A stretch of DNA of 15,574 nucleotides. It comes from a virus (taxonomy: Duplodnaviria > Heunggongvirae > Uroviricota > Caudoviricetes). Numbering within the stretch: position 1 is the stretch's first letter; the number at the start of each line of letters is the position of its first letter. The translations under genes were made by a program, and so were the position numbers. Positions 1-15,574 of this stretch are shown here, one piece after another. The notes under the pieces were generated by a model. The model was not told the origin of the DNA. It did not search any database and saw only the letters and a list, made by a program, of their open reading frames with translations. Location of the stretch: the IMG/VR virus record IMGVR_UViG_2802429244_000016; one strand, given 5' to 3'.

Positions 1-1254
1 ATGCTGGAACAAATGGGCATTGCTGCGAAGCAAGCCTCGTATAAATTAGCGCAACTCTCCAGCCGCGAAAAAAATCGCGTGCTGGAAAAGATCGCTGATG
101 AGCTGGAAGCACAGAGCGAAAGCATCCTCGATGCTAACGCCCAGGATGTTGCTGACGCGCGTGCCAATGGCCTTAGCGAAGCGATGCTTGACCGTCTGGC
201 GTTAACGCCCGCGCGCCTGAAAGGCATTGCCGACGATGTGCGGCAGGTGTGTAATCTTGCCGATCCGGTAGGGCAGGTGATTGATGGAGGTGTGCTGGAC
301 AGCGGTCTGCGTCTGGAGCGTCGCCGCGTGCCGCTGGGTGTTATAGGTGTAATTTATGAAGCGCGTCCGAACGTGACAGTTGATGTCGCTTCGCTGTGTC
401 TGAAAACCGGTAACGCGGTGATCCTGCGCGGCGGCAAAGAAACCTGTCGCACTAACGCTGCAACGGTAGCGGTGATTCAGGACGCCCTGAAATCCTGCGG
501 TTTACCGGCAGGCGCAGTGCAGGCGATTGATAATCCGGATCGCGCACTGGTGAGTGAAATGCTGCGCATGGATAAATACATCGACATGTTGATCCCGCGT
601 GGTGGTGCTGGTTTGCATAAGCTGTGCCGCGAGCAGTCGACAATTCCGGTGATCACTGGCGGCATTGGCGTCTGCCATATTTACGTTGATGAAAGTGCTG
701 ACATTTCTGCAGCCCTGAAAGTGATCGTCAACGCGAAAACCCAGCGTCCGAGTACCTGCAATACGGTAGAAACGTTGCTGGTGAATAAAAACATCGCTGA
801 TAACTTCCTGCCTGCGTTAAGCAAGCAAATGGCGGAAAGCGGCGTGACGTTACACGCCGATGCTGCGGCACTGGCGCAGTTGCAGGCAGGATCTGCGAAA
901 GTGGTGGCTGTTAAGGCGGAAGAGTATGACGATGAATTCCTGTCGTTAGATTTGAACGTCAAAATCGTCAGCGATCTTGACGACGCCATCGCCCATATTC
1001 GTGAACACGGGACGCAACACTCCGATGCGATCCTGACGCGTGATATGCGCAATGCCCAGCGTTTTGTCAATGAAGTGGACTCCTCTGCTGTTTACGTTAA
1101 CGCGTCTACACGTTTCACCGACGGCGGCCAGTTTGGTCTTGGCGCGGAAGTGGCGGTAAGCACGCAAAAACTCCACGCACGCGGACCAATGGGGCTGGAA
1201 GCGCTGACCACCTACAAGTGGATCGGTATTGGTGATTACACCGTTCGTGCGTAA
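1..1254 (+). CDS. proA: gamma-glutamyl phosphate reductase (glutamate-5-semialdehyde dehydrogenase), complete
   Basis: 417-aa ORF starting [38 protein letters not shown] and ending ...[16 protein letters not shown], recognised as enterobacterial ProA; the window begins at its ATG. Confidence 0.96.
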
Positions 1255-1369
1255 ATAAAACCGGGTGATGCAAAAGTAGCCATTTGATTCACAAGGCCAT
1301 TGACGCATCGCCCGGTTAGTTTTAACCTTGTCCACCGTGATTCACGTTCGTGAACATGTCCTTTTCAGG

Positions 1370-1445
1370 GCCGATATAGCTCAGTTGGTAGAGCAGCGCA
1401 TTCGTAATGCGAAGGTCGTAGGTTCGACTCCTATTATCGGCACCA
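1370..1445 (+). tRNA. thrW: tRNA-Thr, anticodon CGU (thrW-type), including 3' CCA
   Basis: GCCGATATAGCTCAGTTGGTAGAGCAGCGCATTCGTAATGCGAAGGTCGTAGGTTCGACTCCTATTATCGGCACCA: 7-bp acceptor stem, D-loop AGCTCAGTTGGTAGAGC, anticodon loop TTCGTAA, T-arm GGTTCGACTCC. The proA-thrW order matches the known E. coli island insertion hotspot. Confidence 0.95.
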
Positions 1446-1461
1446 TTCAAACATCTCCCCA

Positions 1462-1552
1462 AGTCTACTAAAGTCTTTCAAAACCCCTTATAATCCGCGT
1501 ATTAAAGCCCCGTTCGTCTTTTGACGTCTACTAAAGTCCCTCAAAATCTACG
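1462..1552 (+). repeat. Two direct repeats sharing GTCTACTAAAGTC between the tRNA and int; candidate integrase arm-type or accessory-factor sites in attL
   Basis: AGTCTACTAAAGTCTTTCAAAACCCC (1462-1487) and CGTCTACTAAAGTCCCTCAAAATCTAC (1526-1552); exact shared 13-mer about 64 bp apart. Confidence 0.5.
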
Positions 1553-1610
1553 GTCAGATGGGGGTACTTATGGGGGTATTTGCTGTTCGGTTTAGTGGAG
1601 GTACCCCCAA

Positions 1611-2825
1611 GTGAAACTCAATGCCCGTCAAATAGACACAGCTAAGCCAAAAGAGAAGGCTTACAAGCTGGCCGATGGTGGCGGTTTGTATCTCTTGGTA
1701 AAACCTAATGGAGGTAAATACTGGCGACTTAAATATCGTGTAGCTGGTAAAGAGAAGCTATTGGCACTAGGTGTTTATCCTGAGGTTACTCTAGCCGATG
1801 CTCGGGCAAAACGTGAAGATGCGAAAAGAGGTATCGCTGGTGGTATCGATCCGATGGAAGCGAAACGAGAGGAAAAGATTGCCCGGGAAACGCAGTTAAA
1901 CAACACCTTCAAAGATATTGCCCTTGAGTGGCACAGCAGCAAATTAAAAAAATGGTCTGCTGGTTATGCTTCAGACATCCTCGAAGCCTTCAACAAAGAT
2001 GTGTTCCCTTACATTGGCAAAAAACCCATCGCCGAAATCAAACCACTTGAACTTCTGAATGTGCTGCGTCGCATCGAGGGGCGCGGTGCTACAGAAAAAG
2101 CCAAAAAAGTGAGGCAACGGTGCGGGGAAGTTTTCCGCTATGCAATAGTCACTGGTCGCGCAGAGTATAACCCTGCACCAGACCTTACTAGCGCGATGCA
2201 AGGCCATGAATCTAATCATTACCCTTTCCTTACAGCCAAAGAATTACCTGATTTTTTCAAGGCATTGTCCAGTTACTCAGGAAGCGCATTGGTTGTTATG
2301 GCGGCTCGTCTACTGATTATCACCGGCTTGCGGACTGGCGAACTACGTGGCGCATTATGGGATGAAATTGATTTCAACAAGGCTATCTGGGAGATACCCG
2401 CTTCACGTATGAAAATGCGGCGGCCTCATATTGTGCCATTGTCTGAGCAGGCTCTTTCGCTTATTGGGAAGATTAGAGAAATAACAGGCAATTACCCTCT
2501 TATGTTTCCCGGGCGCAATGATCCAAGGAAAACAATGAGCGAGGCCAGCATAAACCAAGTGTTTAAGCGCATTGGCTACGCTGGACGTGTAACTGGTCAT
2601 GGGTTCCGGCACACTATGAGTACGATTTTGCATGAGCAGGGCTATAACACTGCGTGGATAGAAACGCAGCTCGCTCACGTTGATAAGAACTCAATTCGTG
2701 GCACATACAACCATGCGCAATATCTGGATGGAAGGCGGGAGATGCTTCAATGGTATGCCGACTATATGGATTCTCTCGAGCATGGCGGAAATGTGGTGCA
2801 TATGGTGTTTGAAAAACACGCATGA
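1611..2825 (+). CDS. int: Tyrosine site-specific integrase, P4/CP4-57 IntA family (GTG start)
   Basis: 404-aa ORF. N-terminus MKLNARQIDTAKPKEKAYKLADGGGLYLLVKPNGGKYWRLKYR is typical of P4-type integrases; the C-terminal catalytic region has R (LRTGELRGALW), HGFRHT and the nucleophile Y in RGTYNH. Located immediately 3' of a tRNA. Confidence 0.93.
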   Translation: MKLNARQIDTAKPKEKAYKLADGGGLYLLVKPNGGKYWRLKYRVAGKEKLLALGVYPEVTLADARAKREDAKRGIAGGIDPMEAKREEKIARETQLNNTFKDIALEWHSSKLKKWSAGYASDILEAFNKDVFPYIGKKPIAEIKPLELLNVLRRIEGRGATEKAKKVRQRCGEVFRYAIVTGRAEYNPAPDLTSAMQGHESNHYPFLTAKELPDFFKALSSYSGSALVVMAARLLIITGLRTGELRGALWDEIDFNKAIWEIPASRMKMRRPHIVPLSEQALSLIGKIREITGNYPLMFPGRNDPRKTMSEASINQVFKRIGYAGRVTGHGFRHTMSTILHEQGYNTAWIETQLAHVDKNSIRGTYNHAQYLDGRREMLQWYADYMDSLEHGGNVVHMVFEKHA

Positions 2826-2898
2826 AACAACTGGACAAGTATACAGAGGTTTACTAAAGTATAAGGGAGTAGATTGATAAAAACTCACAGAGGATTGC

Positions 2899-3214
2899 TA
2901 TTTAACAGTTAGCCATGGAGAAGGGCAATCGCTCTTTTAACAACGAAGATGGAATCTTCTACGCAGCTGAAAAGCTGGATGCTCTTTAACAGCCTTTGGT
3001 GCTTTCCTGATGCAGGAAAGAATAGGGATACATGCACCTTTACAATGCATGTAATGATTCATCCATGAGGCTGCGGAGCGCTGACAAAGCGCAATTGCTC
3101 TTTAACATTGATGTGGGCGGGATGGTTCGTCCCGCAGTGACCGATAGATTTCTATCGGGAAACATACAATGATTCAAATATGAATCTACGGCGCTGACAA
3201 AGCGCAATTGCTCT
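2899..3214 (+). repeat. Repeat-rich int-alpA intergenic region: exact 24-bp direct repeat GCGCTGACAAAGCGCAATTGCTCT twice, plus 3-4 copies of a CTCTTTAACA-like motif
   Basis: Identical 24-mers at 3078-3101 and 3191-3214, each with an internal hairpin GCGCT-GACAA-AGCGC. CTCTTTAACA-like copies at 2931-2942, 2981-2991 and 3098-3107. Hairpin GCGGGATGGTTCGTCCCGC near 3117-3135. Confidence 0.55.
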
Positions 3215-3476
3215 CTTGCCTGCCCACCATGCCCTGAAAAAGGGCGTTCTTTAAAACTACTGGATGTCACGCCTAATAGCGTGATCCTGCCGAAATGCAG
3301 GGTAGCTCTACCCTTGTGGAGCAAACAAACCAAAACAATCTGACTATCTTTTATAAAAGACCGCAATATGTTTTTCATATTGTGGTCTTTGGCGTATTCG
3401 ACATTTGACGCAAATAAAACTCTCGCCATTCGTTGCAGGAGGGGGTTATTGCGTCATTAGTACAGGATATTAATAA

Positions 3477-3680
3477 ATGGCTAATTACAATTCATTAATT
3501 CGTCTCTCTGAAGTTCAAAGGCGAACTGGTTATAGCAAAGCATGGATTTATCGTCTTATTAGTCAGGGGAGGTTCCCTAAACAGGTAAAAATTGGAAGTC
3601 GGGCTATTGCTTTTGTTGAGTCTGAAATAGATGAATGGATTGAGAAGTGTATATTAGAATCTAGAGACGAGGTGGCCTGA
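3477..3680 (+). CDS. alpA: AlpA-family phage/satellite transcriptional regulator (excisionase-like winged-helix DNA binding)
   Basis: 67-aa protein MANYNSLIRLSEVQRRTGYSKAWIYRLISQGRFPKQVKIGSRAIAFVESEIDEWIE, the classic AlpA motif pattern; positioned just downstream of the P4-type integrase. Confidence 0.85.
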   Translation: MANYNSLIRLSEVQRRTGYSKAWIYRLISQGRFPKQVKIGSRAIAFVESEIDEWIEKCILESRDEVA

Positions 3681-4111
3681 TGGAAAAGAAAAACCGCCCA
3701 TTACAGGCGGCTAATTCAGATATTCGCGTATCTGATGTTACGCCCCTGACAAAATCCCTTCAAGCACCAAAGCGCACACCGAAAAAGCATCGTGCCAGAG
3801 TCTATATGCTGCGTACTGGTATAGAGGGATGGACAGAAAATGACATTCTTCGCTACTGCCGTCTGTCTTCTGGTCGTAACTATGCAACAGAGTTAGAACG
3901 CCAGCTTGGAATCACTCTGGAGCGTATCGACGAAAAGAATCCTGATGGTATCGGAACACACCTTCGCTACCGTTTCTCCTGCCGTGGTGATGTTCTGAAA
4001 GTGATCACTCATATTAACCATCTTGCGAACATAAATGATCACAACGGACTTTCTCAGCAGGAAATTGCCGACATTCTGAAACTCTACCCGGACGCGTTTA
4101 ACGCCGCCTAA
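3680..4111 (+). CDS. Hypothetical protein (143 aa), basic N-terminus, translationally coupled to alpA
   Basis: ATG overlaps the alpA stop (TGATG). Protein starts MEKKNRPLQAANSDIRVSDV; K/R-rich N-terminus (PKRTPKKHRAR). No family recognised. Confidence 0.6.
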   Translation: MEKKNRPLQAANSDIRVSDVTPLTKSLQAPKRTPKKHRARVYMLRTGIEGWTENDILRYCRLSSGRNYATELERQLGITLERIDEKNPDGIGTHLRYRFSCRGDVLKVITHINHLANINDHNGLSQQEIADILKLYPDAFNAA

Positions 4112-4123
4112 CGGAGACTGAAA

Positions 4124-4957
4124 ATGAACATCGAAAAAAGCAGATTAATTTCTGAGGCCGCCCCTCATCTGAACGCCTCTCTGGGCACAATTAACGGTAA
4201 TGAATTTGCCGCAATTGTCCCGGTTATTCCTGGTCATATCGGTGGGCGTGAAACCAATATTGTTAGCGCAAAAGCGTTGCACAAAGCGTTGGGCGTGGGA
4301 AAAGACTTCTCTACATGGATCACTGATCGCATCTCTGAATATGACTTCACCATTGGGCACGATTACTCAGTCCATAAAACTATTTCCCCAAATTTGGGGA
4401 AAAGCCCGAATGGCGCGGCTTACAGCAAGATTAAGCAGTCTGGCAGACCCGGCAAAGACTATCTGTTAAGTGTCGGAATGGCGAAAGAACTGGCAATGAT
4501 CGAACGCAATGATCAGGGTCGCGCTATCCGCCGTTATTTCATCCAGTGCGAGGAAGAATTACAGCGTAGCGTGCCTGAAATCGCCGCCCGCTATCGTCGC
4601 CAGCTAAAAGCCCGTATCAGTGCCGCAAACAACTTTAAGCCAATGTGCGATGCGCTGAATATGGCCCGTGCCGAGATGGGGAAAACGACGCAGCAACACC
4701 ACTACACAAACGAGAGCAATATGATTTCTCGTATCGTTCTTGGTGGGCTAACTGCTAAGCAGTGGGCGCGGATAAATGGCTATTCTGGCGAACCTCGCGA
4801 CCATATGAACGCAGAACAGCTTGAGCACCTCTCATATCTCGAAAGCACCAATATCACGTTAATTGATATGGGCATGGAATATGAGCAGCGCAAAGGAGAA
4901 CTCACCCGCCTGTCGCAACGCTGGCTCGCCAAGCGTCTGGAGGCGCTCAATGTCTAA
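4124..4957 (+). CDS. Phage antirepressor-like protein with AntA-type N-terminal domain
   Basis: 277 aa; GGAG upstream of the ATG. Segment SAKALHKALGVGKDFSTWITDRISEYDFTIGHDYSV resembles the AntA/AntB motif (W-I-x-x-R-I-x-x-Y-x-F-x-x-G-x-D-Y), recalled from memory. Confidence 0.55.
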   Translation: MNIEKSRLISEAAPHLNASLGTINGNEFAAIVPVIPGHIGGRETNIVSAKALHKALGVGKDFSTWITDRISEYDFTIGHDYSVHKTISPNLGKSPNGAAYSKIKQSGRPGKDYLLSVGMAKELAMIERNDQGRAIRRYFIQCEEELQRSVPEIAARYRRQLKARISAANNFKPMCDALNMARAEMGKTTQQHHYTNESNMISRIVLGGLTAKQWARINGYSGEPRDHMNAEQLEHLSYLESTNITLIDMGMEYEQRKGELTRLSQRWLAKRLEALNV

Positions 4958-5132
4958 GCCAACAGGAATACCACAACCTCAAAAACGCTACAAAGATGCC
5001 CACGGAGCACTCGTTACTGTCGAAAGCGTGTCTCACAACCGAGTGACGTTTTATCGCGACGGGTATCAATCGCCATGCGTACAACCGCTGGCGCGCTTCA
5101 TGAAGGAGTTCGCGGAGGTTAACAAATGCTAA
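4950..5132 (+). CDS. Small hypothetical protein (60 aa; DUF4222-like by recollection)
   Basis: ATG at 4950 preceded by GGAGG (4939-4943) and overlapping the upstream stop; MSKPTGIPQPQKRYKDAHGALVTVESVSHNRVTFYRDGYQSPCVQPLARFMKEFAEVNKC. The ORF track's 4863 start lacks an RBS. Confidence 0.55.
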   Translation: MSKPTGIPQPQKRYKDAHGALVTVESVSHNRVTFYRDGYQSPCVQPLARFMKEFAEVNKC

Positions 5133-5563
5133 CCGCCCAGAAGAAGACATTTTCACTGGCTGGCATGTCGCCAAAATCCAGCAATATGACAGCAAAGTCA
5201 GGCATTAATACAGCAGATACAAGCAAAGTTTATCATTTGCTGGTGGTAGGAGCGGATGCCTTAACTATGTCAGAAATCACGGTCGATGGTGTTAGCGTTG
5301 AGAAGGTCAGCGGCTGCGCCAGAGAATTTCTGGTCGTAGATCACCTGTTCTGCTCGTGTAGTGACTCCACAAAAACATTCGTCCACGCGCGTGACGTTAA
5401 CGAAATGAGCGCGATGTACTGTGCTTCTGGTTCTTCCAATAGTGAGTTTTCGGAGTCCATAAAAAAGAGCTTGCCGTTATGCGGCAACACGGTTTATGGT
5501 TATAAGGCACCTCATAAAACGGGTGCCGGGTTTCGCAGCCCGGAAATGTACGAGGCGACACAT

Positions 5564-5584
5564 GACGCGCCGAGCGTCTTTTTT
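5564..5584 (+). terminator. Candidate intrinsic terminator (short GC stem plus T6)
   Basis: GACGC-GCCGA-GCGTC followed by TTTTTT (5579-5584). Stem is only 5 bp, so this is weak. Confidence 0.35.
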
Positions 5585-5594
5585 TGTGCCGTTA

Positions 5595-5632
5595 GCCAGA
5601 CTCACACTTTTTTCAGTGATGTGGTTATAATC
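5595..5632 (+). promoter_or_regulatory. Candidate sigma70 promoter for the small-ORF/primase operon (perfect -10 TATAAT at 5625-5630)
   Basis: GTGATGTGGTTATAATCCGCG; no convincing -35 hexamer (CACACT-like at about 5602-5607). Lies downstream of the candidate terminator and upstream of the structured leader. Confidence 0.35.
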
Positions 5633-5639
5633 CGCGTCG

Positions 5640-5788
5640 CTTGCAAAATTATGGTGGGCTGGACAGGGCAGCCGAAAGGCTGGCCGGTTTCCTTGTACGC
5701 CGGTACTGCGAACTCTGTTCAGTCCACCACCAGCGAGTTTCGCAGCTCCGGTGGTGGGAAGAATTCCCAGTACAAGGAGGCTGCCACA
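5640..5788 (+). ncRNA. Structured 5' leader / candidate regulatory RNA upstream of the primase operon (possible P4 CI-RNA-like immunity element)
   Basis: GNRA hairpin CAGCC-GAAA-GGCTG (5668-5681); 8-bp stem CCACCACC (5723-5730) / GGTGGTGG (5749-5756) presenting loop TTTCGCAG; single-stranded CTGCGAA (5706-5712) complementary to that loop; an upstream hairpin CCGGG-TTTCGCAG-CCCGG (5526-5543) presents the same loop sequence. Confidence 0.4.
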
Positions 5789-5982
5789 TGCTGGCTACTA
5801 CCCCTACCCAAAAACCGCAATTTATCTGGATTATCGCCGCAGTTCGCCGCGATTGCCAGACAATTACCGCCAAAATTCATCATATTGCTGCCGAGTCTGA
5901 ACGCGATGCTCGCCGTTCTCTGGTGCGCGATCACGTCTGCTTTTTTGCTGGTCGTATCCGCATGGAGGTGGCACATGATTAA
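5789..5982 (+). CDS. Hypothetical small protein (64 aa), first gene of the coupled operon
   Basis: Strong RBS AGGAGG (5775-5780) 8 nt before the ATG at 5789; MLATTPTQKPQFIWIIAAVRRDCQTITAKIHHIAAESERDARRSLVRDHVCFFAGRIRMEVAHD. Confidence 0.55.
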
Positions 5983-6193
5983 AACCTACGATGTGCATAT
6001 GGATCCCCTCGAACGCACAAGCCAGATCATCACACTGACAGAGGTGATTAATGACATTCTGGTGAGCAACTCTCCCTCACGAGACGAAAAACTGAAGGCG
6101 TTACTCGCGATATTGGATCTCGCCGTTCGTGACGTTCATTTCCTGCTGGAAGGTGGACAAATGCCATGCAAAACGGGGGCAACCAATGAATAA
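5975..6193 (+). CDS. Hypothetical small protein (72 aa)
   Basis: ATG at 5975 preceded by GGAGG (5964-5968) and overlapping the upstream stop; MIKTYDVHMDPLERTSQIITLTEVINDILVS... The ORF track shows this frame open from 5126, but the upstream part lacks a start context. Confidence 0.5.
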   Translation: MIKTYDVHMDPLERTSQIITLTEVINDILVSNSPSRDEKLKALLAILDLAVRDVHFLLEGGQMPCKTGATNE

Positions 6194-6380
6194 CTCAATT
6201 AATACCCCTCGCCTTACGTCCGCACTTCAATTAATCGAGCAAGCAGCGGCTGTCCTGGTTGCTGTCAGTCTTTCGGCTGAAGAAATGGACGCTGCTGATG
6301 TCGTGGATGCGATTAAAGCGTGCTCATCTTTGGTTAACGATGCCCGTGCAGAGCTGGTAATTCTTGGTGGTGAAAAATGA
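6186..6380 (+). CDS. Hypothetical small protein (64 aa)
   Basis: ATG at 6186 overlaps the upstream stop; MNNSINTPRLTSALQLIEQAAAVLVAVSLSAEEMDAADVVDAIKACSSLVNDARAELVILGGEK. Confidence 0.5.
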   Translation: MNNSINTPRLTSALQLIEQAAAVLVAVSLSAEEMDAADVVDAIKACSSLVNDARAELVILGGEK

Positions 6381-6640
6381 ATATCAACTTAATTTATCGT
6401 CATCCGTGTGAGCTGGAAATTGAATCATTGCTGGGGCGCGAAGAGCCATATCCAGACACATTCACTCCCGCAGATTGCGCGACTGAACGGCTTACCAGAG
6501 CGCGCACAGGTCTGGTTCATGTGATGAATGAGATTATTCCCTCGGTGGGAGGGGAACAGGCGACAGTAATCAATAGCTGGCTACAAAAAGTTACCTCCCT
6601 GATAGATATCAGTTTAATCGATGTGGAGAGTGCGAAATGA
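6377..6640 (+). CDS. Hypothetical small protein (87 aa)
   Basis: ATGA start/stop overlap with the upstream gene; MNINLIYRHPCELEIESLLGREEPYPDTF... Confidence 0.55.
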   Translation: MNINLIYRHPCELEIESLLGREEPYPDTFTPADCATERLTRARTGLVHVMNEIIPSVGGEQATVINSWLQKVTSLIDISLIDVESAK

Positions 6641-6858
6641 CCAACATCCAGCTCATTGAAGCGCAATGTCGCATCGAACAGGTTCAGACTGTTTTAGGGT
6701 TCTGGCTTGAAGGGGCCAGCCCCAGCAACAGAGACAAGTTAATGATTGGCGCGGTTATGTCACTGCTCAATGGCGTACCAGAAGCTATTCAGGAAGCGGA
6801 CGAATTGTTGGGCAAATATGAGTTACAGAATCATTCAGGCGAGGCGAAACATGAATAA
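6637..6858 (+). CDS. Hypothetical small protein (73 aa)
   Basis: ATGA overlap with the upstream gene; MTNIQLIEAQCRIEQVQTVLGFWLEGASPSNRDKLMIGAVMSLLNGVPEAIQEADELLGKYELQNHSGEAKHE. Confidence 0.5.
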   Translation: MTNIQLIEAQCRIEQVQTVLGFWLEGASPSNRDKLMIGAVMSLLNGVPEAIQEADELLGKYELQNHSGEAKHE

Positions 6859-7453
6859 TTTCTTAACTTTCCATGCAGAAGCAACGCCTGACGGCGTAAA
6901 CATCATGTACCGCAGCAACGATGGCATGACAGAACGCGTTGAGGCCGTCTCATATATTGATGCCGTAAATCGTCTGGATGCCGGGGATTATGACGATAAA
7001 CCAGATGAAGGTATGTCAATACATCTCGCTATTGCCGATGGCGGCAACCAGGGATATTTCGATTACACATCACAGCATAACGTCATTATGTGGAGATGGC
7101 TGATCGCCACAGTATTCATGCTGGAAATGAGAGAGGAAAACGGCACTGTCAGCATCATTGATGATACTGGCAATCCTTCCGAAGTGGCTGTTTATTCCAA
7201 CGGCATCGTCGCCATGCCGCTGTATCCAGTAGCAGAGCGCCTCGCTATGGCAAACAACATTGAGGGCGCGATGATAGAACGTTTTGGCATCGAGTCTGGC
7301 ACAGAACGCGCCATCATTTTCTACAGAGCCATGATGGATGTGGAACAAGGAGCACTGACTCCATTTGGTCGTGAAACGCTTGCTGAACTTCACAACAGCT
7401 TTATAGCTGAACTGAATGAAAACGGCATGCCAGCGGAACCAGTGACGCACTGA
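6851..7453 (+). CDS. Hypothetical protein (200 aa)
   Basis: ATG at 6851 overlaps the upstream stop (ATGAATAA); MNNFLTFHAEATPDGVNIMYRSNDGMTERVEAVSYIDAVNRLDAGDYDDKPDEG... The ORF track's 6746 start would overlap the upstream gene in another frame without an RBS. Confidence 0.6.
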   Translation: MNNFLTFHAEATPDGVNIMYRSNDGMTERVEAVSYIDAVNRLDAGDYDDKPDEGMSIHLAIADGGNQGYFDYTSQHNVIMWRWLIATVFMLEMREENGTVSIIDDTGNPSEVAVYSNGIVAMPLYPVAERLAMANNIEGAMIERFGIESGTERAIIFYRAMMDVEQGALTPFGRETLAELHNSFIAELNENGMPAEPVTH

Positions 7454-7463
7454 GGATGGAACC

Positions 7464-7805
7464 ATGATTACTAAAAATTTCCGACTGAATGCGCTGGCAA
7501 ATAAGTATGCGTCGGCACTGTATAACCACATAACCTCCACCAGCGGCGGGGACTATTTCATGGTTGATGCGGACGGCGAAGCCGTCCGTGTGGAAATCGT
7601 CAATGGAGTAAAAGGCGTTCGCAGACTGATCGATAGCTACACACTGGCAGCCATGAAAGTGTTCTACCCGCAGTGGGAAACCGTGGGGATTGAGCTTCTT
7701 GATCGTTGCGTCACTAAGGACGGATTGACTGACGTCGGGCGTGAGATATGGCAAAGCATGGTTAAAGACATGGGCGCAACTGTAGCGGGAGGTTCTCATG
7801 CGTGA
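7464..7805 (+). CDS. Hypothetical protein (113 aa)
   Basis: RBS GAGGATGG before the ATG at 7464; MITKNFRLNALANKYASALYNHITSTSGGDYFMVDADGEAVRVEIVNG... Confidence 0.6.
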   Translation: MITKNFRLNALANKYASALYNHITSTSGGDYFMVDADGEAVRVEIVNGVKGVRRLIDSYTLAAMKVFYPQWETVGIELLDRCVTKDGLTDVGREIWQSMVKDMGATVAGGSHA

Positions 7806-8169
7806 AAATGCAGAAATGGCGCTTAGCTCCGCAATCGGAGAGCAGGTGGCAAAGATTGCTGGTGCTGTGTGGATTCATAACCTTCATTCTACTGGTGAAG
7901 AGAAAATGGCAATTCAGACGCCAGAGGGACGCACCATTACTACATCTCTGAAGCCGTCAGATATTTGTGATCTGATTTGCACATTCATGTACCCAGCAAT
8001 GAGGACTGTCCACGGCGATAAGTGGAAACTTGCGACAACCGCTGAATTTGATATGTGGCTAAACAATGATGGCATGCTGACTGATTACGGAATAACCAAG
8101 TGGCAGATGCTGGTTAGCCATATCGCAAACGCTATAGACCACGTGGGGTACGGTGATGCGAAACATTGA
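7798..8169 (+). CDS. Hypothetical protein (123 aa)
   Basis: RBS GGAGG (7788-7792) then ATG at 7798, overlapping the upstream stop; MRENAEMALSSAIGEQVAKIAGAVWIHNLHSTGEEK... Confidence 0.6.
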   Translation: MRENAEMALSSAIGEQVAKIAGAVWIHNLHSTGEEKMAIQTPEGRTITTSLKPSDICDLICTFMYPAMRTVHGDKWKLATTAEFDMWLNNDGMLTDYGITKWQMLVSHIANAIDHVGYGDAKH

Positions 8170-10912
8170 TCTTATCCGTCAGGTTATCAGTGCGTCTGAA
8201 AACAACTGGCCTCATGTGCTGGGCTGCCTGAACATAAATGTCCCTGACTCTCCGCGCCGTCATGCTCCCTGCCCTGCATGTGGGGGCAAAGATCGATTCC
8301 GGTTCGATGACAACGGGCGCGGTAGCTTCATCTGTAATCAGTGCGGCGCTGGTGATGGGCTGGATTTAATTAAACGCGTAAATAACTGCGACACAACAGA
8401 GGCGGCGCTTCTTGCCGCTGATGTTCTGGGTATTGATTACCGGACAACGGAAACACCAGAAGCCACCAGCCAGAAACGGGAACAACAGGAAACCGAGCGC
8501 CAGCGACGCGAACAGGAGCGCCTGAAAAGGGCAGAGAAGGACGAACAACAAAGACGGGATACGTTTTCCCGTCAGTTTGATGACATGCGCAGAAAGGCTG
8601 TAAACGGCAAATCTGATTATCTGGTTGCGAAAGGGGTAGGTGATTTTACATTCCCCGTGTTGCCCGATGGATCTCTGTTGCTGGCGCTGGTGGATAAATC
8701 CGGCGCAGTAACAGCAGCACAGACTATTACCTCACATGGTGAAAAAAGACTCCTGACAGGTTCAGCAAAGCGAGGGGCATATCACGCCATAAACGCACCA
8801 GAAACAACACAGAGCATCTTAATCGCAGAAGGGCTGGCAACGGCATTATCTGCCCATTTAATTCGTCCAGAGGCGCTGACAGTGGCGGCGATTGATGCCG
8901 GGAACCTGTTATATGTCGCCCAGGTACTGCGGGATAAATTTCCTTCAGCACAAATCATCATTGCTGCGGATAACGACCACAGCGAAGGAAGACAAAACAC
9001 GGGGAGAATAGCAGCAGAAAAGGCAGCTTTATCTGTTTCTGGATGGGTGGCATTACCCCCGACAGATCACAAAGCAGACTGGAATGATTACCACCAAAAA
9101 CACGGCATTAAATGCGCCACAGAAGCGTTCAATAAGTCAATGTACCAACCACAGGGTAATGGCGTGAAACAGGAGCCACAGACCATTGAGGGAAGCGATT
9201 TTAAGGTTATGGATACCGACCCACTGAAACCAAGAATAGAAAGCCGCGAGGATGGTATTTATTGGGTATCTCCGAGAGCTGACAGCCAGAGTGGAGAAAT
9301 CATCAATAACGAAAGCTGGTTATGTTCTCCGTTAAGCGTTATCGGTACTGGCAGAGACGATAAAGACCAGTATCTCATTCTTCGCTGGCTGTCGTTTGGT
9401 TCTGAAACGCCGACAACCGCTGCCATTCCACTGGCTGATATTGGTGAACGTGAAGGATGGCGCACACTTAAAGCTGGTGGGGTAAATGTCACGACCAAAA
9501 GCAGCCTCAGAGCAATACTGGCAGACTGGCTACAACGCAGTGGCTCTCGTGAATTGTGGCGTGTTGCTCATGCCACTGGCTGGCAATGCGGAGCGTACAT
9601 CATGCCTGATGGGGAAATCATCGGAACACCTGAAAATCCTGTGCTGTTCAGCGGGAGAAGCTCAGCCGCAGCCGGATATACCGTCTCAGGGAGCGCGAAA
9701 AGCTGGCGTGATAACGTGGCGCGTCTGGCCTTTGGTAACTATTCAATGATGACCGGGATCGGCGCAGCACTGGCAGCGCCATTGATTGGGCTGGTGGGCG
9801 CTGACGGGTTCGGCATTCATTTCTATGAGCAGTCGAGCGCAGGTAAGACCACCACGGCAAACGTGGCGAGCAGCTTATACGGCAACCCTGATTTACTGCG
9901 GCTGACGTGGTACGGAACCGCGCTGGGGCTGGCAAATGAAGCCGCCGCCCACAATGACGGACTAATGCCGCTTGATGAAGTTGGTCAGGGCGCTGATCCT
10001 GTCAGTGTTTCACAGTCTGCCTATGCGTTATTTAACGGTGTAGGGAAACTGCAAGGTGCTAAAGATGGTGGAAACCGGGATCTAAAACGCTGGCGTACAG
10101 TGGCAATCAGCACCGGAGAAATGGATTTAGAAACATTTATCGCTACTTCCGGGCGAAAAACCAAAGCCGGGCAACTGGTGCGACTGCTGAATATTCCGTT
10201 GAGTAAAGCAGTACGCTTTCACGATTACCAGAACGGAAAACAGCACGCAGACGCACTGAAAGACGCTTACCAGCATCACCACGGCGCAGCCGGGCGTGAG
10301 TGGATTAAATGGCTGGCAGACCACCAGCAACAGGCTATTAAAACTGTTCGTGACTGCGAAAGCAGATGGAGAAGCCTGATTCCATCCGATTATGGTGAGC
10401 AGGTTCACCGTGTAGCCGCGCGATTTGCCATTCTGGAGGCCGCATTGCTGTTAGGCGAGGTTGTAACAGGCTGGGATGCTCAGACATGCCGTGATGCGAT
10501 ACAGCACAGCTATAACGCATGGTTGCGCGAGTTCGGCACAGGTAACAAAGAACATCAGCAGATTATTGAACAAACGGAGGCATTTCTTAATGCCTATGGG
10601 CTTAGCCGTTTTGCACCATTTCCATACAGCCCGGCAGATTTGCCAATCAAAGATTTAGCCGGATACCGTCAGCGTGGAGAACATGACGAAAGCCCAATGA
10701 TTTTCTACACATTCCCGGCCACATTTGAAAAGGAGATCGCATGTGGTTTCAACGCAAAACAGTTTGCTGAAGTGTTGAAAAAAGCCGGGATGCTAACCCC
10801 ACCAAACAGCGGTCGTGGATACCAAAGAAAATCACCACGTATTCAGGGACGACAAATAAACGTTTATGTACTCAATTACCAGCCAGGAGATTACAACTCA
10901 TCTGAAGAATGA
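8153..10912 (+). CDS. Bifunctional DNA primase/helicase, P4 alpha-like (zinc-ribbon + TOPRIM primase N-terminus, P-loop NTPase C-terminus); functionally the pri-rep of a satellite
   Basis: 919 aa. Cys4 zinc ribbon CPACGGKDRFRFDDNGRGSFICNQCG; TOPRIM-like IAEGLATALS and IIIAADNDHSEGRQNTG; Walker A FYEQSSAGKTT. Start is GTG 8153 or ATG 8156, overlapping the upstream gene. Confidence 0.9.
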   Translation: MMRNIDLIRQVISASENNWPHVLGCLNINVPDSPRRHAPCPACGGKDRFRFDDNGRGSFICNQCGAGDGLDLIKRVNNCDTTEAALLAADVLGIDYRTTETPEATSQKREQQETERQRREQERLKRAEKDEQQRRDTFSRQFDDMRRKAVNGKSDYLVAKGVGDFTFPVLPDGSLLLALVDKSGAVTAAQTITSHGEKRLLTGSAKRGAYHAINAPETTQSILIAEGLATALSAHLIRPEALTVAAIDAGNLLYVAQVLRDKFPSAQIIIAADNDHSEGRQNTGRIAAEKAALSVSGWVALPPTDHKADWNDYHQKHGIKCATEAFNKSMYQPQGNGVKQEPQTIEGSDFKVMDTDPLKPRIESREDGIYWVSPRADSQSGEIINNESWLCSPLSVIGTGRDDKDQYLILRWLSFGSETPTTAAIPLADIGEREGWRTLKAGGVNVTTKSSLRAILADWLQRSGSRELWRVAHATGWQCGAYIMPDGEIIGTPENPVLFSGRSSAAAGYTVSGSAKSWRDNVARLAFGNYSMMTGIGAALAAPLIGLVGADGFGIHFYEQSSAGKTTTANVASSLYGNPDLLRLTWYGTALGLANEAAAHNDGLMPLDEVGQGADPVSVSQSAYALFNGVGKLQGAKDGGNRDLKRWRTVAISTGEMDLETFIATSGRKTKAGQLVRLLNIPLSKAVRFHDYQNGKQHADALKDAYQHHHGAAGREWIKWLADHQQQAIKTVRDCESRWRSLIPSDYGEQVHRVAARFAILEAALLLGEVVTGWDAQTCRDAIQHSYNAWLREFGTGNKEHQQIIEQTEAFLNAYGLSRFAPFPYSPADLPIKDLAGYRQRGEHDESPMIFYTFPATFEKEIACGFNAKQFAEVLKKAGMLTPPNSGRGYQRKSPRIQGRQINVYVLNYQPGDYNSSEE

Positions 10913-10938
10913 GCTTCTTCATGTGCGTAGAAAAGGTG

Positions 10939-11048
10939 TTGGTTCAGTTGGTTCAGTTGGCTCAATTTGTAAAGAGTATTGTTTTATAAGGATTTTATTC
11001 TTTTTGTTGAACCAACACTGAACCAACAACACGGTATTTTGAACCAAC
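10939..11048 (+). repeat. Iteron cluster A (ori-like): 3 tandem GTTGGTTCA, AT-rich spacer, 3 inverted TGAACCAAC
   Basis: GTTGGTTCA at 10939-10947 and 10948-10956, GTTGGCTCA at 10957-10965; AT-rich spacer; TGAACCAAC at 11008-11016, 11019-11027 and 11040-11048. Immediately 3' of the primase gene. Confidence 0.7.
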
Positions 11049-11098
11049 ACAATGTGACTGAATTGATGCGCACAACACCTGGCTGGCATCAGAGAGTG

Positions 11099-11174
11099 TT
11101 TTACGAGACTTTCGTAAAATCCTGTGTACAAGGGCGTGGCGTTTTTGAAGGATAAACCTACGAAATTTTCGTAG
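11099..11174 (+). promoter_or_regulatory. Two dyad-symmetric operator-like sites with shared core TACGA-N5-TCGTA
   Basis: TTTTACGA-GACTT-TCGTAAAA (11099-11119) and the perfect 17-bp palindrome CTACGAAATTTTCGTAG (11158-11174), centres about 57 bp apart. Confidence 0.5.
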
Positions 11175-11370
11175 TTCAAAAAATAGTCTCTGAGATGTTG
11201 TTATGCCTGTTCAGCAAACCATCTGCGTAGCTGATCGCGAATCAAATTACCAATGGAGCCAGAAGCAAGGGCAGAACTGGAAATCGCCTGCCGTGTAGAG
11301 TAATGCGACACCATAAATATAGTTTTCAGAGTCCATAGAAACCTGTCAAAACCTGACATACAGAACGATG

Positions 11371-11399
11371 CCACCAGATACTGAATGGTGGAATTTTTG
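11371..11399 (+). terminator. Weak candidate intrinsic terminator
   Basis: CCACCA-GATACTGAA-TGGTGG followed by AATTTTTGT; 6-bp stem, so marginal. Confidence 0.25.
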
Positions 11400-11493
11400 T
11401 GCTATTTGTTTCATATTTTGCAATAACAATGATGAGTGATGCGATTTATGAAACTATAATAACTGTTGTTTTATACAGATCTAAGGGGGCGTT

Positions 11494-11673
11494 ATGGCTA
11501 TTTCAGTAAAGCCAGTATTGATAAGTGAGAAGCAAATGGAAGCGATAAAGAAAATTCAGGAAGAGCAGCGTAAAAAATCAGAGGTAGGAGTTGCGCCAAC
11601 GATCCATGAAATTGCTCGGGGATTAATGGATAAGGCGCTGACAATACACGCAAAAATGAAGGTGTCTGCATGA
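11494..11673 (+). CDS. Small hypothetical protein (59 aa), translationally coupled to the 604-aa gene
   Basis: Not in the supplied ORF track (below its length cut-off). RBS AAGGGGG (11482-11488) then ATG at 11494; TATAAT at 11455-11460 upstream; stop TGA overlaps the next ATG (ATGA). MAISVKPVLISEKQMEAIKKIQEEQRKKSEVGVAPTIHEIARGLMDKALTIHAKMKVSA. Confidence 0.5.
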   Translation: MAISVKPVLISEKQMEAIKKIQEEQRKKSEVGVAPTIHEIARGLMDKALTIHAKMKVSA

Positions 11674-13484
11674 TTATCAATGAGTTGGCCTACAAGGTCA
11701 CAATTAAGGCCGATGAATTCCTGAATGGAAAACGGAAAGTAAAAGATGAAGTTAGTAAATTAAACAAAGATCTTTCCAGGGCTGAGAAGGAAAGGTTAAA
11801 GGAACTTGAAAAACAACGGCAGGAAATGGAGAAGTTCAGTAAAAACGCTGTTTCAGCTTTCCGCAACGTGACAACAGCAGCCGCTGGATTTTTGGGAATC
11901 GGCGCTGGGTTGTATGGAATCAAGCAACTTTTTACATCTACCGTCAACGAAATCGTGAGAGCCAGTCAACAGGCCAAGTTTTTCGGTTCTGATGTTAATA
12001 AGATGTTTGGTGTTCAGCGGGGATTTCGTCAGGCTGGTCTTAACGGTGACTCGTTCATTTCATCTTCTGGGAATGCCAGAATGGCTTTGGCAAATATTGC
12101 CGATCCAACTGTTATGGGAGGGCTTACTGGCGCTGCCCAAAATTTGCTGGTTCTTGGCGCTCGCACCGGATTAGATATCAATAAGCTCGGTGACCCAAAC
12201 AAGGCTCTTGCTGAGTTTTCTCGCTATGGCAAGACTCATTCTCAAGAAAACCTGATGCAGGTGATGGCTGCCGCAGGGTTCGATCCGACAGATGCCGCTA
12301 AAATAAAATCAGGGGAACTTAAGCAGCTTGTCGATTCAGAAACAAAGAAATCCCGTATTACCGCACAGCAGGTAAAAGAGCAGGAGAAGGTTGCCGCCAC
12401 TCTTGGTCAACTTGATTCAGAGTTTTCCCGATTAAAGCAAAATTTAGCCATGGCATTTGCTCCTGACGTTATTGACGGAATGAAGGCTTTTGGTTCCTGG
12501 ATTGAGAAACATCATGGCGACATCATTGGCTTTTTCAATGACGCCGGAAATATGACGAAGCAATTCACAAAGGCAGTTGGTGGTGCGGAAGAGGCTCTGA
12601 AACTATTGGCAGCAGCATATGTAGGAAGCAAACTTACAGGCGGCGCCCTTCCTCCATGGTTGGCTGGGTTAATAGCATATGGTTTGTATCTCTACAATGA
12701 CAGGGAAAACATTGAGGGTGCAGCTAAAGGATCGTTTGATTACTCTAAGCGTGAACTTGGAGATACCATGCGCAGCATGGGGTTTGACACCGATTTTGGG
12801 CGTAGGGGAGATGAGATTTATGGCAATAACATTCAGCCAGATATCCCTCTCCCTGACGGAGTAAAGCCAGTAAGCATGGATTCTCTCCTTGACGCCATTC
12901 GTGAGGTGGAATCGAGTGGTGGTAAAAAACTTTATAGCCCGAAAGGTGCTGTTGGTCCGTATCAGTTCATGAAGGATACTGCCATAGCGTACGGGTTAAA
13001 GGTCGGGGATGGGATTGATGAGCGCCTTGATGAGGTGAAATCTCGCGCTGCTGCTGAAAGGTTCATGAGGGATTTGCTAAAGCACTATAAAGGCAATGTT
13101 AACCATGCGCTGATGGCTTACAACTGGGGGATGGGCAATGTAGATAAAAAGTTAAAATACATATCCAGTACCGGGTTTGATTCACCATCATCCAAATACT
13201 GGAACACCTTACCGAAAGAGACGCGAGAATATGTGCCAAAGATTCGCGCAGCTCTTAATGCAAAAGAAAACGAGACGCTGGCTTACTATCAGCAGCAGCA
13301 ACGCATCGCCTCAACACCAAGCCAGACAACATCAAAAATTGACAACAGCCGTAGCAGCAGTACAACTATTGGCACGGTTGTTGTTAACAGTAACCCGACA
13401 ACAGTTGATGCTCTTACCAGAAGTGTCAATCAGCAAGTTAGCCGGGTGTCAACAAACGCGGCATTTTCTAGTGCCGTTAAGTAG
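11670..13484 (+). CDS. Coiled-coil, membrane-associated protein with C-terminal lytic transglycosylase (SLT/lysozyme-like) domain and Q/S/T-rich tail; tape-measure or injection-protein-like architecture
   Basis: 604 aa. N-terminal K/E-rich coiled coil (about aa 20-60); hydrophobic segments AAAGFLGIGAGLYGI and ALPPWLAGLIAYGLYLY; SLT signature about aa 404-490 (nt about 12879-13140): DAIREVESSGG, GAVGPYQFM, ALMAYNWGMGN. Tail YYQQQQRIASTPSQTTSKIDNSRSSSTT. Confidence 0.8.
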   Translation: MIINELAYKVTIKADEFLNGKRKVKDEVSKLNKDLSRAEKERLKELEKQRQEMEKFSKNAVSAFRNVTTAAAGFLGIGAGLYGIKQLFTSTVNEIVRASQQAKFFGSDVNKMFGVQRGFRQAGLNGDSFISSSGNARMALANIADPTVMGGLTGAAQNLLVLGARTGLDINKLGDPNKALAEFSRYGKTHSQENLMQVMAAAGFDPTDAAKIKSGELKQLVDSETKKSRITAQQVKEQEKVAATLGQLDSEFSRLKQNLAMAFAPDVIDGMKAFGSWIEKHHGDIIGFFNDAGNMTKQFTKAVGGAEEALKLLAAAYVGSKLTGGALPPWLAGLIAYGLYLYNDRENIEGAAKGSFDYSKRELGDTMRSMGFDTDFGRRGDEIYGNNIQPDIPLPDGVKPVSMDSLLDAIREVESSGGKKLYSPKGAVGPYQFMKDTAIAYGLKVGDGIDERLDEVKSRAAAERFMRDLLKHYKGNVNHALMAYNWGMGNVDKKLKYISSTGFDSPSSKYWNTLPKETREYVPKIRAALNAKENETLAYYQQQQRIASTPSQTTSKIDNSRSSSTTIGTVVVNSNPTTVDALTRSVNQQVSRVSTNAAFSSAVK

Positions 13485-13509
13485 TCATACTTCTAGTGCT
13501 CGTTGAAAA

Positions 13510-14226
13510 TTATTTGGATAATGAGTTAGCCACTCTAATTACCTTAATTAAGAATGCGTATTCTACTGAGCCTTTCCCATAGGCTCTTTCTGCTATATCT
13601 AAAGCTTTAACAAGAGGTATTCCGTGCTGGTCTTGTGTAATATTGGCAACCATAACACCCTGACATGCTAACATTCCGTCAACCCTCAGTATGGAATAGC
13701 TTGTTGAATCTTTTGGAGCCTCTTGAGATAACTGTTCGCAATGATTTTTTATCGTTAAACCATGTATCTTTTTTTGTGATGCATAAAGCTCCAGTGCTGA
13801 AACCTTTTGCTCAGTTGTAGCATTTGATGGAACCGTGGGGTAAATAACCTGATCTGGATGTTGACTGTAATAATACTCGGTTGCCATCTCAGAAGATGTA
13901 TTAATGACATTAATTTGATAGGCTTTCCTGTCATCATTGAAGCCCCAAACAGATTTAACCTTGGCTATTTTCCACTGATTTATTTCTTTTGCATTTTTAG
14001 CAACAACTGCCGTTCTCATGGCGTCTATGCAGGTAAGATTCACATAAGACCTAACATCTGCAGGTGTTTCCCCAATTTTCGCGAGTTCATCCCCTGATTT
14101 CTCAACAACTTGCTCAGCGTATGAAGAACATTTTTCAATAAGATCTAACCCCGTCACATTTTCAGCATTTACCTTCACAGACAGGAAGATGGAGAACATT
14201 ATTACGAGTGCCGTTATTTTTTTCAT
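13510..14226 (-). CDS. Secreted (Sec signal peptide) hypothetical protein, 238 aa, four Cys; convergent with the SLT-domain gene
   Basis: MKKITALVIMFSIFLSVKVNA followed by ENVTG (predicted cleavage after VNA). Mature part has four Cys, consistent with periplasmic disulfides. Visibly AT-rich compared with the rest of the element. No family recognised. Confidence 0.75.
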   Translation of the reverse strand: MKKITALVIMFSIFLSVKVNAENVTGLDLIEKCSSYAEQVVEKSGDELAKIGETPADVRSYVNLTCIDAMRTAVVAKNAKEINQWKIAKVKSVWGFNDDRKAYQINVINTSSEMATEYYYSQHPDQVIYPTVPSNATTEQKVSALELYASQKKIHGLTIKNHCEQLSQEAPKDSTSYSILRVDGMLACQGVMVANITQDQHGIPLVKALDIAERAYGKGSVEYAFLIKVIRVANSLSK

Positions 14227-14583
14227 CTCGATACCATTGTGTAATTTTGATGACTTTATCTACTAACCTGTTTATCAACATATGATTTACCACAAAACGT
14301 GAGATTTCATAACGCGTCCAGCAGTTGATGTTGCCAATCCTACTACATGATCTGTTAATATTTGTTAATATTCTAAGCCGTTAAGATGATGTACTGATTT
14401 TCTATTTGGCAGCCTGTCAGTCCTCACCCTCAACGACGCAAAAAGCAACTCTGCCGACCACGAATTATCTCATGGATGGTCATATCATACCGGGCACCAC
14501 TAGCATGGAGGCAAATGATAAAACCATATGAGAGCACCAGCCAATCAACAGAAGAAACCTGCACCTCTTCAGATAACCCAGAG

Positions 14584-15027
14584 CTATGACTGTAGAACCA
14601 CCATTATTTTCTCAGTGTTACGTCCTTGTCGTTTCCACGCGCTGTAAATGTCTTTATCCCACGCTTTACCAGCTTTTGTTTGATAGCCTGCTTCATTGAG
14701 CCGTTCAGCTATCACACGCCCATTATCAAATCCCTGTTGGATGGTATCGGCAATGATCTTTATAACTGCCGTTTCGTTATATGGCTTTGGTGGGATGTTC
14801 GGCTTTCCGGCAATAAGCGACGCAGCGGCTTTTTCCATGCGCTCCACCAGCCCAAGCATTCGTGAATCAATAGACTTTTCCGGCTGTCCCAGCTTCATGC
14901 GAATCGCATCAACAAGCCAGGAGGTTTTATCCCCTCCAGAAGCGAGAACAGACCGATTAAACTCATCCTGCAATTCAGATGGGATGCGGAACGCGATCAG
15001 ATTAGATTTGCTCATTGCAAAGACCAT
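14584..15027 (-). CDS. Putative DNA-binding regulator: N-terminal ribbon-helix-helix (CopG/Arc/MetJ-like) plus C-terminal recombinase-type HTH-like motif
   Basis: Either MVFAMSKSNLIAFRIPSELQDEFNRSVLASGGDKTSWLVDAIRMKLG or its internal Met: beta strand IAFRIP followed by two helices fits RHH. C-terminal IAERLNEAGYQTKAGKAWDKDIYSAWKRQG resembles the recombinase-type HTH motif. Neither candidate start has a clear RBS. Confidence 0.6.
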   Translation of the reverse strand: MVFAMSKSNLIAFRIPSELQDEFNRSVLASGGDKTSWLVDAIRMKLGQPEKSIDSRMLGLVERMEKAAASLIAGKPNIPPKPYNETAVIKIIADTIQQGFDNGRVIAERLNEAGYQTKAGKAWDKDIYSAWKRQGRNTEKIMVVLQS

Positions 15028-15128
15028 ATCAGTGAGTAATATCCATACAGTATACCACTGTATAACACTGTTATACGCTCAAATATCAGCCAGAAAATAA
15101 CGGGCCAATCACAAAGCTATCGCTGTGT

Positions 15129-15250
15129 TGTTGGTTCAGAGCTGGGCTGTGTTGGTTCAAAATGAGTTGATGTTGGTTCAATATTTTAGAAAAAACACAA
15201 TAAAAACAACGATCTTTACAAATTGAACCAACTGAACCAACTGAACCAAC
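15129..15250 (+). repeat. Iteron cluster B (crr-like), inverted copy of cluster A
   Basis: GTTGGTTCA at 15129-15137, 15151-15159 and 15172-15180; AT-rich spacer; tandem TGAACCAAC at 15224-15232, 15233-15241 and 15242-15250. Its reverse complement aligns with 10935-11050, including the spacer word CAATTTGTAAAGA. Confidence 0.7.
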
Positions 15251-15286
15251 ACCTTTTTGCTTATCTATATAATCTGAGAGGCAGAA

Positions 15287-15574
15287 ATGATAAGGGACAG
15301 GAAAGCTGAAGAGCTGGAGTCAAAAGGGCTATACCGGAGAGCTGCCGCACGATGGGCAGAAGTCATGATGCTGGCAGATGGCGATAAAGAACGTGAACAT
15401 GCAGCAAACAGACGCTCTGAATGTATCCGTAAGGCGGCACGCCCACCAGCAACTACAGACAGATTCGGAGATTTAAGACAGGCAGTTAAGCGGACTCATT
15501 CGGCTCTTGGTATGGATGAGGAAGCGAGAGGGTACTTCAGGCGTTATCGCGATAAAGATTGCCAGAGACAGTAA
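15287..15574 (+). CDS. PerC-family transcriptional regulator-like protein (95 aa)
   Basis: RBS GAGAGG before the ATG; MIRDRKAEELESKGLYRRAAARWAEVMMLADGDKERE... matches the conserved PerC/Pch N-terminal pattern as I recall it; the stop TAA is the last codon of the window. Confidence 0.65.
   Translation: MIRDRKAEELESKGLYRRAAARWAEVMMLADGDKEREHAANRRSECIRKAARPPATTDRFGDLRQAVKRTHSALGMDEEARGYFRRYRDKDCQRQ

Follow-up and report, generated by a model that had tools for sequence, protein, structure and literature searches.

In the SaPIs, repression by Stl is lifted by phage proteins, and P4 is activated by the P2 proteins Cox/Ogr and derepressed by P2 functions. Such satellites stay silent until a specific early product of the helper appears, the helper protein sensed differs between alleles or satellites, and recognition takes place between proteins or between protein and DNA, at a repressor or a promoter. 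Lambdoid phages (lambda with its nutL and nutR, P22, phi21, H-19B/933W) carry two nut sites of a single specificity, built from boxA and boxB, co-oriented with the downstream operon and placed between promoter and terminators, and they encode their own N. The rrn leader, with its order boxB-boxA-boxC, is long and untranslated and precedes rRNA; its boxB is dispensable and is not phage-specific. The put RNA of HK022 is a cis-acting leader RNA with a two-stem structure which renders the polymerase termination-resistant with no protein factor. We know of no nut sites in P4, whose immunity acts by premature termination through CI/C4 RNA.

Helper detection by Gram-negative PICIs has been at issue since 2018, alpA being switched on by phage rather than by SOS. 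AlpA is the master activator of the PICI cycle and is required for the induction of Gram-negative PICIs; the region before its gene is described, for EcCIMP1 and other Gram-negative PICIs, as the 'alpA promoter', induced by the helper and not by SOS; and EcCICFT073, the model Gram-negative PICI, is induced by lambda and phi80 (PMC11773190, PMC6092414). Neither of these two papers names a phage inducer or mentions nut, boxA or boxB, and literature searches for a link between PICIs or satellites and nut, boxA, boxB or antitermination brought up no relevant work. The 'AlpA antiterminator' of P. aeruginosa is a different, Q-like protein, and the shared name is coincidental.

The stretch of viral DNA analysed here (15,574 nt in length, hereafter the window) holds an element which, by its sequence, is an E. 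coli phage satellite of the EcCIMP1 family of PICIs, integrated at thrW. It sits at tRNA-Thr downstream of proA, and it shares with EcCIMP1, for which the MP1 chromosome served as comparison sequence, the family, the integration site, the att core and AlpA. As is usual for Gram-negative PICIs, int, alpA and the primase-replicase genes all run rightward (+). The landmarks are as follows.

1370..1445, + strand: tRNA-Thr(CGU) gene thrW, the integration site (ARAGORN, Rfam)
1429-1438: att core TCCTATTATC, the core as published for EcCIMP1
1611..2825, + strand: satellite tyrosine integrase gene int (Pfam Arm-DNA-bind_3, Phage_int_M, Phage_integrase)
3477..3680, + strand: alpA (Pfam PF05930), product identical to EcCIMP1 AlpA (WP_000035054.1)
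8153-10912, + strand: primase gene (Zn-ribbon/Toprim/DUF927)

A C4 family RNA and isrK lie downstream of alpA, where a P4-type C4/CI-RNA immunity region spans 5507-5734 (Rfam). Among 20 ORFs of the window, none was assigned to N_peptide (PF25694) or to another antiterminator family.

Between int and alpA lies a spacer of 651 bp in which the preliminary description had noticed an exact direct repeat with a small hairpin in each copy, flanked by CTCTTTAACA-like words and GC hairpins. All of these observations hold. GCGCTGACAAAGCGCAATTGCTCT (24 nt) occurs exactly twice, at 3078-3101 and 3191-3214, with starts 113 nt apart, which within 651 bp is not a matter of chance; a third copy, 71% identical, lies at 2912-2935, and the likeness extends further upstream (3048-3079 and 3163-3194 are 72% identical). 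Each exact copy opens with the hairpin GCGCU-GACAA-AGCGC (5-bp stem, 5-nt loop, -8.5 kcal/mol, z about -3.5). In composition the repeat is a P22/933W-type boxB of 15 nt, followed by AAU and bases 1 to 6 of the next boxA. Taking CGCUCUUA or UGCUCUUUAACA as the boxA consensus, and UGCUCUUUA(ACA) as the rrn boxA (PMC2724277), we found two exact copies of TGCTCTTTAACA, the rrn/P22-type boxA, and three close variants. All five words are on the + strand of the spacer, whose - strand has none of this type. With up to two mismatches allowed, the 11-mer is not enriched across the window (7 found, 4.8 expected); both zero-mismatch copies, and 4 of the 7 matches overall, fall on a single strand of a 360-nt stretch. 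Patterns for P22-type and lambda-type boxB gave 4 matches against 0.6 expected, a number reached in 0 of 200 shuffles, and the spacer RNA is much more structured than its shuffles (z = -7.4). Rfam 15 contributed no family at gathering score in 2800-3500, its two enterovirus matches being at chance level (E about 0.4-0.5).

The spacer resolves into a promoter-like block, a series of putative nut modules and a terminator-like hairpin:

2832..2860, + strand: promoter-like block TGGACA, 17 nt, TAAAGT, beginning 7 nt past the int stop codon (consensus scan)
2896..2926, + strand: nut module 1, boxA TGCTATTTAACA (2896-2907), 4 nt, 15-nt hairpin GCCATGGAGAAGGGC
2930..2977, + strand: nut module 2, of H-19B-type architecture, boxA CGCTCTTTTAACAA (2930-2943), dyad hairpin GAAGAT-GGA-ATCTTC (2945-2959), CUACG, boxB CAGCU-GAAA-AGCUG (2964-2977)
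2980..3020, + strand: nut module 3, exact boxA TGCTCTTTAACA (2980-2991), 10 nt, hairpin CUUUCCUG-AUG-CAGGAAAG
3030..3052, + strand: hairpin ACAUGCA-CCUUUACAA-UGCAUGU (minimum-free-energy fold), for which no counterpart was found
3048..3101, + strand: nut module 4, a diverged 933W-type unit ending in P22-type boxB GCGCUGACAAAGCGC (3078-3092); copy 1 of the 24-nt repeat spans 3078-3101
3096..3158, + strand: nut module 5, exact boxA TGCTCTTTAACA (3096-3107), 11 nt, boxB GGGAUGGUUCGUCCC (3119-3133, extended stem 3117-3135), second hairpin CCGAUAGAUUUCUAUCGG (3141-3158)
3161..3214, + strand: nut module 6, a 933W/H-19B nutL homologue, dyad GAUUCA-AAUA-UGAAUC (3171-3186), CUACG, boxB GCGCUGACAAAGCGC (3191-3205); copy 2 of the 24-nt repeat spans 3191-3214
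3209..3245, + strand: nut module 7, boxA-like TGCTCTCTTGCC, 10 nt, boxB GCCCUGAAAAAGGGC (3231-3245)
3245..3284, + strand: nut module 8 (tentative), boxA-like CGTTCTTTAAAAC (3245-3257), 9-10 nt, hairpin UCACGC-CUAAUA-GCGUGA
3286..3301, + strand: hairpin CCUGC-CGAAAU-GCAGG, with compensatory CCCGC/GCGGG in L312 and L313
3306..3350, + strand: C-rich, G-poor stretch (C/G 2.3 by composition), a possible Rho-utilisation site
3356..3390, + strand: terminator-like hairpin T1, 15-bp stem, loop UUUUU, -20.8 kcal/mol

Judged by sequence, about eight boxA+boxB modules appear to copy the nut sites of at least five or six lambdoid specificity classes: lambda; P22/933W/H-19B; the GAAA-loop class of the CFT073 icd prophage; CCUG-NNN-CAGG; GGGAUGNUUCGUCCC; and possibly phi21. 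Several of these boxB classes (CCUG-NNN-CAGG, GGGAUGNUUCGUCCC) have, to our knowledge, not been characterised so far. To count as boxB, a hairpin had to have a loop specific to an N class and to lie downstream of boxA by a few to about 11 nt. Two such hairpins are exact copies, GCGCUGACAAAGCGC being the boxB hairpin of phage P22 (PMC11480772) and GCCCUGAAAAAGGGC that of lambda nutR (PMC2724277). Three further types match phage nutL or nutR and sit at true nut positions in phages encoding N_peptide (PF25694) proteins; the hairpins fold. The distance from the start of boxA to boxB is 16-23 nt, as in phages (20-23 nt for the L205, L222 and CFT073-type counterparts).

Individual modules can be matched in some detail. 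Module 1 has the spacing of lambda nutL, 16 nt from boxA start to boxB (PMC2724277); the stem of its lambda-like boxB is broken here by a C-to-A change, other alleles carry GCCCUGGAGAAGGGC, and stems at the homologous position covary in satellites L007, L098 and L268. Module 2 has the layout of the CFT073 icd prophage nutL (boxA, dyad, CUACG, UGGCUGAAAAGCCA, then N); its dyad stem covaries with respect to the short allele (GAAGG/CCUUC), and alleles L086 and L089 have a GACAA loop at this position. Module 3 matches, with near-equal spacing, the nutL of L205-type prophages, in which cI and PL are followed by CAGCTCTTTAACAA, 7 nt, CCTACCTGATGCAGGTAGG and an N_peptide gene, and whose nutR has the same CCUG-NNN-CAGG core; L150 and L067, whose lower stems differ, have the module too. 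The gapped pattern TCTTTAA..CCTGATGCAGG gave mostly chance matches, and the 10 that were kept have an extended stem and a full boxA. Module 5, again spaced much like its counterpart, matches the L222-type nutR found in 29 IMG/VR contigs, where cro is followed by CGCTCTTTACAC, 10 nt, GGGATGTTTCGTCCC, a second hairpin and cII; the corresponding nutL, upstream of N, is GGGGATGATTCGTCCCC, and satellites L007, L098 and L150 share the module 5 hairpin. In module 6, the 48 nt at 3161-3208 are 94-96% identical to 92 Stx/lambdoid phage records, in several of which they are annotated as nutL, and the counterpart in O157 prophages sits between OL/PL and N. Module 7 folds at -10.8 kcal/mol, and the same boxB 15-mer occurs in the unrelated satellite L269.

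Module 8 is less certain. Its hairpin is invariant across all alleles, the stem being held by a G.U pair in L312 and L313, and it tentatively resembles a phi21-type boxB. Exact IMG/VR searches with the hairpins CACGCCTAATAGCGTG and AGGGTAGCTCTACCCT gave no phage nut counterpart: no phage nut site was found with the exact module 8 hairpin, nor any phage counterpart of the hairpin at 3286-3301, and the phi21-type assignment therefore stays tentative.

Selection appears to have acted on RNA. The boxB stems are 97% paired and include five double-sided changes, and 0 of 500 shuffles reached the observed paired fraction, covariation score or double-sided count; the dyad, T1 and the 3286-3301 stem likewise show covariation or G.U pairs. 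All nut modules are on the + strand and are bracketed by a predicted promoter-like block and a terminator-like hairpin, both conserved across genera. The promoter-like block predicts a start near 2867 with a consensus match of only 9/12; the layout TGGACA-17-TAnnnT with a conserved spacer AGTAnACAGTAGTGaTC recurs in Pantoea, in IMG/VR and in other E. coli lineages. The U tract after T1 is weak here (UCUUUGG), and a simple terminator scan did not call the hairpin. In five lineages T1 is conserved about 110 nt upstream of alpA; its pairs show C-G/U-A and G.U/A-U changes, and elsewhere its U tracts are stronger. L269 has a lambda boxB and after it, immediately ahead of alpA, two strong intrinsic terminators.

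We read the int-alpA spacer as the untranslated leader of a rightward operon which carries an orphan nut array of several specificities and at which the N protein of a helper would antiterminate into alpA, and we put the probability of this reading at about 0.65. The sequence data show the elements and their order, their phage counterparts, their conservation and their covariation; transcription of the leader, an action of N on it and the role of N as induction signal are inferred. Transcription would start at the promoter-like block past the int stop, at about 2867, and the nascent RNA would display the nut modules in order. Without a helper phage, transcripts would end in the C-rich stretch or at T1, short of alpA. 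On infection by, or induction of, a lambdoid or P22-like helper, N, its first early protein, would bind the cognate boxB, and host NusB/NusE on boxA, together with NusA and NusG, would yield a termination-resistant RNA polymerase. This polymerase would enter alpA and probably continue through the P4-type termination-based immunity region, which is presumably what an N-modified polymerase would override, while AlpA would amplify its own expression and start excision and replication. With several boxB types the satellite could use a wider range of helpers, and recombination between the repeated units would produce alleles with different boxB repertoires. We lean towards the more specific proposal that N of any of five or more lambdoid classes licenses read-through into alpA and the P4-type immunity region, that N is the phage inducer of this PICI family, and that gain and loss of boxB modules sets the helper range.

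The array shares its boxA and boxB sequences with lambdoid nut sites, and differs from the two sites of one specificity in a lambdoid phage by packing about eight modules of at least five specificities into 390 nt. The sites appear to be orphans, no cognate N gene having been found in the part of the element that the window covers. The logic would match that of the SaPIs and P4, silence until an early helper product appears, with the proposed sensor a cis-acting RNA which captures the antiterminator of the helper, and not a repressor or promoter as in those systems. It would share with HK022 put the use of a cis-acting leader RNA, put being distinguished by its protein-free action and different two-stem structure.

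Published data on EcCIMP1, whose induction and packaging depend on the helper Kapi1, bear on this reading. An EcCIMP1 alpA reporter spanning -449..+50 is induced by the helper Kapi1 even in a delta-alpA background (PMC11773190, PMC6092414), and this interval contains the whole EcCIMP1 leader (the 427-bp allele). Kapi1, the one proven helper, encodes a phi21-type N protein and has nut sites with boxA and boxB (nutR being TGCTCTTTAACA, 10 nt, UCACCU-CUAACC-GGGUGA; nutL was compared too). The module 8 hairpin differs from the Kapi1 boxB at two of six loop bases and is absent from phage nut sites, and induction by Kapi1 is for this reason consistent with the model, and not proof of it. We counted against the nut model that boxB precedes boxA by 3 nt in the 24-nt repeat, which is the rrn order. 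The array's absence from EcCICFT073, the broken stem of module 1, the weak U tract of T1 and the 9/12 promoter match were entered on the same side.

That order also favours a reading in which the host acts without any phage protein: boxA would recruit NusB/E/A/G (and SuhB) and shield a highly structured, untranslated 600-nt leader from Rho, as in rrn, so that transcription from the promoter or read-through from int reaches alpA, the hairpins being incidental or structural. The two boxA copies identical to the rrn consensus, the hairpin directly 5' of boxA in the repeat with GU-rich TGTGGGC at 3108-3118, downstream of a boxA, resembling boxB-boxA-boxC, and the long untranslated leader with its C-rich stretch all fit such a scheme. 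However, it leaves unexplained the exact or near-exact boxB copies from at least five phage N systems, the 48-nt homology to phage nutL and the helper-specific induction of the EcCIMP1 reporter. Unlike the rrn leader, the satellite has many modules whose hairpins copy phage boxB, and they precede a predicted intrinsic terminator and a regulatory gene. Complexes of the rrn type are not known to overcome intrinsic terminators like the two in L269, which also counts against host-only antitermination, and we regard it as unlikely.

The leader RNA might instead titrate lambdoid N and so delay the early genes of the phage, as interference with the helper or as host defence, with no primary role in switching alpA. 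Many boxB types present in multiple copies would suit a decoy. Titration requires abundant leader RNA, yet the promoter match is weak, and a decoy has no need of a conserved terminator with alpA directly downstream. A decoy and an alpA switch are compatible, and we consider a primarily titrating function improbable.

Less probable still are sites that act in the DNA. The preliminary description had rightly judged the spacer to be ordered and likely functional, and had suggested integrase arm-type sites, recombination-directionality sites, AlpA binding sites or a small RNA; operators or excisionase sites belong to the same group of DNA-level explanations. In favour of such sites are the 10-24 bp direct repeats close to int and alpA, the activation by AlpA of its own promoter in EcCICFT073 and the unusually conserved spacer of the promoter-like block, which could be an operator. 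Such sites should cluster no further than about 200 bp from the att core and be read as double-stranded DNA. Against this, the region begins 1.4 kb from the core (1.4-1.8 kb for the words and hairpins as a whole), the elements lie strictly on one strand, and covarying stems with G.U pairs matter only in RNA. Known RNA antitermination elements (rrn/P22 boxA, P22 boxB, lambda nutR boxB) have the same sequences as the words and hairpins, the 933W nutL homology extends over 48 nt, and the repeats of EcCICFT073, the element in which AlpA was shown to activate itself, are quite different. Arm-type, directionality and AlpA sites are all unsupported. The small RNA came closest among the suggestions, as the signals would act at the RNA level.

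We give equally little credence to the idea that the spacer holds inert scars of lambdoid prophage immunity regions, for which the near-identity of the 48-nt block to 933W nutL (suggesting recent transfer) and the decay of some modules (module 1 in the window; L312) might be cited, since modules of at least five phage classes share orientation and order across genera with covarying stems and a single scar would leave one nut site plus flanking phage genes, or to a coding role for the minus strand, where PGAP annotates across the array a 129-aa ORF (3040-3429, RefSeq WP_248699324.1) whose product has no Pfam family and which in the commonest allele is shortened to 71 aa with a changed frame and a different C-terminus. 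We rejected this ORF as a gene and consider the RefSeq protein probably spurious; the spacer, described beforehand as non-coding, is with this ORF not strictly so by annotation.

Helper N acting on orphan nut sites is a concrete candidate inducer for the EcCIMP1 family, and one that is cheap to test. If the proposal is true, this would be the first satellite shown to be induced by hijacking helper antitermination through orphan cis-acting RNA sites, and sensing by RNA would join the known modes of helper-phage detection. It would explain the use of many unrelated lambdoid helpers, Stx phages among them, by a single satellite, would make helper range predictable from sequence, and would provide a natural catalogue of boxB classes.

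Such a mechanism is at best subfamily-specific, as about 150 of the 160 AlpA-relative loci surveyed in GTDB genomes and IMG/VR are without the array, most spacers being only about 230 bp long. We rejected the notion that the array is universal among Gram-negative PICIs: the EcCICFT073 spacer contains no boxA and no boxB, and has AACAAC-type repeats instead. The preliminary description had made its case depend on the repeats being present in relatives with the same int and alpA. Where alpA is the same and int near-identical, most elements have the 427-bp allele with a single repeat copy, so that the 24-nt duplication itself is not conserved, though the module type is. Alleles are modular, ranging from 391 to 651 bp and differing by whole nut units. 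The nut array is present in satellites of E. coli, Pantoea, Providencia and Yokenella, and the leader, carried by 279 E. coli genomes, occurs in about 5% of the complete genomes of E. coli.

The order that a preliminary description had seen in the spacer between int and alpA is real, and its identity is far more specific than could be seen there: judged by its sequence, it consists of orphan phage nut sites of several specificities, arrayed along the leader of the gene that encodes the satellite's master activator. The DNA is Escherichia coli chromosome and is laid out as follows.

Left part of the window: proA, with tRNA-Thr(CGU)
1370-1445, + strand: tRNA-Thr(CGU), after which the mobile element starts
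1611-2825, + strand: tyrosine integrase (int)
Between integrase and alpA: 651-bp gap
3477-3680, + strand: alpA, AlpA family, 67 aa
After alpA, + strand: AntA/Bro and Ash-family genes, with Rfam C4 and isrK RNAs within
After these, + strand: Zn-ribbon/Toprim/DUF927 primase
11670-13484, late region: SLT-domain protein, 604 aa
15287-15574, late region: PerC-family regulator gene

This gene order is that of a Gram-negative phage-inducible chromosomal island (PICI). The element belongs specifically to the EcCIMP1 family, since both share a tRNA-Thr next to proA, the core TCCTATTATC and an identical AlpA (WP_000035054.1); EcCIMP1 integrates at the tRNA-Thr adjoining proA with this core, found here at 1429-1438. 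The late-region genes agree with a P22-like (Lederbergvirus) helper, for instance Kapi1. In EcCIMP1 the place matching the SLT-domain protein carries annotations of P22-like ejection genes; DUF2824 is annotated at the corresponding late-region place in SCU-172 and EcCIMP1, and EcCIMP1 further has a phage DNA ejection protein annotated, as P22 does. Inside an 'ash family protein' ORF (5126-6193) lie isrK RNA (5507-5584, Rfam 69 bits) and C4 antisense RNA (5647-5734, 81 bits), the two making up, in the Bro zone of the PICI, an immunity region of the P4 CI-RNA type. Among the satellite genes that fall in the window, none of the N family was found.

The exact 24-bp direct repeat reported earlier was recovered as GCGCTGACAAAGCGCAATTGCTCT at 3078-3101 and 3191-3214, with a third copy (71% identity) at 2912-2935 and about 30 nt more at 72% similarity upstream of both exact copies. 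The reiterated words were likewise recovered, TGCTCTTTAACA being exact at 2980-2991 and 3096-3107 and near variants starting at 2896, 2930 and 3245, all on the + strand. The spacer RNA, made up of about thirteen local hairpins, is much more stably folded than its shuffled counterparts (z = -7.4). One spacer word, GCGCUGACAAAGCGC, is the 15-mer boxB RNA to which the N peptide of phage P22 binds (PMC11480772), and GCCCUGAAAAAGGGC, at 3231-3245, is the boxB of lambda nutR (PMC2724277); boxA is CGCUCUUA in lambda and UGCUCUUUA(ACAA) in rrn operons (PMC2724277). By these identities the 24-mer resolves into a P22-type boxB, AAT and the first six bases of boxA. BLAST, used with no motif reasoning, matched 3161-3208 to 92 phage records at 94-96% identity, 933W and H-19B among them; in several of these records a nutL annotation downstream of OL1/OL2 covers exactly this match. 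The same 48-mer explains several hundred of 664 E. coli genome matches, and an O157 prophage has it with the PL/OL region on one side and N on the other.

The other leader features are these.

7 bases 3' of the int stop codon: predicted promoter-like block (TGGACA, 17 nt, TAAAGT)
2896-2926, + strand: module, 16 nt from boxA start to boxB
2930-2977, + strand: module of boxA, dyad hairpin, CUACG, CAGCU-GAAA-AGCUG
2980-3020, + strand: module of boxA, 10 nt, CUUUCCUG-AUG-CAGGAAAG
3096-3135, + strand: module of boxA, 11 nt, GGGAUGGUUCGUCCC
3245-3284, + strand: module of boxA-like word, 9-10 nt, UCACGC-CUAAUA-GCGUGA
3356-3390: predicted terminator-like hairpin (T1), 15 bp, -20.8 kcal/mol, ~110 nt before alpA

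The module at 2980-3020 matches a family of IMG/VR prophages (10 contigs, L205 type) ordered as cI, PL region, CAGCTCTTTAACAA, 7 nt, CCTACCTGATGCAGGTAGG and an 82-aa N_peptide protein; their nutR follows cro and has the same CCUG-NNN-CAGG core. Twenty-nine IMG/VR contigs match the module at 3096-3135 (CGCTCTTTACAC, 10 nt, GGGATGTTTCGTCCC). In the one examined, prophage L222, the site is flanked by cro and cII, and the nutL (boxA, 10 nt, GGGGATGATTCGTCCCC) is upstream of the N gene; the satellite's GGGAUGGUUCGUCCC module differs from these sites solely at a loop base that also varies between phage nutL and nutR. A second hairpin, CGCAUCGACCGAUGCG, is conserved in L222-type nutR. Two classes of lambdoid boxB, CCUG-NNN-CAGG on an extended stem (e.g. 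L205 3090-3130) and GGGAUGNUUCGUCCC (e.g. L222 7915-7955), occur in many prophages beside N_peptide genes, and we know of no characterisation of either class. The architecture at 2930-2977 is that of the CFT073 icd prophage nutL (boxA, dyad, CUACG, UGGCU-GAAA-AGCCA, then N), and 933W nutL has the same succession of dyad, CUACG and boxB. At 2896-2926 the boxA-to-boxB distance equals that of lambda nutL (PMC2724277) and the loop is a GNRNA-type pentaloop; the stem is broken in the window by a C-to-A change, other alleles carrying GCCCUGGAGAAGGGC. The module at 3245-3284 is similar, though not identical, to the phi21-type nut sites that phage Kapi1 carries (UCACCU-CUAACC-GGGUGA), and since its exact hairpin had no match at phage nut sites, the phi21-type label is tentative.

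Leader alleles measure 391/392, 427/428, 543, 642 and 651 bp; what separates them is the presence or absence of entire nut units, joined within the repeated CUACG-boxB-AAU-boxA units, and at one position the loop is GAAA or GACAA depending on the allele. Of 5426 complete E. coli genomes, 279 have the invariant 3' half (3246-3476); the insert that only the long allele has was found whole in 32 genomes and in part in 11. That allele adds CCUG-AUG-CAGG, GGGAUGGUUCGUCCC, a second 933W-type and a lambda nutR-type module. The duplication described earlier thus holds in the window but is not general, being specific to this rarer allele.

The same -35/-10 geometry, with its 17-nt spacer, follows int in satellites of Pantoea septica (L007) and Yokenella (L020), in IMG/VR satellites (L098, L150, L262, L268, L269) and in a second E. 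coli lineage (L312, L313), and after it each carries a + strand-only array of boxA words with hairpins of the same types in between. A comparable array exists in a Providencia satellite (L067), but without an alignable promoter block. Only a subfamily has the array, about 150 of 160 AlpA-relative loci being without it. Five lineages conserve T1, its stem showing C-G/U-A and G.U/A-U exchanges, and the U tracts following it are stronger in lineages other than the window; in L269 an exact lambda boxB precedes two strong intrinsic terminators immediately before alpA.

Several alternatives were weighed. Host-only antitermination of the rrn type, and a decoy role towards N, could each coexist with N-dependent read-through into alpA. 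That the repeats are DNA sites for Int or AlpA sits poorly with a constraint that appears to act on RNA rather than DNA, to which covariation, G.U pairs and strand bias point. Across modules and lineages the 5-bp boxB stems are 97% paired with five double-sided changes, and 0 of 500 shuffles reached the observed paired fraction, covariation score or double-sided count. The dyad stem (GAAGAU/AUCUUC vs GAAGG/CCUUC) and the 3286-3301 stem (CCUGC/GCAGG vs CCCGC/GCGGG) also covary, leader stems tolerate G.U pairs and the strand bias is strict. Inert scars are a further rival; decayed modules do exist (the first module in the window; L312), alongside this covariation. Another rival is a minus-strand gene, the 129-aa hypothetical protein WP_248699324.1 (RefSeq/PGAP, 3040-3429) across the array: it has no Pfam family, its start gives a 71-aa product with another C-terminus in the commonest allele, and the call is probably spurious.

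Beside the observed identity, position, orientation, conservation and covariation of the array and the absence of an N gene, we infer how the nut array might work. The leader would be transcribed from about 2867 and, without a helper, transcription would end in the C-rich stretch at 3306-3350 (C/G 2.3) or at T1. A helper's N protein would bind its cognate boxB and, with NusB/E on boxA and NusA/G, render the polymerase termination-resistant, so that alpA would be transcribed. Transcription would probably also reach beyond the C4/CI-RNA immunity region; P4-type immunity acts by termination, which an N-modified polymerase is expected to override. Published induction data (PMC11773190, PMC6092414) fit such action of N on the leader: Gram-negative PICIs require AlpA, alpA is transcribed in response to the helper rather than to SOS, and Kapi1 induces the EcCIMP1 -449..+50 reporter even without AlpA. 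This reporter spans the entire 427-bp leader, and Kapi1 itself has canonical nut sites and codes for an N protein of the phi21 type. The phage inducer of Gram-negative PICIs was still unnamed in 2018; a testable identity for it follows from the array and appears to be new. We found no literature linking PICIs or satellites to nut, boxA, boxB or antitermination, and while the parts are known, their deployment in a satellite appears new.

The model PICI EcCICFT073, induced by lambda and phi80, has neither boxA nor boxB in its int-alpA spacer (L273 9161-9525, CFT073). In their place, the alpA strand of this spacer repeats the words (G)AACAAC and GACACAA in runs, which are unrelated to the window's array and form a different candidate sensor for the helper.

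Some further observations concern the leader's surroundings. The promoter spacer AGTAnACAGTAGTGaTC (2838-2854) is conserved across genera (L007, L150, L262, L268, L269) beyond promoter needs and may be an operator for AlpA or another regulator. An inverted repeat, TGACGCAAATAA / TTATTGCGTCA (3406-3417 and 3446-3456), flanks the 50 nt that lead up to the ribosome-binding site of alpA, and could be either a protein-binding palindrome or a structure sequestering the start region. Some satellites have an extra gene between the array with its terminator and alpA (L161 1419-2312; L150 about 1760-2370), DUF6387 in L161, L268 and L020 and an unassigned ORF in L150, which would share the proposed N-dependent control. 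In E. coli SW07164 (L314 1-371) an IS3 element has taken the place of int and of the leader's 5' portion, and the array is retained ahead of alpA from the first P22-type boxB onward.

Follow-up and report, generated by a model that had tools for sequence, protein, structure and literature searches.

Three genes directly behind alpA in an EcCIMP1-type PICI form a candidate promoter-proximal regulatory unit

What is the role of the three tightly packed genes that directly follow alpA in a virus record (IMG/VR record IMGVR_UViG_2802429244_000016) of 15,574 nucleotides, the whole of which is referred to here as the window? A preliminary description, made from the letters of the DNA, had placed these genes in the integrase-proximal hotspot for variable genes of a P4-like satellite and had proposed that one of them, encoding an antirepressor-like protein, could sense or manipulate helper-phage repressors. 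We consider it moderately probable that the three genes together with alpA constitute the promoter-proximal regulatory unit of an EcCIMP1-type phage-inducible chromosomal island (PICI). The module itself is an ordinary member of a common, previously described Escherichia coli satellite type, and the work reported here is mainly a correct re-annotation: at least 80% of the module sequence is present in 614 of 5,426 complete E. coli genomes (about one-tenth). To this the analysis adds a predicted winged-helix fold for the product of the first gene, the strict pairing of this protein with AlpA, the cassette nature of the gene slot that comes next, and the observation that the variable site of these islands is the spacer between int and alpA rather than the module.

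The module occupies positions 3680-5132 and comprises three coding genes on the plus strand: orf143 (3680..4111; 143 aa), the gene for an AntA-like protein (4124..4957; 277 aa), and a gene encoding a 60-aa protein with the Pfam domain DUF4222 (4950..5132). Their coordinates bear out the coupling and overlap noted in the preliminary description. The TGA stop codon of alpA shares its A with the ATG of orf143 (TGATG), giving a 1-nt overlap, the AntA-like gene starts 12 nt past the orf143 stop codon with a GGAG sequence ahead of it, and the DUF4222 gene overlaps the AntA-like gene by 8 nt. In a comparison with six diverged loci, third codon positions account for 50 to 66% of the substitutions in all three genes, a coding substitution pattern which suggests that all three are under purifying selection. 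The same three CDSs are called by PGAP in E. coli XB2.

A 355-aa "Ash" ORF (5126-6193) was considered as a fourth coupled protein gene and was rejected because it lacks codon periodicity, with 33 to 38% of substitutions at third codon positions on the same test. This ORF is also ruled out as a protein because it contains the isrK and C4 RNAs; moreover, the real icd-like gene overlaps it in a different frame, and its own frame continues into a real 72-aa gene.

Judging from gene spacing alone, alpA, orf143, the AntA-like gene, and the DUF4222 gene would be carried on one mRNA. A terminator scan revealed no terminator-like site on the plus strand from the start of alpA to position 5407, and the first good plus-strand terminator (5564-5578, followed by a T-run) is that of an isrK-like RNA (5507..5584, plus strand; Rfam RF01394, 69 bits). 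This RNA and its terminator mark the downstream boundary of the alpA unit.

The identity of the element can be read from the genes on both sides of the module. The window starts with proA (1-1254), which is followed by a tRNA-Thr (CGT) gene (1370..1445, plus strand) located by ARAGORN and by Rfam alignment. This tRNA gene is the attachment site, and the Rfam alignment places the core att sequence reported for EcCIMP1, TCCTATTATC, within its 3' end. A P4-type tyrosine integrase gene (int; 1611..2825, plus strand; Pfam Arm-DNA-bind_3, Phage_int_M, and Phage_integrase) is separated from alpA (3477..3680, plus strand; Pfam Phage_AlpA, E = 7.4e-20), the operon head, by a spacer of about 650 bp (2826..3476) that is presumed to be the alpA promoter region. 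A 24-nt sequence occurs twice in the spacer without mismatch (3078-3101 and 3191-3214), and an inverted repeat of 15 bp spans 3356-3390. The spacer of the window is devoid of conserved genes, whereas sister loci carry a gene of 277-323 aa there. Downstream of the module, the isrK-like RNA is followed by a C4/CI-type antisense RNA, the immunity RNA (5647..5734, plus strand; Rfam RF01695, 81 bits), and by an icd-like gene (5788..5982, plus strand) recognized from the PGAP annotation of a 98.8%-identical E. coli XB2 locus and from its wobble pattern. The latter is the first gene of a replication operon that reaches, through small overlapping genes, a primase with a Zn ribbon, Toprim, and DUF927 (8153-10912) on the same strand as alpA. 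Further on, the window encodes a 604-aa ejection-like protein with an SLT domain (11670-13484) and closes with a PerC-family gene that runs from 15287 to the window end. Except for the ejection-like protein, Pfam and PHROGs searches of the window ORFs detected no genes for capsids, tails, or lysis. The window stops short of the island's right end, and these layout findings cover the left part of the island.

In every testable feature, the element fits the published definition of Gram-negative PICIs, EcCIMP1 type: int lies at the left end beside a tRNA gene, alpA is located downstream in the same orientation, and the primase is encoded on the same strand. EcCIMP1 is a PICI of E. coli MP1 whose mobilization depends on Kapi1, a temperate P22-like phage (Pick, Stadel & Raivio, ISME J 2025; PMC11773190). 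EcCIMP1 is integrated at the tRNA-Thr between proA and yagU, and excision, circularization, and transduction depend on its alpA gene, which lies downstream of int (PMC11773190). The same report describes an alpA promoter that helper induction turns on, that DNA damage alone does not activate, and that is positively autoregulated, and it lists the antirepressor, the Ash region, and the primase as the best-conserved parts of EcCIMP1-like islands (PMC11773190). The window has in common with EcCIMP1 the integration site, the core att sequence, and an alpA gene directly after int, as well as the order proA, tRNA-Thr, int, alpA, antirepressor, Ash/C4 region, primase, ejection/DNA-transfer protein, and PerC. 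However, none of the complete E. coli genomes covers more than 79% of the window, and when the window proteins were compared by tblastn with the genome of Kapi1, the integrase was the sole match. Because the 604-aa ejection-like protein lacks a match in Kapi1, the helper of the present element may be a different phage. The window is a mosaic relative of EcCIMP1 and represents a different island. A 19.2-kb circularly permuted relative has been assembled as a record of its own.

The left operon of phage P4 is arranged as PLL-vis and then PLE-CI RNA-kil/eta-epsilon-alpha, such that vis lies between PLL and PLE, and the core set of P4-like satellites consists of psu, delta, sid, epsilon, alpA, int, and alpha. 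The window resembles P4 in that an AlpA/Vis-type regulator is located upstream of a C4/CI-type immunity RNA, with an icd/kil-like gene and a primase next on the same strand. In contrast, three extra genes are inserted between the Vis-type gene and the RNA region, the primase carries DUF927, and the helper of the characterized relative is P22-like rather than P2-like. From the core set, the window yielded no more than int, alpA, and an alpha-like primase, along with the C4 and isrK RNAs; Pfam and PHROGs searches of the window, which excludes the right part of the island, gave no family matches for sid, delta, psu, or epsilon. Thus, the satellite context that had been proposed for this DNA is sound, but the P4-like label is not, and a more fitting description is that of an EcCIMP1-type PICI whose isrK/C4 RNA immunity region is P4/P1-like.

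Similar considerations apply to two other systems in which such RNAs and antirepressor genes occur together. In the immI operon of P1 and P7, the order is c4 RNA, icd, and ant1/ant2, and translation of ant is coupled to that of icd. The window contains the same types of components, namely a C4 RNA, an Icd-like protein, and an AntA-family protein, but its antA gene (4124-4957) is upstream of both C4 (5647-5734) and icd (5788-5982). Because of this arrangement, the defining gene order of immI fails, and gating of antA by C4 via icd-coupled translation is impossible. Likewise, the isrK-orf45-anrP locus of Gifsy-1 resembles the window in that horizontally acquired DNA pairs an isrK RNA with an antirepressor-like gene. 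In Gifsy-1, however, IsrK turns on the translation of anrP, a gene located downstream of isrK (PMC4825925), whereas antA is upstream of isrK in the window.

The 143-aa product of the first module gene is basic, as noted in the preliminary description, with a pI of 9.5 for the entire protein and of 11.4 for residues 1-45. Its lack of an assignable family likewise held in profile searches, which found the AntA and DUF4222 domains of its two neighbors. For Orf143 itself, Pfam gives only a sub-threshold match to HTH_91 (E = 0.017), and PHROGs, NCBIfam, and PADLOC give nothing. A sequence search against the PDB returned nothing specific, no homologue was found among 50,697 phage records, and BFVD yielded no significant match. 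Given this lack of relatives in the phage records and BFVD, Orf143 appears to be island-specific. Across Enterobacterales it forms 611 database clusters, and the best 120 of these 611 are 73-100% identical to it and all unnamed; its matches are 93 cluster representatives among 1.84 billion proteins. An AlphaFold model computed from a 35-sequence alignment (pLDDT 82, pTM 0.70) has a disordered basic N-terminal tail (residues 1-34), a winged helix (35-99) in which three helices are followed by a beta-hairpin wing, and two C-terminal helices. By this generic fold match, Orf143 models as a winged-helix DNA-binding protein.

The synteny of orf143 was compared in 38 species-level loci from a genome collection, and its position shows Orf143 to be a constant partner of AlpA throughout Enterobacterales. 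With the window counted, the gene upstream of orf143 encodes a Pfam AlpA protein in 38 of 39 cases, and relatives of Orf143 with as little as 33% and 45% identity also have an AlpA gene directly ahead. The orf143 start overlaps the upstream stop codon by 1 nt (ATGA) in 34 of the 38 loci and by 4 nt in two, and the two genes abut in one. In E. coli, orf143 genes that are 99% identical are found behind divergent alpA alleles, together with another integrase, att site, and primase type. Such cases indicate that recombination breaks at the alpA/orf143 junction and that the pair is nevertheless never separated.

Behind this pair, the next gene begins at a distance of 12-15 nt from orf143 in every one of 36 loci, but the family of its product differs: AntA (21 loci), Bro-N (13), or Rha (Phage_pRha; 2) among 37 loci. 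The part common to the AntA, Bro-N, and Rha proteins is restricted to the first approximately 20 residues (M-x-IEKSR-xx-SEAAP...). This slot is thus a cassette whose position is fixed and whose content is swapped. A C-terminal domain common to the slot proteins, hinted at by a MAFFT alignment, was dropped because inspection and BLASTP show that only those first residues are shared. The DUF4222 gene is facultative at the module position, being present behind the slot gene in 13 of 37 loci and, in Klebsiella, found immediately ahead of the primase. BRO, AntA/AntB, and Rha "antirepressors" also recur among the accessory genes listed in a 2026 survey of Enterobacter PICIs, which offers no functional data on them.

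These comparisons bear directly on the idea that the three genes are variable accessory cargo (morons) that occupy an integrase-proximal hotspot and are unrelated to the satellite life cycle. Differences in the second-slot family between islands, as well as the inconstant placement of the DUF4222 gene, are what such cargo would be expected to exhibit. However, the position of Orf143 is invariant and its sequence is well conserved between genera (73-100% identity in the best 120 of the 611 clusters), the slot spacing is fixed, and all slot occupants belong to one functional class of phage regulator. Furthermore, the truly variable site is the int-alpA spacer, where sister loci have their 277-323-aa gene. 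The cargo reading is therefore largely refuted by synteny, and we regard it as exceedingly improbable. What survives of the hotspot proposal is the variation in slot family and in DUF4222 placement; it does not extend to Orf143, to the AlpA-Orf143 pair, or to the slot spacing, all of which are conserved.

The AntA-like protein in the slot was correctly assigned in the preliminary description. Pfam AntA (PF08346) matches its N-terminal residues 47-129 with E = 1.3e-21, and PHROGs labels the protein "anti-repressor Ant." Its structural model, with a pLDDT of 66 overall and only moderate confidence in the C-terminal half, contains a KilA-N/APSES-like AntA domain (residues ~30-145), a long helix, and a helical C-terminal domain (~196-275). 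Structure comparison of this model suggests a DNA-binding APSES/KilA-N-like fold for the N-terminal domain. The C-terminal half matches PHROG 2657 and has neither a Pfam family nor an informative structural neighbor. Among phages, the closest full-length homologue is an unannotated protein of Edwardsiella phage EPP-1 (64% identity).

Canonical phage antirepressors combine an AntA, Rha, or Bro-N domain with KilAC or P22_AR_C. Neither KilAC (PF03374) nor P22_AR_C matches residues 131-277 of the AntA-like protein at E values up to 1, although both domains were recovered in Klebsiella phage P12620-1 and Kapi1_032/065. Only in its N-terminal half does the protein show strong homology to a canonical AntA+KilAC protein, and the proposal that the C terminus is a divergent KilAC domain is not supported by homology and domain searches.

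One possibility is that the AntA-like protein is a true antirepressor, which binds the repressor of the helper prophage and derepresses the helper, as P4 epsilon does for P2. Its AntA domain and PHROGs label point in this direction, as does homology over residues 46-220 to proteins of streptococcal phages that carry an antirepressor annotation (TP-J34 type), the TP-J34 gene being located directly after cro. In addition, swapping among AntA, Bro-N, and Rha is what would be expected for a partner-specific, fast-changing interface, and since Kapi1 carries its own Rha+KilAC and Bro-N+P22_AR_C antirepressors, such switches do exist in the helper-island system. However, the absence of both canonical C-terminal domains, the restriction of strong canonical homology to the N-terminal half, and a predicted N-terminal fold that is DNA-binding all count against this possibility. 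The biology of EcCIMP1 also speaks against derepression of the helper: the alpA promoter fires only once the helper is already induced (PMC11773190), and deletion of the whole island left Kapi1 titers and CI-lux expression unchanged, which argues indirectly against any strong effect on the repressor. We consequently consider an antirepressor function unlikely. Another possibility is that the AntA-like protein, perhaps with its neighbors, acts against incoming phages as a factor of interference or superinfection immunity. The PADLOC defense-candidate model PDC-S22 matches residues 165-266 (E = 4.5e-11), and EcCIMP1 makes an unexplained contribution to superinfection immunity (PMC11773190). However, PDC-S22 is a candidate chosen by genomic neighborhood, for which no functional paper was found, and prophage "antirepressor" genes are easily swept into candidate sets derived in this manner. 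The gene is also located in what would be a helper-induced early operon, not in a position for constitutive cargo, and PADLOC matched none of the nine other proteins scanned (seven from the window and two from sister loci). A defensive role therefore appears very doubtful.

In the EcCIMP1 report, the island map shows an "antirepressor" on which no experiment is described, the tested genes being alpA, alpA_1, int, and PerC, and the passages searched mention neither DUF4222 nor any gene that separates alpA from the antirepressor (PMC11773190).

For the last gene of the module, the match to DUF4222 (PF13973) covers residues 7-58 of the 60-aa protein (E = 3.8e-25). The only studied member of this family found is RgdR, a prophage-encoded protein of EHEC O157:H7 that activates the LEE/T3SS through Ler (reviewed in PMC10877973). 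The window protein resembles RgdR in its Pfam family, small size, and location on a mobile element; LEE/T3SS activation through Ler, in contrast, is a feature of RgdR.

The reading that we favor, a promoter-proximal regulatory unit made up of alpA and the three genes behind it, can be formulated as follows. By analogy with related islands, entry of the helper prophage into lytic growth would cause the alpA promoter to fire, AlpA would boost its own expression, and AlpA would be needed for excision and transfer. Coupled translation of a single mRNA would then yield Orf143, the AntA-like protein, and the DUF4222 protein along with AlpA. The unit is located upstream of the isrK/C4 RNA immunity region, which presumably gates the icd-to-primase replication operon, and its position is that of vis between PLL and PLE in P4. 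We predict that Orf143 acts on island DNA with AlpA or directly after it, as a co-regulator or architectural factor in activation or excision. The AntA-like protein, as the present occupant of a swappable slot, is probably a partner-specific regulator that touches helper or host functions, and the DUF4222 protein may be an optional small regulator of the RgdR kind. In EcCICFT073, AlpA has been found to activate both its own promoter and a gene downstream of alpA (2018 PICI paper).

A bolder version of this model can be entertained, although we regard it as distinctly doubtful. AlpA and Orf143 might form the two-protein master switch of this island lineage, in which Orf143, as a hitherto overlooked factor, senses the helper signal or supplies excision directionality. 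The next gene might then serve as a swappable cassette for helper specificity (AntA, Bro-N, or Rha), which would act on the regulatory circuit of any helper used by the island, as a modular equivalent of P4 epsilon.

If Orf143 is indeed an obligate partner of AlpA, published alpA phenotypes, obtained with deletions that may be polar, may belong in part to Orf143. The protein would also be a candidate in the search for the inducer pathway by which Gram-negative PICIs sense their helpers; at the time of the 2018 PICI paper, no phage product had yet been named as the inducer of alpA. Exchange of AntA, Bro-N, and Rha proteins in the adjacent slot could explain helper range. Such islands are found in approximately one-tenth of complete E. 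coli genomes, and some of them carry LEE-modulating PerC-like genes.

Finally, a GC hairpin (CCGCC-N7-GGCGG; 3692..3712) is located within codons 5-11 of orf143. A second sequence form retains this hairpin in divergent loci, and when read on the minus strand it corresponds to a hairpin followed by a T-run.

The integrase-proximal site that varies among these islands is the spacer between the integrase gene and alpA (positions 2826-3476 in the window), rather than the module of alpA, orf143, antA-like and DUF4222 genes that begins with alpA and continues downstream. In four sister islands, this spacer carries a gene for a protein of 216-323 amino acids (L003, 6725-7696; L008, 6840-7673; L010, 7728-8693; L055, 7149-7799) that is without a Pfam or PADLOC family, and this gene is missing between int and alpA in the window. 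Several sister islands exhibit the int-alpA RNA motif (Rfam RF02996) directly after the integrase gene (L016, 5700-5763; L023, 5720-5788; L025, 5764-5832; L046, 5561-5628), and Rfam searches at E values up to 0.1 did not find this motif in the window. The spacer of the window contains two perfect 24-nt repeats, GCGCTGACAAAGCGCAATTGCTCT, within positions 3048-3214, each with a palindromic core, as well as a 15-bp inverted repeat (3356-3390) located approximately 90 nt 5′ of the alpA start. Both the 24-nt repeats and the inverted repeat may act as operators for AlpA, Orf143, or an inducer from the helper phage.

Within orf143, codons 5-11 encompass a GC hairpin (CCGCC-N7-GGCGG; 3692-3712). Divergent loci retain a hairpin at the same codons, with CCCGC-N6-GCGGG as the other form, and the third codon positions there show almost no variation. 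On the minus strand, the hairpin resembles an intrinsic terminator directed at alpA.

Downstream of the module, a 355-aa open reading frame (5126-6193) corresponds to ORFs elsewhere named “ash family protein” by PGAP. We rejected this ORF as a single protein gene and consider it a composite. Codon periodicity is absent up to approximately position 5800, both the isrK-like and C4 RNAs lie inside the ORF, and the icd-like gene is overlapped in a different frame. The ORF then continues into the frame of a real 72-aa gene (5975-6193). Even so, in 31 of 36 sister loci a frame of 223 or more codons stays open across the isrK/C4 region and is coupled to the preceding gene by an overlap of 1-8 nt. Translation across the RNA target region could have a role.

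Genes for P22-type ejection or injection proteins follow the primase gene in this island lineage (window, 11670-13484; L008, 15679-16432; L001, 17586-21157), and include SLT domain, DUF2824, and gp7-like types. Because the 604-aa ejection-like protein of the window yields no tblastn match in Kapi1, the helper of EcCIMP1, the helper of this island may be a different P22-like phage.

One relative, L055, was deposited separately as “phage_14408_2” (NZ_LT599831.1; 19,226 bp). The whole record is an island of the EcCIMP1-like type and shares the alpA-orf143-antA-DUF4222 module with the window. The genes stand in a circularly permuted order, from PerC and int through to the injection protein, which suggests that the record was assembled from an excised circular form. 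The window likewise carries a PerC-family gene (15287-15574), which extends past the window end. The PerC homologue of EcCIMP1 acts as a repressor of LEE expression in Citrobacter rodentium (PMC11773190).

Follow-up and report, generated by a model that had tools for sequence, protein, structure and literature searches.

A frame of 355 codons without a stop (5126..6193, + strand), known in databases as 'ash family protein' (WP_105279715.1), was found not to be one ordinary protein gene but to overlie the small regulatory RNA genes of a phage satellite immunity locus. The frame is probably the counterpart of P4 eta, kept open so that translation arriving from the alpA operon can sustain expression across the immunity locus. 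This reading draws on the anatomy of the locus, its matches to known RNA families, homology to P4 eta and kil, covariation of the RNA segments and conservation of the open frame among relatives, all observed directly. That the long frame is translated and that its translation prevents termination we infer, in both cases by analogy with P4.

Results

The window, by which we mean the whole analysed stretch of 15,574 nucleotides, belongs by sequence comparison to the EcCIMP1-type phage satellites (PICIs) and is inserted beside proA, at tRNA-Thr. It is 98% identical to EcCIMP1 of E. coli MP1 over 8.4 kb (3234-11643), the two diverging from about 11643 onwards, in the part with late or accessory genes, and the gene order is the same (proA, tRNA-Thr, int, alpA, antA, DUF4222, 'ash', icd, DUF927 primase). 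Both the 355-codon frame and the proA/tRNA-Thr site are common to the two elements, the EcCIMP1 frame being of immunity type I. Induction and transfer by the helper Kapi1 have been demonstrated for EcCIMP1 itself in a study whose searched passages handle the long frame as a protein, call the packaging mechanism hard to characterise and make no mention of RNAs or a pac site (PMC11773190). Kapi1 has an Sf6-type small terminase, and transfer of EcCIMP1 takes place at a very low rate only.

The original prediction, made from the letters alone, had pointed to an open frame at 5126-6193 that was unlikely to have arisen by chance, and both statements hold. ORF listing and translation give 355 aa from an ATG with zero internal stops, the other two + frames across 5126-6193 having 14 and 19. 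At a composition-based stop probability of 0.047 per codon, the probability of finding no stop in 355 codons is 3.9e-8, which corresponds to 2.8e-5 such runs expected in the six frames of a random 15.6-kb sequence, and in 200 shuffles of the window the longest stop-free run reached 278 codons at most (mean 156). A chance open frame is ruled out by these composition and shuffle estimates together with the conservation in relatives described below. The frame had also been said to have no start supported by a ribosome-binding site. This proved incorrect, as a Shine-Dalgarno sequence GGAGG (5115-5119) precedes the ATG (5126-5128), the whole element (5115..5128, +) being kept in relatives. The DUF4222 gene (4950..5132, +; Pfam PF13973, 87.6 bits; annotated by PGAP in relatives), which is the last gene of the upstream alpA-antA operon, ends with a TAA (5130-5132) in overlap with the long-frame ATG. 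The resulting start/stop overlap ATGCTAA (5126-5132) suggests translational coupling of DUF4222 to the long frame.

Two RNA genes missing from the original prediction were found beneath the frame using Rfam models. The first is an IsrK/SeqA-like leader RNA (5507..5584, +; RF01394, 69 bits vs a gathering score of 50), on which the c4-a1b1 model RF03163 scores 22.5 bits, under its own gathering score. Within the leader, covariation identifies the target copies a1 (TTCGCAG, 5532-5538, +) and b1 (TGTACGAGG, 5547-5555, +), and a terminator scan places an intrinsic terminator at its end (stem 5564-5578, T-run 5579-5585, +). This is the sole convincing + strand terminator in the co-directional string of genes from alpA to the primase gene. 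The second RNA gene encodes a C4/CI antisense (immunity) RNA (5647..5734, +; RF01695, 81.1 bits vs a gathering score of 45), which matches the model at full length (positions 1-87 of 87). Complementarity and covariation define its loop b' (CGGTTTCCTTGTAC, 5685-5698, +) and its single-stranded segment a' (CTGCGAA, 5706-5712, +), while the downstream targets a2 (TTCGCAG, 5739-5745) and b2 (GTACAAGGAGGCTG, 5770-5783; region 5739..5783, +) were assigned based on duplex formation and covariation. The a' segment is complementary to TTCGCAG at two sites. The b' loop pairs with 9 nt in IsrK and forms a 14-bp contiguous duplex over the icd Shine-Dalgarno sequence AAGGAGG (5774-5780), which is spanned by b2. 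Segments a' and b' and both of their target copies co-vary across four immunity types, indicating that the RNA system is live.

A putative internal promoter corresponding to P4 PLE is located at 5471..5500 (+), with transcription predicted to start near 5507. Its elements TTGCCG (5471-5476) and TATGGT (5495-5500), separated by an 18-nt spacer, align to TTGCCT...TATAGT of P4, which sits just upstream of the P4 IsrK/SeqA match. Since a consensus promoter scan gave this site 8 of 12, under threshold, and did not flag it, the assignment is drawn from the P4 alignment (rows used: window, P4 and type IV); the promoter is invariant in all relatives. A candidate second promoter with a perfect TATAAT (5626..5631, +) 16 nt upstream of C4, but without a good -35, is kept in immunity types I-III and lost in type IV through a 38-bp deletion.

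Downstream of the RNA genes, the long frame overlaps an icd/kil-like gene of 64 aa (5788..5982, +; NCBIfam NF033153, 70.6 bits; called by PGAP). It is predicted to be the first gene under C4 control, and its product is 44% identical to P4 Kil (E 7e-12). An overlapping gene in another frame had been predicted at 5789-5982. The overlap is real, with the long frame at mod3=2 and icd at mod3=1 because the icd start lies 662 nt from the long-frame ATG, while the start needed correction to ATG 5788, giving 64 codons plus stop. The last 219 bp of the long frame were rightly considered a real gene. This 72-codon gene (5975..6193, +, same frame as the long ORF; Shine-Dalgarno GGAGG 5964-5968; PGAP CDS in NCTC9040) shows codon-position bias, third codon positions accounting for 10 of 17 changes among relatives, and a synonymous excess, with a synonymous to non-synonymous ratio of 9:8 in this frame vs 1:16 and 3:14 in the other two. 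On more than 1000 contigs it is called as a gene of its own. Both of its ends overlap a neighbor, the ATG with the icd stop (ATGATTAA) and the stop with the ATG of the next gene at 6186 (ATGAATAA).

The profile behind the database name was found to coincide with the RNA genes. PF10554 (Phage_ASH) matches residues 124-232 of the frame with 99.9 bits (cut-off 26) over profile positions 1-106 of 107, and this match corresponds to nt 5495-5821, exactly the RNA part of the frame. In P4, PF10554 matches the legacy 'cI protein' frame, a part of eta inside which C4 maps and just upstream of which IsrK is found. The P4 eta frame (8767-8168, with IsrK at 8692-8615 and C4 at 8507-8420) begins with three ATGs (8767/8764/8761; 197-199 aa), stays open as far as 8168 and has the 65-aa kil as its terminal part. 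Residues 116-220 of the ORF align with residues 14-133 of P4 Eta (BLASTP, E 1e-13). Our re-derivation of eta and kil from the P4 sequence agrees with the published description (PMC10111431), and translation of eta through the immunity region is known to prevent termination in P4 (Forti et al. 1999, summarised in PMC10111431).

Between its start and the RNA genes, the frame contains a 107-bp fragment of a P22-type small-terminase gene (gene 3 nt 268-374; 5274..5380, - strand), which lies antisense to the long frame, is 91% identical to P22 over 102 bp (E 4e-32) and is labeled by PGAP as a partial 'DNA-packaging protein' in NCTC9040. The earlier suggestion of a decayed or fused gene holds only in the limited sense of this captured antisense piece. 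The fragment ends exactly at a pac-like 22-mer (GAATGTTTTTGTGGAGTCACTA, 5359..5380, - strand) that shares 15 of 22 positions with the P22 pac site GAAGATTTATCTGAAGTCGTTA (AF527608). Relatives match P22 pac at 16-17 of 22 positions, 15-16 of 17 positions of the site fit the pseudo-pac pattern of PMC10996546, and the 85 bp flanking pac on one side are 91% identical. Phage versions of the fragment (P22, IME10) have an antisense-frame stop inside or next to pac which is absent from all satellite versions. The stop-free satellite pieces would fit the same keep-open constraint as proposed for the long frame: as the frame would have to stay translatable from the alpA operon to the immunity region, any DNA placed there would have to be stop-free. 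The island family may have inserted a pac-carrying 107-bp terminase slice, in the course of which it would have used or evolved a pac variant free of the antisense stop, although we put this forward tentatively. What is new at this locus is the embedded pac-like piece, and the eta-like arrangement is of a known kind; the literature searched did not describe P22-type pac fragments in PICIs, an absence that is not proof of novelty.

In all 21 sampled relatives, which comprise all four immunity types, the frame remains open as far as the icd stop or beyond, with an RNA part only 59-84% identical among the sampled loci. Between immunity types, about 40% of nucleotides are replaced and the frame is still open; two deletions in type IV, of 1 bp and 38 bp, jointly restore it, the four types amounting to just three or four independent samples within this family. 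Stops in homologous elements had been named as the sign of a chance frame. None were found in the 21 loci, and frameshifted short variants are present in the protein database. Stops initially suspected in H7, M10 and MP1 based on the PGAP label 'pseudo, incomplete' were rejected on direct reading: the frames are intact there, so these labels are annotation choices. The non-RNA parts of the frame (5126-5506 and 5788-5974, about 190 codons) are likewise stop-free. For a wider sample, 89 distinct C4 loci found through the RNA pattern alone were used. Here, the long frame has 0.76 stops per 276 nt, the other frames have 1.84 and 3.88, and 3.52 would be expected from composition. Stops in the long frame are thus depleted about 4.6-fold relative to composition and 2.4-fold relative to the next-best frame. 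The stretch from IsrK to a2/b2 is open in the long frame of 65 of 90 C4 loci vs 16 and 2 in the other frames, and no conserved stop positions that would explain the difference between frames were detected among the 89 loci. Some of this depletion could be due to the RNA sequence as such, which is conserved and G+C-rich.

Variants cut short at 152-210 codons are found in the protein database, some in clusters with tens of members; the 484-member protein cluster has 355 aa in most members listed. Short variants are mostly due to a T-run of altered length in the terminator, T5 or T6 rather than T7, and the ensuing frameshift. Either the intact frame is therefore not obligatory or those copies are decaying. 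At other C4 loci, an upstream ORF ends beside an in-frame start in 37 of 53 cases, a count made without a control and given no weight here.

These data bear on the possibility that the open frame has no function and is a by-product of conserved G+C-rich RNA sequence, a real 3' gene and chance. We regard this as unlikely. The coincidence of PF10554 with the RNA genes, the P4 protein annotation since re-read as CI RNA and eta, the lack of codon-position bias over 5507-5787, the cut-short variants and the fact that PGAP alternates between full CDS and pseudogene for near-identical loci are all compatible with a frame that does nothing. A by-product would, on the other hand, hardly account for the degree of stop depletion across 89 diverse loci, for a frame that outlasts the replacement of about 40% of nucleotides and a compensating pair of deletions, for the stop-free non-RNA codons or for the loss of the phage pac-region stops from every satellite copy.

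The encoded peptides differ strongly between immunity types. Residues about 136-222 are rewritten non-conservatively (for example WTGQPKGWP to AQAGASSEAP), and changes among relatives show no codon-position bias over the RNA part (5507-5787). The earlier view that most of the frame is not a conventional gene was right. A further suggestion, a protein of unusual cysteine- and serine-rich composition, is not supported, given the almost free change of sequence between immunity types; the translation of 5132-5641 is indeed rich in Ser (14%), while Cys reaches just 3.5%. It is improbable that the frame encodes a protein whose sequence matters, such as an 'Ash' or Bro-network regulator in the form of an antirepressor acting on the helper. 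Such a protein would be in keeping with the good ribosome-binding site and start/stop overlap at 5126, the adjoining AntA/B antirepressor gene and the third-position share of changes over 5133-5273 (16 of 29; 13 synonymous, 16 non-synonymous), and the searched passages of the EcCIMP1 paper describe the 'Ash family protein' as strongly conserved among related islands (PMC11773190). Apart from the rewritten residues, this is countered by the origin of the peptide, 36 residues of which are an antisense reading of a terminase gene and 62 an alternative frame of icd, and by the intrinsic terminator inside the frame. Further, the N-terminal 127 residues match nothing in Pfam or PHROG, and a search of 5.8 billion proteins gave no homologues outside the island family, returning close relatives only, in Escherichia and Salmonella, with no distant family; a scan of genome contigs with these residues returned one locus only. 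Lastly, that the frame is what remains of an ancestral gene, decayed or fused and drifting towards loss, as the foreign gene fragment, the frameshifted variants and the icd frameshifts found in relatives might suggest, is very improbable given that drift would add stops, yet 21 of 21 sampled loci keep the frame and most listed members of the 484-member cluster their 355 aa, and that the gene fragment is antisense, only 107 bp long and ends exactly at the pac site.

Discussion

We favor a P4 eta-like role for the long frame, with the following mechanism. In the uninduced state, the internal promoter (about 5471-5500) would produce the IsrK/SeqA leader, mostly ending at the terminator (5564-5585), and C4/CI. 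C4 would then pair with the a/b target copies, one of which lies over the icd ribosome-binding site, leaving icd and the downstream replication genes silent. Upon induction, transcription would enter from the upstream alpA-antA-DUF4222 operon and ribosomes would move from DUF4222 to the long frame via ATGCTAA, translating across the terminator, C4 and the targets. Translation would block the hairpin, antisense pairing and Rho, and expression would reach the replication genes; as the end of the long frame falls on the next gene's start codon, coupling would carry on from there. The selected trait would be the absence of stop codons and not the amino-acid sequence. Nonsense mutations in P4 eta reportedly lower read-through, which is restored by suppression. 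Among the three explanations offered by the original prediction, programmed read-through comes closest, insofar as the frame would be a counterpart of eta, whose translation prevents termination in P4.

This has consequences for annotation. Thousands of entries named 'ash family protein', 'transcriptional repressor' or Phage_ASH probably mark an RNA-based immunity switch, made up of the IsrK/SeqA leader and the C4/CI antisense RNA, under an eta-like frame. Satellite detection is affected as well: one survey took PF10554 as the profile of P4 epsilon, while in P4 the profile matches the cI/eta frame and not epsilon. The locus would also show, in a clean natural case testable in EcCIMP1/MP1, a frame selected to stay open while its peptide is not under selection. 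If the pac-like site works, EcCIMP1-type islands, which are present in about 9% of complete E. coli genomes, would have in it their missing packaging signal, and efficient help would come from Lederbergviruses whose small terminase is of the gp3 type (P22- or IME10-like) and not from Kapi1. The embedded fragment thereby offers a concrete, testable answer to the questions of island packaging and helper identity left open by the EcCIMP1 paper.

Both P4 eta and the frame described here start upstream of an internal promoter (putative in our case), are start/stop-coupled to an upstream gene, cross the SeqA/IsrK leader, the CI/C4 RNA and the downstream target without a change of frame, have a short translatable gene as their 3' end and match PF10554. 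In P4, this nested 3' gene is kil, in frame, whereas here it is the 72-codon gene, the Kil/Icd homologue being in another frame. The layout of nested genes is therefore only partly as in P4. The frame is also longer, with 355 codons vs 197-199, because about 380 nt including the putative helper pac fragment separate the upstream gene from the promoter. Coupling is to DUF4222, located three genes after alpA, in this element and to the alpA homologue itself in P4.

The immI locus of P1/P7 (c4, a1/b1, a2/b2, icd, ant) likewise has a C4 RNA processed from the transcript under its control, two target copies upstream and two downstream, with a downstream copy covering the icd ribosome-binding site, and immunity types that differ by co-varying loop and target sequences. 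The genes downstream are small ORFs and a primase-helicase here vs an antirepressor in P1/P7, the AntA/B gene being located upstream in our element. In the Gifsy-1 isrK-orf45-anrP system of Salmonella, IsrK is also a leader RNA with its own terminator, is regarded by the authors as a structural homologue of P4 SeqA, and read-through transcripts contain a small ORF translationally coupled to the next gene (PMC4825925). Gifsy-1 IsrK differs in being described as an activator in trans of its own read-through mRNA, and a long overlapping frame is not discussed in that work (PMC4825925). Other satellites with a helper packaging site, namely cos in EcCICFT073-type PICIs and pac or cos in SaPIs, carry a short copy of the packaging sequence of their helper, as may be the case here. 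Unlike in those satellites, the candidate copy in this island consists of 107 bp from the interior of a P22-type small-terminase gene, placed antisense and in frame within a putatively translated leader frame.

Results and Discussion

The open frame at 5126-6193 (plus strand) was confirmed by ORF listing and translation of the window. It comprises 355 stop-free codons starting with an ATG, and the remaining two forward frames carry 14 and 19 stops over the same interval. Because base composition gives 0.047 stops per codon, the probability of 355 codons without a stop is 3.9e-8; the longest stop-free run in 200 shuffles of the window was 278 codons. The frame is real and non-random, and a chance origin is as unlikely as the original prediction had held. 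Its start, thought to have no supporting ribosome-binding site, is preceded by GGAGG six bases 5' of ATG 5126, which overlaps the stop codon of the preceding gene (ATGCTAA). The encoded peptide is serine-rich as proposed, with no notable cysteine content. The last 219 bp, a 72-codon gene in the long frame (5975-6193, plus strand), were rightly taken as a real gene, since a separate ribosome-binding site serves them and changes among relatives favour third positions and synonymous substitutions. The end of the long frame overlaps the start codon of the gene after it (ATGAATAA at 6186-6193).

Two RNA genes fall within the long frame, both above the Rfam gathering score: the SeqA-like leader RNA IsrK (5507-5584, plus strand, 69 bits) and the antisense immunity RNA C4 (5647-5734, plus strand, 81 bits). 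IsrK ends in an intrinsic terminator, which is the sole convincing forward-strand terminator in the whole gene string from alpA to the primase. A candidate promoter, TTGCCG-18-TATGGT (5471-5500, plus strand), aligns with TTGCCT-17-TATAGT 5' of IsrK in phage P4. The C4 hairpin loop is complementary to 5770-5783 over 14 contiguous bp, including the Shine-Dalgarno sequence of the kil-like gene icd, and to a copy within IsrK over 9 bp, while the 3' single-stranded CTGCGAA of C4 is complementary to TTCGCAG, found in IsrK and 5' of icd. The icd gene itself (5788-5982, plus strand; NF033153, 70.6 bits; 44% identity to P4 Kil) does not share the reading frame of the long ORF. It is the overlapping gene of the original prediction and begins at 5788 rather than 5789. 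A perfect TATAAT at 5626-5631, 16 nt 5' of C4 and with no good -35 element, may be a second C4 promoter judging from its sequence, comparable to the paired promoters of P1.

The window's gene order is proA, tRNA-Thr, tyrosine integrase, alpA, an unknown gene, AntA/B antirepressor, DUF4222 and the long frame, followed by several small genes, a DUF927/Toprim primase-helicase and an SLT-domain protein. Window 3234-11643 is 98% identical to EcCIMP1, a phage satellite (PICI) of E. coli MP1, which shares both the site and the 355-codon frame; 11643-15574, 3' of the primase, differs. NCBI lists the exact long-frame protein as WP_105279715.1 ('ash family protein'), its cluster comprising 484 sequences; of 5426 complete E. 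coli genomes, 484 contain nearly full-length matches to 5126-5506. The 604-residue SLT-domain protein (11670-13484) is labelled 'phage DNA ejection protein' by PGAP in a close relative, and proteins of that kind are characteristic of P22-like podoviruses. A 129-codon frame on the minus strand (3040-3429), located between alpA and the integrase gene, is 'hypothetical' according to PGAP in strain M10 and without a match in a Pfam search.

To compare relatives, 20 loci not picked by the state of the downstream frame were combined with MP1. The frame was open from its ATG to at least the icd stop in all 21, and homologues with stops there, named in the original prediction as the mark of a chance opening, numbered 0 of 21. 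Eighteen loci have the window's layout, one of them 13 codons shorter; the other three end differently, through an icd frameshift (1-bp deletion, 10-bp duplication) or another downstream segment. The two frameshifted icd/kil homologues are those of L005 (NCTC9040) and L018, by a 1-bp deletion that joins it to the next gene and by a 10-bp duplication, which would be consistent with a toxic gene being lost.

The 21 loci fall into four immunity types, with flanks 90-100% identical and IsrK, spacer, C4 and targets only 50-84% identical between types. In each type, C4 loop, C4 tail and both target pairs are altered together (window 5507-5787; L002, L005, L009). Tails and targets read CTGCGAA/TTCGCAG, ACGCCAA/TTGGCGT or GTCCTAA/TTAGGAC, and the loops CCTTGTAC, CCATTCGA, CCTTCAGA or CCTTGATTG, each with matching targets. 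The RNA switch is therefore live and sets specificity, in a heteroimmunity pattern like that of P1/P7 within otherwise near-identical islands. Type IV carries 1-bp and 38-bp deletions that sum to 39 and retain the frame; the larger one removes the TATAAT at 5626-5631 that the other three types keep. Changes over the RNA part are even across codon positions (IsrK 12/10/7, C4 19/16/19), and the peptides encoded there differ radically between types.

For a wider, unbiased sample, IMG/VR was scanned with a pattern consisting solely of conserved C4 bases, which yielded 89-90 distinct loci whose C4 sequences have a median pairwise identity of 64%. The 'Ash' frame contained 0.76 stops per 276 nt, compared with 1.84 and 3.88 in the second and third frames and 3.52 expected from composition. 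It had no stop between IsrK and the downstream targets in 65 of 90 loci (second frame 16/90, third 2/90), and stops in the other two frames were scattered rather than fixed. The open frame is common but not universal, since the protein database holds shortened forms of 152-210 codons. Most of these are accounted for by the T-run of the IsrK terminator (5579-5585), where T5 or T6 variants of the T7 run shift the frame and end it at 155-167 codons. They may be phase-like natural variants, decaying copies or assembly errors.

Relative to P4, the long ORF is extended by about 380 bases lying between the preceding gene and the promoter. Among the first 148 of these, changes favour the third codon position (16 of 29), and this part of the peptide may be under some constraint. 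Protein and family searches with this N-terminal piece found no relatives outside the EcCIMP1-type island family. Within the extra bases, 107 bp (5274-5380) are 91% identical to the antisense strand of P22 gene 3, encoding the small terminase. The homology starts at most a few bases away from the P22 pac site (GAAGATTTATCTGAAGTCGTTA, gene 3 nt 268-289) and ends at gene 3 nt 374; outside both ends island and phage are unrelated. P22 initiation cuts are made over roughly 120 bp surrounding pac (PMC10996546). The pac-like 22-mer (5359-5380, minus strand) equals P22 at 15 of 22 positions (16-17 in relatives), has four variant positions in common with the E. coli Lederbergvirus IME10 and agrees with the published pseudo-pac pattern at 15-16 of 17 positions (PMC10996546). 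Repeated exchange with phages is suggested by island polymorphisms downstream of pac, which mirror the P22 and IME10 gene 3 alleles and sit at gene 3 wobble positions. In the antisense frame corresponding to the long ORF, the P22-type sequence has a TAA inside pac and IME10 a TGA adjoining it; all island copies have neither. The 5274-5380 segment is a possible packaging signal of EcCIMP1-type islands. Kapi1, the only demonstrated EcCIMP1 helper in the account of PMC11773190, encodes a small terminase of the Sf6 type (PF20901), unrelated to gp3 (PF16677) and without DNA similarity to the window. That account also gives transfer by Kapi1 as extremely low, few carriers as having Kapi1-like prophages, and the packaging mechanism as unresolved.

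The Pfam profile behind the 'ash family' name, PF10554, matches ORF residues 124-232 (nt 5495-5821), a stretch covering only IsrK, C4 and the targets downstream. In P4 it matches the 1990 annotation 'cI gene product (AA 1-137)' (P4 regions compared: 8168-8584 and 7888-8175), now read as CI RNA plus eta; PF10554 ('Ash protein family') and PHROG 6928 ('transcriptional repressor') both represent this frame. The P4 derepression protein epsilon matches PF25738 instead, although one satellite survey took PF10554 as the epsilon profile. Rfam places C4 inside the old cI frame and IsrK directly 5' of it. The P4 frame can be read without a stop from a run of three ATGs (8767, 8764, 8761; 197-199 codons) to 8168 and has both RNAs inside, its last 65 codons forming the ATG-initiated, Icd-like Kil. 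The long frame and its 3' part are the eta and kil described by Forti et al. 1999. Window ORF residues 116-220 align with P4 Eta (E 1e-13) up to exactly the kil/icd ribosome-binding site.

As described by Mageeney et al. (PMC10111431), a constitutive P4 promoter within eta yields a transcript that soon terminates and is processed into CI, full-length Eta is made only when transcription comes from an upstream late promoter, and its translation prevents termination; C4 and IsrK matches within such genes are noted for several PICIs. Overall, the long frame behaves as the eta model predicts, namely as a frame that must be translatable while the RNA part of its product is free of constraint. Transcripts starting at the internal promoter would remain untranslated up to icd and be exposed to the terminator and C4. 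On alpA-operon transcripts, ribosomes would be handed on at ATGCTAA and traverse the terminator hairpin, C4 and the targets, and we infer that this translation would counteract termination. Coupling would go on towards the primase because the long frame stops on the following gene's ATG. Of a decayed or fused gene, a read-through arrangement and a protein of odd composition, as originally suggested, the read-through arrangement comes nearest.

The explanation of the long frame is already in the literature for P4 and noted for PICIs, and the window is a further instance of the eta-like arrangement, with anatomy and conservation directly observed. Its departures are the in-frame pac fragment and the frame offset relative to icd. 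In P4, kil is in frame with eta, whereas the window's homologue and the long ORF occupy different frames, the homologue's Shine-Dalgarno-ATG spacer being one base shorter as judged from the two translations. Unlike in P4, the long ORF passes icd in another frame and joins up with the gene that follows.

What the first reader, a model, noticed from the sequence alone, without database searches (positions are those of the whole stretch)
5520..5790. Structured leader with kissing-loop potential upstream of the primase operon: candidate RNA-based immunity element like P4 CI RNA
Two hairpins present the same loop sequence UUUCGCAG (5526-5543 and 5723-5756), and a single-stranded CUGCGAA between them (5706-5712) is complementary to that loop. 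A GNRA-capped hairpin (5668-5681) and a candidate terminator (5564-5584) sit in the same stretch, followed by a strong RBS and the first operon gene. In P4, expression of the operon containing the primase is controlled by a small RNA whose seqB pairs with seqA and seqC to force premature termination. The layout here is analogous, and no protein repressor gene is evident in the element.
Basis: partly seen in the sequence, partly recalled or inferred. Interest (0 to 1): 0.6.

Follow-up and report, generated by a model that had tools for sequence, protein, structure and literature searches.

The report
P4-type antisense-RNA immunity module
This stretch is a real but already well-described RNA switch, the IsrK/seqA leader plus C4/CI antisense RNA that satellite phage P4 and phage P1 use to keep their replication genes silent, here sitting in a phage-satellite island next to the tRNA-Thr gene of an Escherichia genome.

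Summary
The two UUUCGCAG loops, the complementary CUGCGAA, the GAAA hairpin, the terminator and the strong ribosome-binding site are all at the stated coordinates, give or take one base.

It is a known element. Rfam places isrK at 5507-5584 (69 bits) and C4 antisense RNA at 5647-5734 (81 bits), both above their curated thresholds. Phage P4 gives the same two hits in the same order upstream of kil. The gene after the leader (5788-5982) is an Icd/Kil homologue.

The C4 hairpin loop CCUUGUAC pairs with GUACAAGGAGG (5770-5780), which covers the Shine-Dalgarno sequence, and with GUACGAGG (5548-5555) upstream.

Across 85 distinct relatives, both recognition elements co-vary with both of their targets (91-93% paired, against 37-53% with partners slid). 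All the intramolecular helices co-vary as well.

An open reading frame (5126-6193, Pfam Phage_ASH, equivalent to P4 eta) does span the region. It does not refute the RNA: the frame is kept open but shows no codon periodicity, as expected for P4's nested eta.

Published work already describes IsrK/C4 modules in P4-like prophages and Gram-negative PICIs.

The parts
5471..5500 (+). P_LE-like promoter: -35 TTGCCG (5471-5476), 18-nt spacer, -10 TATGGT (5495-5500); predicted start near G5507
   Evidence: Aligned with the conserved CTTGCC...TATAGT of P4 and 80+ relatives. A5496, T5500 and G5507 are at least 90% conserved. It matches only 8 of 12 consensus positions, so the promoter scan did not flag it. 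Assignment as the promoter is inferred.
5507..5584 (+). IsrK-like leader, equivalent to the P4 seqA region: hairpin 1 (5507-5526), hairpin 2 (5527-5542) presenting b1 UUCGCAG (5532-5538), a1 GUACGAGG (5548-5555), and a t1-like intrinsic terminator (5564-5584)
   Evidence: Rfam RF01394 isrK scores 69 bits against a gathering score of 50. The three helices are 83-98% paired, with 13 of 16 pairs showing changes on both sides. The terminator scan finds the terminator.
5647..5734 (+). C4/CI-type antisense RNA gene: 17-bp outer stem (5652-5668/5713-5729), GAAA hairpin (5669-5682), a' hairpin (5683-5704, loop 5688-5699), b' junction CUGCGAA (5706-5712), and 3' CCA (5730-5732)
   Evidence: Rfam RF01695 C4 scores 81.1 bits against a gathering score of 45. 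The minimum-free-energy fold equals the Rfam consensus, at -45.8 kcal/mol and z = -4.9. Helices are 99-100% paired with compensatory changes. The tetraloop alternates between GAAA and UUCG/CUCG/UCCG in relatives.
5724..5757 (+). Hairpin presenting b2 (seqC-like) UUCGCAG (5739-5745) in its loop; its 5' strand overlaps the 3' strand of the C4 outer stem, so the two are alternative structures
   Evidence: 96.6% paired, 8 of 11 pairs changed on both sides, covariation 0.40 against at most 0.16 when slid. The b'/b2 pairing is 97.6% paired, with 6 of 7 pairs co-varying.
5770..5780 (+). a2 target GUACAAGGAGG, complementary to the a' loop and containing the Shine-Dalgarno sequence AAGGAGG (5774-5780) of the icd/kil-like gene
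   Evidence: Complementarity of 11 nt including 2 G-U pairs. The helix is 90.5% paired in 85 relatives, with 6 pairs changed on both sides.
5788..5982 (+). icd/kil-like gene (64 aa), first translated gene of the operon that ends with the primase; inferred site of the Rho-dependent terminator equivalent to P4 timm
   Evidence: NCBIfam phage_ICD_like scores 70.6 bits against a cut-off of 25. It is 44% identical to P4 Kil. Codon-position variability of 0.48/0.43/1.05 shows it evolves as a coding sequence. P4 timm is at X51522 8365-8209, inside kil.
5126..6193 (+). Ash/eta-like open reading frame (355 codons) that runs through both RNA genes. It starts overlapping the stop of the DUF4222 gene, passes icd in the +1 frame and ends in frame with gene 5975-6193
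   Evidence: Pfam Phage_ASH scores 91 bits over 5495-5788. It is 34% identical to the P4 eta open reading frame. The frame is open in 65 of 81 relatives, against 2 of 81 for each other frame. Full-length homologues occur in E. coli, Klebsiella and Raoultella. There is no codon periodicity over the RNA part.
8153..10912 (+). Primase/helicase gene (Zn-ribbon, Toprim, DUF927), the last large gene of the regulated operon
   Evidence: Pfam hits. Eight short co-oriented open reading frames with overlapping or nearly abutting ends link it to icd.

Best explanation
This is the immunity region of a P4-related satellite or PICI-type island, inserted at tRNA-Thr (thrW).

A constitutive P_LE-like promoter (about 5471-5500) starts transcription at about 5507. 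The first 78 nt form the IsrK/seqA-like leader, which ends in an intrinsic terminator (t1-like, 5564-5584). Read-through transcripts contain the C4/CI RNA (5647-5734). RNase P and 3' trimming cut this out as a stable RNA of about 80 nt.

The RNA displays two recognition elements. One is the a' loop (CCUUGUAC, 5691-5698). The other is the b' junction (CUGCGAA, 5706-5712).

Acting on newly made leader transcripts, the RNA pairs at two places:
- With b2 and a2 (5739-5745, 5770-5780). This covers the Shine-Dalgarno sequence of the icd/kil-like gene. With icd untranslated, transcription terminates inside or before icd (Rho-dependent, timm-like) and the downstream replication genes, including the primase, stay off.
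- With b1 and a1 (5532-5538, 5548-5555). This increases termination at t1 and so limits the RNA's own synthesis.

Transcripts from an upstream, induced promoter are translated through the whole region in the Ash/eta frame (5126-6193) and so escape termination.

Shown here: homology to P4, the RNA structures, the complementarities and their covariation, conservation of the promoter and terminator, and conservation of the open frame.

Inferred from P4 and P1 experiments: processing, action in trans, the termination sites, Rho dependence, and bypass by translation.
For: - Rfam C4 scores 81.1 bits and isrK 69 bits, both above their gathering scores.
- Phage P4 gives the same two hits, at 74.9 and 60.8 bits, in the same order upstream of kil.
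- The downstream gene is Icd/Kil-like.
- P4 differs from the window in a matched way at all six sites. P4 has b' UUCUCAC with b1/b2 GUGAGAA and a' CCUGUGAA with a1/a2 UUCACAGG. The window has b' CUGCGAA with b1/b2 UUCGCAG and a' CCUUGUAC with a1 GUACGAGG and a2 GUACAAGG.
- Among 85 distinct relatives there are 32 a'/b' combinations, and the targets follow them. The downstream helices are 93.3% paired with covariation 0.56, against at most 0.14 for slid partners and 0 of 500 shuffles. The upstream helices are 90.7% paired with covariation 0.61, against at most 0.145.
- The intramolecular C4 and isrK helices are 97.1% paired, and 25 pairs show changes on both sides.
- The C4 minimum-free-energy fold equals the Rfam consensus, with z = -4.9.
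- The promoter -10 positions A5496 and T5500 and the start G5507 are at least 90% conserved.
- The Ash/eta frame is open in 65 of 81 relatives, in one frame only. The five linker lengths seen in the loci where that frame is open (138, 150, 156, 168, 195 nt) are all multiples of 3.
- Published work agrees. IsrK equals seqA and C4 equals CI in P4-like prophages (PMC3632133). The P4 mechanism is summarised in PMC4825925 and PMC10111431. RNase P processes CI and C4 (PMC5499578). timm lies inside kil (PMC3177188).
Against: - There are no expression data for this element. Processing, action in trans and Rho dependence are all taken from P4 and P1.
- The -10 (TATGGT) is weaker than the family consensus TATAGT, and the promoter scan did not report it.
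- The isrK segment alone does not fold better than shuffled sequence (z = -0.8).
- The Rfam c4-a1b1 model scores only 22.5 bits against a gathering score of 46.7.
- The minimum-free-energy fold of the isolated downstream leader prefers a different hairpin, one that itself buries the Shine-Dalgarno sequence. The ground state of the target is therefore uncertain.
- Unlike P4, the Ash/eta frame is not in frame with icd.
- The replication protein is of the DUF927/Toprim type rather than P4 alpha.
Confidence: 0.9

Rival explanations
1. IsrK-type activation, as in Salmonella Gifsy-1. In the read-through transcript the a1/b1 segment pairs in cis with a'/b', locking an inactive structure. The short terminated IsrK-like RNA (5507-5584) then acts in trans as an activator or decoy that opens this structure, or titrates C4, and switches on downstream translation. 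On this reading the module is mainly an induction switch rather than a repressor. This is not mutually exclusive with the best explanation.
For: - isrK scores above the gathering threshold and has its own terminator.
- The minimum-free-energy fold of the whole leader (5503-5800) forms the long-range a1b1:a'b' helix, at -131.6 kcal/mol and z = -5.6. This resembles 'structure A' of Hershko-Shalev et al. 2016 (PMC4825925).
- The a1/b1 to a'/b' covariation fits cis pairing as well as trans pairing.
Against: - The downstream layout is that of P4 (icd/kil followed by replication genes), not orf45-anrP.
- The a2 and b2 sites over the Shine-Dalgarno sequence co-vary with C4 just as strongly. A pure activator model does not need that.
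- In P4, seqA is needed to establish immunity (stated in PMC3632133).
Confidence: 0.2
2. The region is simply part of a protein-coding gene, the 'ash family protein' of automatic annotation, and the RNA motifs are incidental.
For: - The frame is open for 355 codons.
- Pfam Phage_ASH scores 91 bits.
- Hundreds of predicted homologues carry the 'ash family protein' name.
- PGAP annotates an ash pseudo-CDS here.
Against: - Variability by codon position is flat over 5507-5787 (0.64/0.65/0.68). The neighbouring icd/kil gene gives 0.48/0.43/1.05.
- Substitutions are compensatory for RNA helices and for long-range pairings.
- The tetraloop swaps between GNRA and UNCG types.
- Two Rfam covariance models score above threshold.
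- In P4 the same open reading frame (eta) coexists with the CI RNA (PMC10111431).
Confidence: 0.02
3. A purely cis-acting leader or attenuator. The alternative hairpins (the C4 outer stem against the b2 hairpin against the hairpin that buries the Shine-Dalgarno sequence) set icd translation on each transcript, and no diffusible small RNA is involved.
For: - Mutually exclusive conserved helices share the strand 5724-5729.
- The minimum-free-energy fold of 5713-5800 buries the Shine-Dalgarno sequence and the AUG without any partner RNA.
Against: - The family members that have been studied (P1 c4, P4 CI) act in trans and confer superinfection immunity (PMC4825925; PMC3632133).
- The conserved 3' CCA tail fits an RNase P substrate.
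- Two sets of targets are maintained for one pair of recognition elements.
Confidence: 0.05

Closest known systems
Immunity region of satellite phage P4 (P_LE, seqA/t1, cI RNA with seqB, seqC, kil/timm, nested eta)
   Same: - The order of elements and the spacing are the same.
- The same Rfam hits occur.
- The Kil/Icd proteins are homologous, as are the eta/Ash open reading frames.
- An AlpA/Vis-like gene lies upstream and a primase operon downstream.
- Both have two target sets for the RNA.
   Different: - The recognition sequences differ, so the immunity specificity differs.
- The linker between t1 and the RNA is 62 nt, against 107 nt in P4.
- Three extra genes (a 143-aa open reading frame, AntA-type, DUF4222) lie between alpA and eta.
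- The eta frame is +1 relative to icd and runs on into the next gene, instead of ending as Kil.
- The replication protein is of the DUF927/Toprim type.
- No sid, delta or psu genes are in the window.
c4 antisense RNA of phages P1 and P7 (c4-icd-ant operon; Rfam RF01695 and RF03163)
   Same: - The RNA is processed from the leader of the operon it controls.
- Its a' and b' elements pair with a2 and b2 over the icd ribosome-binding site and with a1 and b1 upstream.
- P1-like phages RCS47, D6 and JL22 align over isrK, C4 and icd at 68-69% identity.
   Different: In P1 the operon encodes the antirepressor Ant after icd. Here the AntA-type gene is upstream and the controlled genes are replication genes. 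The c4-a1b1 model scores below its threshold here (22.5 bits).
IsrK-orf45(STnc1160)-anrP locus of Salmonella prophage Gifsy-1 (Rfam RF01394)
   Same: An IsrK-type leader with a Rho-independent terminator is followed by a C4-like processed RNA that is complementary to it (PMC4825925). The nucleotide sequence is conserved but the peptide is not.
   Different: In Gifsy-1, IsrK was shown to act as an activator in trans, and the downstream gene is an antirepressor-like protein translationally coupled to orf45. Here a separate Shine-Dalgarno sequence and icd/kil gene carry the a2 target.
Immunity RNAs in the Bro zone of Gram-negative PICIs and helper-embedded PICIs (PMC10111431)
   Same: The island has the same four-zone layout: integrase and AlpA, then the Bro zone with AntA and Phage_ASH, then the primase, then the late zone. 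The C4 and isrK Rfam hits lie inside the Bro-network gene.
   Different: Nothing substantive. This appears to be one more such island, at thrW.

Membership tests
Rfam RF01695 C4 antisense RNA | Covariance-model score at or above the gathering score (45 bits), full-length match | tested here: met
   81.1 bits, model positions 1-87 of 87, at 5647-5734
Rfam RF01695 C4 antisense RNA | Long closing stem enclosing two hairpins, the second with a 12-nt loop (a'), followed by an unpaired junction (b') | tested here: met
   The minimum-free-energy fold reproduces this structure. Helices are 99-100% paired with compensatory changes in 85 relatives.
Rfam RF01394 isrK | Score at or above the gathering score (50 bits); two 5' hairpins plus a Rho-independent terminator | tested here: met
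   69 bits, model positions 1-77 of 77, at 5507-5584. The terminator is found independently. The helices co-vary.
Rfam RF03163 c4-a1b1 | Score at or above the gathering score (46.7 bits) | tested here: not met
   22.5 bits at 5494-5546. P4 itself scores only 44.1 bits. The same bases are covered by the isrK hit.
P1 c4 / P4 CI immunity system | Recognition elements of the RNA are complementary to a site downstream that overlaps the ribosome-binding site of the first gene, and to a site upstream in the same leader | tested here: met
   a'/a2 has 11 pairs covering AAGGAGG, b'/b2 has 7, a'/a1 has 9 and b'/b1 has 7. Covariation scores are 0.56 and 0.61.
P1 c4 / P4 CI immunity system | The first translated gene after the RNA is icd/kil | tested here: met
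   NCBIfam phage_ICD_like scores 70.6 bits. The protein is 44% identical to P4 Kil.
P1 c4 / P4 CI immunity system | The RNA is cut out of the leader transcript by RNase P and acts in trans to cause premature termination and immunity | not testable with these tools
   Only indirect evidence is available: a conserved 3' CCA/CCC tail after the closing stem, and RNase P substrates of this type are documented (PMC5499578).
P4-type left operon | A nested eta open reading frame starts upstream of P_LE, reads through seqA and cI, and ends as Kil | tested here: inconclusive
   An eta/Ash-homologous frame is present and conserved. Here it is +1 relative to icd and ends with the next gene. In 72 of 96 relatives it ends at the kil stop.
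P4-like satellite (sensu stricto) | sid, delta and psu capsid-size and transactivation genes, and an alpha primase-helicase | tested here: not met
   No such genes lie in the 15.6-kb window. The replication protein is Zn-ribbon/Toprim/DUF927. The layout fits a Gram-negative PICI.

The most novel reading that the evidence does not exclude
In this island lineage the read-through open reading frame (Ash/eta) has moved out of the icd frame, yet it still runs open through both RNA genes, through icd and into the next gene.

What may be selected, then, is ribosome transit across the leader and the Rho site, in whatever frame, as the way induced upstream transcripts escape RNA immunity. No Eta protein as such would be needed.

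A related possibility concerns the combinatorial a'/b' 'codes'. The same code was found on a diverged C4 scaffold (L147). The codes could form a cross-immunity network through which satellites and helper phages sense or silence one another.
Probability: 0.2. Interest if true: 0.4.

Novelty: already known. Interest (0 to 1): 0.12.

Why it matters
It matters little beyond annotation. The element is a textbook RNA-only immunity switch, and its presence shows that this thrW island controls its replication genes as P4 does.

Three practical points follow:
- The 'ash family protein' and 'transcriptional repressor' labels that pipelines place here hide two RNA genes.
- The a'/b' sequences (CCUUGUAC and CUGCGAA) define the island's immunity type. 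They can be used to predict which related elements are co-immune.
- The dataset of 32 co-varying code combinations is a clean natural example of programmable RNA-RNA recognition.

Tried and rejected
- I first took the TATAAT at 5626-5631 for the promoter of the C4 RNA. I rejected it because it is not conserved in the alignment, whereas the CTTGCC...TATAGT element upstream of isrK is.
- I considered that the long open frame running through icd into gene 5975-6193 might be specially selected. I rejected this as evidence because the +1 frame of Icd/Kil genes is stop-free in 45 of 56 distinct genes anyway.
- I considered a second C4 target at GTACAAGG 11126-11133. There is no b-type site or ribosome-binding site nearby, so it is probably chance.
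- A loose target-pattern scan of viral contigs returned mostly chance matches. Only hits with the native 41-nt spacing were real.
- RNAduplex energies for cognate against non-cognate P4 and window pairs discriminated poorly, because I included G+C-rich stem bases. I did not use them.
- The primary P4 papers (PMC94026, PMC176756) are not held. P4 details therefore rest on summaries in held papers and on my own recollection of Briani et al. 2000 (t1, t4) and Forti et al. 1999 (kil, eta).
- Pfam, PHROGs and NCBIfam gave nothing for open reading frames 3040-3429(-), 3680-4111, 5975-6193 and several others.
Full report
OBSERVATION

- Hairpin CCGGG/CCCGG (5526-5543) has the loop UUUCGCAG.
- CUGCGAA sits at 5706-5712.
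- The GAAA-capped hairpin is at 5669-5682.
- The terminator GACGC-GCCGA-GCGUC-U7 is at 5564-5584, and the terminator scan also finds it.
- AAGGAGG is at 5774-5780 and ATG at 5788.

The b-type 7-mer or its complement occurs three times within 214 nt, where 2.9 copies are expected in the whole 15.6 kb on both strands. A second 8-mer, GTACRAGG or its complement, also occurs three times in the same stretch, against 0.47 expected for the window.

WHAT IT IS

Rfam places two curated families here, both above their gathering scores.
- isrK (RF01394): 5507-5584, 69 bits against 50.
- C4 antisense RNA (RF01695): 5647-5734, 81.1 bits against 45.

A third model for the a1/b1 targets of C4 (RF03163) overlaps isrK at 22.5 bits, below its threshold.

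I ran the same scan on phage P4 (NC_001609). It returned isrK at 8692-8615 and C4 at 8507-8420, upstream of the kil start at 8365. The P4 CI RNA is therefore a C4-family RNA, the P4 seqA region is an IsrK-family leader, and the window has the same order and nearly the same spacing.

The gene that follows (5788-5982, 64 aa) matches NCBIfam phage_ICD_like at 70.6 bits. It is 44% identical to P4 Kil.

ANATOMY

In the Rfam and minimum-free-energy fold (-45.8 kcal/mol, z = -4.9), the C4 RNA has four parts:
- a 17-bp closing stem (5652-5668 with 5713-5729);
- the GAAA hairpin;
- a second hairpin (5683-5704) with a 12-nt loop;
- an unpaired junction holding CUGCGAA.

The two UUUCGCAG loops are b1 (in isrK hairpin 2, equivalent to seqA) and b2 (equivalent to seqC).

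The loop CCUUGUAC (a', 5691-5698) is complementary to GUACAAGGAGG (a2, 5770-5780), which contains the whole Shine-Dalgarno sequence. With one G-U pair it is also complementary to GUACGAGG (a1, 5548-5555), between isrK hairpin 2 and the terminator.

P4 differs in a matched way at all six sites. It has b' UUCUCAC with GUGAGAA twice, and a' CCUGUGAA with UUCACAGG twice.

COVARIATION

A pattern taken from the conserved a' hairpin found about 120 loci in IMG/VR. These gave 85 distinct 355-nt regions, counting the window and P4. They carry 32 different a'/b' combinations, and in nearly all of them the cognate 7-12-nt complements sit at fixed offsets both downstream and upstream.

| Structure counted on alignment A1 | Cells paired | With partners slid | Covariation score | Slid, at most |
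|---|---|---|---|---|
| a'/a2 plus b'/b2 | 93.3% | 40-53% | 0.56 | 0.14 |
| a1/a' plus b1/b' | 90.7% | 37-53% | 0.61 | 0.145 |
| Six intramolecular helices of isrK and C4 | 97.1% | 30-46% | 0.32 | 0.07 |

- For every row, 0 of 500 shuffles reached the observed percentage paired or the observed covariation score.
- In the six intramolecular helices, 25 pairs changed on both sides, against 15.1 +/- 1.7 in shuffles.
- The tetraloop alternates between GAAA and UUCG, CUCG or UCCG. This is typical of an RNA-level constraint.

PROMOTER AND TERMINATORS

The alignment shows a conserved CTTGCC-N18-TATAGT element immediately upstream of isrK. In the window it reads TTGCCG (5471-5476) and TATGGT (5495-5500). 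A5496, T5500 and the presumed start G5507 are at least 90% conserved. This corresponds to P4 P_LE.

The TATAAT at 5626 is not conserved.

The P4 Rho-dependent terminator timm is at X51522 8365-8209 (PMC3177188), which is inside kil. By homology, the equivalent here would lie inside 5788-5944.

THE SPANNING OPEN READING FRAME

An open frame of 355 codons (5126-6193) does cross it.
- Its translation over 5495-5788 matches Pfam Phage_ASH at 91 bits.
- PGAP annotates 'ash family protein' pseudo-CDSs here.
- It is homologous to the P4 eta open reading frame, at 34% identity and E = 5e-14.

In relatives this one frame is open from before isrK to beyond the Shine-Dalgarno sequence in 65 of 81 distinct sequences. 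Each of the other two frames is open in 2 of 81. In the loci where that frame is open, the five linker lengths between isrK and C4 are all multiples of three. Full-length homologues of 330-355 aa with a conserved start exist in E. coli, Klebsiella and Raoultella.

Variability by codon position is nevertheless flat over the RNA region (0.64/0.65/0.68). The adjacent icd/kil genes show the coding signature (0.48/0.43/1.05).

So the frame is kept open, but the sequence evolves as RNA. That is what the published P4 model predicts. In that model, eta is translated only from the upstream late promoter, and its translation protects the transcript from termination (summarised in PMC10111431; Forti et al. 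1999, from my own knowledge).

One local peculiarity: the start region here reads ATGCTG where a close relative (L020) has CATG, two bases more. This puts the Ash frame +1 relative to icd, so it runs on to the stop of the next gene. The +1 frame of Icd/Kil genes is stop-free in 45 of 56 genes in any case, so I do not read special selection into this.

CONTEXT

The gene order in the window is:
- proA;
- tRNA-Thr(CGU);
- integrase;
- AlpA/Vis-like regulator;
- a 143-aa open reading frame;
- AntA-type protein;
- DUF4222;
- Ash/eta, containing isrK and C4;
- icd;
- seven further short genes;
- Zn-ribbon/Toprim/DUF927 primase;
- iterons;
- a late zone with a lytic-transglycosylase protein.

This is the Integration-Bro-Replication-Late layout of Gram-negative PICIs, in which C4 and isrK Rfam hits have already been reported (PMC10111431).

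The 401-nt core is at least 99% identical in 432 of 5,426 complete E. coli genomes, and one place covers at least 80% of it in 426. The module recurs at about 70% identity in P1-like and Stx or lambdoid phages. No complete E. coli genome holds more than 81% of the whole window.

MECHANISM

The steps are the same as in the best explanation above, with the same split between what was shown here and what is inferred from P4 and P1:
1. P_LE-like transcription starts at about 5507.
2. Some transcripts stop at the t1-like terminator and give an IsrK-like RNA.
3. Read-through transcripts are processed, by RNase P at the 5' end, to the C4/CI RNA (PMC5499578).
4. The RNA pairs through a' and b' with a2 and b2. 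This blocks the icd ribosome-binding site and causes premature termination, so the primase operon stays silent.
5. It also pairs with a1 and b1, which raises t1 termination and so limits its own synthesis (Briani et al. 2000, from my own knowledge).
6. Induced upstream transcripts are translated in the Ash/eta frame and escape.

A Gifsy-1-style role for the short IsrK-like RNA, as a trans-activator or decoy (PMC4825925), is compatible with this. The predicted long-range a1b1:a'b' helix in the full leader fits it. I rate it 0.2 as the main function.

COMPARISON AND NOVELTY

The element passes the Rfam membership tests for C4 and isrK. It meets the defining complementarity and gene-order features of the P1 c4 / P4 CI system. 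It fails only the c4-a1b1 score threshold and, for P4 in the strict sense, lacks sid, delta and psu.

The equivalence of IsrK with seqA and of C4 with CI in P4-like prophages was stated in 2013 (PMC3632133). Their presence in PICI Bro genes was stated in 2023 (PMC10111431).

I therefore rate the finding as already known. Interest is 0.12.

Noticed in passing
window 10938-11050: Three tandem GTTGGTTCA repeats (10938-10964) and three inverted TGAACCAAC copies (11008-11050) flank an A+T-rich spacer just after the primase stop. This is a candidate iteron-type replication origin.
   Followed up: partly
window 5471-5487: A perfect inverted repeat, TTGCCG-N5-CGGCAA, overlaps the -35 of the P_LE-like promoter. 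On the minus strand it is followed by a T-run and scores as a terminator. It could stop antisense transcription or serve as an operator. Relatives have different small inverted repeats at the same place.
   Followed up: no
window 5495-5788 (frame of 5126-6193): Pfam Phage_ASH and the PGAP 'ash family protein' pseudo-CDS are the translation of the isrK and C4 RNA genes. There is no codon periodicity, yet the frame is kept open. Automatic annotation hides two RNA genes under a protein label.
   Followed up: yes
window 5788-5982: PHROGs labels the Icd/Kil-like protein 'transcriptional repressor' (phrog_1743 and phrog_6928). This is probably inherited from the old annotation of a P4 'cI gene product' open reading frame, still present in NC_001609.
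   Followed up: partly
window 5785-5793 and 5975-6193: The start region reads ATGCTG where a close relative (L020) has CATG, two bases more. This shifts the Ash/eta frame to +1 relative to icd, so it runs through icd and ends in frame with the 72-aa gene 5975-6193. The +1 frame of Icd/Kil genes is stop-free in 45 of 56 genes.
   Followed up: yes
loci L003-L120 (alignment A1); L147 about 8400-8600 minus strand: The a' and b' recognition sequences are reassorted independently, giving 32 combinations in 85 sequences. L147 carries the window's a'/b' and matching targets on a clearly diverged C4 scaffold, with compensatory GCUGG/CCAGU in the a' stem. This suggests immunity types shared between unrelated elements.
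   Followed up: partly
window 5650-5654: The AUGG at the 5' edge of the C4 closing stem is invariant in all 85 relatives. It is Met176 of the Ash frame. It may correspond to the first AUG of Gifsy-1 'orf45', whose nucleotide sequence but not peptide sequence is conserved (PMC4825925).
   Followed up: no
window 5713-5800: The minimum-free-energy fold of the isolated downstream leader pairs GCAGCUCC (5742-5749) with GGA-GCUGC (5776-5784) and CCAGCG (5730-5735) with UGCUGG (5789-5794). This buries the Shine-Dalgarno sequence and the AUG without any antisense RNA. It is a third alternative structure besides the C4 stem and the b2 hairpin.
   Followed up: no
window 1-15574: No complete E. coli genome holds more than 81% of the window. 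Most E. coli genomes match only at 90-95% identity. The late zone (11670-15574: an SLT-domain protein, unknown minus-strand open reading frames, a PerC-like start) is mosaic compared with strains A20 and G749.
   Followed up: partly
window 3040-3429 minus strand: A 129-aa open reading frame lies between the integrase and alpA. It has no family hit in Pfam, PHROGs or NCBIfam, and PGAP does not call it in the related strain A20. It is probably non-coding. This intergenic region would hold the P_LL-like upstream promoter.
   Followed up: no

Follow-up and report, generated by a model that had tools for sequence, protein, structure and literature searches.

A replication operon in an EcCIMP1-type satellite, probably with the architecture and control of the P4 left operon

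The left operon of satellite phage P4 carries isrK-type and C4 RNAs, followed on the same strand by kil, epsilon, orf151, cnr and alpha, and its late, immunity-insensitive expression arrives from upstream through eta (PMC10111431; the eta/kil/CI mechanism is also covered in PMC4825925). A second close system is EcCIMP1, the phage-inducible chromosomal island (PICI) of E. coli MP1, which requires AlpA and the helper phage Kapi1 (Pick, Stadel and Raivio, ISME J 2025, PMC11773190); the portion of that description available to us leaves an isrK/C4 switch unmentioned and the small ORFs without assigned function. A third is the Gifsy-1 isrK locus of Salmonella, comprising isrK, orf45 and anrP (Hershko-Shalev et al., 2016, PMC4825925). 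The DNA analyzed here (IMG/VR record IMGVR_UViG_2802429244_000016, 15,574 nt, hereafter the window) is a tRNA-Thr-integrated satellite with 98.5% nucleotide identity to EcCIMP1 over 5400-8200. We consider it probable (roughly 80%) that the ORF chain at 5788-10912 serves replication as the "left" operon of an EcCIMP1-type PICI, with the layout and control of its P4 counterpart. All genes, RNA genes, pairing sites and candidate promoters described below lie on the + strand.

The chain, as read from the sequence, consists of eight small ORFs (O1 to O8, 64-200 aa) followed by a 918-aa primase/helicase. Consecutive genes overlap by 8 nt at O1/O2 (ATGATTAA at 5975), O2/O3 (ATGAATAA at 6186), O5/O6 (ATGAATAA at 6851) and O7/O8 (ATGCGTGA at 7798), by 4 nt at O3/O4 (ATGA at 6377) and O4/O5 (ATGA at 6637), and by 14-17 nt at O8/primase (8153/8156), while O6/O7 is separated by a 10-nt gap ahead of 7464. 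Start and stop codons thus overlap at seven of the eight junctions, and overlaps of 4, 8 and 1 nt predominate family-wide. Chaining was limited to ORFs no shorter than 60 aa whose junctions fell between -20 and +15 nt; the longest chain in the window had eight members, as against one (226), two (67), three (6) or four (1) in 300 dinucleotide-preserving shuffles. A scan of 5790-8153 on the + strand for terminator-like or promoter-like sites returned none. The initial annotation had proposed a nine-gene translationally coupled operon in a satellite, which is correct; it had also placed ATGA-type junctions at seven sites, of which the overlaps stand but only those at 6377 and 6637 are literal 4-nt ATGA overlaps, and it had set the start one base off, at 5789. 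Related elements keep the ORFs conserved and uninterrupted. RefSeq annotates the identical set in E. coli A20 and MP1, and public collections contain exact copies of all eight small proteins, several occurring on 1000 or more contigs.

Three products could be related to known proteins. O1 (5788-5982, 64 aa) matches the NCBIfam Icd-like family NF033153 (E = 8e-20), falls in phrog_1743 and phrog_6928, both common to P4 kil, and aligns with the C-terminal part of the annotated P4 'cI' ORF, which is the kil region (hhalign 98.8%); judged by these similarities, O1 is a Kil/Icd homologue. O6 (6851-7453, 200 aa) matches phrog_1515 (E = 6e-47), and its family is present in 33 of 77 loci, often immediately ahead of the primase. 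Against P4 Cnr/ORF106, hhalign gave 79.6%, rising to 90.9% (E = 1.2e-6) with 66 sequences, a match that stays under the Pfam threshold and joins proteins of different PHROG families; the AlphaFold model of O6 is poor (pLDDT 44.6). O6 is a probable remote relative of Cnr, the P4 replication copy-number regulator, with an N-terminal extension, and by analogy most likely acts as a Cnr-like modulator of the primase. The eight small ORFs had been described as lacking any obvious domain, which is partly right, with O1 and the remote O6 relationship as the exceptions. The primase/helicase (ATG at 8156, or GTG at 8153, to 10912) combines a zinc ribbon, Toprim and DUF927 (Pfam Zn_Ribbon_Prim 2.8e-15, Toprim_3 6e-15 and DUF927 3.5e-47), matches phrog_1139 (E = 7e-178) and shares 33% identity with P4 alpha over its N-terminal 360 aa.

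Directly downstream of the primase gene, a candidate ori/crr (10938-11048) is formed by iteron cluster 1, with three GTTGGTTCA (the third being GTTGGCTCA), an AT-rich spacer and three inverted TGAACCAAC. Cluster 2 (15130-15250) has three - strand copies 21 nt apart and three tandem + strand copies. With up to one mismatch, the 9-mer occurs 15 times in the window, compared to a shuffle mean of 3.9, and none of 200 shuffles reached 15.

The other small ORFs are less readily placed. O2 (5975-6193, 72 aa) doubles as the C-terminal end of the eta-like ORF described below; it belongs to family F9 (hhalign 99.3%), has a dN/dS of 0.13, occurs in 4 genus-level loci and has homologues of 41-45% identity at the same position in Leclercia, Pluralibacter and Symbiopectobacterium. 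O3 (6186-6380, 64 aa) is intact in all E. coli loci read, where five synonymous and no non-synonymous substitutions were counted. O4 (6377-6640, 87 aa) has family members in 18 of 77 loci; its RefSeq name, 'nicotinic acetylcholine receptor subunit beta', is spurious. O5 (6637-6858, 73 aa) matches phrog_20558 (E = 3e-9), is found in 19 of 77 loci and has a dN/dS of 0.09. O7 (7464-7805, 113 aa) is a conserved helical protein with a beta-hairpin, and O8 (7798-8169, 123 aa) is probably its paralogue, given the alignment of the two families (hhalign 74%, E = 2.8e-5) and their common G-LTD-G---WQ motif; in the structural models both share a confidently predicted fold without a match.

A role of one or more of O2-O8 against the helper phage, through derepression, interference or the superinfection immunity of EcCIMP1, is possible but doubtful. 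The slot itself invites the idea, since the P4 helper derepressor epsilon occupies the equivalent position directly after kil. Between Icd and primase the region is a mosaic of 19 families over 23 loci, divergence is faster for O4-O7 (30-65% identity) than for the primase (70-81%), O7 and O8 are present or absent together within E. coli, some copies lacking both, and the fold of O7 is confident yet has no known relative. EcCIMP1 moreover confers immunity to Kapi1 superinfection, for which its description, in the portion available, assigns no gene and reports no known defence system (PMC11773190). However, the small ORFs have no similarity to P4 epsilon (PF25738) or ORF151, and PADLOC gave no meaningful matches, only two marginal CARF matches for O3 (E about 0.008), so that the helper interference or derepression suggested in the initial annotation finds no direct support. 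O6, which exceeds the other small ORFs in both size and distribution, instead resembles Cnr, and Kapi1 similarity in EcCIMP1 is reported, in that same portion, only for the integrase, an excisionase and two proteins resembling morphogenesis factors, all encoded outside the operon (PMC11773190). A conventional antirepressor-type gene encoding an AntA-domain protein (4124-4957; Pfam AntA 1e-21) also sits upstream of the chain and is the better derepressor candidate, while the similarities of O1 to Kil/Icd and of O6 to Cnr point to cell-division and replication control.

Two RNA genes precede O1; this switch, directly upstream of the chain, and the EcCIMP1 context had both been missed in the first reading. 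The first is an isrK/seqA-type leader RNA at 5507-5584 (Rfam RF01394, 69 bits, gathering 50), in which the terminator scan placed an intrinsic terminator (5564-5585; stem 5564-5578 plus a T run) and which includes the seqA site (5547-5555); a sub-threshold c4-a1b1 match covers 5494-5546. The second is a C4/CI-type antisense immunity RNA at 5647-5734 (Rfam RF01695, 81.1 bits, gathering 45), predicted to fold into two hairpins and bearing the seqB loop (5688-5699). The loop shows 14 nt of complementarity to 5770-5783, including the strong Shine-Dalgarno sequence AAGGAGG of O1, which lies in the seqC target GTACAAGGAGG (5770-5780). Among 22 distinct loci, the loop-seqC pairing is kept in 90.5% of cells with compensatory changes at 7 of 11 pairs, and its covariation score is 0.63, compared to 0.05-0.16 in slid controls (0 of 500 shuffles as high); loop-seqA pairing scores 0.86, with compensatory changes at 8 of 9 pairs and pairing kept in 91.4% of cells. 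The covarying C4 pairing takes no fewer than 11 specificity variants across these loci. In P4, the positive control, the loop UCCUGUGAA pairs with UUCACAGGA directly 5' of GGAGGCUGCCAUCAUG, the kil start. Not every member of this primase family has the switch upstream, because Rfam scans of eight further related loci found no C4 or isrK at gathering score in five.

Transcription could begin at a candidate PLE-like promoter (TTGCCG, 17 nt, TATGGT; 5471-5499), proposed from its sequence and its conservation in alignment A1, which would put the start near 5507; the consensus promoter scan did not report it. A perfect TATAAT at 5626-5631, between the isrK terminator and C4, has no good -35 element and may mark a second promoter. 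The segment of about 40 nt that contains it occurs in 17 of the 22 aligned loci (missing from L006, L013, L008, L011 and L066), most of the 17 retaining TATAAT or a near-match.

Coupling extends further upstream. The genes alpA (3477-3680; Pfam Phage_AlpA 7e-20), orf143 (3680-4111), the AntA-domain gene and a DUF4222 gene (4950-5132; Pfam DUF4222 4e-25) follow each other at -1, +12 and -8 nt, and EcCIMP1 has the same genes. The ATG of an eta-like bridge ORF (5126-6193, 355 codons) overlaps the DUF4222 stop (ATGCTAA), and its frame spans isrK, C4 and seqC, then O1 in another frame, terminating as O2. Residues 124-232 (nt 5495-5821) match Pfam Phage_ASH; the N-terminal third has no homologue in other genera and is weakly constrained (dN/dS about 0.3-0.8). 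An open + frame of 188-385 codons covers the RNA genes in 22 of 22 loci, while other frames reach 17-120. It starts with ATG in 21 loci and GTG in one, always adjoining an upstream ORF stop (in 21 loci the two overlap by 1-8 nt, and in one the start lies 4 nt downstream). Coupling thus begins upstream of the previously drawn bound at 5789, via the eta-like ORF.

It is accordingly unlikely that the chain stands alone as a nine-gene operon driven by a promoter of its own just ahead of 5789, independent of the upstream genes. The O1 Shine-Dalgarno sequence and the perfect TATAAT would suit such an arrangement, and the isrK terminator could insulate the chain from upstream transcription, but the frame coupled to DUF4222 crosses that terminator, both RNAs and O1, as it does in all 22 relatives and in P4, where late expression enters through eta (PMC10111431); mobilisation of EcCIMP1 also requires the upstream alpA (PMC11773190). 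That some small ORFs, especially O2, O3 and O8, are chance open frames kept by linkage is very improbable: these three occur in just 4, 2 and 2 of 77 species-level loci and are rare beyond Escherichia, some RefSeq genomes lack an O2 annotation, and O3 and O8 have few substitutions within E. coli for judging selection, but the complete chain lies far beyond its shuffled counterparts, no E. coli copy read has any of the ORFs disrupted, the starts of these three overlap the stops before them, O2 has its low dN/dS and O3 only synonymous changes, O2 has its homologues in three other genera and O8 is probably paralogous to the well-conserved O7.

On the reading of a P4-like replication operon, the quiescent state would have the promoter at about 5471-5499 yield the short isrK/seqA leader, and the C4/CI-type RNA would be made via read-through and processing, or from the second promoter. 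Its loop (seqB) would pair both with the leader, at seqA, and with seqC over the O1 ribosome-binding site. The downstream cistrons would rely on ribosomes passed along at overlapping stop and start codons, so that if O1 is not translated they would not be translated either; by analogy with P4, the untranslated, naked RNA would end prematurely, perhaps through Rho, and loss of coupled translation together with premature termination would therefore keep the replication genes off. Upon helper-phage induction, AlpA-dependent transcription would come in from upstream, and the eta-like ORF, coupled to DUF4222, would be translated through the isrK terminator, C4 and seqC, making expression independent of the blocked O1 ribosome-binding site. 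Coupling would then relay expression to O3-O8 and to the primase/helicase, which would fire the iteron origin just 3' of its gene. In this model O2-O5 and O7/O8 would be variable accessory proteins.

The locus shares with the P4 left operon the order and strand of the isrK-type leader, C4/CI RNA, Kil/Icd gene, small overlapping ORFs and primase/helicase, as well as the seqB loop positions, the seqC target at the ribosome-binding site of the Kil/Icd gene, an eta-like ORF over the RNA genes (217 codons in P4), 8-nt stop/start overlaps, a probable Cnr relative and iteron clusters near the primase gene. It differs in lacking epsilon and ORF151 homologues, in having seven small ORFs after kil where P4 has three, in a helicase half that is DUF927 and not that of P4, in the absence of psu, sid and delta from the window and EcCIMP1, and in an eta-like ORF whose direct coupling partner is the DUF4222 gene of the alpA-antA cluster instead of the AlpA homologue. 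Furthermore, kil is nested in frame within eta in P4, whereas here the eta-like ORF reads across O1 in a different frame and ends as O2, so the P4 scheme may not transfer exactly. With EcCIMP1 the window shares the insertion site (tRNA-Thr by proA, att core TCCTATTATC at 1429-1438), and also the genes from integrase through primase and the left-half gene order, while 3' of the primase it carries a 59-aa ORF and a 604-aa SLT-domain protein in place of DUF2824, a DNA-ejection protein and a 907-aa transglycosylase. The P1/P7 immI system (c4 antisense RNA, icd, ant) likewise has a C4-family RNA directly ahead of an icd-like gene, and between 5490 and 5830 the window has about 68-69% nucleotide identity to the P1-like phages D6 and RCS47; P1, however, controls a downstream antirepressor, ant, whereas here the Ant-type gene lies upstream and replication genes are controlled. 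Gifsy-1 shares a leader of the isrK family whose terminator is leaky, a processed RNA downstream of it and coupling-based control of downstream translation (PMC4825925), but it governs an antirepressor-like activator and the toxic antiterminator AntQ instead of a replication operon. Taken together, the chain probably represents an already known kind of system, the replication operon of a satellite nearly identical to EcCIMP1, with a small antisense RNA switch as in P4.

Direct reading of the window confirmed a chain of eight small ORFs (O1 to O8) on the plus strand, ending in a primase/helicase of 918 aa at 8156-10912. The chain comprises O1 at 5788-5982 (64 aa, Kil/Icd-like), O2 at 5975-6193 (72 aa), O3 at 6186-6380 (64 aa), O4 at 6377-6640 (87 aa), O5 at 6637-6858 (73 aa), O6 at 6851-7453 (200 aa), O7 at 7464-7805 (113 aa) and O8 at 7798-8169 (123 aa). 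The initial annotation had already proposed such a chain, but started it at 5789, one base off, and described its junctions as ATGA-type. Seven of the eight junctions do overlap, but the literal 4-nt ATGA occurs at only two of them, while the overlap is 8 nt at four and 14-17 nt at one. The single non-overlapping junction, before O7, is a 10-nt gap holding GAGGATGG. When a chain was defined as ORFs of at least 60 aa joined by junctions like those of the window, 300 dinucleotide-preserving shuffles gave no chain of eight ORFs, and the longest, of four, appeared once. Scanning the window detected no terminator-like or promoter-like plus-strand sites inside 5790-8153. The same genes are annotated by RefSeq in E. 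coli A20 and MP1, and public collections contain the protein sequences of all of O1 to O8, with several found on 1000 contigs or more. Concerning the relatives, O1 to O8 are intact wherever they are present and gene order is kept across genera (Icd, variable small ORFs, the O4, O5, O6 and O7 families, primase), with minimal elements carrying just Icd, a 72-aa ORF and primase. Within E. coli, dN/dS is informative for O2 (0.13), O5 (0.09), O6 (0.32) and O7 (0.21), all below 1, with too few changes in O1, O3, O4 and O8. The true start of the coupled chain is alpA (3477), not 5789.

The window opens in proA, followed by a tRNA-Thr(CGT) at 1370-1445. A tyrosine integrase gene (1611-2825) adjoins the tRNA and lies on the same strand as alpA, which encodes AlpA (3477-3680). 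A 143-aa ORF, an AntA-domain protein (4124-4957) and a DUF4222 protein are located between AlpA and the chain, and 3′ of the chain there is an SLT-domain protein and then, at the window end, a PerC-family regulator. The att core TCCTATTATC at 1429-1438 is the same as that of the island EcCIMP1. Of 5426 complete E. coli genomes, 258 contain region 5400-8200 at a coverage of at least 80%, and the region is 98.5% identical over 2801 nt to that of E. coli MP1, the strain that carries the published PICI EcCIMP1 at this site. The set of genes and ORFs in the left half of EcCIMP1 is the same, while the part after the primase differs. Judged by these comparisons, the element of the window belongs to the EcCIMP1 PICI lineage. 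EcCIMP1 has been described as induced and transduced by phage Kapi1, as requiring alpA and as having the att core TCCTATTATC, and its excision, replication and transfer were shown experimentally to need Kapi1 as helper (PMC11773190). Regarding cargo, the window has a 604-aa SLT (lytic transglycosylase) domain protein at 11670-13484, whereas EcCIMP1 has a longer ejection-protein cluster instead. The gene of the PerC-family regulator starts at 15287 (15287-15574 within the window); PerC was colour-coded as a virulence gene in the EcCIMP1 work, where a putative island repressor of virulence-gene expression was reported (PMC11773190). The Rfam int-alpA RNA motif (RF02996) was found between int and alpA in seven of eight related loci scanned, but the window gave no match to it, even with E-values up to 0.1 allowed. 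Additionally, a contig labelled Chryseobacterium sp. 18061 holds a complete enterobacterial-type copy of the island, with a primase 78% identical, and the O7 gene has a 68% nucleotide identity with the record of Elizabethkingia phage EKP1; these matches could reflect contamination, misassignment or wide transfer.

Directly upstream of O1 and on the operon strand there are two RNA genes, a switch that the initial annotation had missed. The first is isrK (RF01394) at 5507-5584 (69 bits against a gathering score of 50), with an intrinsic terminator of the leader, identified by a terminator scan, at 5564-5578 followed by T7. The second is a C4 antisense RNA (RF01695) at 5647-5734 (81.1 bits against a gathering score of 45). 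IsrK has been described as the structural homologue of P4 seqA, and C4 as the homologue of the P4 CI immunity RNA (PMC4825925, PMC10111431). The loop of the second C4 hairpin (5688-5699) has its complement at 5770-5780, GTACAAGGAGG, a seqC site that includes the O1 Shine-Dalgarno sequence and takes in AAGGAGG; the O1 ATG follows at 5788. The same loop is also complementary to 5547-5555 within isrK. For a comparative analysis, 77 loci encoding relatives of the primase were taken from species-representative genomes. C4 homologues were present in 23 of them, and the isrK-to-O1 region of 22 distinct sequences, including the window, was aligned after removal of duplicates; nhmmer with a single sequence overlooked some C4 copies detected by Rfam, so this set covers only part of the C4-bearing relatives. 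The pairing of the loop with seqC was kept in 90.5% of the cells, with compensatory changes at 7 of 11 pairs and a covariation of 0.63 (slid controls 0.05-0.16), and the pairing with the seqA-type site in 91.4%, with compensatory changes at 8 of 9 pairs and a covariation of 0.86 (slid controls 0.08-0.19). None of 500 shuffles was as high in either case, and the approximately 91% of cells paired at the true sites compares with 34-52% in the slid controls. At least 11 distinct specificity sequences occur among the relatives, next to an almost invariant GGAGGCTGCC. As a control, in P4 UCCUGUGAA pairs with UUCACAGGA, just 5′ of GGAGGCUGCCAUCAUG at the start of kil, with the loop positioned as in the window. 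The comparison thus gives direct evidence that targeting of the O1 ribosome-binding site by the C4-type RNA is conserved.

A single frame of 355 codons (5126-6193) remains open through isrK, C4, seqC and, in another frame, the whole of O1, and ends as O2. Its ATG overlaps the stop of the DUF4222 gene (ATGCTAA). In all 22 distinct loci exactly one plus-strand frame is open across the RNA genes, with a length of 188-385 codons, against 17-120 codons for the other plus-strand frames and a median of 75 for the minus strand. The start codon of this frame is ATG in 21 loci and GTG in one. In all 22, an upstream ORF of 50 or more codons has its stop next to this start, the two overlapping by 1-8 nt in 21 loci and the start lying 4 nt downstream in the remaining one. 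In 17 of the 22 loci the frame is in frame with icd and ends at the icd end. It ends with the O2 homologue in four others, namely the window and loci of Symbiopectobacterium (L044), Leclercia (L032) and Pluralibacter (L016), and at another small ORF in L007. The equivalent frame of P4 has 217 codons (8821-8168). In P4, Kil is described as a truncated Eta (PMC10111431, citing Forti et al., 1999), and full-length Eta as translated only from the upstream late promoter, coupled to translation of the alpA homologue, its translation preventing termination (PMC10111431). The ORF at 5126-6193 is thus a P4 eta-type gene in a variant with kil out of frame: the in-frame nesting of kil in eta was not found in the window, where a 2-nt difference close to the start of O1 puts O1 (5788) and the 5126 ORF in separate frames. 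The idea that this ORF represents a new "ribosome bridge" mechanism was considered and dropped, and no novelty is claimed for the bridging, because the principle is already known from P4 eta (PMC10111431). Between 5788 and 5974 approximately 62 codons are open in two frames, O1 and the eta-like ORF, and the Leclercia, Pluralibacter and Symbiopectobacterium loci keep this two-frame arrangement, with the long frame likewise ending as the O2 homologue. Among E. coli copies, the N-terminal third of the eta-like ORF (5126-5494) is the most variable part (93-98% against 98-100% in its neighbours), but has neither indels nor stops. Because this third is weakly constrained and had no homologue in other genera, translating the frame may matter more than its protein product.

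The same region holds an annotation trap. What PF10554 (Phage_ASH) hits is the isrK/C4 region in conceptual translation, at 5495-5821 in the window, where this is its only match, and at 8330-8521 in P4, whose epsilon protein itself belongs to PF25738. The RefSeq "ash family protein", often flagged as a pseudogene, therefore comes from translation of isrK/C4 inside the eta-type frame, and both names model that translation and not the P4 epsilon protein. PF10554 has nevertheless served as the epsilon marker in a survey of P4-like satellites (PMC8628076).

Concerning the proteins, the initial view that the small ORFs lack an obvious domain stands for O2 to O5, which gave no informative matches, but not for O1 or for the remote likeness of O6 to Cnr. 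By its matches O1 is Kil/Icd-like: it hits NF033153 (E-value = 8e-20), reaches 98.8% in hhalign against the P4 kil region and has PHROGs in common with P4 kil. The primase contains the Pfam domains zinc ribbon, Toprim and DUF927. Over its N-terminal half it shares 33% identity with P4 alpha, while its helicase half falls in another family. Among the small ORFs, O6 is the one found most widely (33 of 77 loci), and at least 12 loci have its homologue immediately before the primase gene. Its hhalign probability against P4 Cnr (ORF106, DUF5375) was 79.6% with 25 sequences and 90.9% (E-value = 1.2e-6, Cnr residues 8-101) with a 66-sequence alignment obtained by exhaustive search of representatives, and two distant short relatives gave sub-threshold matches to DUF5375. 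A Pfam search of O6 at E-values up to 1 returned no match, and O6 and Cnr are assigned to different PHROG families. Profile comparison thus makes O6 a probable Cnr-like regulator with an extra N-terminal region of approximately 75 residues; in P4, cnr controls plasmid copy number (PMC8628076). The AlphaFold model of O6, built from a 41-sequence alignment, was unusable (pLDDT 44.6). That of O7 was confident (pLDDT 92), with no convincing structural neighbours, and profile searches of solved structures with the O6 and O7 families gave no meaningful matches. O7 and O8 are probable paralogues, with an hhalign value of 74% and the motif G-LTD-G---WQ in common, and the pair is missing from some E. 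coli copies. When every small-ORF family was compared with all P4 proteins by BLAST and hhalign, only O1-kil and O6-Cnr emerged, with no counterpart of epsilon or ORF151; for epsilon (PF25738) there was no Pfam match among the small ORFs, and hhalign remained below 20% for every family. The RefSeq name of O4 (6377-6640), "nicotinic acetylcholine receptor subunit beta", is spurious, as is "ubiquinol-cytochrome C reductase" for a small ORF of strain PSS-13 (L084, 1970-2284).

Two clusters of the 9-mer TGAACCAAC were located, both with copies in both orientations. The first (10938-11048) directly follows the primase stop and the second (15130-15250) lies 4.2 kb downstream, just before the PerC gene. 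Together they hold 12 copies, one with a single mismatch. If one mismatch is allowed, the whole window contains 15 matches; shuffled sequences averaged 3.9, and none of 200 shuffles reached 15. The two clusters resemble the crr/ori pair of P4 and are probably the replication origin.

Taken on its sequence features, the operon probably works like the left operon of P4: the defining sequence features are present, apart from the in-frame nesting of kil. By analogy with P4, in the resting island the C4 RNA would block translation of O1 and, because the downstream cistrons are coupled to O1, the replication operon would be wholly silent, its RNA being terminated. Upon helper induction, AlpA-driven transcription from upstream would be translated through the eta-like ORF, which would bypass the C4 block and relay ribosomes to the primase, and O6 may then tune the initiator. 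A different role for the small ORFs, as helper-interference or derepression factors, had been suggested by the initial annotation, and our analysis gave it no supporting evidence. PADLOC returned nothing credible on the small ORFs, and the description of EcCIMP1, as far as its text was available, presents small ORFs with no assigned function and reports no known defence system (PMC11773190). We regard it as unlikely that the variable O2 to O5, which lie between Kil/Icd and O6, and/or O7/O8 are helper-directed effectors, one or more of them causing the superinfection immunity that Kapi1 lysogens gain from EcCIMP1 and that has so far been assigned to no gene. Release of such effectors would be tied to the immunity type of the island, because their genes sit behind a C4-gated ribosome-binding site, and any small protein acting on the helper phage would, if true, be the interesting part. 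As a candidate helper derepressor, the alpA-proximal AntA/AntB-domain protein (4124-4957) is more conventional than the small ORFs.

The P4-type reading of the operon can be set against the known systems. In P4 the same two RNAs precede kil, epsilon, orf151, cnr and alpha, in the order in which they precede O1 in the window, which has the seqA-type leader with its terminator, the C4 RNA, seqC at the Kil/Icd ribosome-binding site, the eta-type ORF and the alpha-type primase with iterons. In the P1 immI operon (c4-icd-ant) an antirepressor lies 3′ of icd, whereas the window has O2 to O8 and the primase there and its AntA gene upstream (4124-4957). The P4-like set of SatelliteFinder consists of int, psu, delta, sid, alpA and epsilon, together with alpha. 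The window has neither psu, sid, delta nor epsilon; for the first three there was no Pfam match among the ORFs of the window, which stops short of the right end of the element, and none is annotated in the complete EcCIMP1. The element is therefore not a P4-like satellite in the SatelliteFinder sense, and its helicase domain is also of a different family. Matches to C4 and isrK in Gram-negative PICIs have already been noted (PMC10111431), and the available text on EcCIMP1 mentions neither an RNA switch nor a role for the small ORFs (PMC11773190). What is new here is the covariation evidence with the range of specificity variants, the link between O6 and Cnr, the O7/O8 pair and the out-of-frame eta/kil variant. 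These data offer a coherent and testable reading for the left half of an island common in E. coli and, despite the absence of the P4 capsid-hijacking genes, place this PICI lineage in the regulatory paradigm of P4, with RNA immunity, an eta-type bypass and a Cnr-like regulator.

Follow-up and report, generated by a model that had tools for sequence, protein, structure and literature searches.

The window, as we call the whole stretch of viral DNA analysed here (15,574 nucleotides), is an EcCIMP1-like phage-inducible chromosomal island (PICI) at a tRNA-Thr gene, and its features are listed in Table 1. The island genes int, AlpA, AntA, Ash, primase and PerC match EcCIMP1 in content, and the att core TCCTATTATC has also been published for EcCIMP1, an element that was mobilised experimentally by phage Kapi1 (PMC11773190). 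The features by which Gram-negative PICIs are recognised, namely a rightward int, alpA, pri-rep and a specific att site, are all present. A set of phage structural or lysis genes was not found in the window, which stops at perC, short of the right end of the island.

Table 1. Positions of the genes and repeat features in the window
Feature	Position	Strand	Description
tRNA-Thr (CGT), integration site	1370..1445	+	att core TCCTATTATC at 1429-1438
Tyrosine integrase	1611..2825	+	Pfam Phage_integrase, Arm-DNA-bind_3, Phage_int_M
AlpA-family regulator, Gram-negative PICI hallmark	3477..3680	+	Pfam Phage_AlpA, E 7e-20
Primase-helicase (Pri-Rep fusion), presumed iteron-binding initiator	8153..10912	+	Pfam: Zn ribbon, Toprim, DUF927 helicase
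Arm A, outer tandem triple	10938..10964	+	GTTGGTTCA, GTTGGTTCA, GTTGGCTCA, 9-bp period
Arm A, spacer, presumed DNA-unwinding element	10965..11007	.	43 bp, 81% AT, core TTGTTTTATAAGGATTTTATT
Arm A, inner spaced iterons	11008..11048	-	TGAACCAAC at 11008, 11019, 11040
Centre-motif copy CCTGGCTGGCA	11078..11088	+	class-independent motif TTTTCTGGCTGGCAG
59-aa ORF, first inter-arm gene	11494..11673	+	conserved among related islands
604-aa SLT lytic-transglycosylase 'lytic tail protein'	11670..13484	+	Pfam SLT; phrog_2013
238-aa ORF	13510..14226	-	L060 homologue at equivalent position
147-aa ORF, ribbon-helix-helix-like N-terminus (by reading)	14584..15027	-	starts ~100 bp inside arm B
Arm B, inner spaced iterons	15130..15180	+	GTTGGTTCA at 15130, 15151, 15172; 21-bp period
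Arm B, spacer	15181..15223	.	43 bp, 81% AT; arm-A-like only beside triple; without TATAAGG core
Arm B, outer tandem triple	15224..15250	-	TGAACCAAC x3
Right-boundary box ACCTTTTTGCTTATCTATATAATCT	15251..15275	+	perfect TATAAT at 15268-15273
PerC-family regulator	15287..15574	+	Pfam PerC, E 3e-33; begins 36 bp past arm B

Two clusters of a 9-mer iteron, termed A and B, lie downstream of the primase gene. The 9-mer GTTGGTTCA or its complement was found in 11 exact copies, every one of them within the two clusters, against a chance expectation of about 0.12 copies (15.6 kb, both strands; arithmetic). There is also a twelfth copy with one mismatch, GTTGGCTCA at 10956. When up to one mismatch to GTTGGTTCA was allowed, 15 matches were obtained, compared with 3.8 ± 2.0 in shuffled sequences, and a count of 15 or more was reached in 0 of 200 shuffles. 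It is clear that the two inverted clusters about 4 kb apart, which an earlier note on this DNA had pointed out, are real, as the 9-mer is confined to both and is absent elsewhere as an exact copy.

In each module a 43-bp spacer separates three tandem 9-mers from three spaced 9-mers in inverted orientation, and A and B are mirror images of each other. Cluster A occupies positions 10938-11048 (111 bp), with iteron start-to-start spacings of 9, 9, 52, 11 and 21, and cluster B positions 15130-15250 (121 bp), with spacings of 21, 21, 52, 9 and 9. The AT content of both spacers was 81%, compared with 52% for the window. The best inverted-repeat arms, 10931-10985 and 15203-15257, are 55 nt long and show 93% complementarity; when the two clusters were aligned, 53 of the 54 iteron columns were identical, as against 37 of the 57 non-iteron columns. 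The layout given in the earlier note was right in its order of elements, although in cluster A the first 9-mer begins at 10938 and not at 10939 and the third is an imperfect copy. Its further statement that B is the reverse complement of A in layout and in spacer sequence applies to the mirror arrangement and to the ~22 nt of spacer nearest the tandem triple, whereas the remainder of the spacer has diverged and A is 10 bp shorter than B, having lost a helical turn between two of its inner iterons when compared with EcCIMP1. The motif TTTTCTGGCTGGCAG, which sits at the dyad centre of contiguous origins (see below), is found in the window also as a degenerate inverted copy at 15087-15099. A search of Rfam gave no RNA family at arm A or arm B.

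At the nucleotide level, the SLT gene between the arms is ~98% identical to a contractile-tail prophage gene that occupies the tape-measure position. Acquisition by way of shared flanking genes was considered, but the small ORF ahead of the SLT gene in the prophage shows no homology to the 59-aa ORF, and shared flanks therefore do not account for the gain. The 147-aa ORF is kept beside the distal arm in several genera, and two palindromes (15047-15061 and 15060-15076) are situated upstream of it. No defence system, transposase, invertase or other recombinase was detected among the inter-arm ORFs with PADLOC, PHROGs, Pfam and NCBIfam. The segment that varies in E. coli is internal to two conserved blocks, one formed by the primase gene, arm A and the 59-aa ORF and the other by the 147-aa ORF, arm B and PerC, and it lies away from the arms themselves.

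To follow the cluster pair in related elements, we compared ~140 related loci. The pair recurs in them, and the comparison of sequences shows it as a putative conserved bipartite origin in either a contiguous or a split layout. In contiguous relatives both halves are found within about 260-340 bp, and in other relatives they are 0.16-10.4 kb apart. The distance between the arms forms a continuum: it is ~50 bp in L036, 160 bp in L049, 435 bp in L042 and 0.95-10.4 kb in others. L042 has one ORF between its arms and an iteron class unlike that of the other split loci. An automated tally gave 21 contiguous and 15 split loci; in 26 loci the second tandem run was missing within the available flank, some of these cases being detection failures or truncated contigs, and a single-arm state may exist in some loci. 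Islands of E. coli carry the pair at two integration sites, with gaps of 1.8, 3.3, 4.1 and 8.4 kb. An arm match was present in 568 of 5426 complete E. coli genomes, or about one in ten, with a median of 2 places per genome, and conservation within E. coli alone says little; the pair was also seen in at least eight other genera and in IMG/VR contigs. One relative (L003) has a primase identical to that of the window and different cargo, and in a decayed E. coli remnant island without primase the arm-B iterons are still perfect (6/6).

The conservation is concentrated in the iterons. When arm was compared with arm in 13 split loci, the identity was 92% in the iteron columns (676/738) and 64% in the other columns (486/761). 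At least seven iteron classes were distinguished, and the two halves of one origin share their class without exception. All arm pairs are convergent, with the tandem triples facing outward. The spacer core TTGTTTTATAAGGATTTTATT is shared across iteron classes and is found in the primase-proximal arm of most loci. This TATAAGG core is usually missing from arm B, and many contiguous origins have a GC-rich second spacer, so that arm B possibly never melts.

The distal arm has an additional element at its outer end. In 33 of 36 loci, and in every iteron class, the distal triple is followed by the consensus tTTTtgcTTATaTATA.AAAAA. This TTTTGCTTATATATA box terminates the distal arm in contiguous and split loci alike, independently of the iteron class, which connects arm B with the right end of the contiguous origins. 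In the window, the TATAAT hexamer of the box lies 17 bp past the triple and 14 bp ahead of the perC ATG. Scans for consensus sigma-70 promoters and for terminators were negative at arm B and at perC; past arm A the matches were weak.

We also analysed the presumed initiator. The stop codon of the primase-helicase gene is 26 bp from the first iteron of module A, and the placement is similar in nearly all of 62 related loci. The gene had been described earlier as encoding a P4-alpha-like primase. This is correct for the N-terminal Zn-ribbon/Toprim domain, which is 33% identical to P4 alpha over 359 aligned positions (E 2e-41), but the alignment is limited to residues 8-362 and the helicase part is DUF927/Cch-like; in sequence searches it proved to be homologous to the self-loading helicases SaPI-Rep and Cch. 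Sequence matches in the PDB were 8TCH, a 'Pathogenicity island protein' (E 1e-11), and Cch (5DGK), and the NCBIfam Cch1 match (E 8e-10) was under the curated cut-off. An AF2 model of residues 700-919, built on a 36-sequence alignment, reached a pLDDT of 86, whereas single-sequence AlphaFold gave only 37 for the C-terminus. The AF2 model contains a helical bundle and a winged-helix-like domain, and in a fold search its best match was the C-terminal region of Cch (5DGK, E 4e-5), the next being 5VFX, an oriT-binding protein with a winged helix. The C-terminus is thus modelled as a Cch-like winged-helix region.

The information on iteron class peaks in primase residues 840-919, where the mutual information was 0.68, compared with 0.2-0.3 elsewhere. 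At matched helicase identity (0.85), the C-terminal identity was 0.74 within an iteron class and 0.64 between classes. Physical linkage could account for part of this covariation, as the 3' end of the primase gene adjoins arm A; for a distant arm B the covariation is supported by a single additional class, since all split loci except L042 share one iteron class. It seems likely that the C-terminal winged-helix-like region sets the iteron specificity.

The clusters belong to the family of PICI/SaPI-type origins (PMC6092414, PMC9371898), and they are probably the two arms of one EcCIMP1-type PICI replication origin, separated by a phage-derived gene block. Each arm would be a complete origin module of this type, with opposed iterons flanking an AT-rich stretch. 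The Toprim-DUF927 primase-helicase is expected to bind the 9-mers via its C-terminal winged-helix-like region, and having assembled on the iterons it would melt the AT-rich spacer before loading itself and priming synthesis. Arm A would be the core origin, because the primase gene is next to it and the conserved core lies in its spacer, and arm B would be a mirror-image second binding module that ends in the TTTTGCTTATATATA box beside the next gene. In the lineage of the window, a module related to helper phages parts the arms by 4.08 kb at the dyad centre. Initiation may also take place at arm B, or arm B may be an auxiliary site that cooperates with arm A from a distance, probably by looping, in a manner analogous to P4 crr acting with P4 ori. 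The type of origin is already known and the split layout appears to be undescribed; the literature searched contained no account of a PICI origin that is split or has two arms.

The part played by arm B could also be of another kind. It might be mainly regulatory, so that the primase-helicase bound to the distal triple controls the adjoining promoter-like box and hence perC or the next gene, or else arm B titrates or handcuffs the initiator; arm A alone would then be the origin, and such a function can coexist with a role in replication. The class-independent box that follows the distal triple, with its perfect TATAAT in the window, fits this explanation, as do the usual absence of the spacer core and the GC-rich second spacers of many contiguous origins. 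Auxiliary iteron arrays that exert negative control are established in plasmids, for example incA of P1, and those that limit the copy number of iteron plasmids provide a precedent. However, the split loci keep the full module, with an 81% AT spacer exactly as long as that of arm A, and an operator needs none of this. The sigma-70 scan showed no promoter at arm B, perC comes after arm A and not after arm B in L021, L026 and L013, and a restraint on copy number has no obvious use, because satellites replicate explosively once induced. We consider a mainly regulatory arm B unlikely. It is highly improbable that arm B is without function and was left over from an inverted duplication of the origin: its spacer has drifted and lost the conserved core, and an island that no longer has a primase retains a perfect arm B, but the preferential identity of the iterons over the neighbouring bases between arms holds across at least eight genera, the two-arm plan occurs in at least seven iteron classes and also with an unrelated PICI primase family, and the outer triple and the box are almost universal.

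Two further explanations had been raised in the earlier note. According to one, the clusters resemble the ori and crr of phage P4. This is partly supported, as both clusters resemble binding arrays for the adjacent primase-helicase and cluster A has the position expected of a satellite origin. Taken strictly, this would mean that both sites are required in cis and are joined by an alpha-like protein, and that the element is a relative of P4. The homology of the N-terminal primase domain to P4 alpha speaks for such a relationship, and so do the iteron arrays lying kilobases apart; the repeat structure of crr and its position 3' of alpha are also similar to those of arm A. The agreement does not extend to the helicase and origin-binding domains or to the geometry of the sites, which in P4 consist of a crr with a direct duplication and an ori across the alpha operon, whereas here the modules are inverted and in many relatives contiguous. 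Genes of the Sid/Delta/Psu type were not detected in the window, and the gene order fits PICIs, so that a true P4-type system is very unlikely. The other suggestion was that the arms delimit a mobile or invertible cassette; they would then be the terminal inverted repeats of a mobile cassette or the recombination sites of an invertible, phase-variable segment. The arms do form inverted repeats, with further matches beyond the 55 nt, that bracket variable content. We searched for the junction of a synthetic inverted isomer (match threshold, at least 80% coverage); 0 of 545 E. coli genomes had it, whereas the native junction was present in 363 of 565. All pairs have the same convergent orientation with the triples outermost, the inter-arm genes include no transposase or recombinase, no target-site duplication was visible by reading at the outer ends of the arms, and the E. 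coli variation is located away from the arms. In addition, many relatives have the arms side by side without any insert, and therefore the arms are part of the backbone. A cassette or a switch is hardly credible on these grounds.

A wider version of the split-origin explanation would make the dyad centre a dedicated slot for helper-matched DNA-delivery genes, with the arms cooperating over 0.2-10 kb by looping, as an origin and a distant enhancer. It would then amount to a second ori/crr-like system, evolved independently and based on an MCM/Cch-like self-loading helicase instead of P4 alpha. We regard this version as possible but rather doubtful. If true, the enclosed module and the gene behind the right-boundary box would have their expression or dosage coupled to the firing of the origin. 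The delivery genes meant here are those for P22-type ejection proteins or for the SLT tape-measure-like protein.

PICIs are widespread carriers of virulence and anti-phage genes. If the two arms of the proposed split origin tolerate inserts of kilobases, the place where EcCIMP1-type satellites store helper-specific genes would be defined. The succession of primase stop, tandem triple, AT spacer, distant mirrored triple and TTTTGCTTATATATA box could then serve as a simple signature by which islands of the EcCIMP1 type are recognised in sequences; satellite classifiers in current use score these islands as incomplete (PMC11773190). With the EcCIMP1/Kapi1 pair at hand, it would also offer a tractable system for paired or distant binding arrays of self-loading helicases. 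The general view of satellite replication is unchanged by a split origin.

In published PICIs and SaPIs, the origin is located 3' of rep and consists of opposed iterons around an AT-rich region (PMC6092414; PMC9371898). At least two opposed iterons on each side are expected, and both arms have three on each side. Binding of the initiator to the iterons and autonomous replication of pri-ori were demonstrated for EcCICFT073 and SaPIs only (PMC6092414; PMC9371898). The window resembles these modules in that the 3' end of the initiator gene abuts the origin, the primase is fused to a Cch/SaPI-Rep-like helicase and the iteron sequence co-varies with the C-terminal DNA-binding region of the initiator. 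It differs from the single published module in having two mirror-image modules, which may be kilobases apart with genes between them, and an extra distal box. The experimentally validated origin of EcCICFT073 (PMC6092414; L083) is contiguous, ~235 bp long, with mirrored tandem repeats 190 bp apart; its first spacer is AT-rich and its second GC-rich, and in this it resembles relatives of the window of the L004 type, although it belongs with another primase family, has the iteron CTGTCTACC and its halves are unsplit. An accessory region downstream of pri has been reported in PICIs, with variable genes just past the primase, as here; in the part of that source available, the region is not presented as lying between two origin halves (PMC11364771).

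P4 (NC_001609) likewise has two arrays of one short repeat a few kilobases apart, one of them directly 3' of a Zn-ribbon/Toprim primase-helicase gene, and its crr unit contains a tight pair and spaced inverted octamers, as in arm A. Two separate candidate cis sites with the same iteron are present in the window; the requirement for both sites in cis was demonstrated for P4 only. An alpha-type D5 helicase and a direct-repeat crr with the ori past the alpha operon are absent from the window. P4 alpha carries D5_N/DUF5906/Pox_D5, whereas the window protein is DUF927/Cch/SaPI-Rep-like. The P4 crr is formed by two direct 120-bp repeats immediately 3' of alpha, in contrast to the inverted modules of the window, and the P4 ori is ~4.5 kb from crr, beyond and upstream of the alpha operon, whereas both window modules are downstream of the primase gene.

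EcCIMP1 of E. coli MP1 (PMC11773190) is a close relative whose induction by a helper was shown by experiment; iterons or an origin go unmentioned in its publication. The two islands agree in integration site, att core, gene order, primase and PerC, both have an ejection-type module downstream of the primase, and both carry the same two arms. In EcCIMP1 the arms are 8.4 kb apart around P22-like ejection genes, whereas in the window they are 4.1 kb apart and enclose the SLT gene.

We examined the two clusters in the window, here called arm A (cluster A, next to the primase gene) and arm B (cluster B, distal). Each consists of three tandem 9-mers on the outside, an AT-rich spacer and three spaced inverted 9-mers, the iterons; the positions of the repeats in the earlier note were correct to within one base. 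GTTGGTTCA or its complement was found in the window in 11 exact copies, every one within the two clusters, where by arithmetic about 0.12 would be expected by chance, and a twelfth copy, GTTGGCTCA at 10956, has one mismatch. When up to one mismatch to GTTGGTTCA was allowed, there were 15 matches compared with 3.8 ± 2.0 in shuffled sequences, and none of the 200 shuffles reached 15. The AT content was 81% in the spacers of both arms and 52% in the window as a whole, and a repeat finder returned arms at 10931-10985 and 15203-15257 (55 nt, 93% complementarity).

Features of the window, in gene order
Feature	Position	Description
proA		first in gene order
tRNA-Thr	1370-1445	contains att core TCCTATTATC
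Tyrosine integrase, AlpA, AntA antirepressor, Ash-family protein		next after tRNA-Thr
isrK match	5507-5584	Rfam, gathering level, + strand, 69 bits
C4 antisense RNA match	5647-5734	Rfam, gathering level, + strand, 81 bits
Several small ORFs		between Ash-family ORF and primase-helicase gene
Primase-helicase		919 aa; Zn-ribbon/Toprim/DUF927; followed by cluster A
Cluster A (arm A)	10938-11048	three tandem 9-mers, 43-bp spacer, three inverted 9-mers, start-to-start 11 and 21 bp
Centre motif TTTTCTGGCTGGCAG	11078-11088	good copy, just inside arm A
Non-coding stretch		445 bp, 3' of arm A; kept in hundreds of E. coli genomes
Two hairpin-forming palindromes	11099-11174	within the non-coding stretch; TTTTACGA-GACTT-TCGTAAAA and CTACGAAA-T-TTTCGTAG, both with ACGA...TCGT
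59-aa ORF		first of four ORFs between the clusters; conserved
SLT 'lytic tail protein'	11670-13484	604 aa
238-aa ORF		between the clusters
147-aa ORF	14584-15076 region	minus strand; starts about 100 bp inside arm B
Palindrome ACAGT-ATACC-ACTGT	15047-15061	precedes 147-aa ORF
Palindrome GTATAAC-ACT-GTTATAC	15060-15076	precedes 147-aa ORF; overlaps the former
Centre motif	15087-15099	degenerate inverted copy, just inside arm B
Cluster B (arm B)	15130-15250	mirror image of cluster A; inner spacings 21 and 21
Right-boundary box	15251-15275	directly after distal tandem triple
PerC-family gene		after cluster B

Gene order and integration site match those of EcCIMP1. This element is a phage-inducible chromosomal island (PICI) from E. 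coli MP1, and the P22-like phage Kapi1 induces and transfers it (PMC11773190). EcCIMP1 carries the same two clusters, 8.4 kb apart; neither iterons nor an origin are mentioned in the paper describing it (PMC11773190). Between the first two inner iterons of arm A (11008-11027) the window has 10 bp fewer than EcCIMP1 (spacing 11 versus 21), a shortening common to the window and two related loci, L001 and L002; it equals one helical turn, so the iterons remain in phase. The isrK and C4 matches lie within the Ash-family long ORF (5126-6193), just downstream of the AntA antirepressor gene, which suggests that the island holds a P1/P7-style c4-ant immunity RNA module; the call of this 355-aa ORF may be partly spurious.

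The clusters probably form a single PICI-type origin with two arms, to which the primase-helicase of the island would bind. To place them among relatives, we compared 77 loci with primase relatives (one genome per species) and 61 IMG/VR stretches bearing the tandem triple. In nearly all loci the iterons begin 20-50 bp 3' of the primase stop, and at least seven iteron sequences occur (GTTGGTTCA, TGTTGTCTC, GTAACCCGT, GTCGGTTCA, TACCCGAC, TAACCCAC, TTATCCCA and others). Loci from different genera and with different iteron classes have a bipartite plan in common: tandem repeats, an AT-rich spacer and spaced inverted iterons are followed by a short centre, often with TTTTCTGGCTGGCAG, and then by further spaced iterons, a second spacer and oppositely oriented tandem repeats. 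In many loci both halves are contiguous and form one unit of 260-340 bp, with full mirror symmetry in six (L016, L036, L037, L054, L057, L064) and a GC-rich second spacer in loci of the L004 type. Elsewhere the halves are split, by about 160 bp (L049), by 435 bp with one small ORF (L042, of a different iteron class) or by 0.95-10.4 kb. An automated pass counted 21 contiguous and 15 split origins and detected no second tandem run in 26 loci, some of them visibly contiguous but irregular and others with truncated flanks. The tandem triples are outermost in every arm pair, and the iteron class is always common to both halves of one origin.

Some further observations were made on individual loci. 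TTTTCTGGCTGGCAG lies at the dyad centre of the contiguous origins of L004, L008, L016, L022, L033, L036, L045 and L047, regardless of iteron class. L034 (Yersinia pekkanenii) has three contiguous-origin copies within 6 kb, at -4555, +27 and +1208 from the primase stop, and the primase C-terminus has a further match in its P0103, a protein with the annotation HNH endonuclease domain protein; these may be tandem or rearranged islands, or an element intervening in the primase gene. L136 (IMG/VR, 12,541 bp, viral fraction), with arms 10.4 kb apart, could be a complete packaged or circular satellite.

The earlier note had described cluster B as the reverse complement of cluster A in layout and in spacer sequence. 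The layout is mirrored, but neither arm is a plain copy of the other: in the window 53 of 54 iteron columns are identical and 37 of the remaining 57. The same selective conservation of the iterons was seen in a set of 13 split loci, which come from E. coli and at least eight other genera: 92% of iteron columns (676/738) and 64% of all other columns (486/761) are identical between arms. When six sequences were aligned, nearly all invariant columns fell within iterons. Judged from sequence, both arms are candidate binding arrays under selection.

The presumed binder is the primase-helicase, an initiator homologous to the self-loading Rep and Cch helicases. Its helicase part matched the solved structures 8TCH ('Pathogenicity island protein', E 1e-11) and 5DGK, the SCCmec helicase Cch, while the NCBIfam Cch1 match falls below the cut-off. 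Residues 700-919 were modelled with AlphaFold from an alignment of 36 homologues (pLDDT 86), and the model was closest to the C-terminal region of Cch (E 4e-5) and then to 5VFX, a winged-helix protein solved on oriT DNA (probability 0.99). This Cch-like, winged-helix-like region co-varies with iteron class: mutual information between residue and class was 0.68 in residues 840-919 and 0.2-0.3 in the helicase core, and in pairs matched at 85% helicase identity the C-terminal identity was 0.74 within and 0.64 between classes. A confounder here is that arm A and the 3' end of the primase gene are physically linked. The pattern fits the model of SaPI Rep, in which a C-terminal winged helix reads the iterons (PMC9371898). 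The primase-helicase would bind both arms, melt the arm A spacer and self-load, and arm B would either fire as a second origin or cooperate with arm A at a distance.

The two arms are not equivalent. The spacer of the primase-proximal arm nearly always contains ATTTGTAAAGA...TTGTTTTATAAGGATTTTATT, whereas the distal spacer keeps only the first part of it or has unrelated AT-rich or GC-rich sequence; arm A was therefore treated as the core origin. Directly after the distal triple a box, tTTTtgcTTATaTATA.AAAAA, is present in 33 of 36 loci, contiguous or split and independently of class, and by this common box arm B is equated with the right end of contiguous origins. Arm B is predicted to be a second module to which the initiator binds; invariant in it are the iterons, especially those of the outer triple, and the adjoining box, which may be a promoter, a priming site or an unwinding element. 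In the window a perfect TATAAT (15268-15273) lies within the box, 14 bp before perC, so that control of the downstream gene by arm B, instead of or besides a role in replication, is a live alternative, although a consensus promoter scan found nothing at this box. The position of perC varies: in E. coli it comes after arm B, in L013, L021 and L026 after arm A, and in L004 after the contiguous origin. Given a two-arm origin, a replication role of arm B and a mainly regulatory one appear about equally probable.

The earlier note had also considered that the clusters delimit a mobile or invertible cassette. The enclosed segment has a fixed orientation: a query joining the primase end, the arm and the reverse-complemented inner flank of arm B (threshold 80% coverage) found the inverted junction in none of 545 matching E. 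coli genomes, and the native junction was present in 363 of 565. Neither do the arms behave as transposon ends, as the inter-arm ORFs include no transposase or recombinase, no target duplication is visible at the arms, and relatives have the arms without the insert. The variable DNA in E. coli lies inside conserved primase-arm A-59-aa ORF and 147-aa ORF-arm B-PerC blocks, not at the arms.

As to the cargo, a contractile-tail E. coli prophage has in its tape-measure position a gene (L084, 7001-8815) that matches the SLT gene at about 98% nucleotide identity; the homology begins at the start codon of the SLT ORF and stops about 10 nt before its stop. P22-type ejection genes occupy this slot in EcCIMP1, and thus the satellite seems to exchange one version of helper-type DNA-delivery genes for another. 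For PICIs, an accessory region situated downstream of pri is on record (PMC11364771). Homologues of the 147-aa ORF, whose N-terminus looks like a ribbon-helix-helix, stand beside the distal arm in Rosenbergiella, Chimaeribacter, Pantoea, Cedecea and Serratia loci. The arm query also gave 194 records at 60-80% identity, mostly at one place per genome, consistent with decayed islands; in the one inspected (L082, NZ_AP018802.1, 9008-9128) arm B (iterons 6/6 perfect), a small HTH gene and perC are all that is left, and primase and arm A are missing.

The origin type and the element family are already published. A PICI-type origin was validated by plasmid replication for EcCICFT073 (PMC6092414), and therefore cluster A alone is an already known kind of feature; the EcCICFT073 origin, with a different primase family, likewise has mirrored tandem repeats at its two ends, 190 bp apart, and its second spacer is GC-rich. 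The searchable literature, which covers few subscription journals, yielded no description of the mirrored second module, of the boundary box or of a separation of the modules by as much as 10 kb of genes. The comparison with ori and crr of satellite P4, proposed in the earlier note, stands in part. Homology to P4 alpha (33% identity, E 2e-41) covers the first 360 residues of the primase, but the remainder is DUF927 instead of the D5_N/DUF5906/Pox_D5 of alpha, and the site layout differs: in P4, crr consists of two direct 120-bp repeats immediately 3' of alpha, and ori lies 4.5 kb off, beyond the alpha operon. Each crr unit has a tight pair and spaced inverted octamers, and by this layout and its place 3' of alpha it is arm A that is the positional counterpart of crr; the likeness of the two arms to the P4 sites is at most functional.

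Follow-up and report, generated by a model that had tools for sequence, protein, structure and literature searches.

A myovirus-type tape-measure gene in the exchangeable slot of an EcCIMP1-like phage-inducible chromosomal island

Do the genes between the two iteron clusters of this phage satellite defend its carrier, or do they serve its transfer by a helper phage? The window, by which we mean the whole 15,574-nucleotide stretch of DNA analysed here, carries four ORFs between these clusters: a 59-aa leader ORF (11494-11673, plus strand), a 604-aa gene (11670-13484, plus strand), a 238-aa gene (13510-14226, minus strand) and a 147-aa gene (14584-15027, minus strand). A first-pass annotation had taken them together as one cargo unit spanning 11494-15027 and as a candidate defence module. 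All four ORFs are real, and so are the bracketing iteron clusters, which carry a ~120-bp unit of GTTGGTTCA and TGAACCAAC repeats in opposite orientations and are conserved in relatives. The left cluster (10931..11051), which consists of GTTGGTTCA x3 followed by TGAACCAAC x3, belongs to the backbone and is kept in relatives L002-L005, and the right cluster (15125..15257) is its inverted copy.

Judging from gene content and order, the element is an EcCIMP1-like phage-inducible chromosomal island (PICI) at thrW. EcCIMP1, a PICI of E. coli MP1, was experimentally mobilised by the P22-like phage Kapi1, with excision and transfer only upon helper induction; it contributes to superinfection immunity, no known defence system was found on it, and a Kapi1-like prophage occurs in only 2 of its 21 carrier strains (Pick, Stadel & Raivio, ISME J 2025, PMC11773190). 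The window is 98% identical to it across 1254-2998 and 3234-11643 (~10 kb), sharing the thrW (proA/yagU) site, with the tRNA-Thr at 1370-1445, and a backbone in which the thrW-adjacent integrase, AlpA, AntA, Ash, DUF927 primase, leader ORF and PerC-family regulator gene (15287..15574, plus strand; Pfam PF06069, E 2.6e-33; a homologue of EcCIMP1_025) follow the EcCIMP1 order at high identity. Both have the iteron clusters and a slot downstream of the primase. It is the content of this slot that differs: EcCIMP1 holds P22-type DUF2824/gp7/gp20/SLT-gp16 genes and a lipoprotein gene, whereas in the window these DNA-transfer genes are absent 3′ of the primase, replaced by a myovirus tape-measure gene and a gene for a secreted protein. 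The authors of EcCIMP1 proposed a packaging role for the slot genes and did not describe an exchangeable genome-delivery cassette (PMC11773190).

The limits of the slot were set by blastn of the window against relatives L002-L005 and L043. Backbone homology ends at 11643 and restarts at 14587-14624, leaving 11644..14586 as the exchangeable cassette and the sole noted segment that differs from EcCIMP1-like relatives. Thus, the earlier proposal of a variable slot stands in that its content differs among otherwise conserved relatives, after the same leader ORF, but its extent has to be narrowed, and the four ORFs are not one cargo unit, since comparison with relatives places the 59-aa and 147-aa genes in the conserved backbone. 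As far as 11643 the leader ORF belongs to the satellite backbone, the final ~10 codons depend on the cassette type, its 37 homologues have variable C-terminal tails, and the tail 'MKVSA' recurs in the tape-measure cassettes of Cedecea and Ewingella. As first noticed in the earlier annotation, it is coupled to the 604-aa gene, its stop overlapping the next start (ATGA) and an AAGG-type ribosome-binding site preceding each of the two ORFs. It is unrelated to the 67-aa ORF (67-71 aa among phages) that lies before the tape measure in phages, and its AF2 model (extended N-terminus and two helices, pLDDT 74) gave no structural match. The 147-aa protein, formerly labelled an 'RHH regulator', shows 93-94% identity among E. 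coli relatives that have other cassettes and 65-68% in Cedecea and Serratia, its C-terminal tail alone varying with the cassette. Neither small protein has a match among Pfam, NCBIfam or PDB profiles, and an RHH assignment for either is putative.

The 604-aa protein, by homology and gene position, is a tail tape-measure protein of the GF-2/E217-like myovirus type with a C-terminal lytic transglycosylase. Positions 11670-13474 are 98.3% identical at the nucleotide level, with ORF-exact junctions, to a gene lying between the tail chaperones and the baseplate in a prophage of E. coli TW10590, and the order sheath, tube, chaperone, this gene, baseplate was found in all six prophage copies inspected. 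A 95-98% identical gene lies between tail tube/chaperone and baseplate genes in prophages L001 and L034-L037, and a 56%-identical homologue takes the same position in a Citrobacter farmeri prophage. Profile searches gave phrog_2013 "lytic tail protein" (E 5.8e-190) and, for aa 2-348, phrog_9570 'tail length tape measure protein' (E 4e-10), and distant homologues include that of Edwardsiella myophage GF-2. With the GF-2/E217-like 'lytic tail protein' it has the overall architecture in common, in which ~320 aa at the N-terminus and ~60 aa at the very end are conserved and the lytic domain is C-terminal. The lytic domain (SLT, PF01464; aa 402-498, 12873..13163; E 3.5e-20, 72.2 bits against a cutoff of 21.3) had been recognised in the first-pass annotation, and its Glu-Ser motif is present, with the putative catalytic E414 in VESSGG and YQFM following at 431; PDB sequence matches extend to the T7 gp16 transglycosylase (E 5e-4). 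The label 'membrane protein' fits only weakly, the best 19-residue Kyte-Doolittle score, from the Gly/Ala-rich aa 66-84 and 309-327, reaching only 1.19. The proposed membrane-anchored, peptidoglycan-cleaving abortive-infection effector therefore finds no support in this protein, which instead has tape-measure homologues with structural neighbours; the alternative raised at the same time, that of a helper-linked virion or injection protein, fits both this identity and the cassette pattern described below.

What separates the satellite gene from its phage counterparts is small and localised. The two proteins have equal length and 98.8% amino-acid identity, with eight differing residues (53, 55, 57, 59, 92, 593 and 603-604), and M53, K55, N59, V92 and a C-terminal AVK are common to all satellite copies, so that in aa 53-92 and at the C-terminus the window protein has residues typical of the satellite lineage. 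Unlike in the phages, the gene stands in an element with no other tail gene. Nine satellite copies were found, representing three alleles, all intact. The window allele differs by 31 nt from a phage allele and by 60 nt from satellite allele C, and the satellite alleles thus appear to be in ongoing contact with phage alleles. Alleles A and B differ at 21 synonymous and 0 non-synonymous codons. dN/dS against other satellite and phage alleles is 0-0.07, with satellite-phage comparisons at 0.055-0.067, several phage-phage pairs at 0.017-0.067, and pairs involving the mosaic ph34 allele at 0.13-0.21. Judging from these substitution patterns, the gene is maintained as a functional gene under purifying selection.

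Convergent on the tape-measure gene lies the 238-aa gene, an AT-rich, phage-type moron. As had been noticed, it encodes a predicted secreted protein with four cysteines: its hydrophobic, signal-peptide-like N-terminus ends in VNA|E, and there are exactly four Cys (33, 66, 163 and 188) in what is modelled as an all-helical protein. The AT-rich patch reported earlier is also confirmed, with GC contents of 38.5% for this gene and 40.9% for the intergenic part of the cassette (14227..14583) against 47.6% for the whole window. This intergenic part, the presumed promoter region of the 238-aa gene, holds no conserved ORF and no Rfam RNA, and the one sigma-70-like match on the minus strand (14544-14515) is weak and not above chance. 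In satellites of Cedecea and Ewingella a 63%-identical orthologue sits beside the tape-measure gene, and in the Citrobacter farmeri prophage a 35%-identical homologue likewise lies convergent and directly 3′ of the tape-measure gene. Because of this shared position in a prophage, the two genes probably entered the satellite as one phage block. The protein matched no family among Pfam, PHROG or PADLOC profiles, and its AF2 model (pLDDT 80) matched no fold. Entry-exclusion morons beside tail genes are known from HK97 (gp15) and from T4 (Sp, the inhibitor of the tail lysozyme). These are small envelope proteins encoded beside tail or tape-measure genes, with their own promoter, that act on DNA entry where this depends on the tape measure or tail lysozyme, and they offer a possible model for the 238-aa protein, although no sequence or fold similarity to them was found; from its position and localisation, it may be an entry-exclusion factor.

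Relatives show what else the slot can carry. Their cassettes include P22 gp14/gp7/gp20/gp16, podovirus internal virion proteins (phrog_418/342/684), and a tape-measure protein (phrog_2276, E 2e-199) with a Dit-like protein. The cassette of L022-26, by contrast, encodes three proteins without any phage-protein match, one of 223 aa with HExxH, one of 115 aa and a secreted one of 116 aa, indicating that the slot is not exclusively for delivery proteins. All delivery-protein cassettes seen to their distal end finish with a small envelope-targeted protein (the Klebsiella contigs end earlier), the distal proteins being 4-TM, multi-TM, lipoprotein, TM-anchored 91-aa, secreted, or of a Rap1a-like periplasmic immunity fold. 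In the Cedecea and Ewingella satellites, the whole module of leader with the same tail, tape measure and secreted protein is conserved at 60-80% amino-acid identity, parallel to a primase divergence of 70-75%. Such protein-level conservation across genera points to selection on the protein.

We consider it somewhat probable that 11644-14586 is a block from a temperate GF-2/E217-like myovirus, held in an exchangeable cassette, whose tape measure the satellite uses in helper tails. The block comprises the complete tape-measure gene together with the moron for the secreted protein, which in such phages is found convergent to it and directly 3′. In most relatives the same place, after a conserved ~55-aa leader ORF, is taken by proteins with which various phage types, by ejecting them, bring their DNA across the envelope. 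The comparisons show who the genes are, where the junctions lie, what is conserved and under purifying selection, and how the cassettes vary; beyond this, the mechanism we find likeliest is that helper tails are built with a tape measure supplied by the satellite. Upon induction of a helper, presumably a phage of the matching type, the satellite would transcribe the leader ORF and the tape-measure gene from its own promoter, and the protein would then be incorporated into helper-made tails, linking satellite transfer to this type of helper. Meanwhile the carrier cell would export the 238-aa protein to its periplasm, where it would most plausibly act as an entry-exclusion-type moron.

The closest precedent is the Vibrio cholerae PLE, for which experiments have demonstrated that a satellite tape measure is incorporated in satellite virions and contributes to transduction; the same study noted predicted tmp genes in unrelated satellites (Seed lab preprint 2025, PMC11838301). 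The window also has a satellite-encoded tape measure, yet the two differ in several respects. The PLE protein is ~20% identical to that of its helper and 95 aa shorter, giving shorter tails, whereas ours is 98.8% identical and cannot alter tail length, being of the same length as the phage protein; both the identity and the equal length count against our explanation, as they leave no obvious benefit in carrying the gene. The L022-26 cassette and the scarcity of Kapi1-like prophages among EcCIMP1 carriers weigh on the same side. So does the lack of a tail chaperone or baseplate hub, since the PLE comes with a chaperone and PLE11 also with a baseplate hub and the Rta defence protein. Conversely, the window tape measure has an SLT domain, and its slot is filled by podovirus ejection proteins in other relatives, both unlike PLE. 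More tentatively, one may propose a plug-in 'genome-delivery cassette' whose swapping would switch the satellite between myovirus, siphovirus-like and podovirus helpers, each version pairing the ejected proteins of the helper type, incorporated into hijacked virions, with a matched envelope protein that shuts out the same type of phage; the window would then represent, for myoviruses, a general and so far undescribed offence-plus-exclusion module.

Could the block act against the helper instead, the tape measure and/or the secreted protein making infection by phages of this type less productive through periplasmic exclusion of DNA entry or disturbance of tail assembly, and so protecting the carrier? 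EcCIMP1 does add superinfection immunity against its helper without a recognised defence system (PMC11773190), the distal envelope-targeted proteins recur, and the 238-aa gene, AT-rich, convergent and by prediction separately promoted, resembles lysogenic-conversion morons. The slot also recalls the variable hotspots in which P4-like satellites carry defence genes (Rousset et al. 2022, PMC9122126) in lying between conserved satellite genes, and genuine defence genes (Abi_2, RnlAB and the like) occur near the slot in relatives. However, the window slot, in contrast to those hotspots, is filled with phage structural DNA, and sid, psu and delta are absent from the element. In PADLOC-DB 2.0 none of the four proteins had a match below E 0.004, the best ones (0.004-0.05) being all partial and implausible, so that no known defence family is matched. 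Moreover, a tape measure only eight residues away from a functional phage protein is unlikely to serve as a poison or decoy, and the pair formed with the moron, being present inside the Citrobacter prophage as well, is not a satellite invention against phages. We regard the anti-helper reading as unlikely, although the 238-aa protein by itself may have a defensive role, in superinfection exclusion.

P22-type phages are known to transduce plasmids with the help of shared homology, and the 1.8-kb phage-identical segment could in the same way be a handle for recombination with the helper, the cointegrate being packaged from the helper's pac or cos and, once in the recipient, resolved by recombination between the duplicated tape-measure genes. 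A terminase small subunit is missing from the satellite, and no part of the prophage beyond the tape-measure segment resembles it, the terminase region included; identity to phage alleles is very high, and mosaic tracts attest real recombination between satellites and phages. The very inefficient transduction of EcCIMP1, whose packaging mechanism is unexplained (PMC11773190), would fit as well. This account nevertheless fails to explain why whole, intact genome-delivery genes come from several unrelated virion types, or why the junctions are ORF-exact and translation is coupled to that of a conserved leader ORF. The P22-type cassettes share with sequenced phages only short patches of 86-96% identity, a poor substrate for recombination, and the protein conservation across genera also speaks against it, so we hold it to be improbable. 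Least credible is a neutral recombination scar from a co-resident prophage with no role in the satellite: the DNA is of phage origin, phage-satellite mosaicism is common and the cassette is rare, with 0 occurrences in 5,426 complete E. coli genomes, but all copies are intact under low dN/dS, the module is conserved with its backbone across three genera and two integration sites, the junctions are ORF-exact and the tape-measure start is coupled to the leader.

It was long believed that satellites steal tails whole. Only in 2025 were some of them, the Vibrio PLEs, shown to encode a tape measure of their own (PMC11838301). The gene comparisons presented here suggest that a widespread enterobacterial PICI family keeps a dedicated, exchangeable slot for the helper's ejected DNA-delivery proteins, apparently filled with a tape measure where the helper is long-tailed and, where it is a podovirus, with ejection or internal virion proteins. 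If this is true, the helper type of an uncharacterised satellite could be predicted from the content of its cassette, and there would be a testable route to how EcCIMP1-like elements, which lack terminase and capsid-remodelling genes, are transferred, while the uncharacterised envelope proteins would become candidates for the unexplained superinfection immunity of EcCIMP1.

The window carries tRNA-Thr(CGU) at 1370–1445, downstream of proA, and shares 98% identity with EcCIMP1 of E. coli MP1 across 1254–2998 and 3234–11643, which at the sequence level assigns the element to the EcCIMP1-like family of PICIs. EcCIMP1 is a PICI whose excision and transduction by the P22-like phage Kapi1 were shown experimentally (PMC11773190). 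The sole backbone stretch left of the cassette without EcCIMP1 homology is 2999–3233, where a 129-aa ORF (3040–3429, minus strand) has no Pfam match and is not annotated as a gene in public contigs. Homology to the relatives ends at 11643, within the 3′ end of a 59-aa ORF (11494–11673, plus strand; the leader ORF), and restarts at 14587–14624, at the 3′ end of a 147-aa gene (14584–15027, minus strand), thus both genes belong to the conserved backbone. The first-pass annotation had taken all of 11494–15027 as cargo; this stands for the variable part, 11644–14586, and not for the two flanking genes. The four ORFs it proposed lie exactly where it placed them, the inner two being a 604-aa ORF (11670–13484, plus strand), which shares an ATGA overlap with the leader ORF, each preceded by a Shine-Dalgarno sequence, and a 238-aa ORF (13510–14226, minus strand), whose signal-peptide-like N-terminus and four cysteines agree with its description as a secreted four-Cys protein. 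The reported AT-richness also holds (GC 38.5% in the 238-aa gene vs. 47.6% in the window), as do the bracketing iteron clusters, with repeats at 10931–11051 and 15125–15257. The two clusters repeat one ~120-bp unit in inverted orientation, each copy consisting of GTTGGTTCA three times and then TGAACCAAC three times, with 55-nt arms that are 93% complementary; they flank the leader ORF, the cassette and the 147-aa gene, and are kept in relatives irrespective of cassette type. No profile, PDB or fold match was found behind the RHH assignment for the 147-aa or the 59-aa protein, and neither these two nor the 238-aa protein gave a significant family in PADLOC, Pfam, NCBIfam or PHROGs; a paralogous relationship of the leader ORF to the N-terminus of the 147-aa protein was rejected. 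An Rfam scan over 10800–15574 returned no match, and promoter and terminator scans returned nothing exceeding shuffled expectation.

The 604-aa ORF is 98.3% identical in nucleotide sequence to a prophage gene of E. coli TW10590 over 11670–13474, and the match follows the ORF exactly, beginning at most two bases from the start codon and stopping three codons short of the stop. In that prophage the gene is preceded by the sheath (DUF3383/E217_gp31), the tube and two small ORFs in the chaperone position and followed by baseplate genes, an order that is identical in five more prophages. The protein matches phrog_2013 “lytic tail protein” (E 5.8e-190) and a tape-measure PHROG (E 4e-10), and its closest relatives from isolated phages belong to the Edwardsiella myophages GF-2 and Edno5 (~30% identity, full length). 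Gene position, PHROG matches and phage relatives together identify it as a tape-measure protein whose C-terminal part is a lytic transglycosylase, a member of both the myovirus tape-measure/“lytic tail protein” family and the SLT family. The SLT domain called on first reading is recovered by Pfam at aa 402–498 (E 3.5e-20), E414 sitting within a VESSGG...YQFM motif; the best hydropathy window of what had been labeled a membrane protein is only 1.19. This allele type occurs in 16 of 5,426 complete E. coli genomes, and all five copies inspected are prophage-borne. Satellite and phage tape measures have equal length and differ at eight amino acids, and because of this near-identity the selective benefit of the satellite copy is not apparent. 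Descent of the leader ORF from the 67-aa ORF that precedes the tape-measure gene in the phage was considered and rejected, since the two show no sequence relationship and other genera keep the satellite tail. The first-pass annotation had preferred a defense or interference module, with a virion or injection protein used to hijack a helper as its alternative, and it is the alternative that the tape-measure identity supports. A defense module is now unlikely: PADLOC gives no match, the tape measure is essentially wild type, and by profile comparison the 604-aa protein belongs to no known defense system.

A survey anchored on the leader ORF covered 37 homologues, whose C-terminal tails differ with the downstream content, and confirms that slot contents vary between relatives behind the same leader ORF. 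Many E. coli elements, including EcCIMP1, as well as Serratia, carry P22-type DUF2824, gp7, gp20 (Inj_translocase) and gp16 genes, which share only short patches of 86–96% identity with sequenced phages including Kapi1; a truncated gp20 is also among the slot contents. Podovirus internal virion proteins (phrog_418, phrog_342 and phrog_684, with a weak T7_gp14 match) followed by a Rap1a-fold periplasmic protein form another type, and the Klebsiella slot encodes a tape-measure protein (phrog_2276, E 2e-199) and a Dit-like protein. An SLT domain is present in several cassette types, and the last gene of most cassettes encodes a small envelope-targeted protein (4-TM, multi-TM, lipoprotein or secreted). 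Judging from these contents, most cassette types encode virion-ejected proteins that carry DNA across the envelope. One cassette type (relatives L022–L026, ~10001–11600) is not phage-like. It encodes a 223-aa HExxH protein that matches Peptidase_M41 weakly, along with a 115-aa and a secreted 116-aa protein, and could be genuine accessory or defense cargo. In type VI secretion, Rap1a provides immunity to a peptidoglycan amidase, and the Rap1a-fold protein with a signal peptide that directly follows the podovirus-type cassette in the related satellite L027 (17938–18315) points tentatively to an inhibitor acting on a peptidoglycan hydrolase in the periplasm. Defense or toxin genes (Abi_2, RnlA/RnlB, AAA_15/AAA_21, HEPN with GmrSD_N, and Fic) also lie near the cassette in relatives (L003 17661–18623, L004 18037–19014, L040 16650–17612, L041 17949–19384, L038 7348–9330, L029 1845–7104), so the region from the cassette to PerC doubles as a defense hotspot; the window holds none of these genes.

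The exact tape-measure protein is found in at least six more contigs and the exact 238-aa protein in at least 11, and the cassette sits both at thrW and, in a related satellite, at the yicC-dinD site. Three satellite tape-measure alleles are known, every one intact. Alleles A and B differ at 21 synonymous and no non-synonymous codons, and satellite-phage comparisons give a dN/dS of 0.055–0.067, comparable to phage-phage pairs. Allele C differs mostly in one 150-nt tract and is thus mosaic. The window allele is 31 nt from one phage allele vs. 60 nt from allele C, and M53, K55, N59, V92 and the C-terminal AVK (603–604) are common to all three satellite alleles and present in none of five phage alleles; this combination points to a distinct satellite lineage of the gene, still exchanging internal sequence with phage copies. 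These satellite-only residues are possible determinants of satellite-specific behavior and usable as mass-spectrometry markers. Cedecea davisae and Ewingella americana have DUF927-primase satellites that keep the module too, as a leader ORF with the same “MKVSA” tail, a tape-measure gene and a convergent secreted-protein gene; at the amino-acid level the tape measures are 60–80% identical and the secreted proteins 63%, comparable to the primase (70–75%). In the Ewingella tape measure (L031/L032, 10753–12738) only the first 322 and the final 66 residues are kept, and a different, non-SLT central and C-terminal region takes the place of the lytic domain, which we interpret as domain swapping of the lytic module. 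The tape-measure gene is the sole similarity found between the window and the phage, with no other phage segment and, outside this gene, no pac/cos-like sequence common to the window and the prophage, and might be a homology handle for cointegrate packaging; this is improbable, leaving the functional theme of the cassettes and the protein-level conservation unexplained. A neutral scar is contradicted by conservation and purifying selection and is very improbable.

The 238-aa protein has no match in INPHARED phages, IMG/VR or complete E. coli genomes, and an exhaustive profile search placed it in a small, Enterobacterales-only family. This search overturned its candidacy as a satellite-specific protein: in Citrobacter farmeri, a prophage that shares the virion type encodes a 35%-identical homologue, whose gene directly follows the tape-measure gene in convergent orientation. 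The distal genes of other cassettes are absent from the phage collection, which is weak evidence because the 238-aa homologue surfaced only in the exhaustive search. The Citrobacter tape measure is 56% identical to that of the window and ends in ...FSSAVR, the satellite proteins in ...FSSAVK, and the E. coli prophage alleles in ...SSAMP or ...SSGVTP. Most simply read, the tape-measure gene and the 238-aa moron came into the satellite together, in a single contiguous piece of phage DNA. In E. coli, members of this prophage family have a moron hotspot with other content directly 3′ of the tape-measure gene, and E. coli phage homology therefore stops at the tape-measure stop codon. The hotspot is hypervariable and interrupts the tail operon (L001 15816–19300, L034–L037 ~4320–6800, L044 8785–12800); among its contents are small convergent proteins, one of which has a signal peptide, a Panacea domain with a LexA-like protein, a P63C protein and a P22 immI-like Arc/Ant region. 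We hypothesize that the 238-aa protein is a periplasmic entry-exclusion-type moron. In favor are its predicted export, its AT-rich, convergent and presumably separately promoted gene, the phage homologue at the same spot, the envelope proteins in that position of other cassettes, and the superinfection immunity that EcCIMP1 confers without explanation (PMC11773190); no family or fold match for the protein stands behind this hypothesis.

Our literature search found no description of this cassette or of the cross-morphotype pattern, and the work on helper-embedded PICIs (PMC10111431) has no bearing on the slot. For the “DNA transfer”-like genes that they noted in EcCIMP1, Pick et al. suggested a role in packaging (PMC11773190). 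All Vibrio PLEs encode a tape measure that replaces the phage protein in PLE virions and contributes to transduction, and the authors mention that unrelated satellites, too, have predicted tmp genes (PMC11838301); a tape-measure gene is likewise present in the EPIP satellites of Mycolicibacterium. The module of the window would function most like that of the PLEs, although its tape measure is not divergent from the helper protein and neither a chaperone nor a hub is encoded. On the PLE precedent we favor a model where helper induction would lead the satellite to express the leader ORF and the tape-measure gene, the satellite tape measure would be built into helper tails, and the cassette type would decide which helper is compatible.

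Follow-up and report, generated by a model that had tools for sequence, protein, structure and literature searches.

What does a gene for a protein with a lytic transglycosylase domain do in a phage satellite that carries no other virion gene? The question is raised by an open reading frame of 604 residues at 11670..13484 (+ strand, ATG start) in IMG/VR record IMGVR_UViG_2802429244_000016, a stretch of 15,574 nt that was analysed at its full length and is referred to here as the window. The original prediction for this locus described a coiled coil, an SLT lytic transglycosylase domain, two hydrophobic segments and a Q/S/T-rich tail, noted a likeness to phage tape measure and ejection proteins, and proposed a stand-alone, membrane-anchored protein that could act as a toxin or cause premature lysis. 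The reading frame is as it was described; the proposed role is not supported, as set out below.

A tape measure protein that contains an SLT domain

The three motifs on which the assignment of the SLT domain was based are present in the protein (EVESSGG at residue 412, GPYQFM at 429 and AYNWG at 483). The domain covers residues ~402–530 (12873..13259, + strand) and is matched by Pfam SLT PF01464 over residues 402–498 (E = 3.5e-20; 72.2 bits with a cut-off of 21.3). The predicted catalytic residue E414 (codon 12909–12911, + strand) is invariant across 18 homologs with 63–90% identity to the window protein, as are S415, G429, Y431, Q432 and A483–G487. An AlphaFold2 model of the protein has a confident block at residues 400–530 (pLDDT 70–84), and Foldseek aligns this block with the MltD structure 8rhi (r.m.s.d. 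of 3.2 Å, 126 columns, 32% identity), with further matches to Slt70 (1sly), MltF and T7 gp16 (7eyb). Structure prediction and comparison thus recover the expected SLT fold and, judged by its sequence and its model, the domain is a family-1 lytic transglycosylase (GH23) with a goose-lysozyme-like fold. Annotation pipelines label the gene a generic transglycosylase.

[quoted passage not shown] Residues 2–369 are helical almost throughout (DSSP on the model), and, as regards the putative coiled coil, residues 20–60, 56% of which are charged, lie inside a long helix (residues 2–74) that is modelled at low confidence. Both hydrophobic segments were recovered in a hydropathy scan, the first, Gly-rich, at residues 60–92 (11847..11945, + strand; KD 1.19) and the second at residues 309–342 (12594..12695, + strand; KD 1.07). 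The membrane anchoring attributed to them is not established, as their Kyte–Doolittle values over 19 residues (1.1–1.2) are below the usual TM threshold of 1.6; no signal peptide is found in the protein. The C-terminal tail (residues 538–604; 13281..13481, + strand) is indeed enriched in Q/S/T/N, which make up 52% of the final 67 residues compared with 23% of the whole protein, and its terminal FSSAVK is found in prophage alleles too. The suggested likeness to tape measure and ejection proteins is borne out by a full-length match to PHROG 2013 (E = 6e-190) and a match to the TMP family phrog_9570 (E = 4e-10). PADLOC matches to the TMP (E of about 0.004–0.009) were set aside as noise.

The protein aligns well with TMPs encoded in complete myovirus tail clusters. 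A myovirus prophage of E. coli TW10590 encodes a TMP (WP_126687932.1) that also has 604 residues and is 98.8% identical in protein sequence; at the DNA level the identity is 98.3% over 11670–13474, a tract that runs from the ATG to 10 nt short of the stop codon. In all of the distinct prophage alleles examined (77/77) the homolog lies within a complete tail cluster, directly 3' of the genes for sheath, tube and two chaperones of 135 and 67 residues, and the homologs in Edwardsiella phages GF-2 and Edno5 (gp18 in each) occupy the same place after sheath, tube and ORFs of 135 and 67 residues. The original prediction had named this very outcome, an ordinary component of a complete tail cluster in relatives, as one that would refute it, and for the family it holds. 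The Gofduovirus-like TMPs (GF-2, Edno5 and the TW10590 prophage) belong with the target in PHROG 2013 and share its helical N-terminal region, SLT domain and length of ~600 residues. In these phages the TMP gene is followed by baseplate genes. The window copy, in contrast, lies inside a PICI, behind a primase and a leader ORF, away from the chaperone and baseplate setting of the family and with no tail genes nearby. The target is a genuine TMP, an allele of a hypervariable protein found in the Gofduovirus-like temperate myoviruses of Enterobacterales, and what stays unusual is the location of this copy: a PICI, a conserved slot and an arrangement that recurs across genera. A scan of genome contigs for the TMP gave nine loci, and the viral contig set gave prophage contexts only.

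When the comparison is limited to tails in which sheath, tube and chaperone reach 99% identity or more, the TMP alleles are 35–99% identical, and all have 591–605 residues. The length of the TMP is thus constrained while its sequence is free to vary, as for a ruler function. The possibility of a dominant-negative satellite variant was ruled out, as every residue that distinguishes the target, including its few differences from the prophage copy, is also a prophage polymorphism. The number of satellite-specific residues in the window allele is zero when set against these polymorphisms, and nothing in its sequence marks it as functionally distinct from the helper's own TMP. Alleles can be told apart at residues 53–59 (QEMEKFSK or QETERFGK).

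The satellite island and its cargo slot

The element in the window is a PICI of the EcCIMP1 type, ~14.5 kb in length, integrated at tRNA-Thr beside proA. The target tRNA-Thr gene (CGU; ARAGORN) is at 1370..1445 (+ strand) and contains the attL core (TCCTATTATC; 1429–1438), which matches the EcCIMP1 att (PMC11773190). The attR core lies beyond the window end, at window-equivalent position 15917 in three loci with the same island (L006–L008). A 51-bp perfect match of window DNA, considered as an att mimic inside a baseplate gene of the TW10590 prophage, proved to be the attP of phage GF-2, and the idea was dropped. The PICI tyrosine integrase (1611..2825, + strand) has P4-type arm-binding, central and catalytic domains (PF13356, PF22022 and PF00589) and is 100% identical in protein sequence to that of sister islands L004 and L005. 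The backbone continues with a 67-residue AlpA-family regulator (3477..3680, + strand; PF05930 Phage_AlpA on the identical gene in L006–L008, and a weak excisionase-type NCBIfam match), an AntA antirepressor-like gene (4124–4957, + strand; PF08346), an Ash-family gene (5126–6193, + strand; PF10554) and a primase with zinc ribbon, Toprim and DUF927 domains (8153..10912, + strand; Pfam and PHROG 1139). The tRNA att site with its adjoining integrase, the direct-repeat att cores on either side of an island of 10–20 kb, the AlpA regulator and the primase-type replication module are all PICI traits. Iteron-like repeats at 10936..11050 (two copies of GTTGGTTCA facing three of TGAACCAAC; repeat families D2 and D7 and inverted repeats I4–I11) are a candidate replication origin, given their place just 3' of the primase gene. 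The right part of the island has a 147-residue backbone ORF common to sister PICIs (14584..15027, − strand; 94–95% identity to L004 and L005 and 65% to a Cedecea PICI) and, at its end, a PerC/ANR-family regulator (15287..15574, + strand) that is assigned through PF06069 PerC in L006–L008; its match to NCBIfam ANR_neg_reg (E = 5.5e-6) is under the cut-off. A PerC-family regulator is also carried by EcCIMP1, the putative repressor of which silences virulence genes in Citrobacter rodentium (PMC11773190). Annotation with Pfam, PHROG and NCBIfam gives no capsid, terminase or lysis gene in the window PICI and leaves the TMP as its sole virion gene, in agreement with the earlier view of a satellite in which tail and capsid genes are absent from around the target. 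The window arrangement is present in 0/5426 complete E. coli genomes, so this TMP variant is rare in the species.

EcCIMP1 itself (Pick, Stadel and Raivio, ISME J 2025; PMC11773190) has the same integration site and att core as the window and the same backbone of integrase, AlpA, AntA, Ash, primase and PerC; the backbone DNA of the window is ~97% identical to that of EcCIMP1-type sister islands. The two differ 3' of the primase, where EcCIMP1-type islands carry DUF2824 and DNA-transfer genes (P22 gp7/gp20/gp16-like) and the window carries a myovirus TMP and a secreted protein, with a total length of ~14.5 kb rather than 20 kb. The post-primase genes of EcCIMP1 were left as possible packaging genes (PMC11773190).

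This cargo slot is headed by a conserved satellite leader ORF of 59 residues (11494..11673, + strand), the stop codon of which overlaps the target start (ATGA). With an SD-like GAAGGTG at the 3' end of the leader, the target is translationally coupled to it. The leader is 92% identical to a 53-residue ORF of the islands with a P22-type cassette and shares 71–75% identity with ORFs of Citrobacter and Cedecea PICIs. No relationship exists between it and the 67-residue chaperone ORF of the prophages, and it has no family match in Pfam, PHROGs, NCBIfam or PADLOC. Leader, SD-like sequence and ATGA junction precede the TMP in PICIs of E. coli, Citrobacter, Salmonella and Cedecea, and the junction sequence is kept in six TMP-bearing PICIs. 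A degraded prophage remnant was ruled out, as the arrangement is kept in four genera with a satellite-specific junction. Homologs of the 135- and 67-residue chaperones are absent from the window and from the other TMP-bearing PICIs, and promoter and terminator scans around the slot performed no better than shuffled controls. All six distinct satellite TMP alleles are intact. Their mutual identity is 60–96%, and for some of them the nearest allele is that of a prophage rather than that of another satellite. A prophage allele matches that of the window at 98.8% identity, compared with no more than 69% for any other satellite allele; for a Citrobacter PICI allele the corresponding values are 93.8% (with a Salmonella prophage) and no more than 85%. 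These comparisons suggest that TMP alleles have been exchanged between satellites and phages and that the TMP in the PICI slot is a conserved module and not an accident.

In sister islands the same slot holds other cargo. In E. coli and Serratia PICIs the leader ORF is followed by DUF2824/P22_gp7/Inj_translocase/gp16 sets, which correspond to the P22-type ejection proteins gp14/gp7/gp20/gp16 and in some of which gp16 is fused to SLT. The best phage match of the P22-type set is Kapi1 (86% at the nucleotide level), a P22-like phage and the proven helper of EcCIMP1 (PMC11773190); a weakly SieA-like gene comes after the set. In a Klebsiella PICI the leader ORF precedes a phrog_2276 TMP-SLT and a Dit-like protein.

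The second half of the island-specific cargo in the window is a gene convergent with the TMP gene (13510..14226, − strand) for a secreted, all-α protein of 238 residues with a predicted signal peptide (MKKITALVIMFSIFLSVKVNA). The Cedecea PICI has a homolog with 63% identity at the equivalent position, and in about 16 prophage loci more distant homologs (26–41%) follow the TMP gene in tail-to-tail orientation. The protein has no match in Pfam, PHROGs, NCBIfam or PADLOC, and searches at the DNA and protein level gave no match in phage records or in any of 5426 E. coli genomes; among 5.8 billion proteins only six close homologs were recovered. The model of the protein is confident (all-α, pLDDT 80.5) and has no significant neighbour in the PDB or BFVD. 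It is tempting to speculate that the protein is an SLT inhibitor or an exclusion factor.

A proposed role in genome delivery and its alternatives

The reading that we favour, and to which we give about an even chance, is that the target is a swappable, helper-matched genome-delivery module that is built into helper virions, by analogy with the chimeric tails of the Vibrio PLEs. On induction of a helper myovirus, the PICI would express the leader ORF and the TMP as a single unit, and the satellite TMP would be loaded into helper-built tails by the helper's own highly conserved chaperones to give chimeric tails of unchanged length. In a new infection the TMP would be expelled, its SLT domain would cut peptidoglycan and its hydrophobic segments may help to make the conduit for DNA entry. 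The selected trait would be control of the genome-delivery step, matched to the morphotype of the helper, because sister PICIs fill the slot with podovirus ejection sets or with another TMP family.

The benefit is the least certain step of this scheme. The likeliest would be access to cells in which the helper's own allele is excluded or attacked, and the barriers so evaded could be superinfection exclusion or defences aimed at TMPs or ejection proteins. The variation in near-identical tails, the TMP alleles of which span 35–99% identity, fits the delivery step as an arms-race target. SieA escape mutations map to gp16 and gp20, exclusion has been escaped through TMP changes in other phages, and the SNIPE defence targets TMPs. 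Against the scheme stand the promoter and terminator scans, which do not exceed shuffled controls, and the lack of satellite-specific residues in the allele. A co-resident helper with the same allele would leave no evasion benefit, and the tails and heads of myoviruses assemble separately, such that satellite capsids would have no exclusive use of tails with the satellite TMP. Experimental mobilization has been demonstrated for a single EcCIMP1-type island, with a podovirus as helper (PMC11773190). A broader proposal, which we put forward tentatively and regard as possible rather than probable, is that EcCIMP1-type PICIs are satellites that re-arm helper virions from a swappable slot: cassette exchange would switch the helper morphotype, a non-resident allele would bring particles into cells, especially helper lysogens, that exclude the helper's delivery proteins or attack them, and the linked downstream secreted or membrane gene would be the matching exclusion factor.

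Three alternatives to the delivery module were weighed against the same observations. The TMP could be a passenger, a patch of homology without protein function that is refreshed by recurrent homologous recombination with co-resident prophages and may serve cointegrate formation and co-packaging. Identity that sets in at the ATG and ceases 10 nt short of the stop codon is what would be expected of a conversion tract bounded by the ends of homology, and the window allele lacks satellite-specific changes; EcCIMP1 has no recognisable packaging genes and a low transduction rate (PMC11773190), and decay is seen in some sister islands (in L005 a gp16-like gene is truncated, and in L004 the primase is frameshifted). 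However, TMP alleles that are up to 40% divergent are preceded across genera by a conserved leader ORF, SD-like sequence and ATGA coupling, every one of the distinct satellite alleles is intact, and the slot holds complete functional sets (gp14/gp7/gp20/gp16, or a TMP with a Dit-like protein) and not arbitrary phage pieces. A pure homology role would not favour delivery proteins in each variant, and we consider the passenger explanation unlikely.

The island TMP or ejection proteins could instead harm phages, as a decoy for periplasmic or inner-membrane partners or as a poison of tail assembly. Satellites often interfere with their helpers, PLE11 hits tail assembly via the TMP (PMC11838301), and EcCIMP1 adds superinfection immunity against its helper with no known defence system (PMC11773190); the linkage of the TMP to the secreted 238-residue protein, and of the P22-type set to the weakly SieA-like gene, is also consistent with this role. 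Kapi1 titres on induction are not lowered by EcCIMP1, however (PMC11773190), the window allele looks like an ordinary, functional TMP and has no dominant-negative signs, and the neighbouring secreted and membrane genes explain exclusion more simply than the TMP does; interference through the TMP itself is thus quite improbable. The stand-alone peptidoglycan hydrolase of the original prediction, a membrane-anchored toxin or agent of premature lysis, fares worst. It draws on an SLT domain that is catalytically intact by sequence and fold, on the hydrophobic segments and on descriptions of TMPs as intrinsically toxic and difficult to express. The protein is nevertheless an unmodified phage allele, nearly identical to the structural TMP of complete prophages, its hydrophobic segments fall under the TM threshold with no signal peptide ahead of them, and the same slot in sister islands holds non-lytic ejection proteins. 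We regard this role as highly implausible.

Comparison with known systems

The closest parallel to the proposed delivery module is found in the Vibrio cholerae PLEs (PMC11838301; preprint, 2025), which encode a TMP for a contractile-tailed helper, as proposed for the window. The PLE TMP has been shown to be incorporated into satellite virions, replacing that of the helper (PMC11838301). It is ~20% identical to the helper's TMP and 95 residues shorter, which gives shorter tails, and it is accompanied by a satellite chaperone and in PLE11, although not in all PLEs, by a baseplate hub (PMC11838301). The window allele, in contrast, is 98.8% identical to a phage allele, has the same 604 residues and comes with neither chaperone nor hub, and the window-type slot, unlike PLE, alternates with podovirus ejection proteins.

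Functional analogues are provided by P22 gp7/gp20/gp16 and T7 gp16, virion proteins that are expelled to form a trans-envelope conduit for DNA and some of which have an SLT domain. T7 gp16 matches the SLT domain of the target, and SLT–gp16 fusions sit in the same PICI slot; outside the SLT domain no similarity between the target and P22-type or T7 ejection proteins was found. Podovirus ejection proteins are packaged in the capsid, whereas a TMP would occupy the tail lumen.

In the usual view, satellites take over helper tails and injection machinery wholesale. The PLEs are the sole reported case in which satellite-encoded proteins have been shown to be built into helper tails (PMC11838301, 2025 preprint); a TMP gene has also been reported in mycobacterial EPIPs. 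The slot described here shows that enterobacterial PICIs of a widespread family reserve a place for helper DNA-delivery proteins and swap its content across phage morphotypes. This reading offers a testable account of the post-primase genes of EcCIMP1 and bears on its superinfection effect. If satellites do tune the delivery step, their biology would be linked to the arms race in which TMPs and ejection proteins are contested (SieA, HK97 gp15, SNIPE and Rta). In SatelliteFinder, tail genes are among the components that a PICI is forbidden to have, a rule by which TMP-bearing PICIs would be rejected.

The 604-residue protein and its phage family

The open reading frame at 11670–13484 (+) was confirmed, and its product has 604 residues. 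The family-1 lytic transglycosylase (SLT) domain recognized in the original prediction is borne out by a Pfam match to residues 402–498 (E = 3.5e-20), by the motifs EVESSGG at 412, GPYQFM at 429 and AYNWG at 483, and by the invariance of E414, S415 and the remaining motif residues in an alignment of 18 homologs. An AlphaFold2 model calculated from this alignment is of low confidence overall (mean pLDDT 54.5), with a confident helical domain at about 95–235 and a confident block at 400–530. The predicted structure of this block has the SLT fold: it superposes on MltD (8rhi; r.m.s.d. of 3.2 Å over 126 columns), and further structural matches are Slt70, MltF and the T7 core protein gp16, with matches at the sequence level as well. 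The N-terminal 370 residues are modelled as helical almost throughout, and the C-terminal 67 residues are 52% Q, S, T and N, in agreement with the predicted Q/S/T-rich tail. The two hydrophobic segments are present, but their hydrophobicity (KD 1.1–1.2) is too moderate to establish the membrane anchor that had been proposed.

The likeness to phage tape measure proteins (TMPs) that had been noted extends to the whole protein: in the PHROG search it aligns along its entire length with PHROG 2013 ('lytic tail protein'; E = 6e-190), and TMP families are hit as well. A gene with 98.3% nucleotide identity lies inside a complete myovirus prophage of Escherichia coli TW10590, where the order is sheath (DUF3383/E217_gp31), tube, a 135-residue chaperone, a 67-residue ORF, the TMP and then baseplate genes. 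A homolog occupies the same position in the Edwardsiella phages GF-2 and Edno5 (genus Gofduovirus). The tape-measure position was found at all 74 loci in viral contigs, a set that is skewed to prophages, at eight of nine loci in species-representative genomes and in all three E. coli/Salmonella relatives sampled; the distinct prophage alleles number 77 with all sources pooled. The family is therefore the TMP of a Gofduovirus-like phage lineage.

No other tail gene of this lineage varies nearly as much as the TMP, whose length is nonetheless conserved at 591–623 residues (prophage loci L001, L010, L013 and L071–L078). Its alleles are 35–99% identical (35, 68, 90 or 95–99%) in tails whose sheath, tube and chaperone are 99–100% identical, and where these three are at least 99% identical the alleles are 591–605 residues long, with the divergence strongest around residues 350–500. 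This variability suggests that the delivery step is under diversifying selection.

The island and its cargo slot

The window begins with the 3′ part of proA and a tRNA-Thr(CGU) gene, inside which lies the attachment core TCCTATTATC. These are followed by a P4-type integrase, AlpA, AntA and Ash, a Toprim/DUF927 primase, the TMP gene with two minus-strand ORFs and, at the right end (15287–15574), a PerC/ANR-family regulator. In assemblies with an identical island the attR core is found about 350 bp past the end of the window, so that the element measures about 14.5 kb. The island is a phage-inducible chromosomal island (PICI) of the type of EcCIMP1, for which induction and transfer by the P22-like podovirus Kapi1 have been demonstrated in experiments; EcCIMP1 also has a PerC-family regulator, and the same study reports a putative repressor silencing Citrobacter rodentium virulence genes (PMC11773190). 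The exact 604-residue protein was found on six contigs, with the same PICI context in all four of the places displayed, and the arrangement was found in none of 5426 complete E. coli genomes.

Homology to the TW10590 prophage is confined to 11670–13474: it sets in at the first base of the ATG and ends 10 nt short of the stop codon. Homology to two sister PICIs (L004 and L005) stops at 11643 and returns at about 14587. The island-specific cargo therefore comprises the TMP and a convergent 238-residue ORF (13510–14226, −). The 59-residue leader ORF before the TMP (11494–11673) is a PICI backbone gene, 92% identical in islands without a TMP and unrelated to the 67-residue ORF of the phage. TMP-bearing PICIs in Citrobacter, Salmonella and Cedecea have a leader ORF with the same C-terminal extension (...H[AS][KE]MKVSA), and share with the window the Shine–Dalgarno-like GAAGGTG and the ATGA stop/start overlap of leader ORF and TMP.

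Despite this shared junction, the satellite TMP alleles are only 60–96% identical to one another and do not form a clade. A prophage allele shares 98.8% identity with the window allele, compared with at most 69% for other satellite alleles; for the Citrobacter allele P0023 the corresponding values are 93.8% (a prophage allele from Salmonella) and at most 85%. The nearest-prophage values are lower bounds. The window and TW10590 genes are separated by 26 synonymous and eight nonsynonymous codon changes; the eight protein differences include M53, K55 and the C-terminal FSSAVK, all three of which also occur in prophage alleles. The simplest history suggested by these sequences is an old capture into the slot after the leader ORF, followed by repeated allele swaps with resident prophages.

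In a limited sample of genomic contexts, alternative cargos were found at loci L109–L116. The leader ORF is followed in sister E. coli islands by DUF2824 (gp14-like), P22_gp7, Inj_translocase (gp20) and gp16-like genes, in some with an N-terminal SLT domain fused to gp16 (L110), and in Serratia islands by gp20 and a 943-residue SLT–gp16 (L113). A Klebsiella island (L115) has an SLT-containing TMP of another family (phrog_2276, E = 2e-199) and then a Dit-like protein, and an E. coli variant (L111) has uncharacterized proteins of 223, 115 and 116 residues and PRiA4_ORF3. The best phage match of the P22-type set is Kapi1 (86% nucleotide identity). The gene after this set is weakly SieA-like in L005 (19128–19742, −; phrog_7745, E = 4e-4) and in L004 (19230–19625, −) gives a weak sub-threshold match (E = 2e-4) to Bax1-I, a family of multi-pass membrane proteins.

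Proposed role and known systems

What is seen directly is a TMP with an SLT domain, its carriage by a PICI, and a conserved, swappable slot in which kinds of genome-delivery protein alternate. We suggest that on helper induction the PICI would express the leader ORF and the TMP, that helper chaperones would load the satellite TMP into helper tails and that, during entry, the TMP would cut peptidoglycan and help to build the DNA conduit. Every cargo type consists of proteins that leave the virion and carry DNA across the envelope, so the property under selection is probably control of this transfer. In published systems this transfer is contested: changes in gp16 and gp20 escape SieA exclusion, which hybrid P22 with the ejection-protein genes of HK620 also escapes in part; in TP-J34 and HK97, exclusion is overcome by changes in the TMP; and the SNIPE defence targets TMPs. 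In Vibrio cholerae, PLE satellites build chimeric tails with a TMP of their own in place of the helper's, and in this way evade Rta, a TMP-targeting factor that they themselves encode (PMC11838301). EcCIMP1 leaves the yield of Kapi1 undiminished yet adds superinfection immunity (PMC11773190), an observation that speaks against poisoning of assembly and is compatible with an exclusion factor encoded in the cargo region.

The gene could instead be a passenger or homology patch, kept without a protein role in the island. The boundaries of the conversion tract and the lack of packaging genes in EcCIMP1 would fit, but the conserved expression signals and the completeness of every cargo variant as a delivery set would be left unaccounted for, and we regard this explanation as rather doubtful. 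Defence or interference by the island-encoded TMP is unlikely. The stand-alone toxin or premature-lysis protein of the original prediction is highly improbable for a family placed by its prophage position among the TMPs.

Neither the TMP family nor the PICI family is new, and reports from 2025 describe satellite-encoded TMPs in PLEs and in mycobacterial EPIPs. The window TMP is nearly identical to phage alleles, has the same length and comes with no satellite chaperone; its island is of the same EcCIMP1 type as the sisters that hold P22-type ejection genes in the slot. In the searchable literature, nothing was found on a TMP in an enterobacterial PICI, on a PICI TMP near-identical to phage alleles without a chaperone or length change, or on a conserved slot in which TMPs alternate with sets of podovirus ejection proteins. 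The PICI and cfPICI models of SatelliteFinder treat tail-protein profiles as forbidden components (PMC10085698); TMP-bearing PICIs would thus be rejected by rule, which may explain why they have been overlooked.

Neighbouring features

The 238-residue ORF lies 25 nt from the TMP stop codon and is predicted to encode a secreted all-α protein, with a signal peptide ending in VNA. A homolog with 63% identity occupies the corresponding position in the Cedecea PICI; in about 16 prophage loci, homologs with 26–41% identity follow the TMP in tail-to-tail orientation. No family or fold match was found for the protein, which may act in exclusion or as a partner of the TMP.

Over 51 bp, the 3′ half of tRNA-Thr with the PICI att core (window 1397–1447) shows 100% identity to the GF-2 attP region (22252–22302), which adjoins the GF-2 integrase (L002). 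One prophage of the lineage, L070 (16959), has the last 30 nt of this 51-mer and an integrase 79% identical to that of the PICI. An attachment site can thus be common to the satellite and its candidate helper lineage.

Directly after the primase gene, iteron-like repeats at 10936–11050 (two copies of GTTGGTTCA facing three of TGAACCAAC) are probably the PICI origin of replication. A 129-residue ORF without a family match (3040–3429, −) lies between the integrase and alpA; the backbone alignment with L005 is interrupted at 3004–3184, overlapping this region, which may be a variable regulatory spot.
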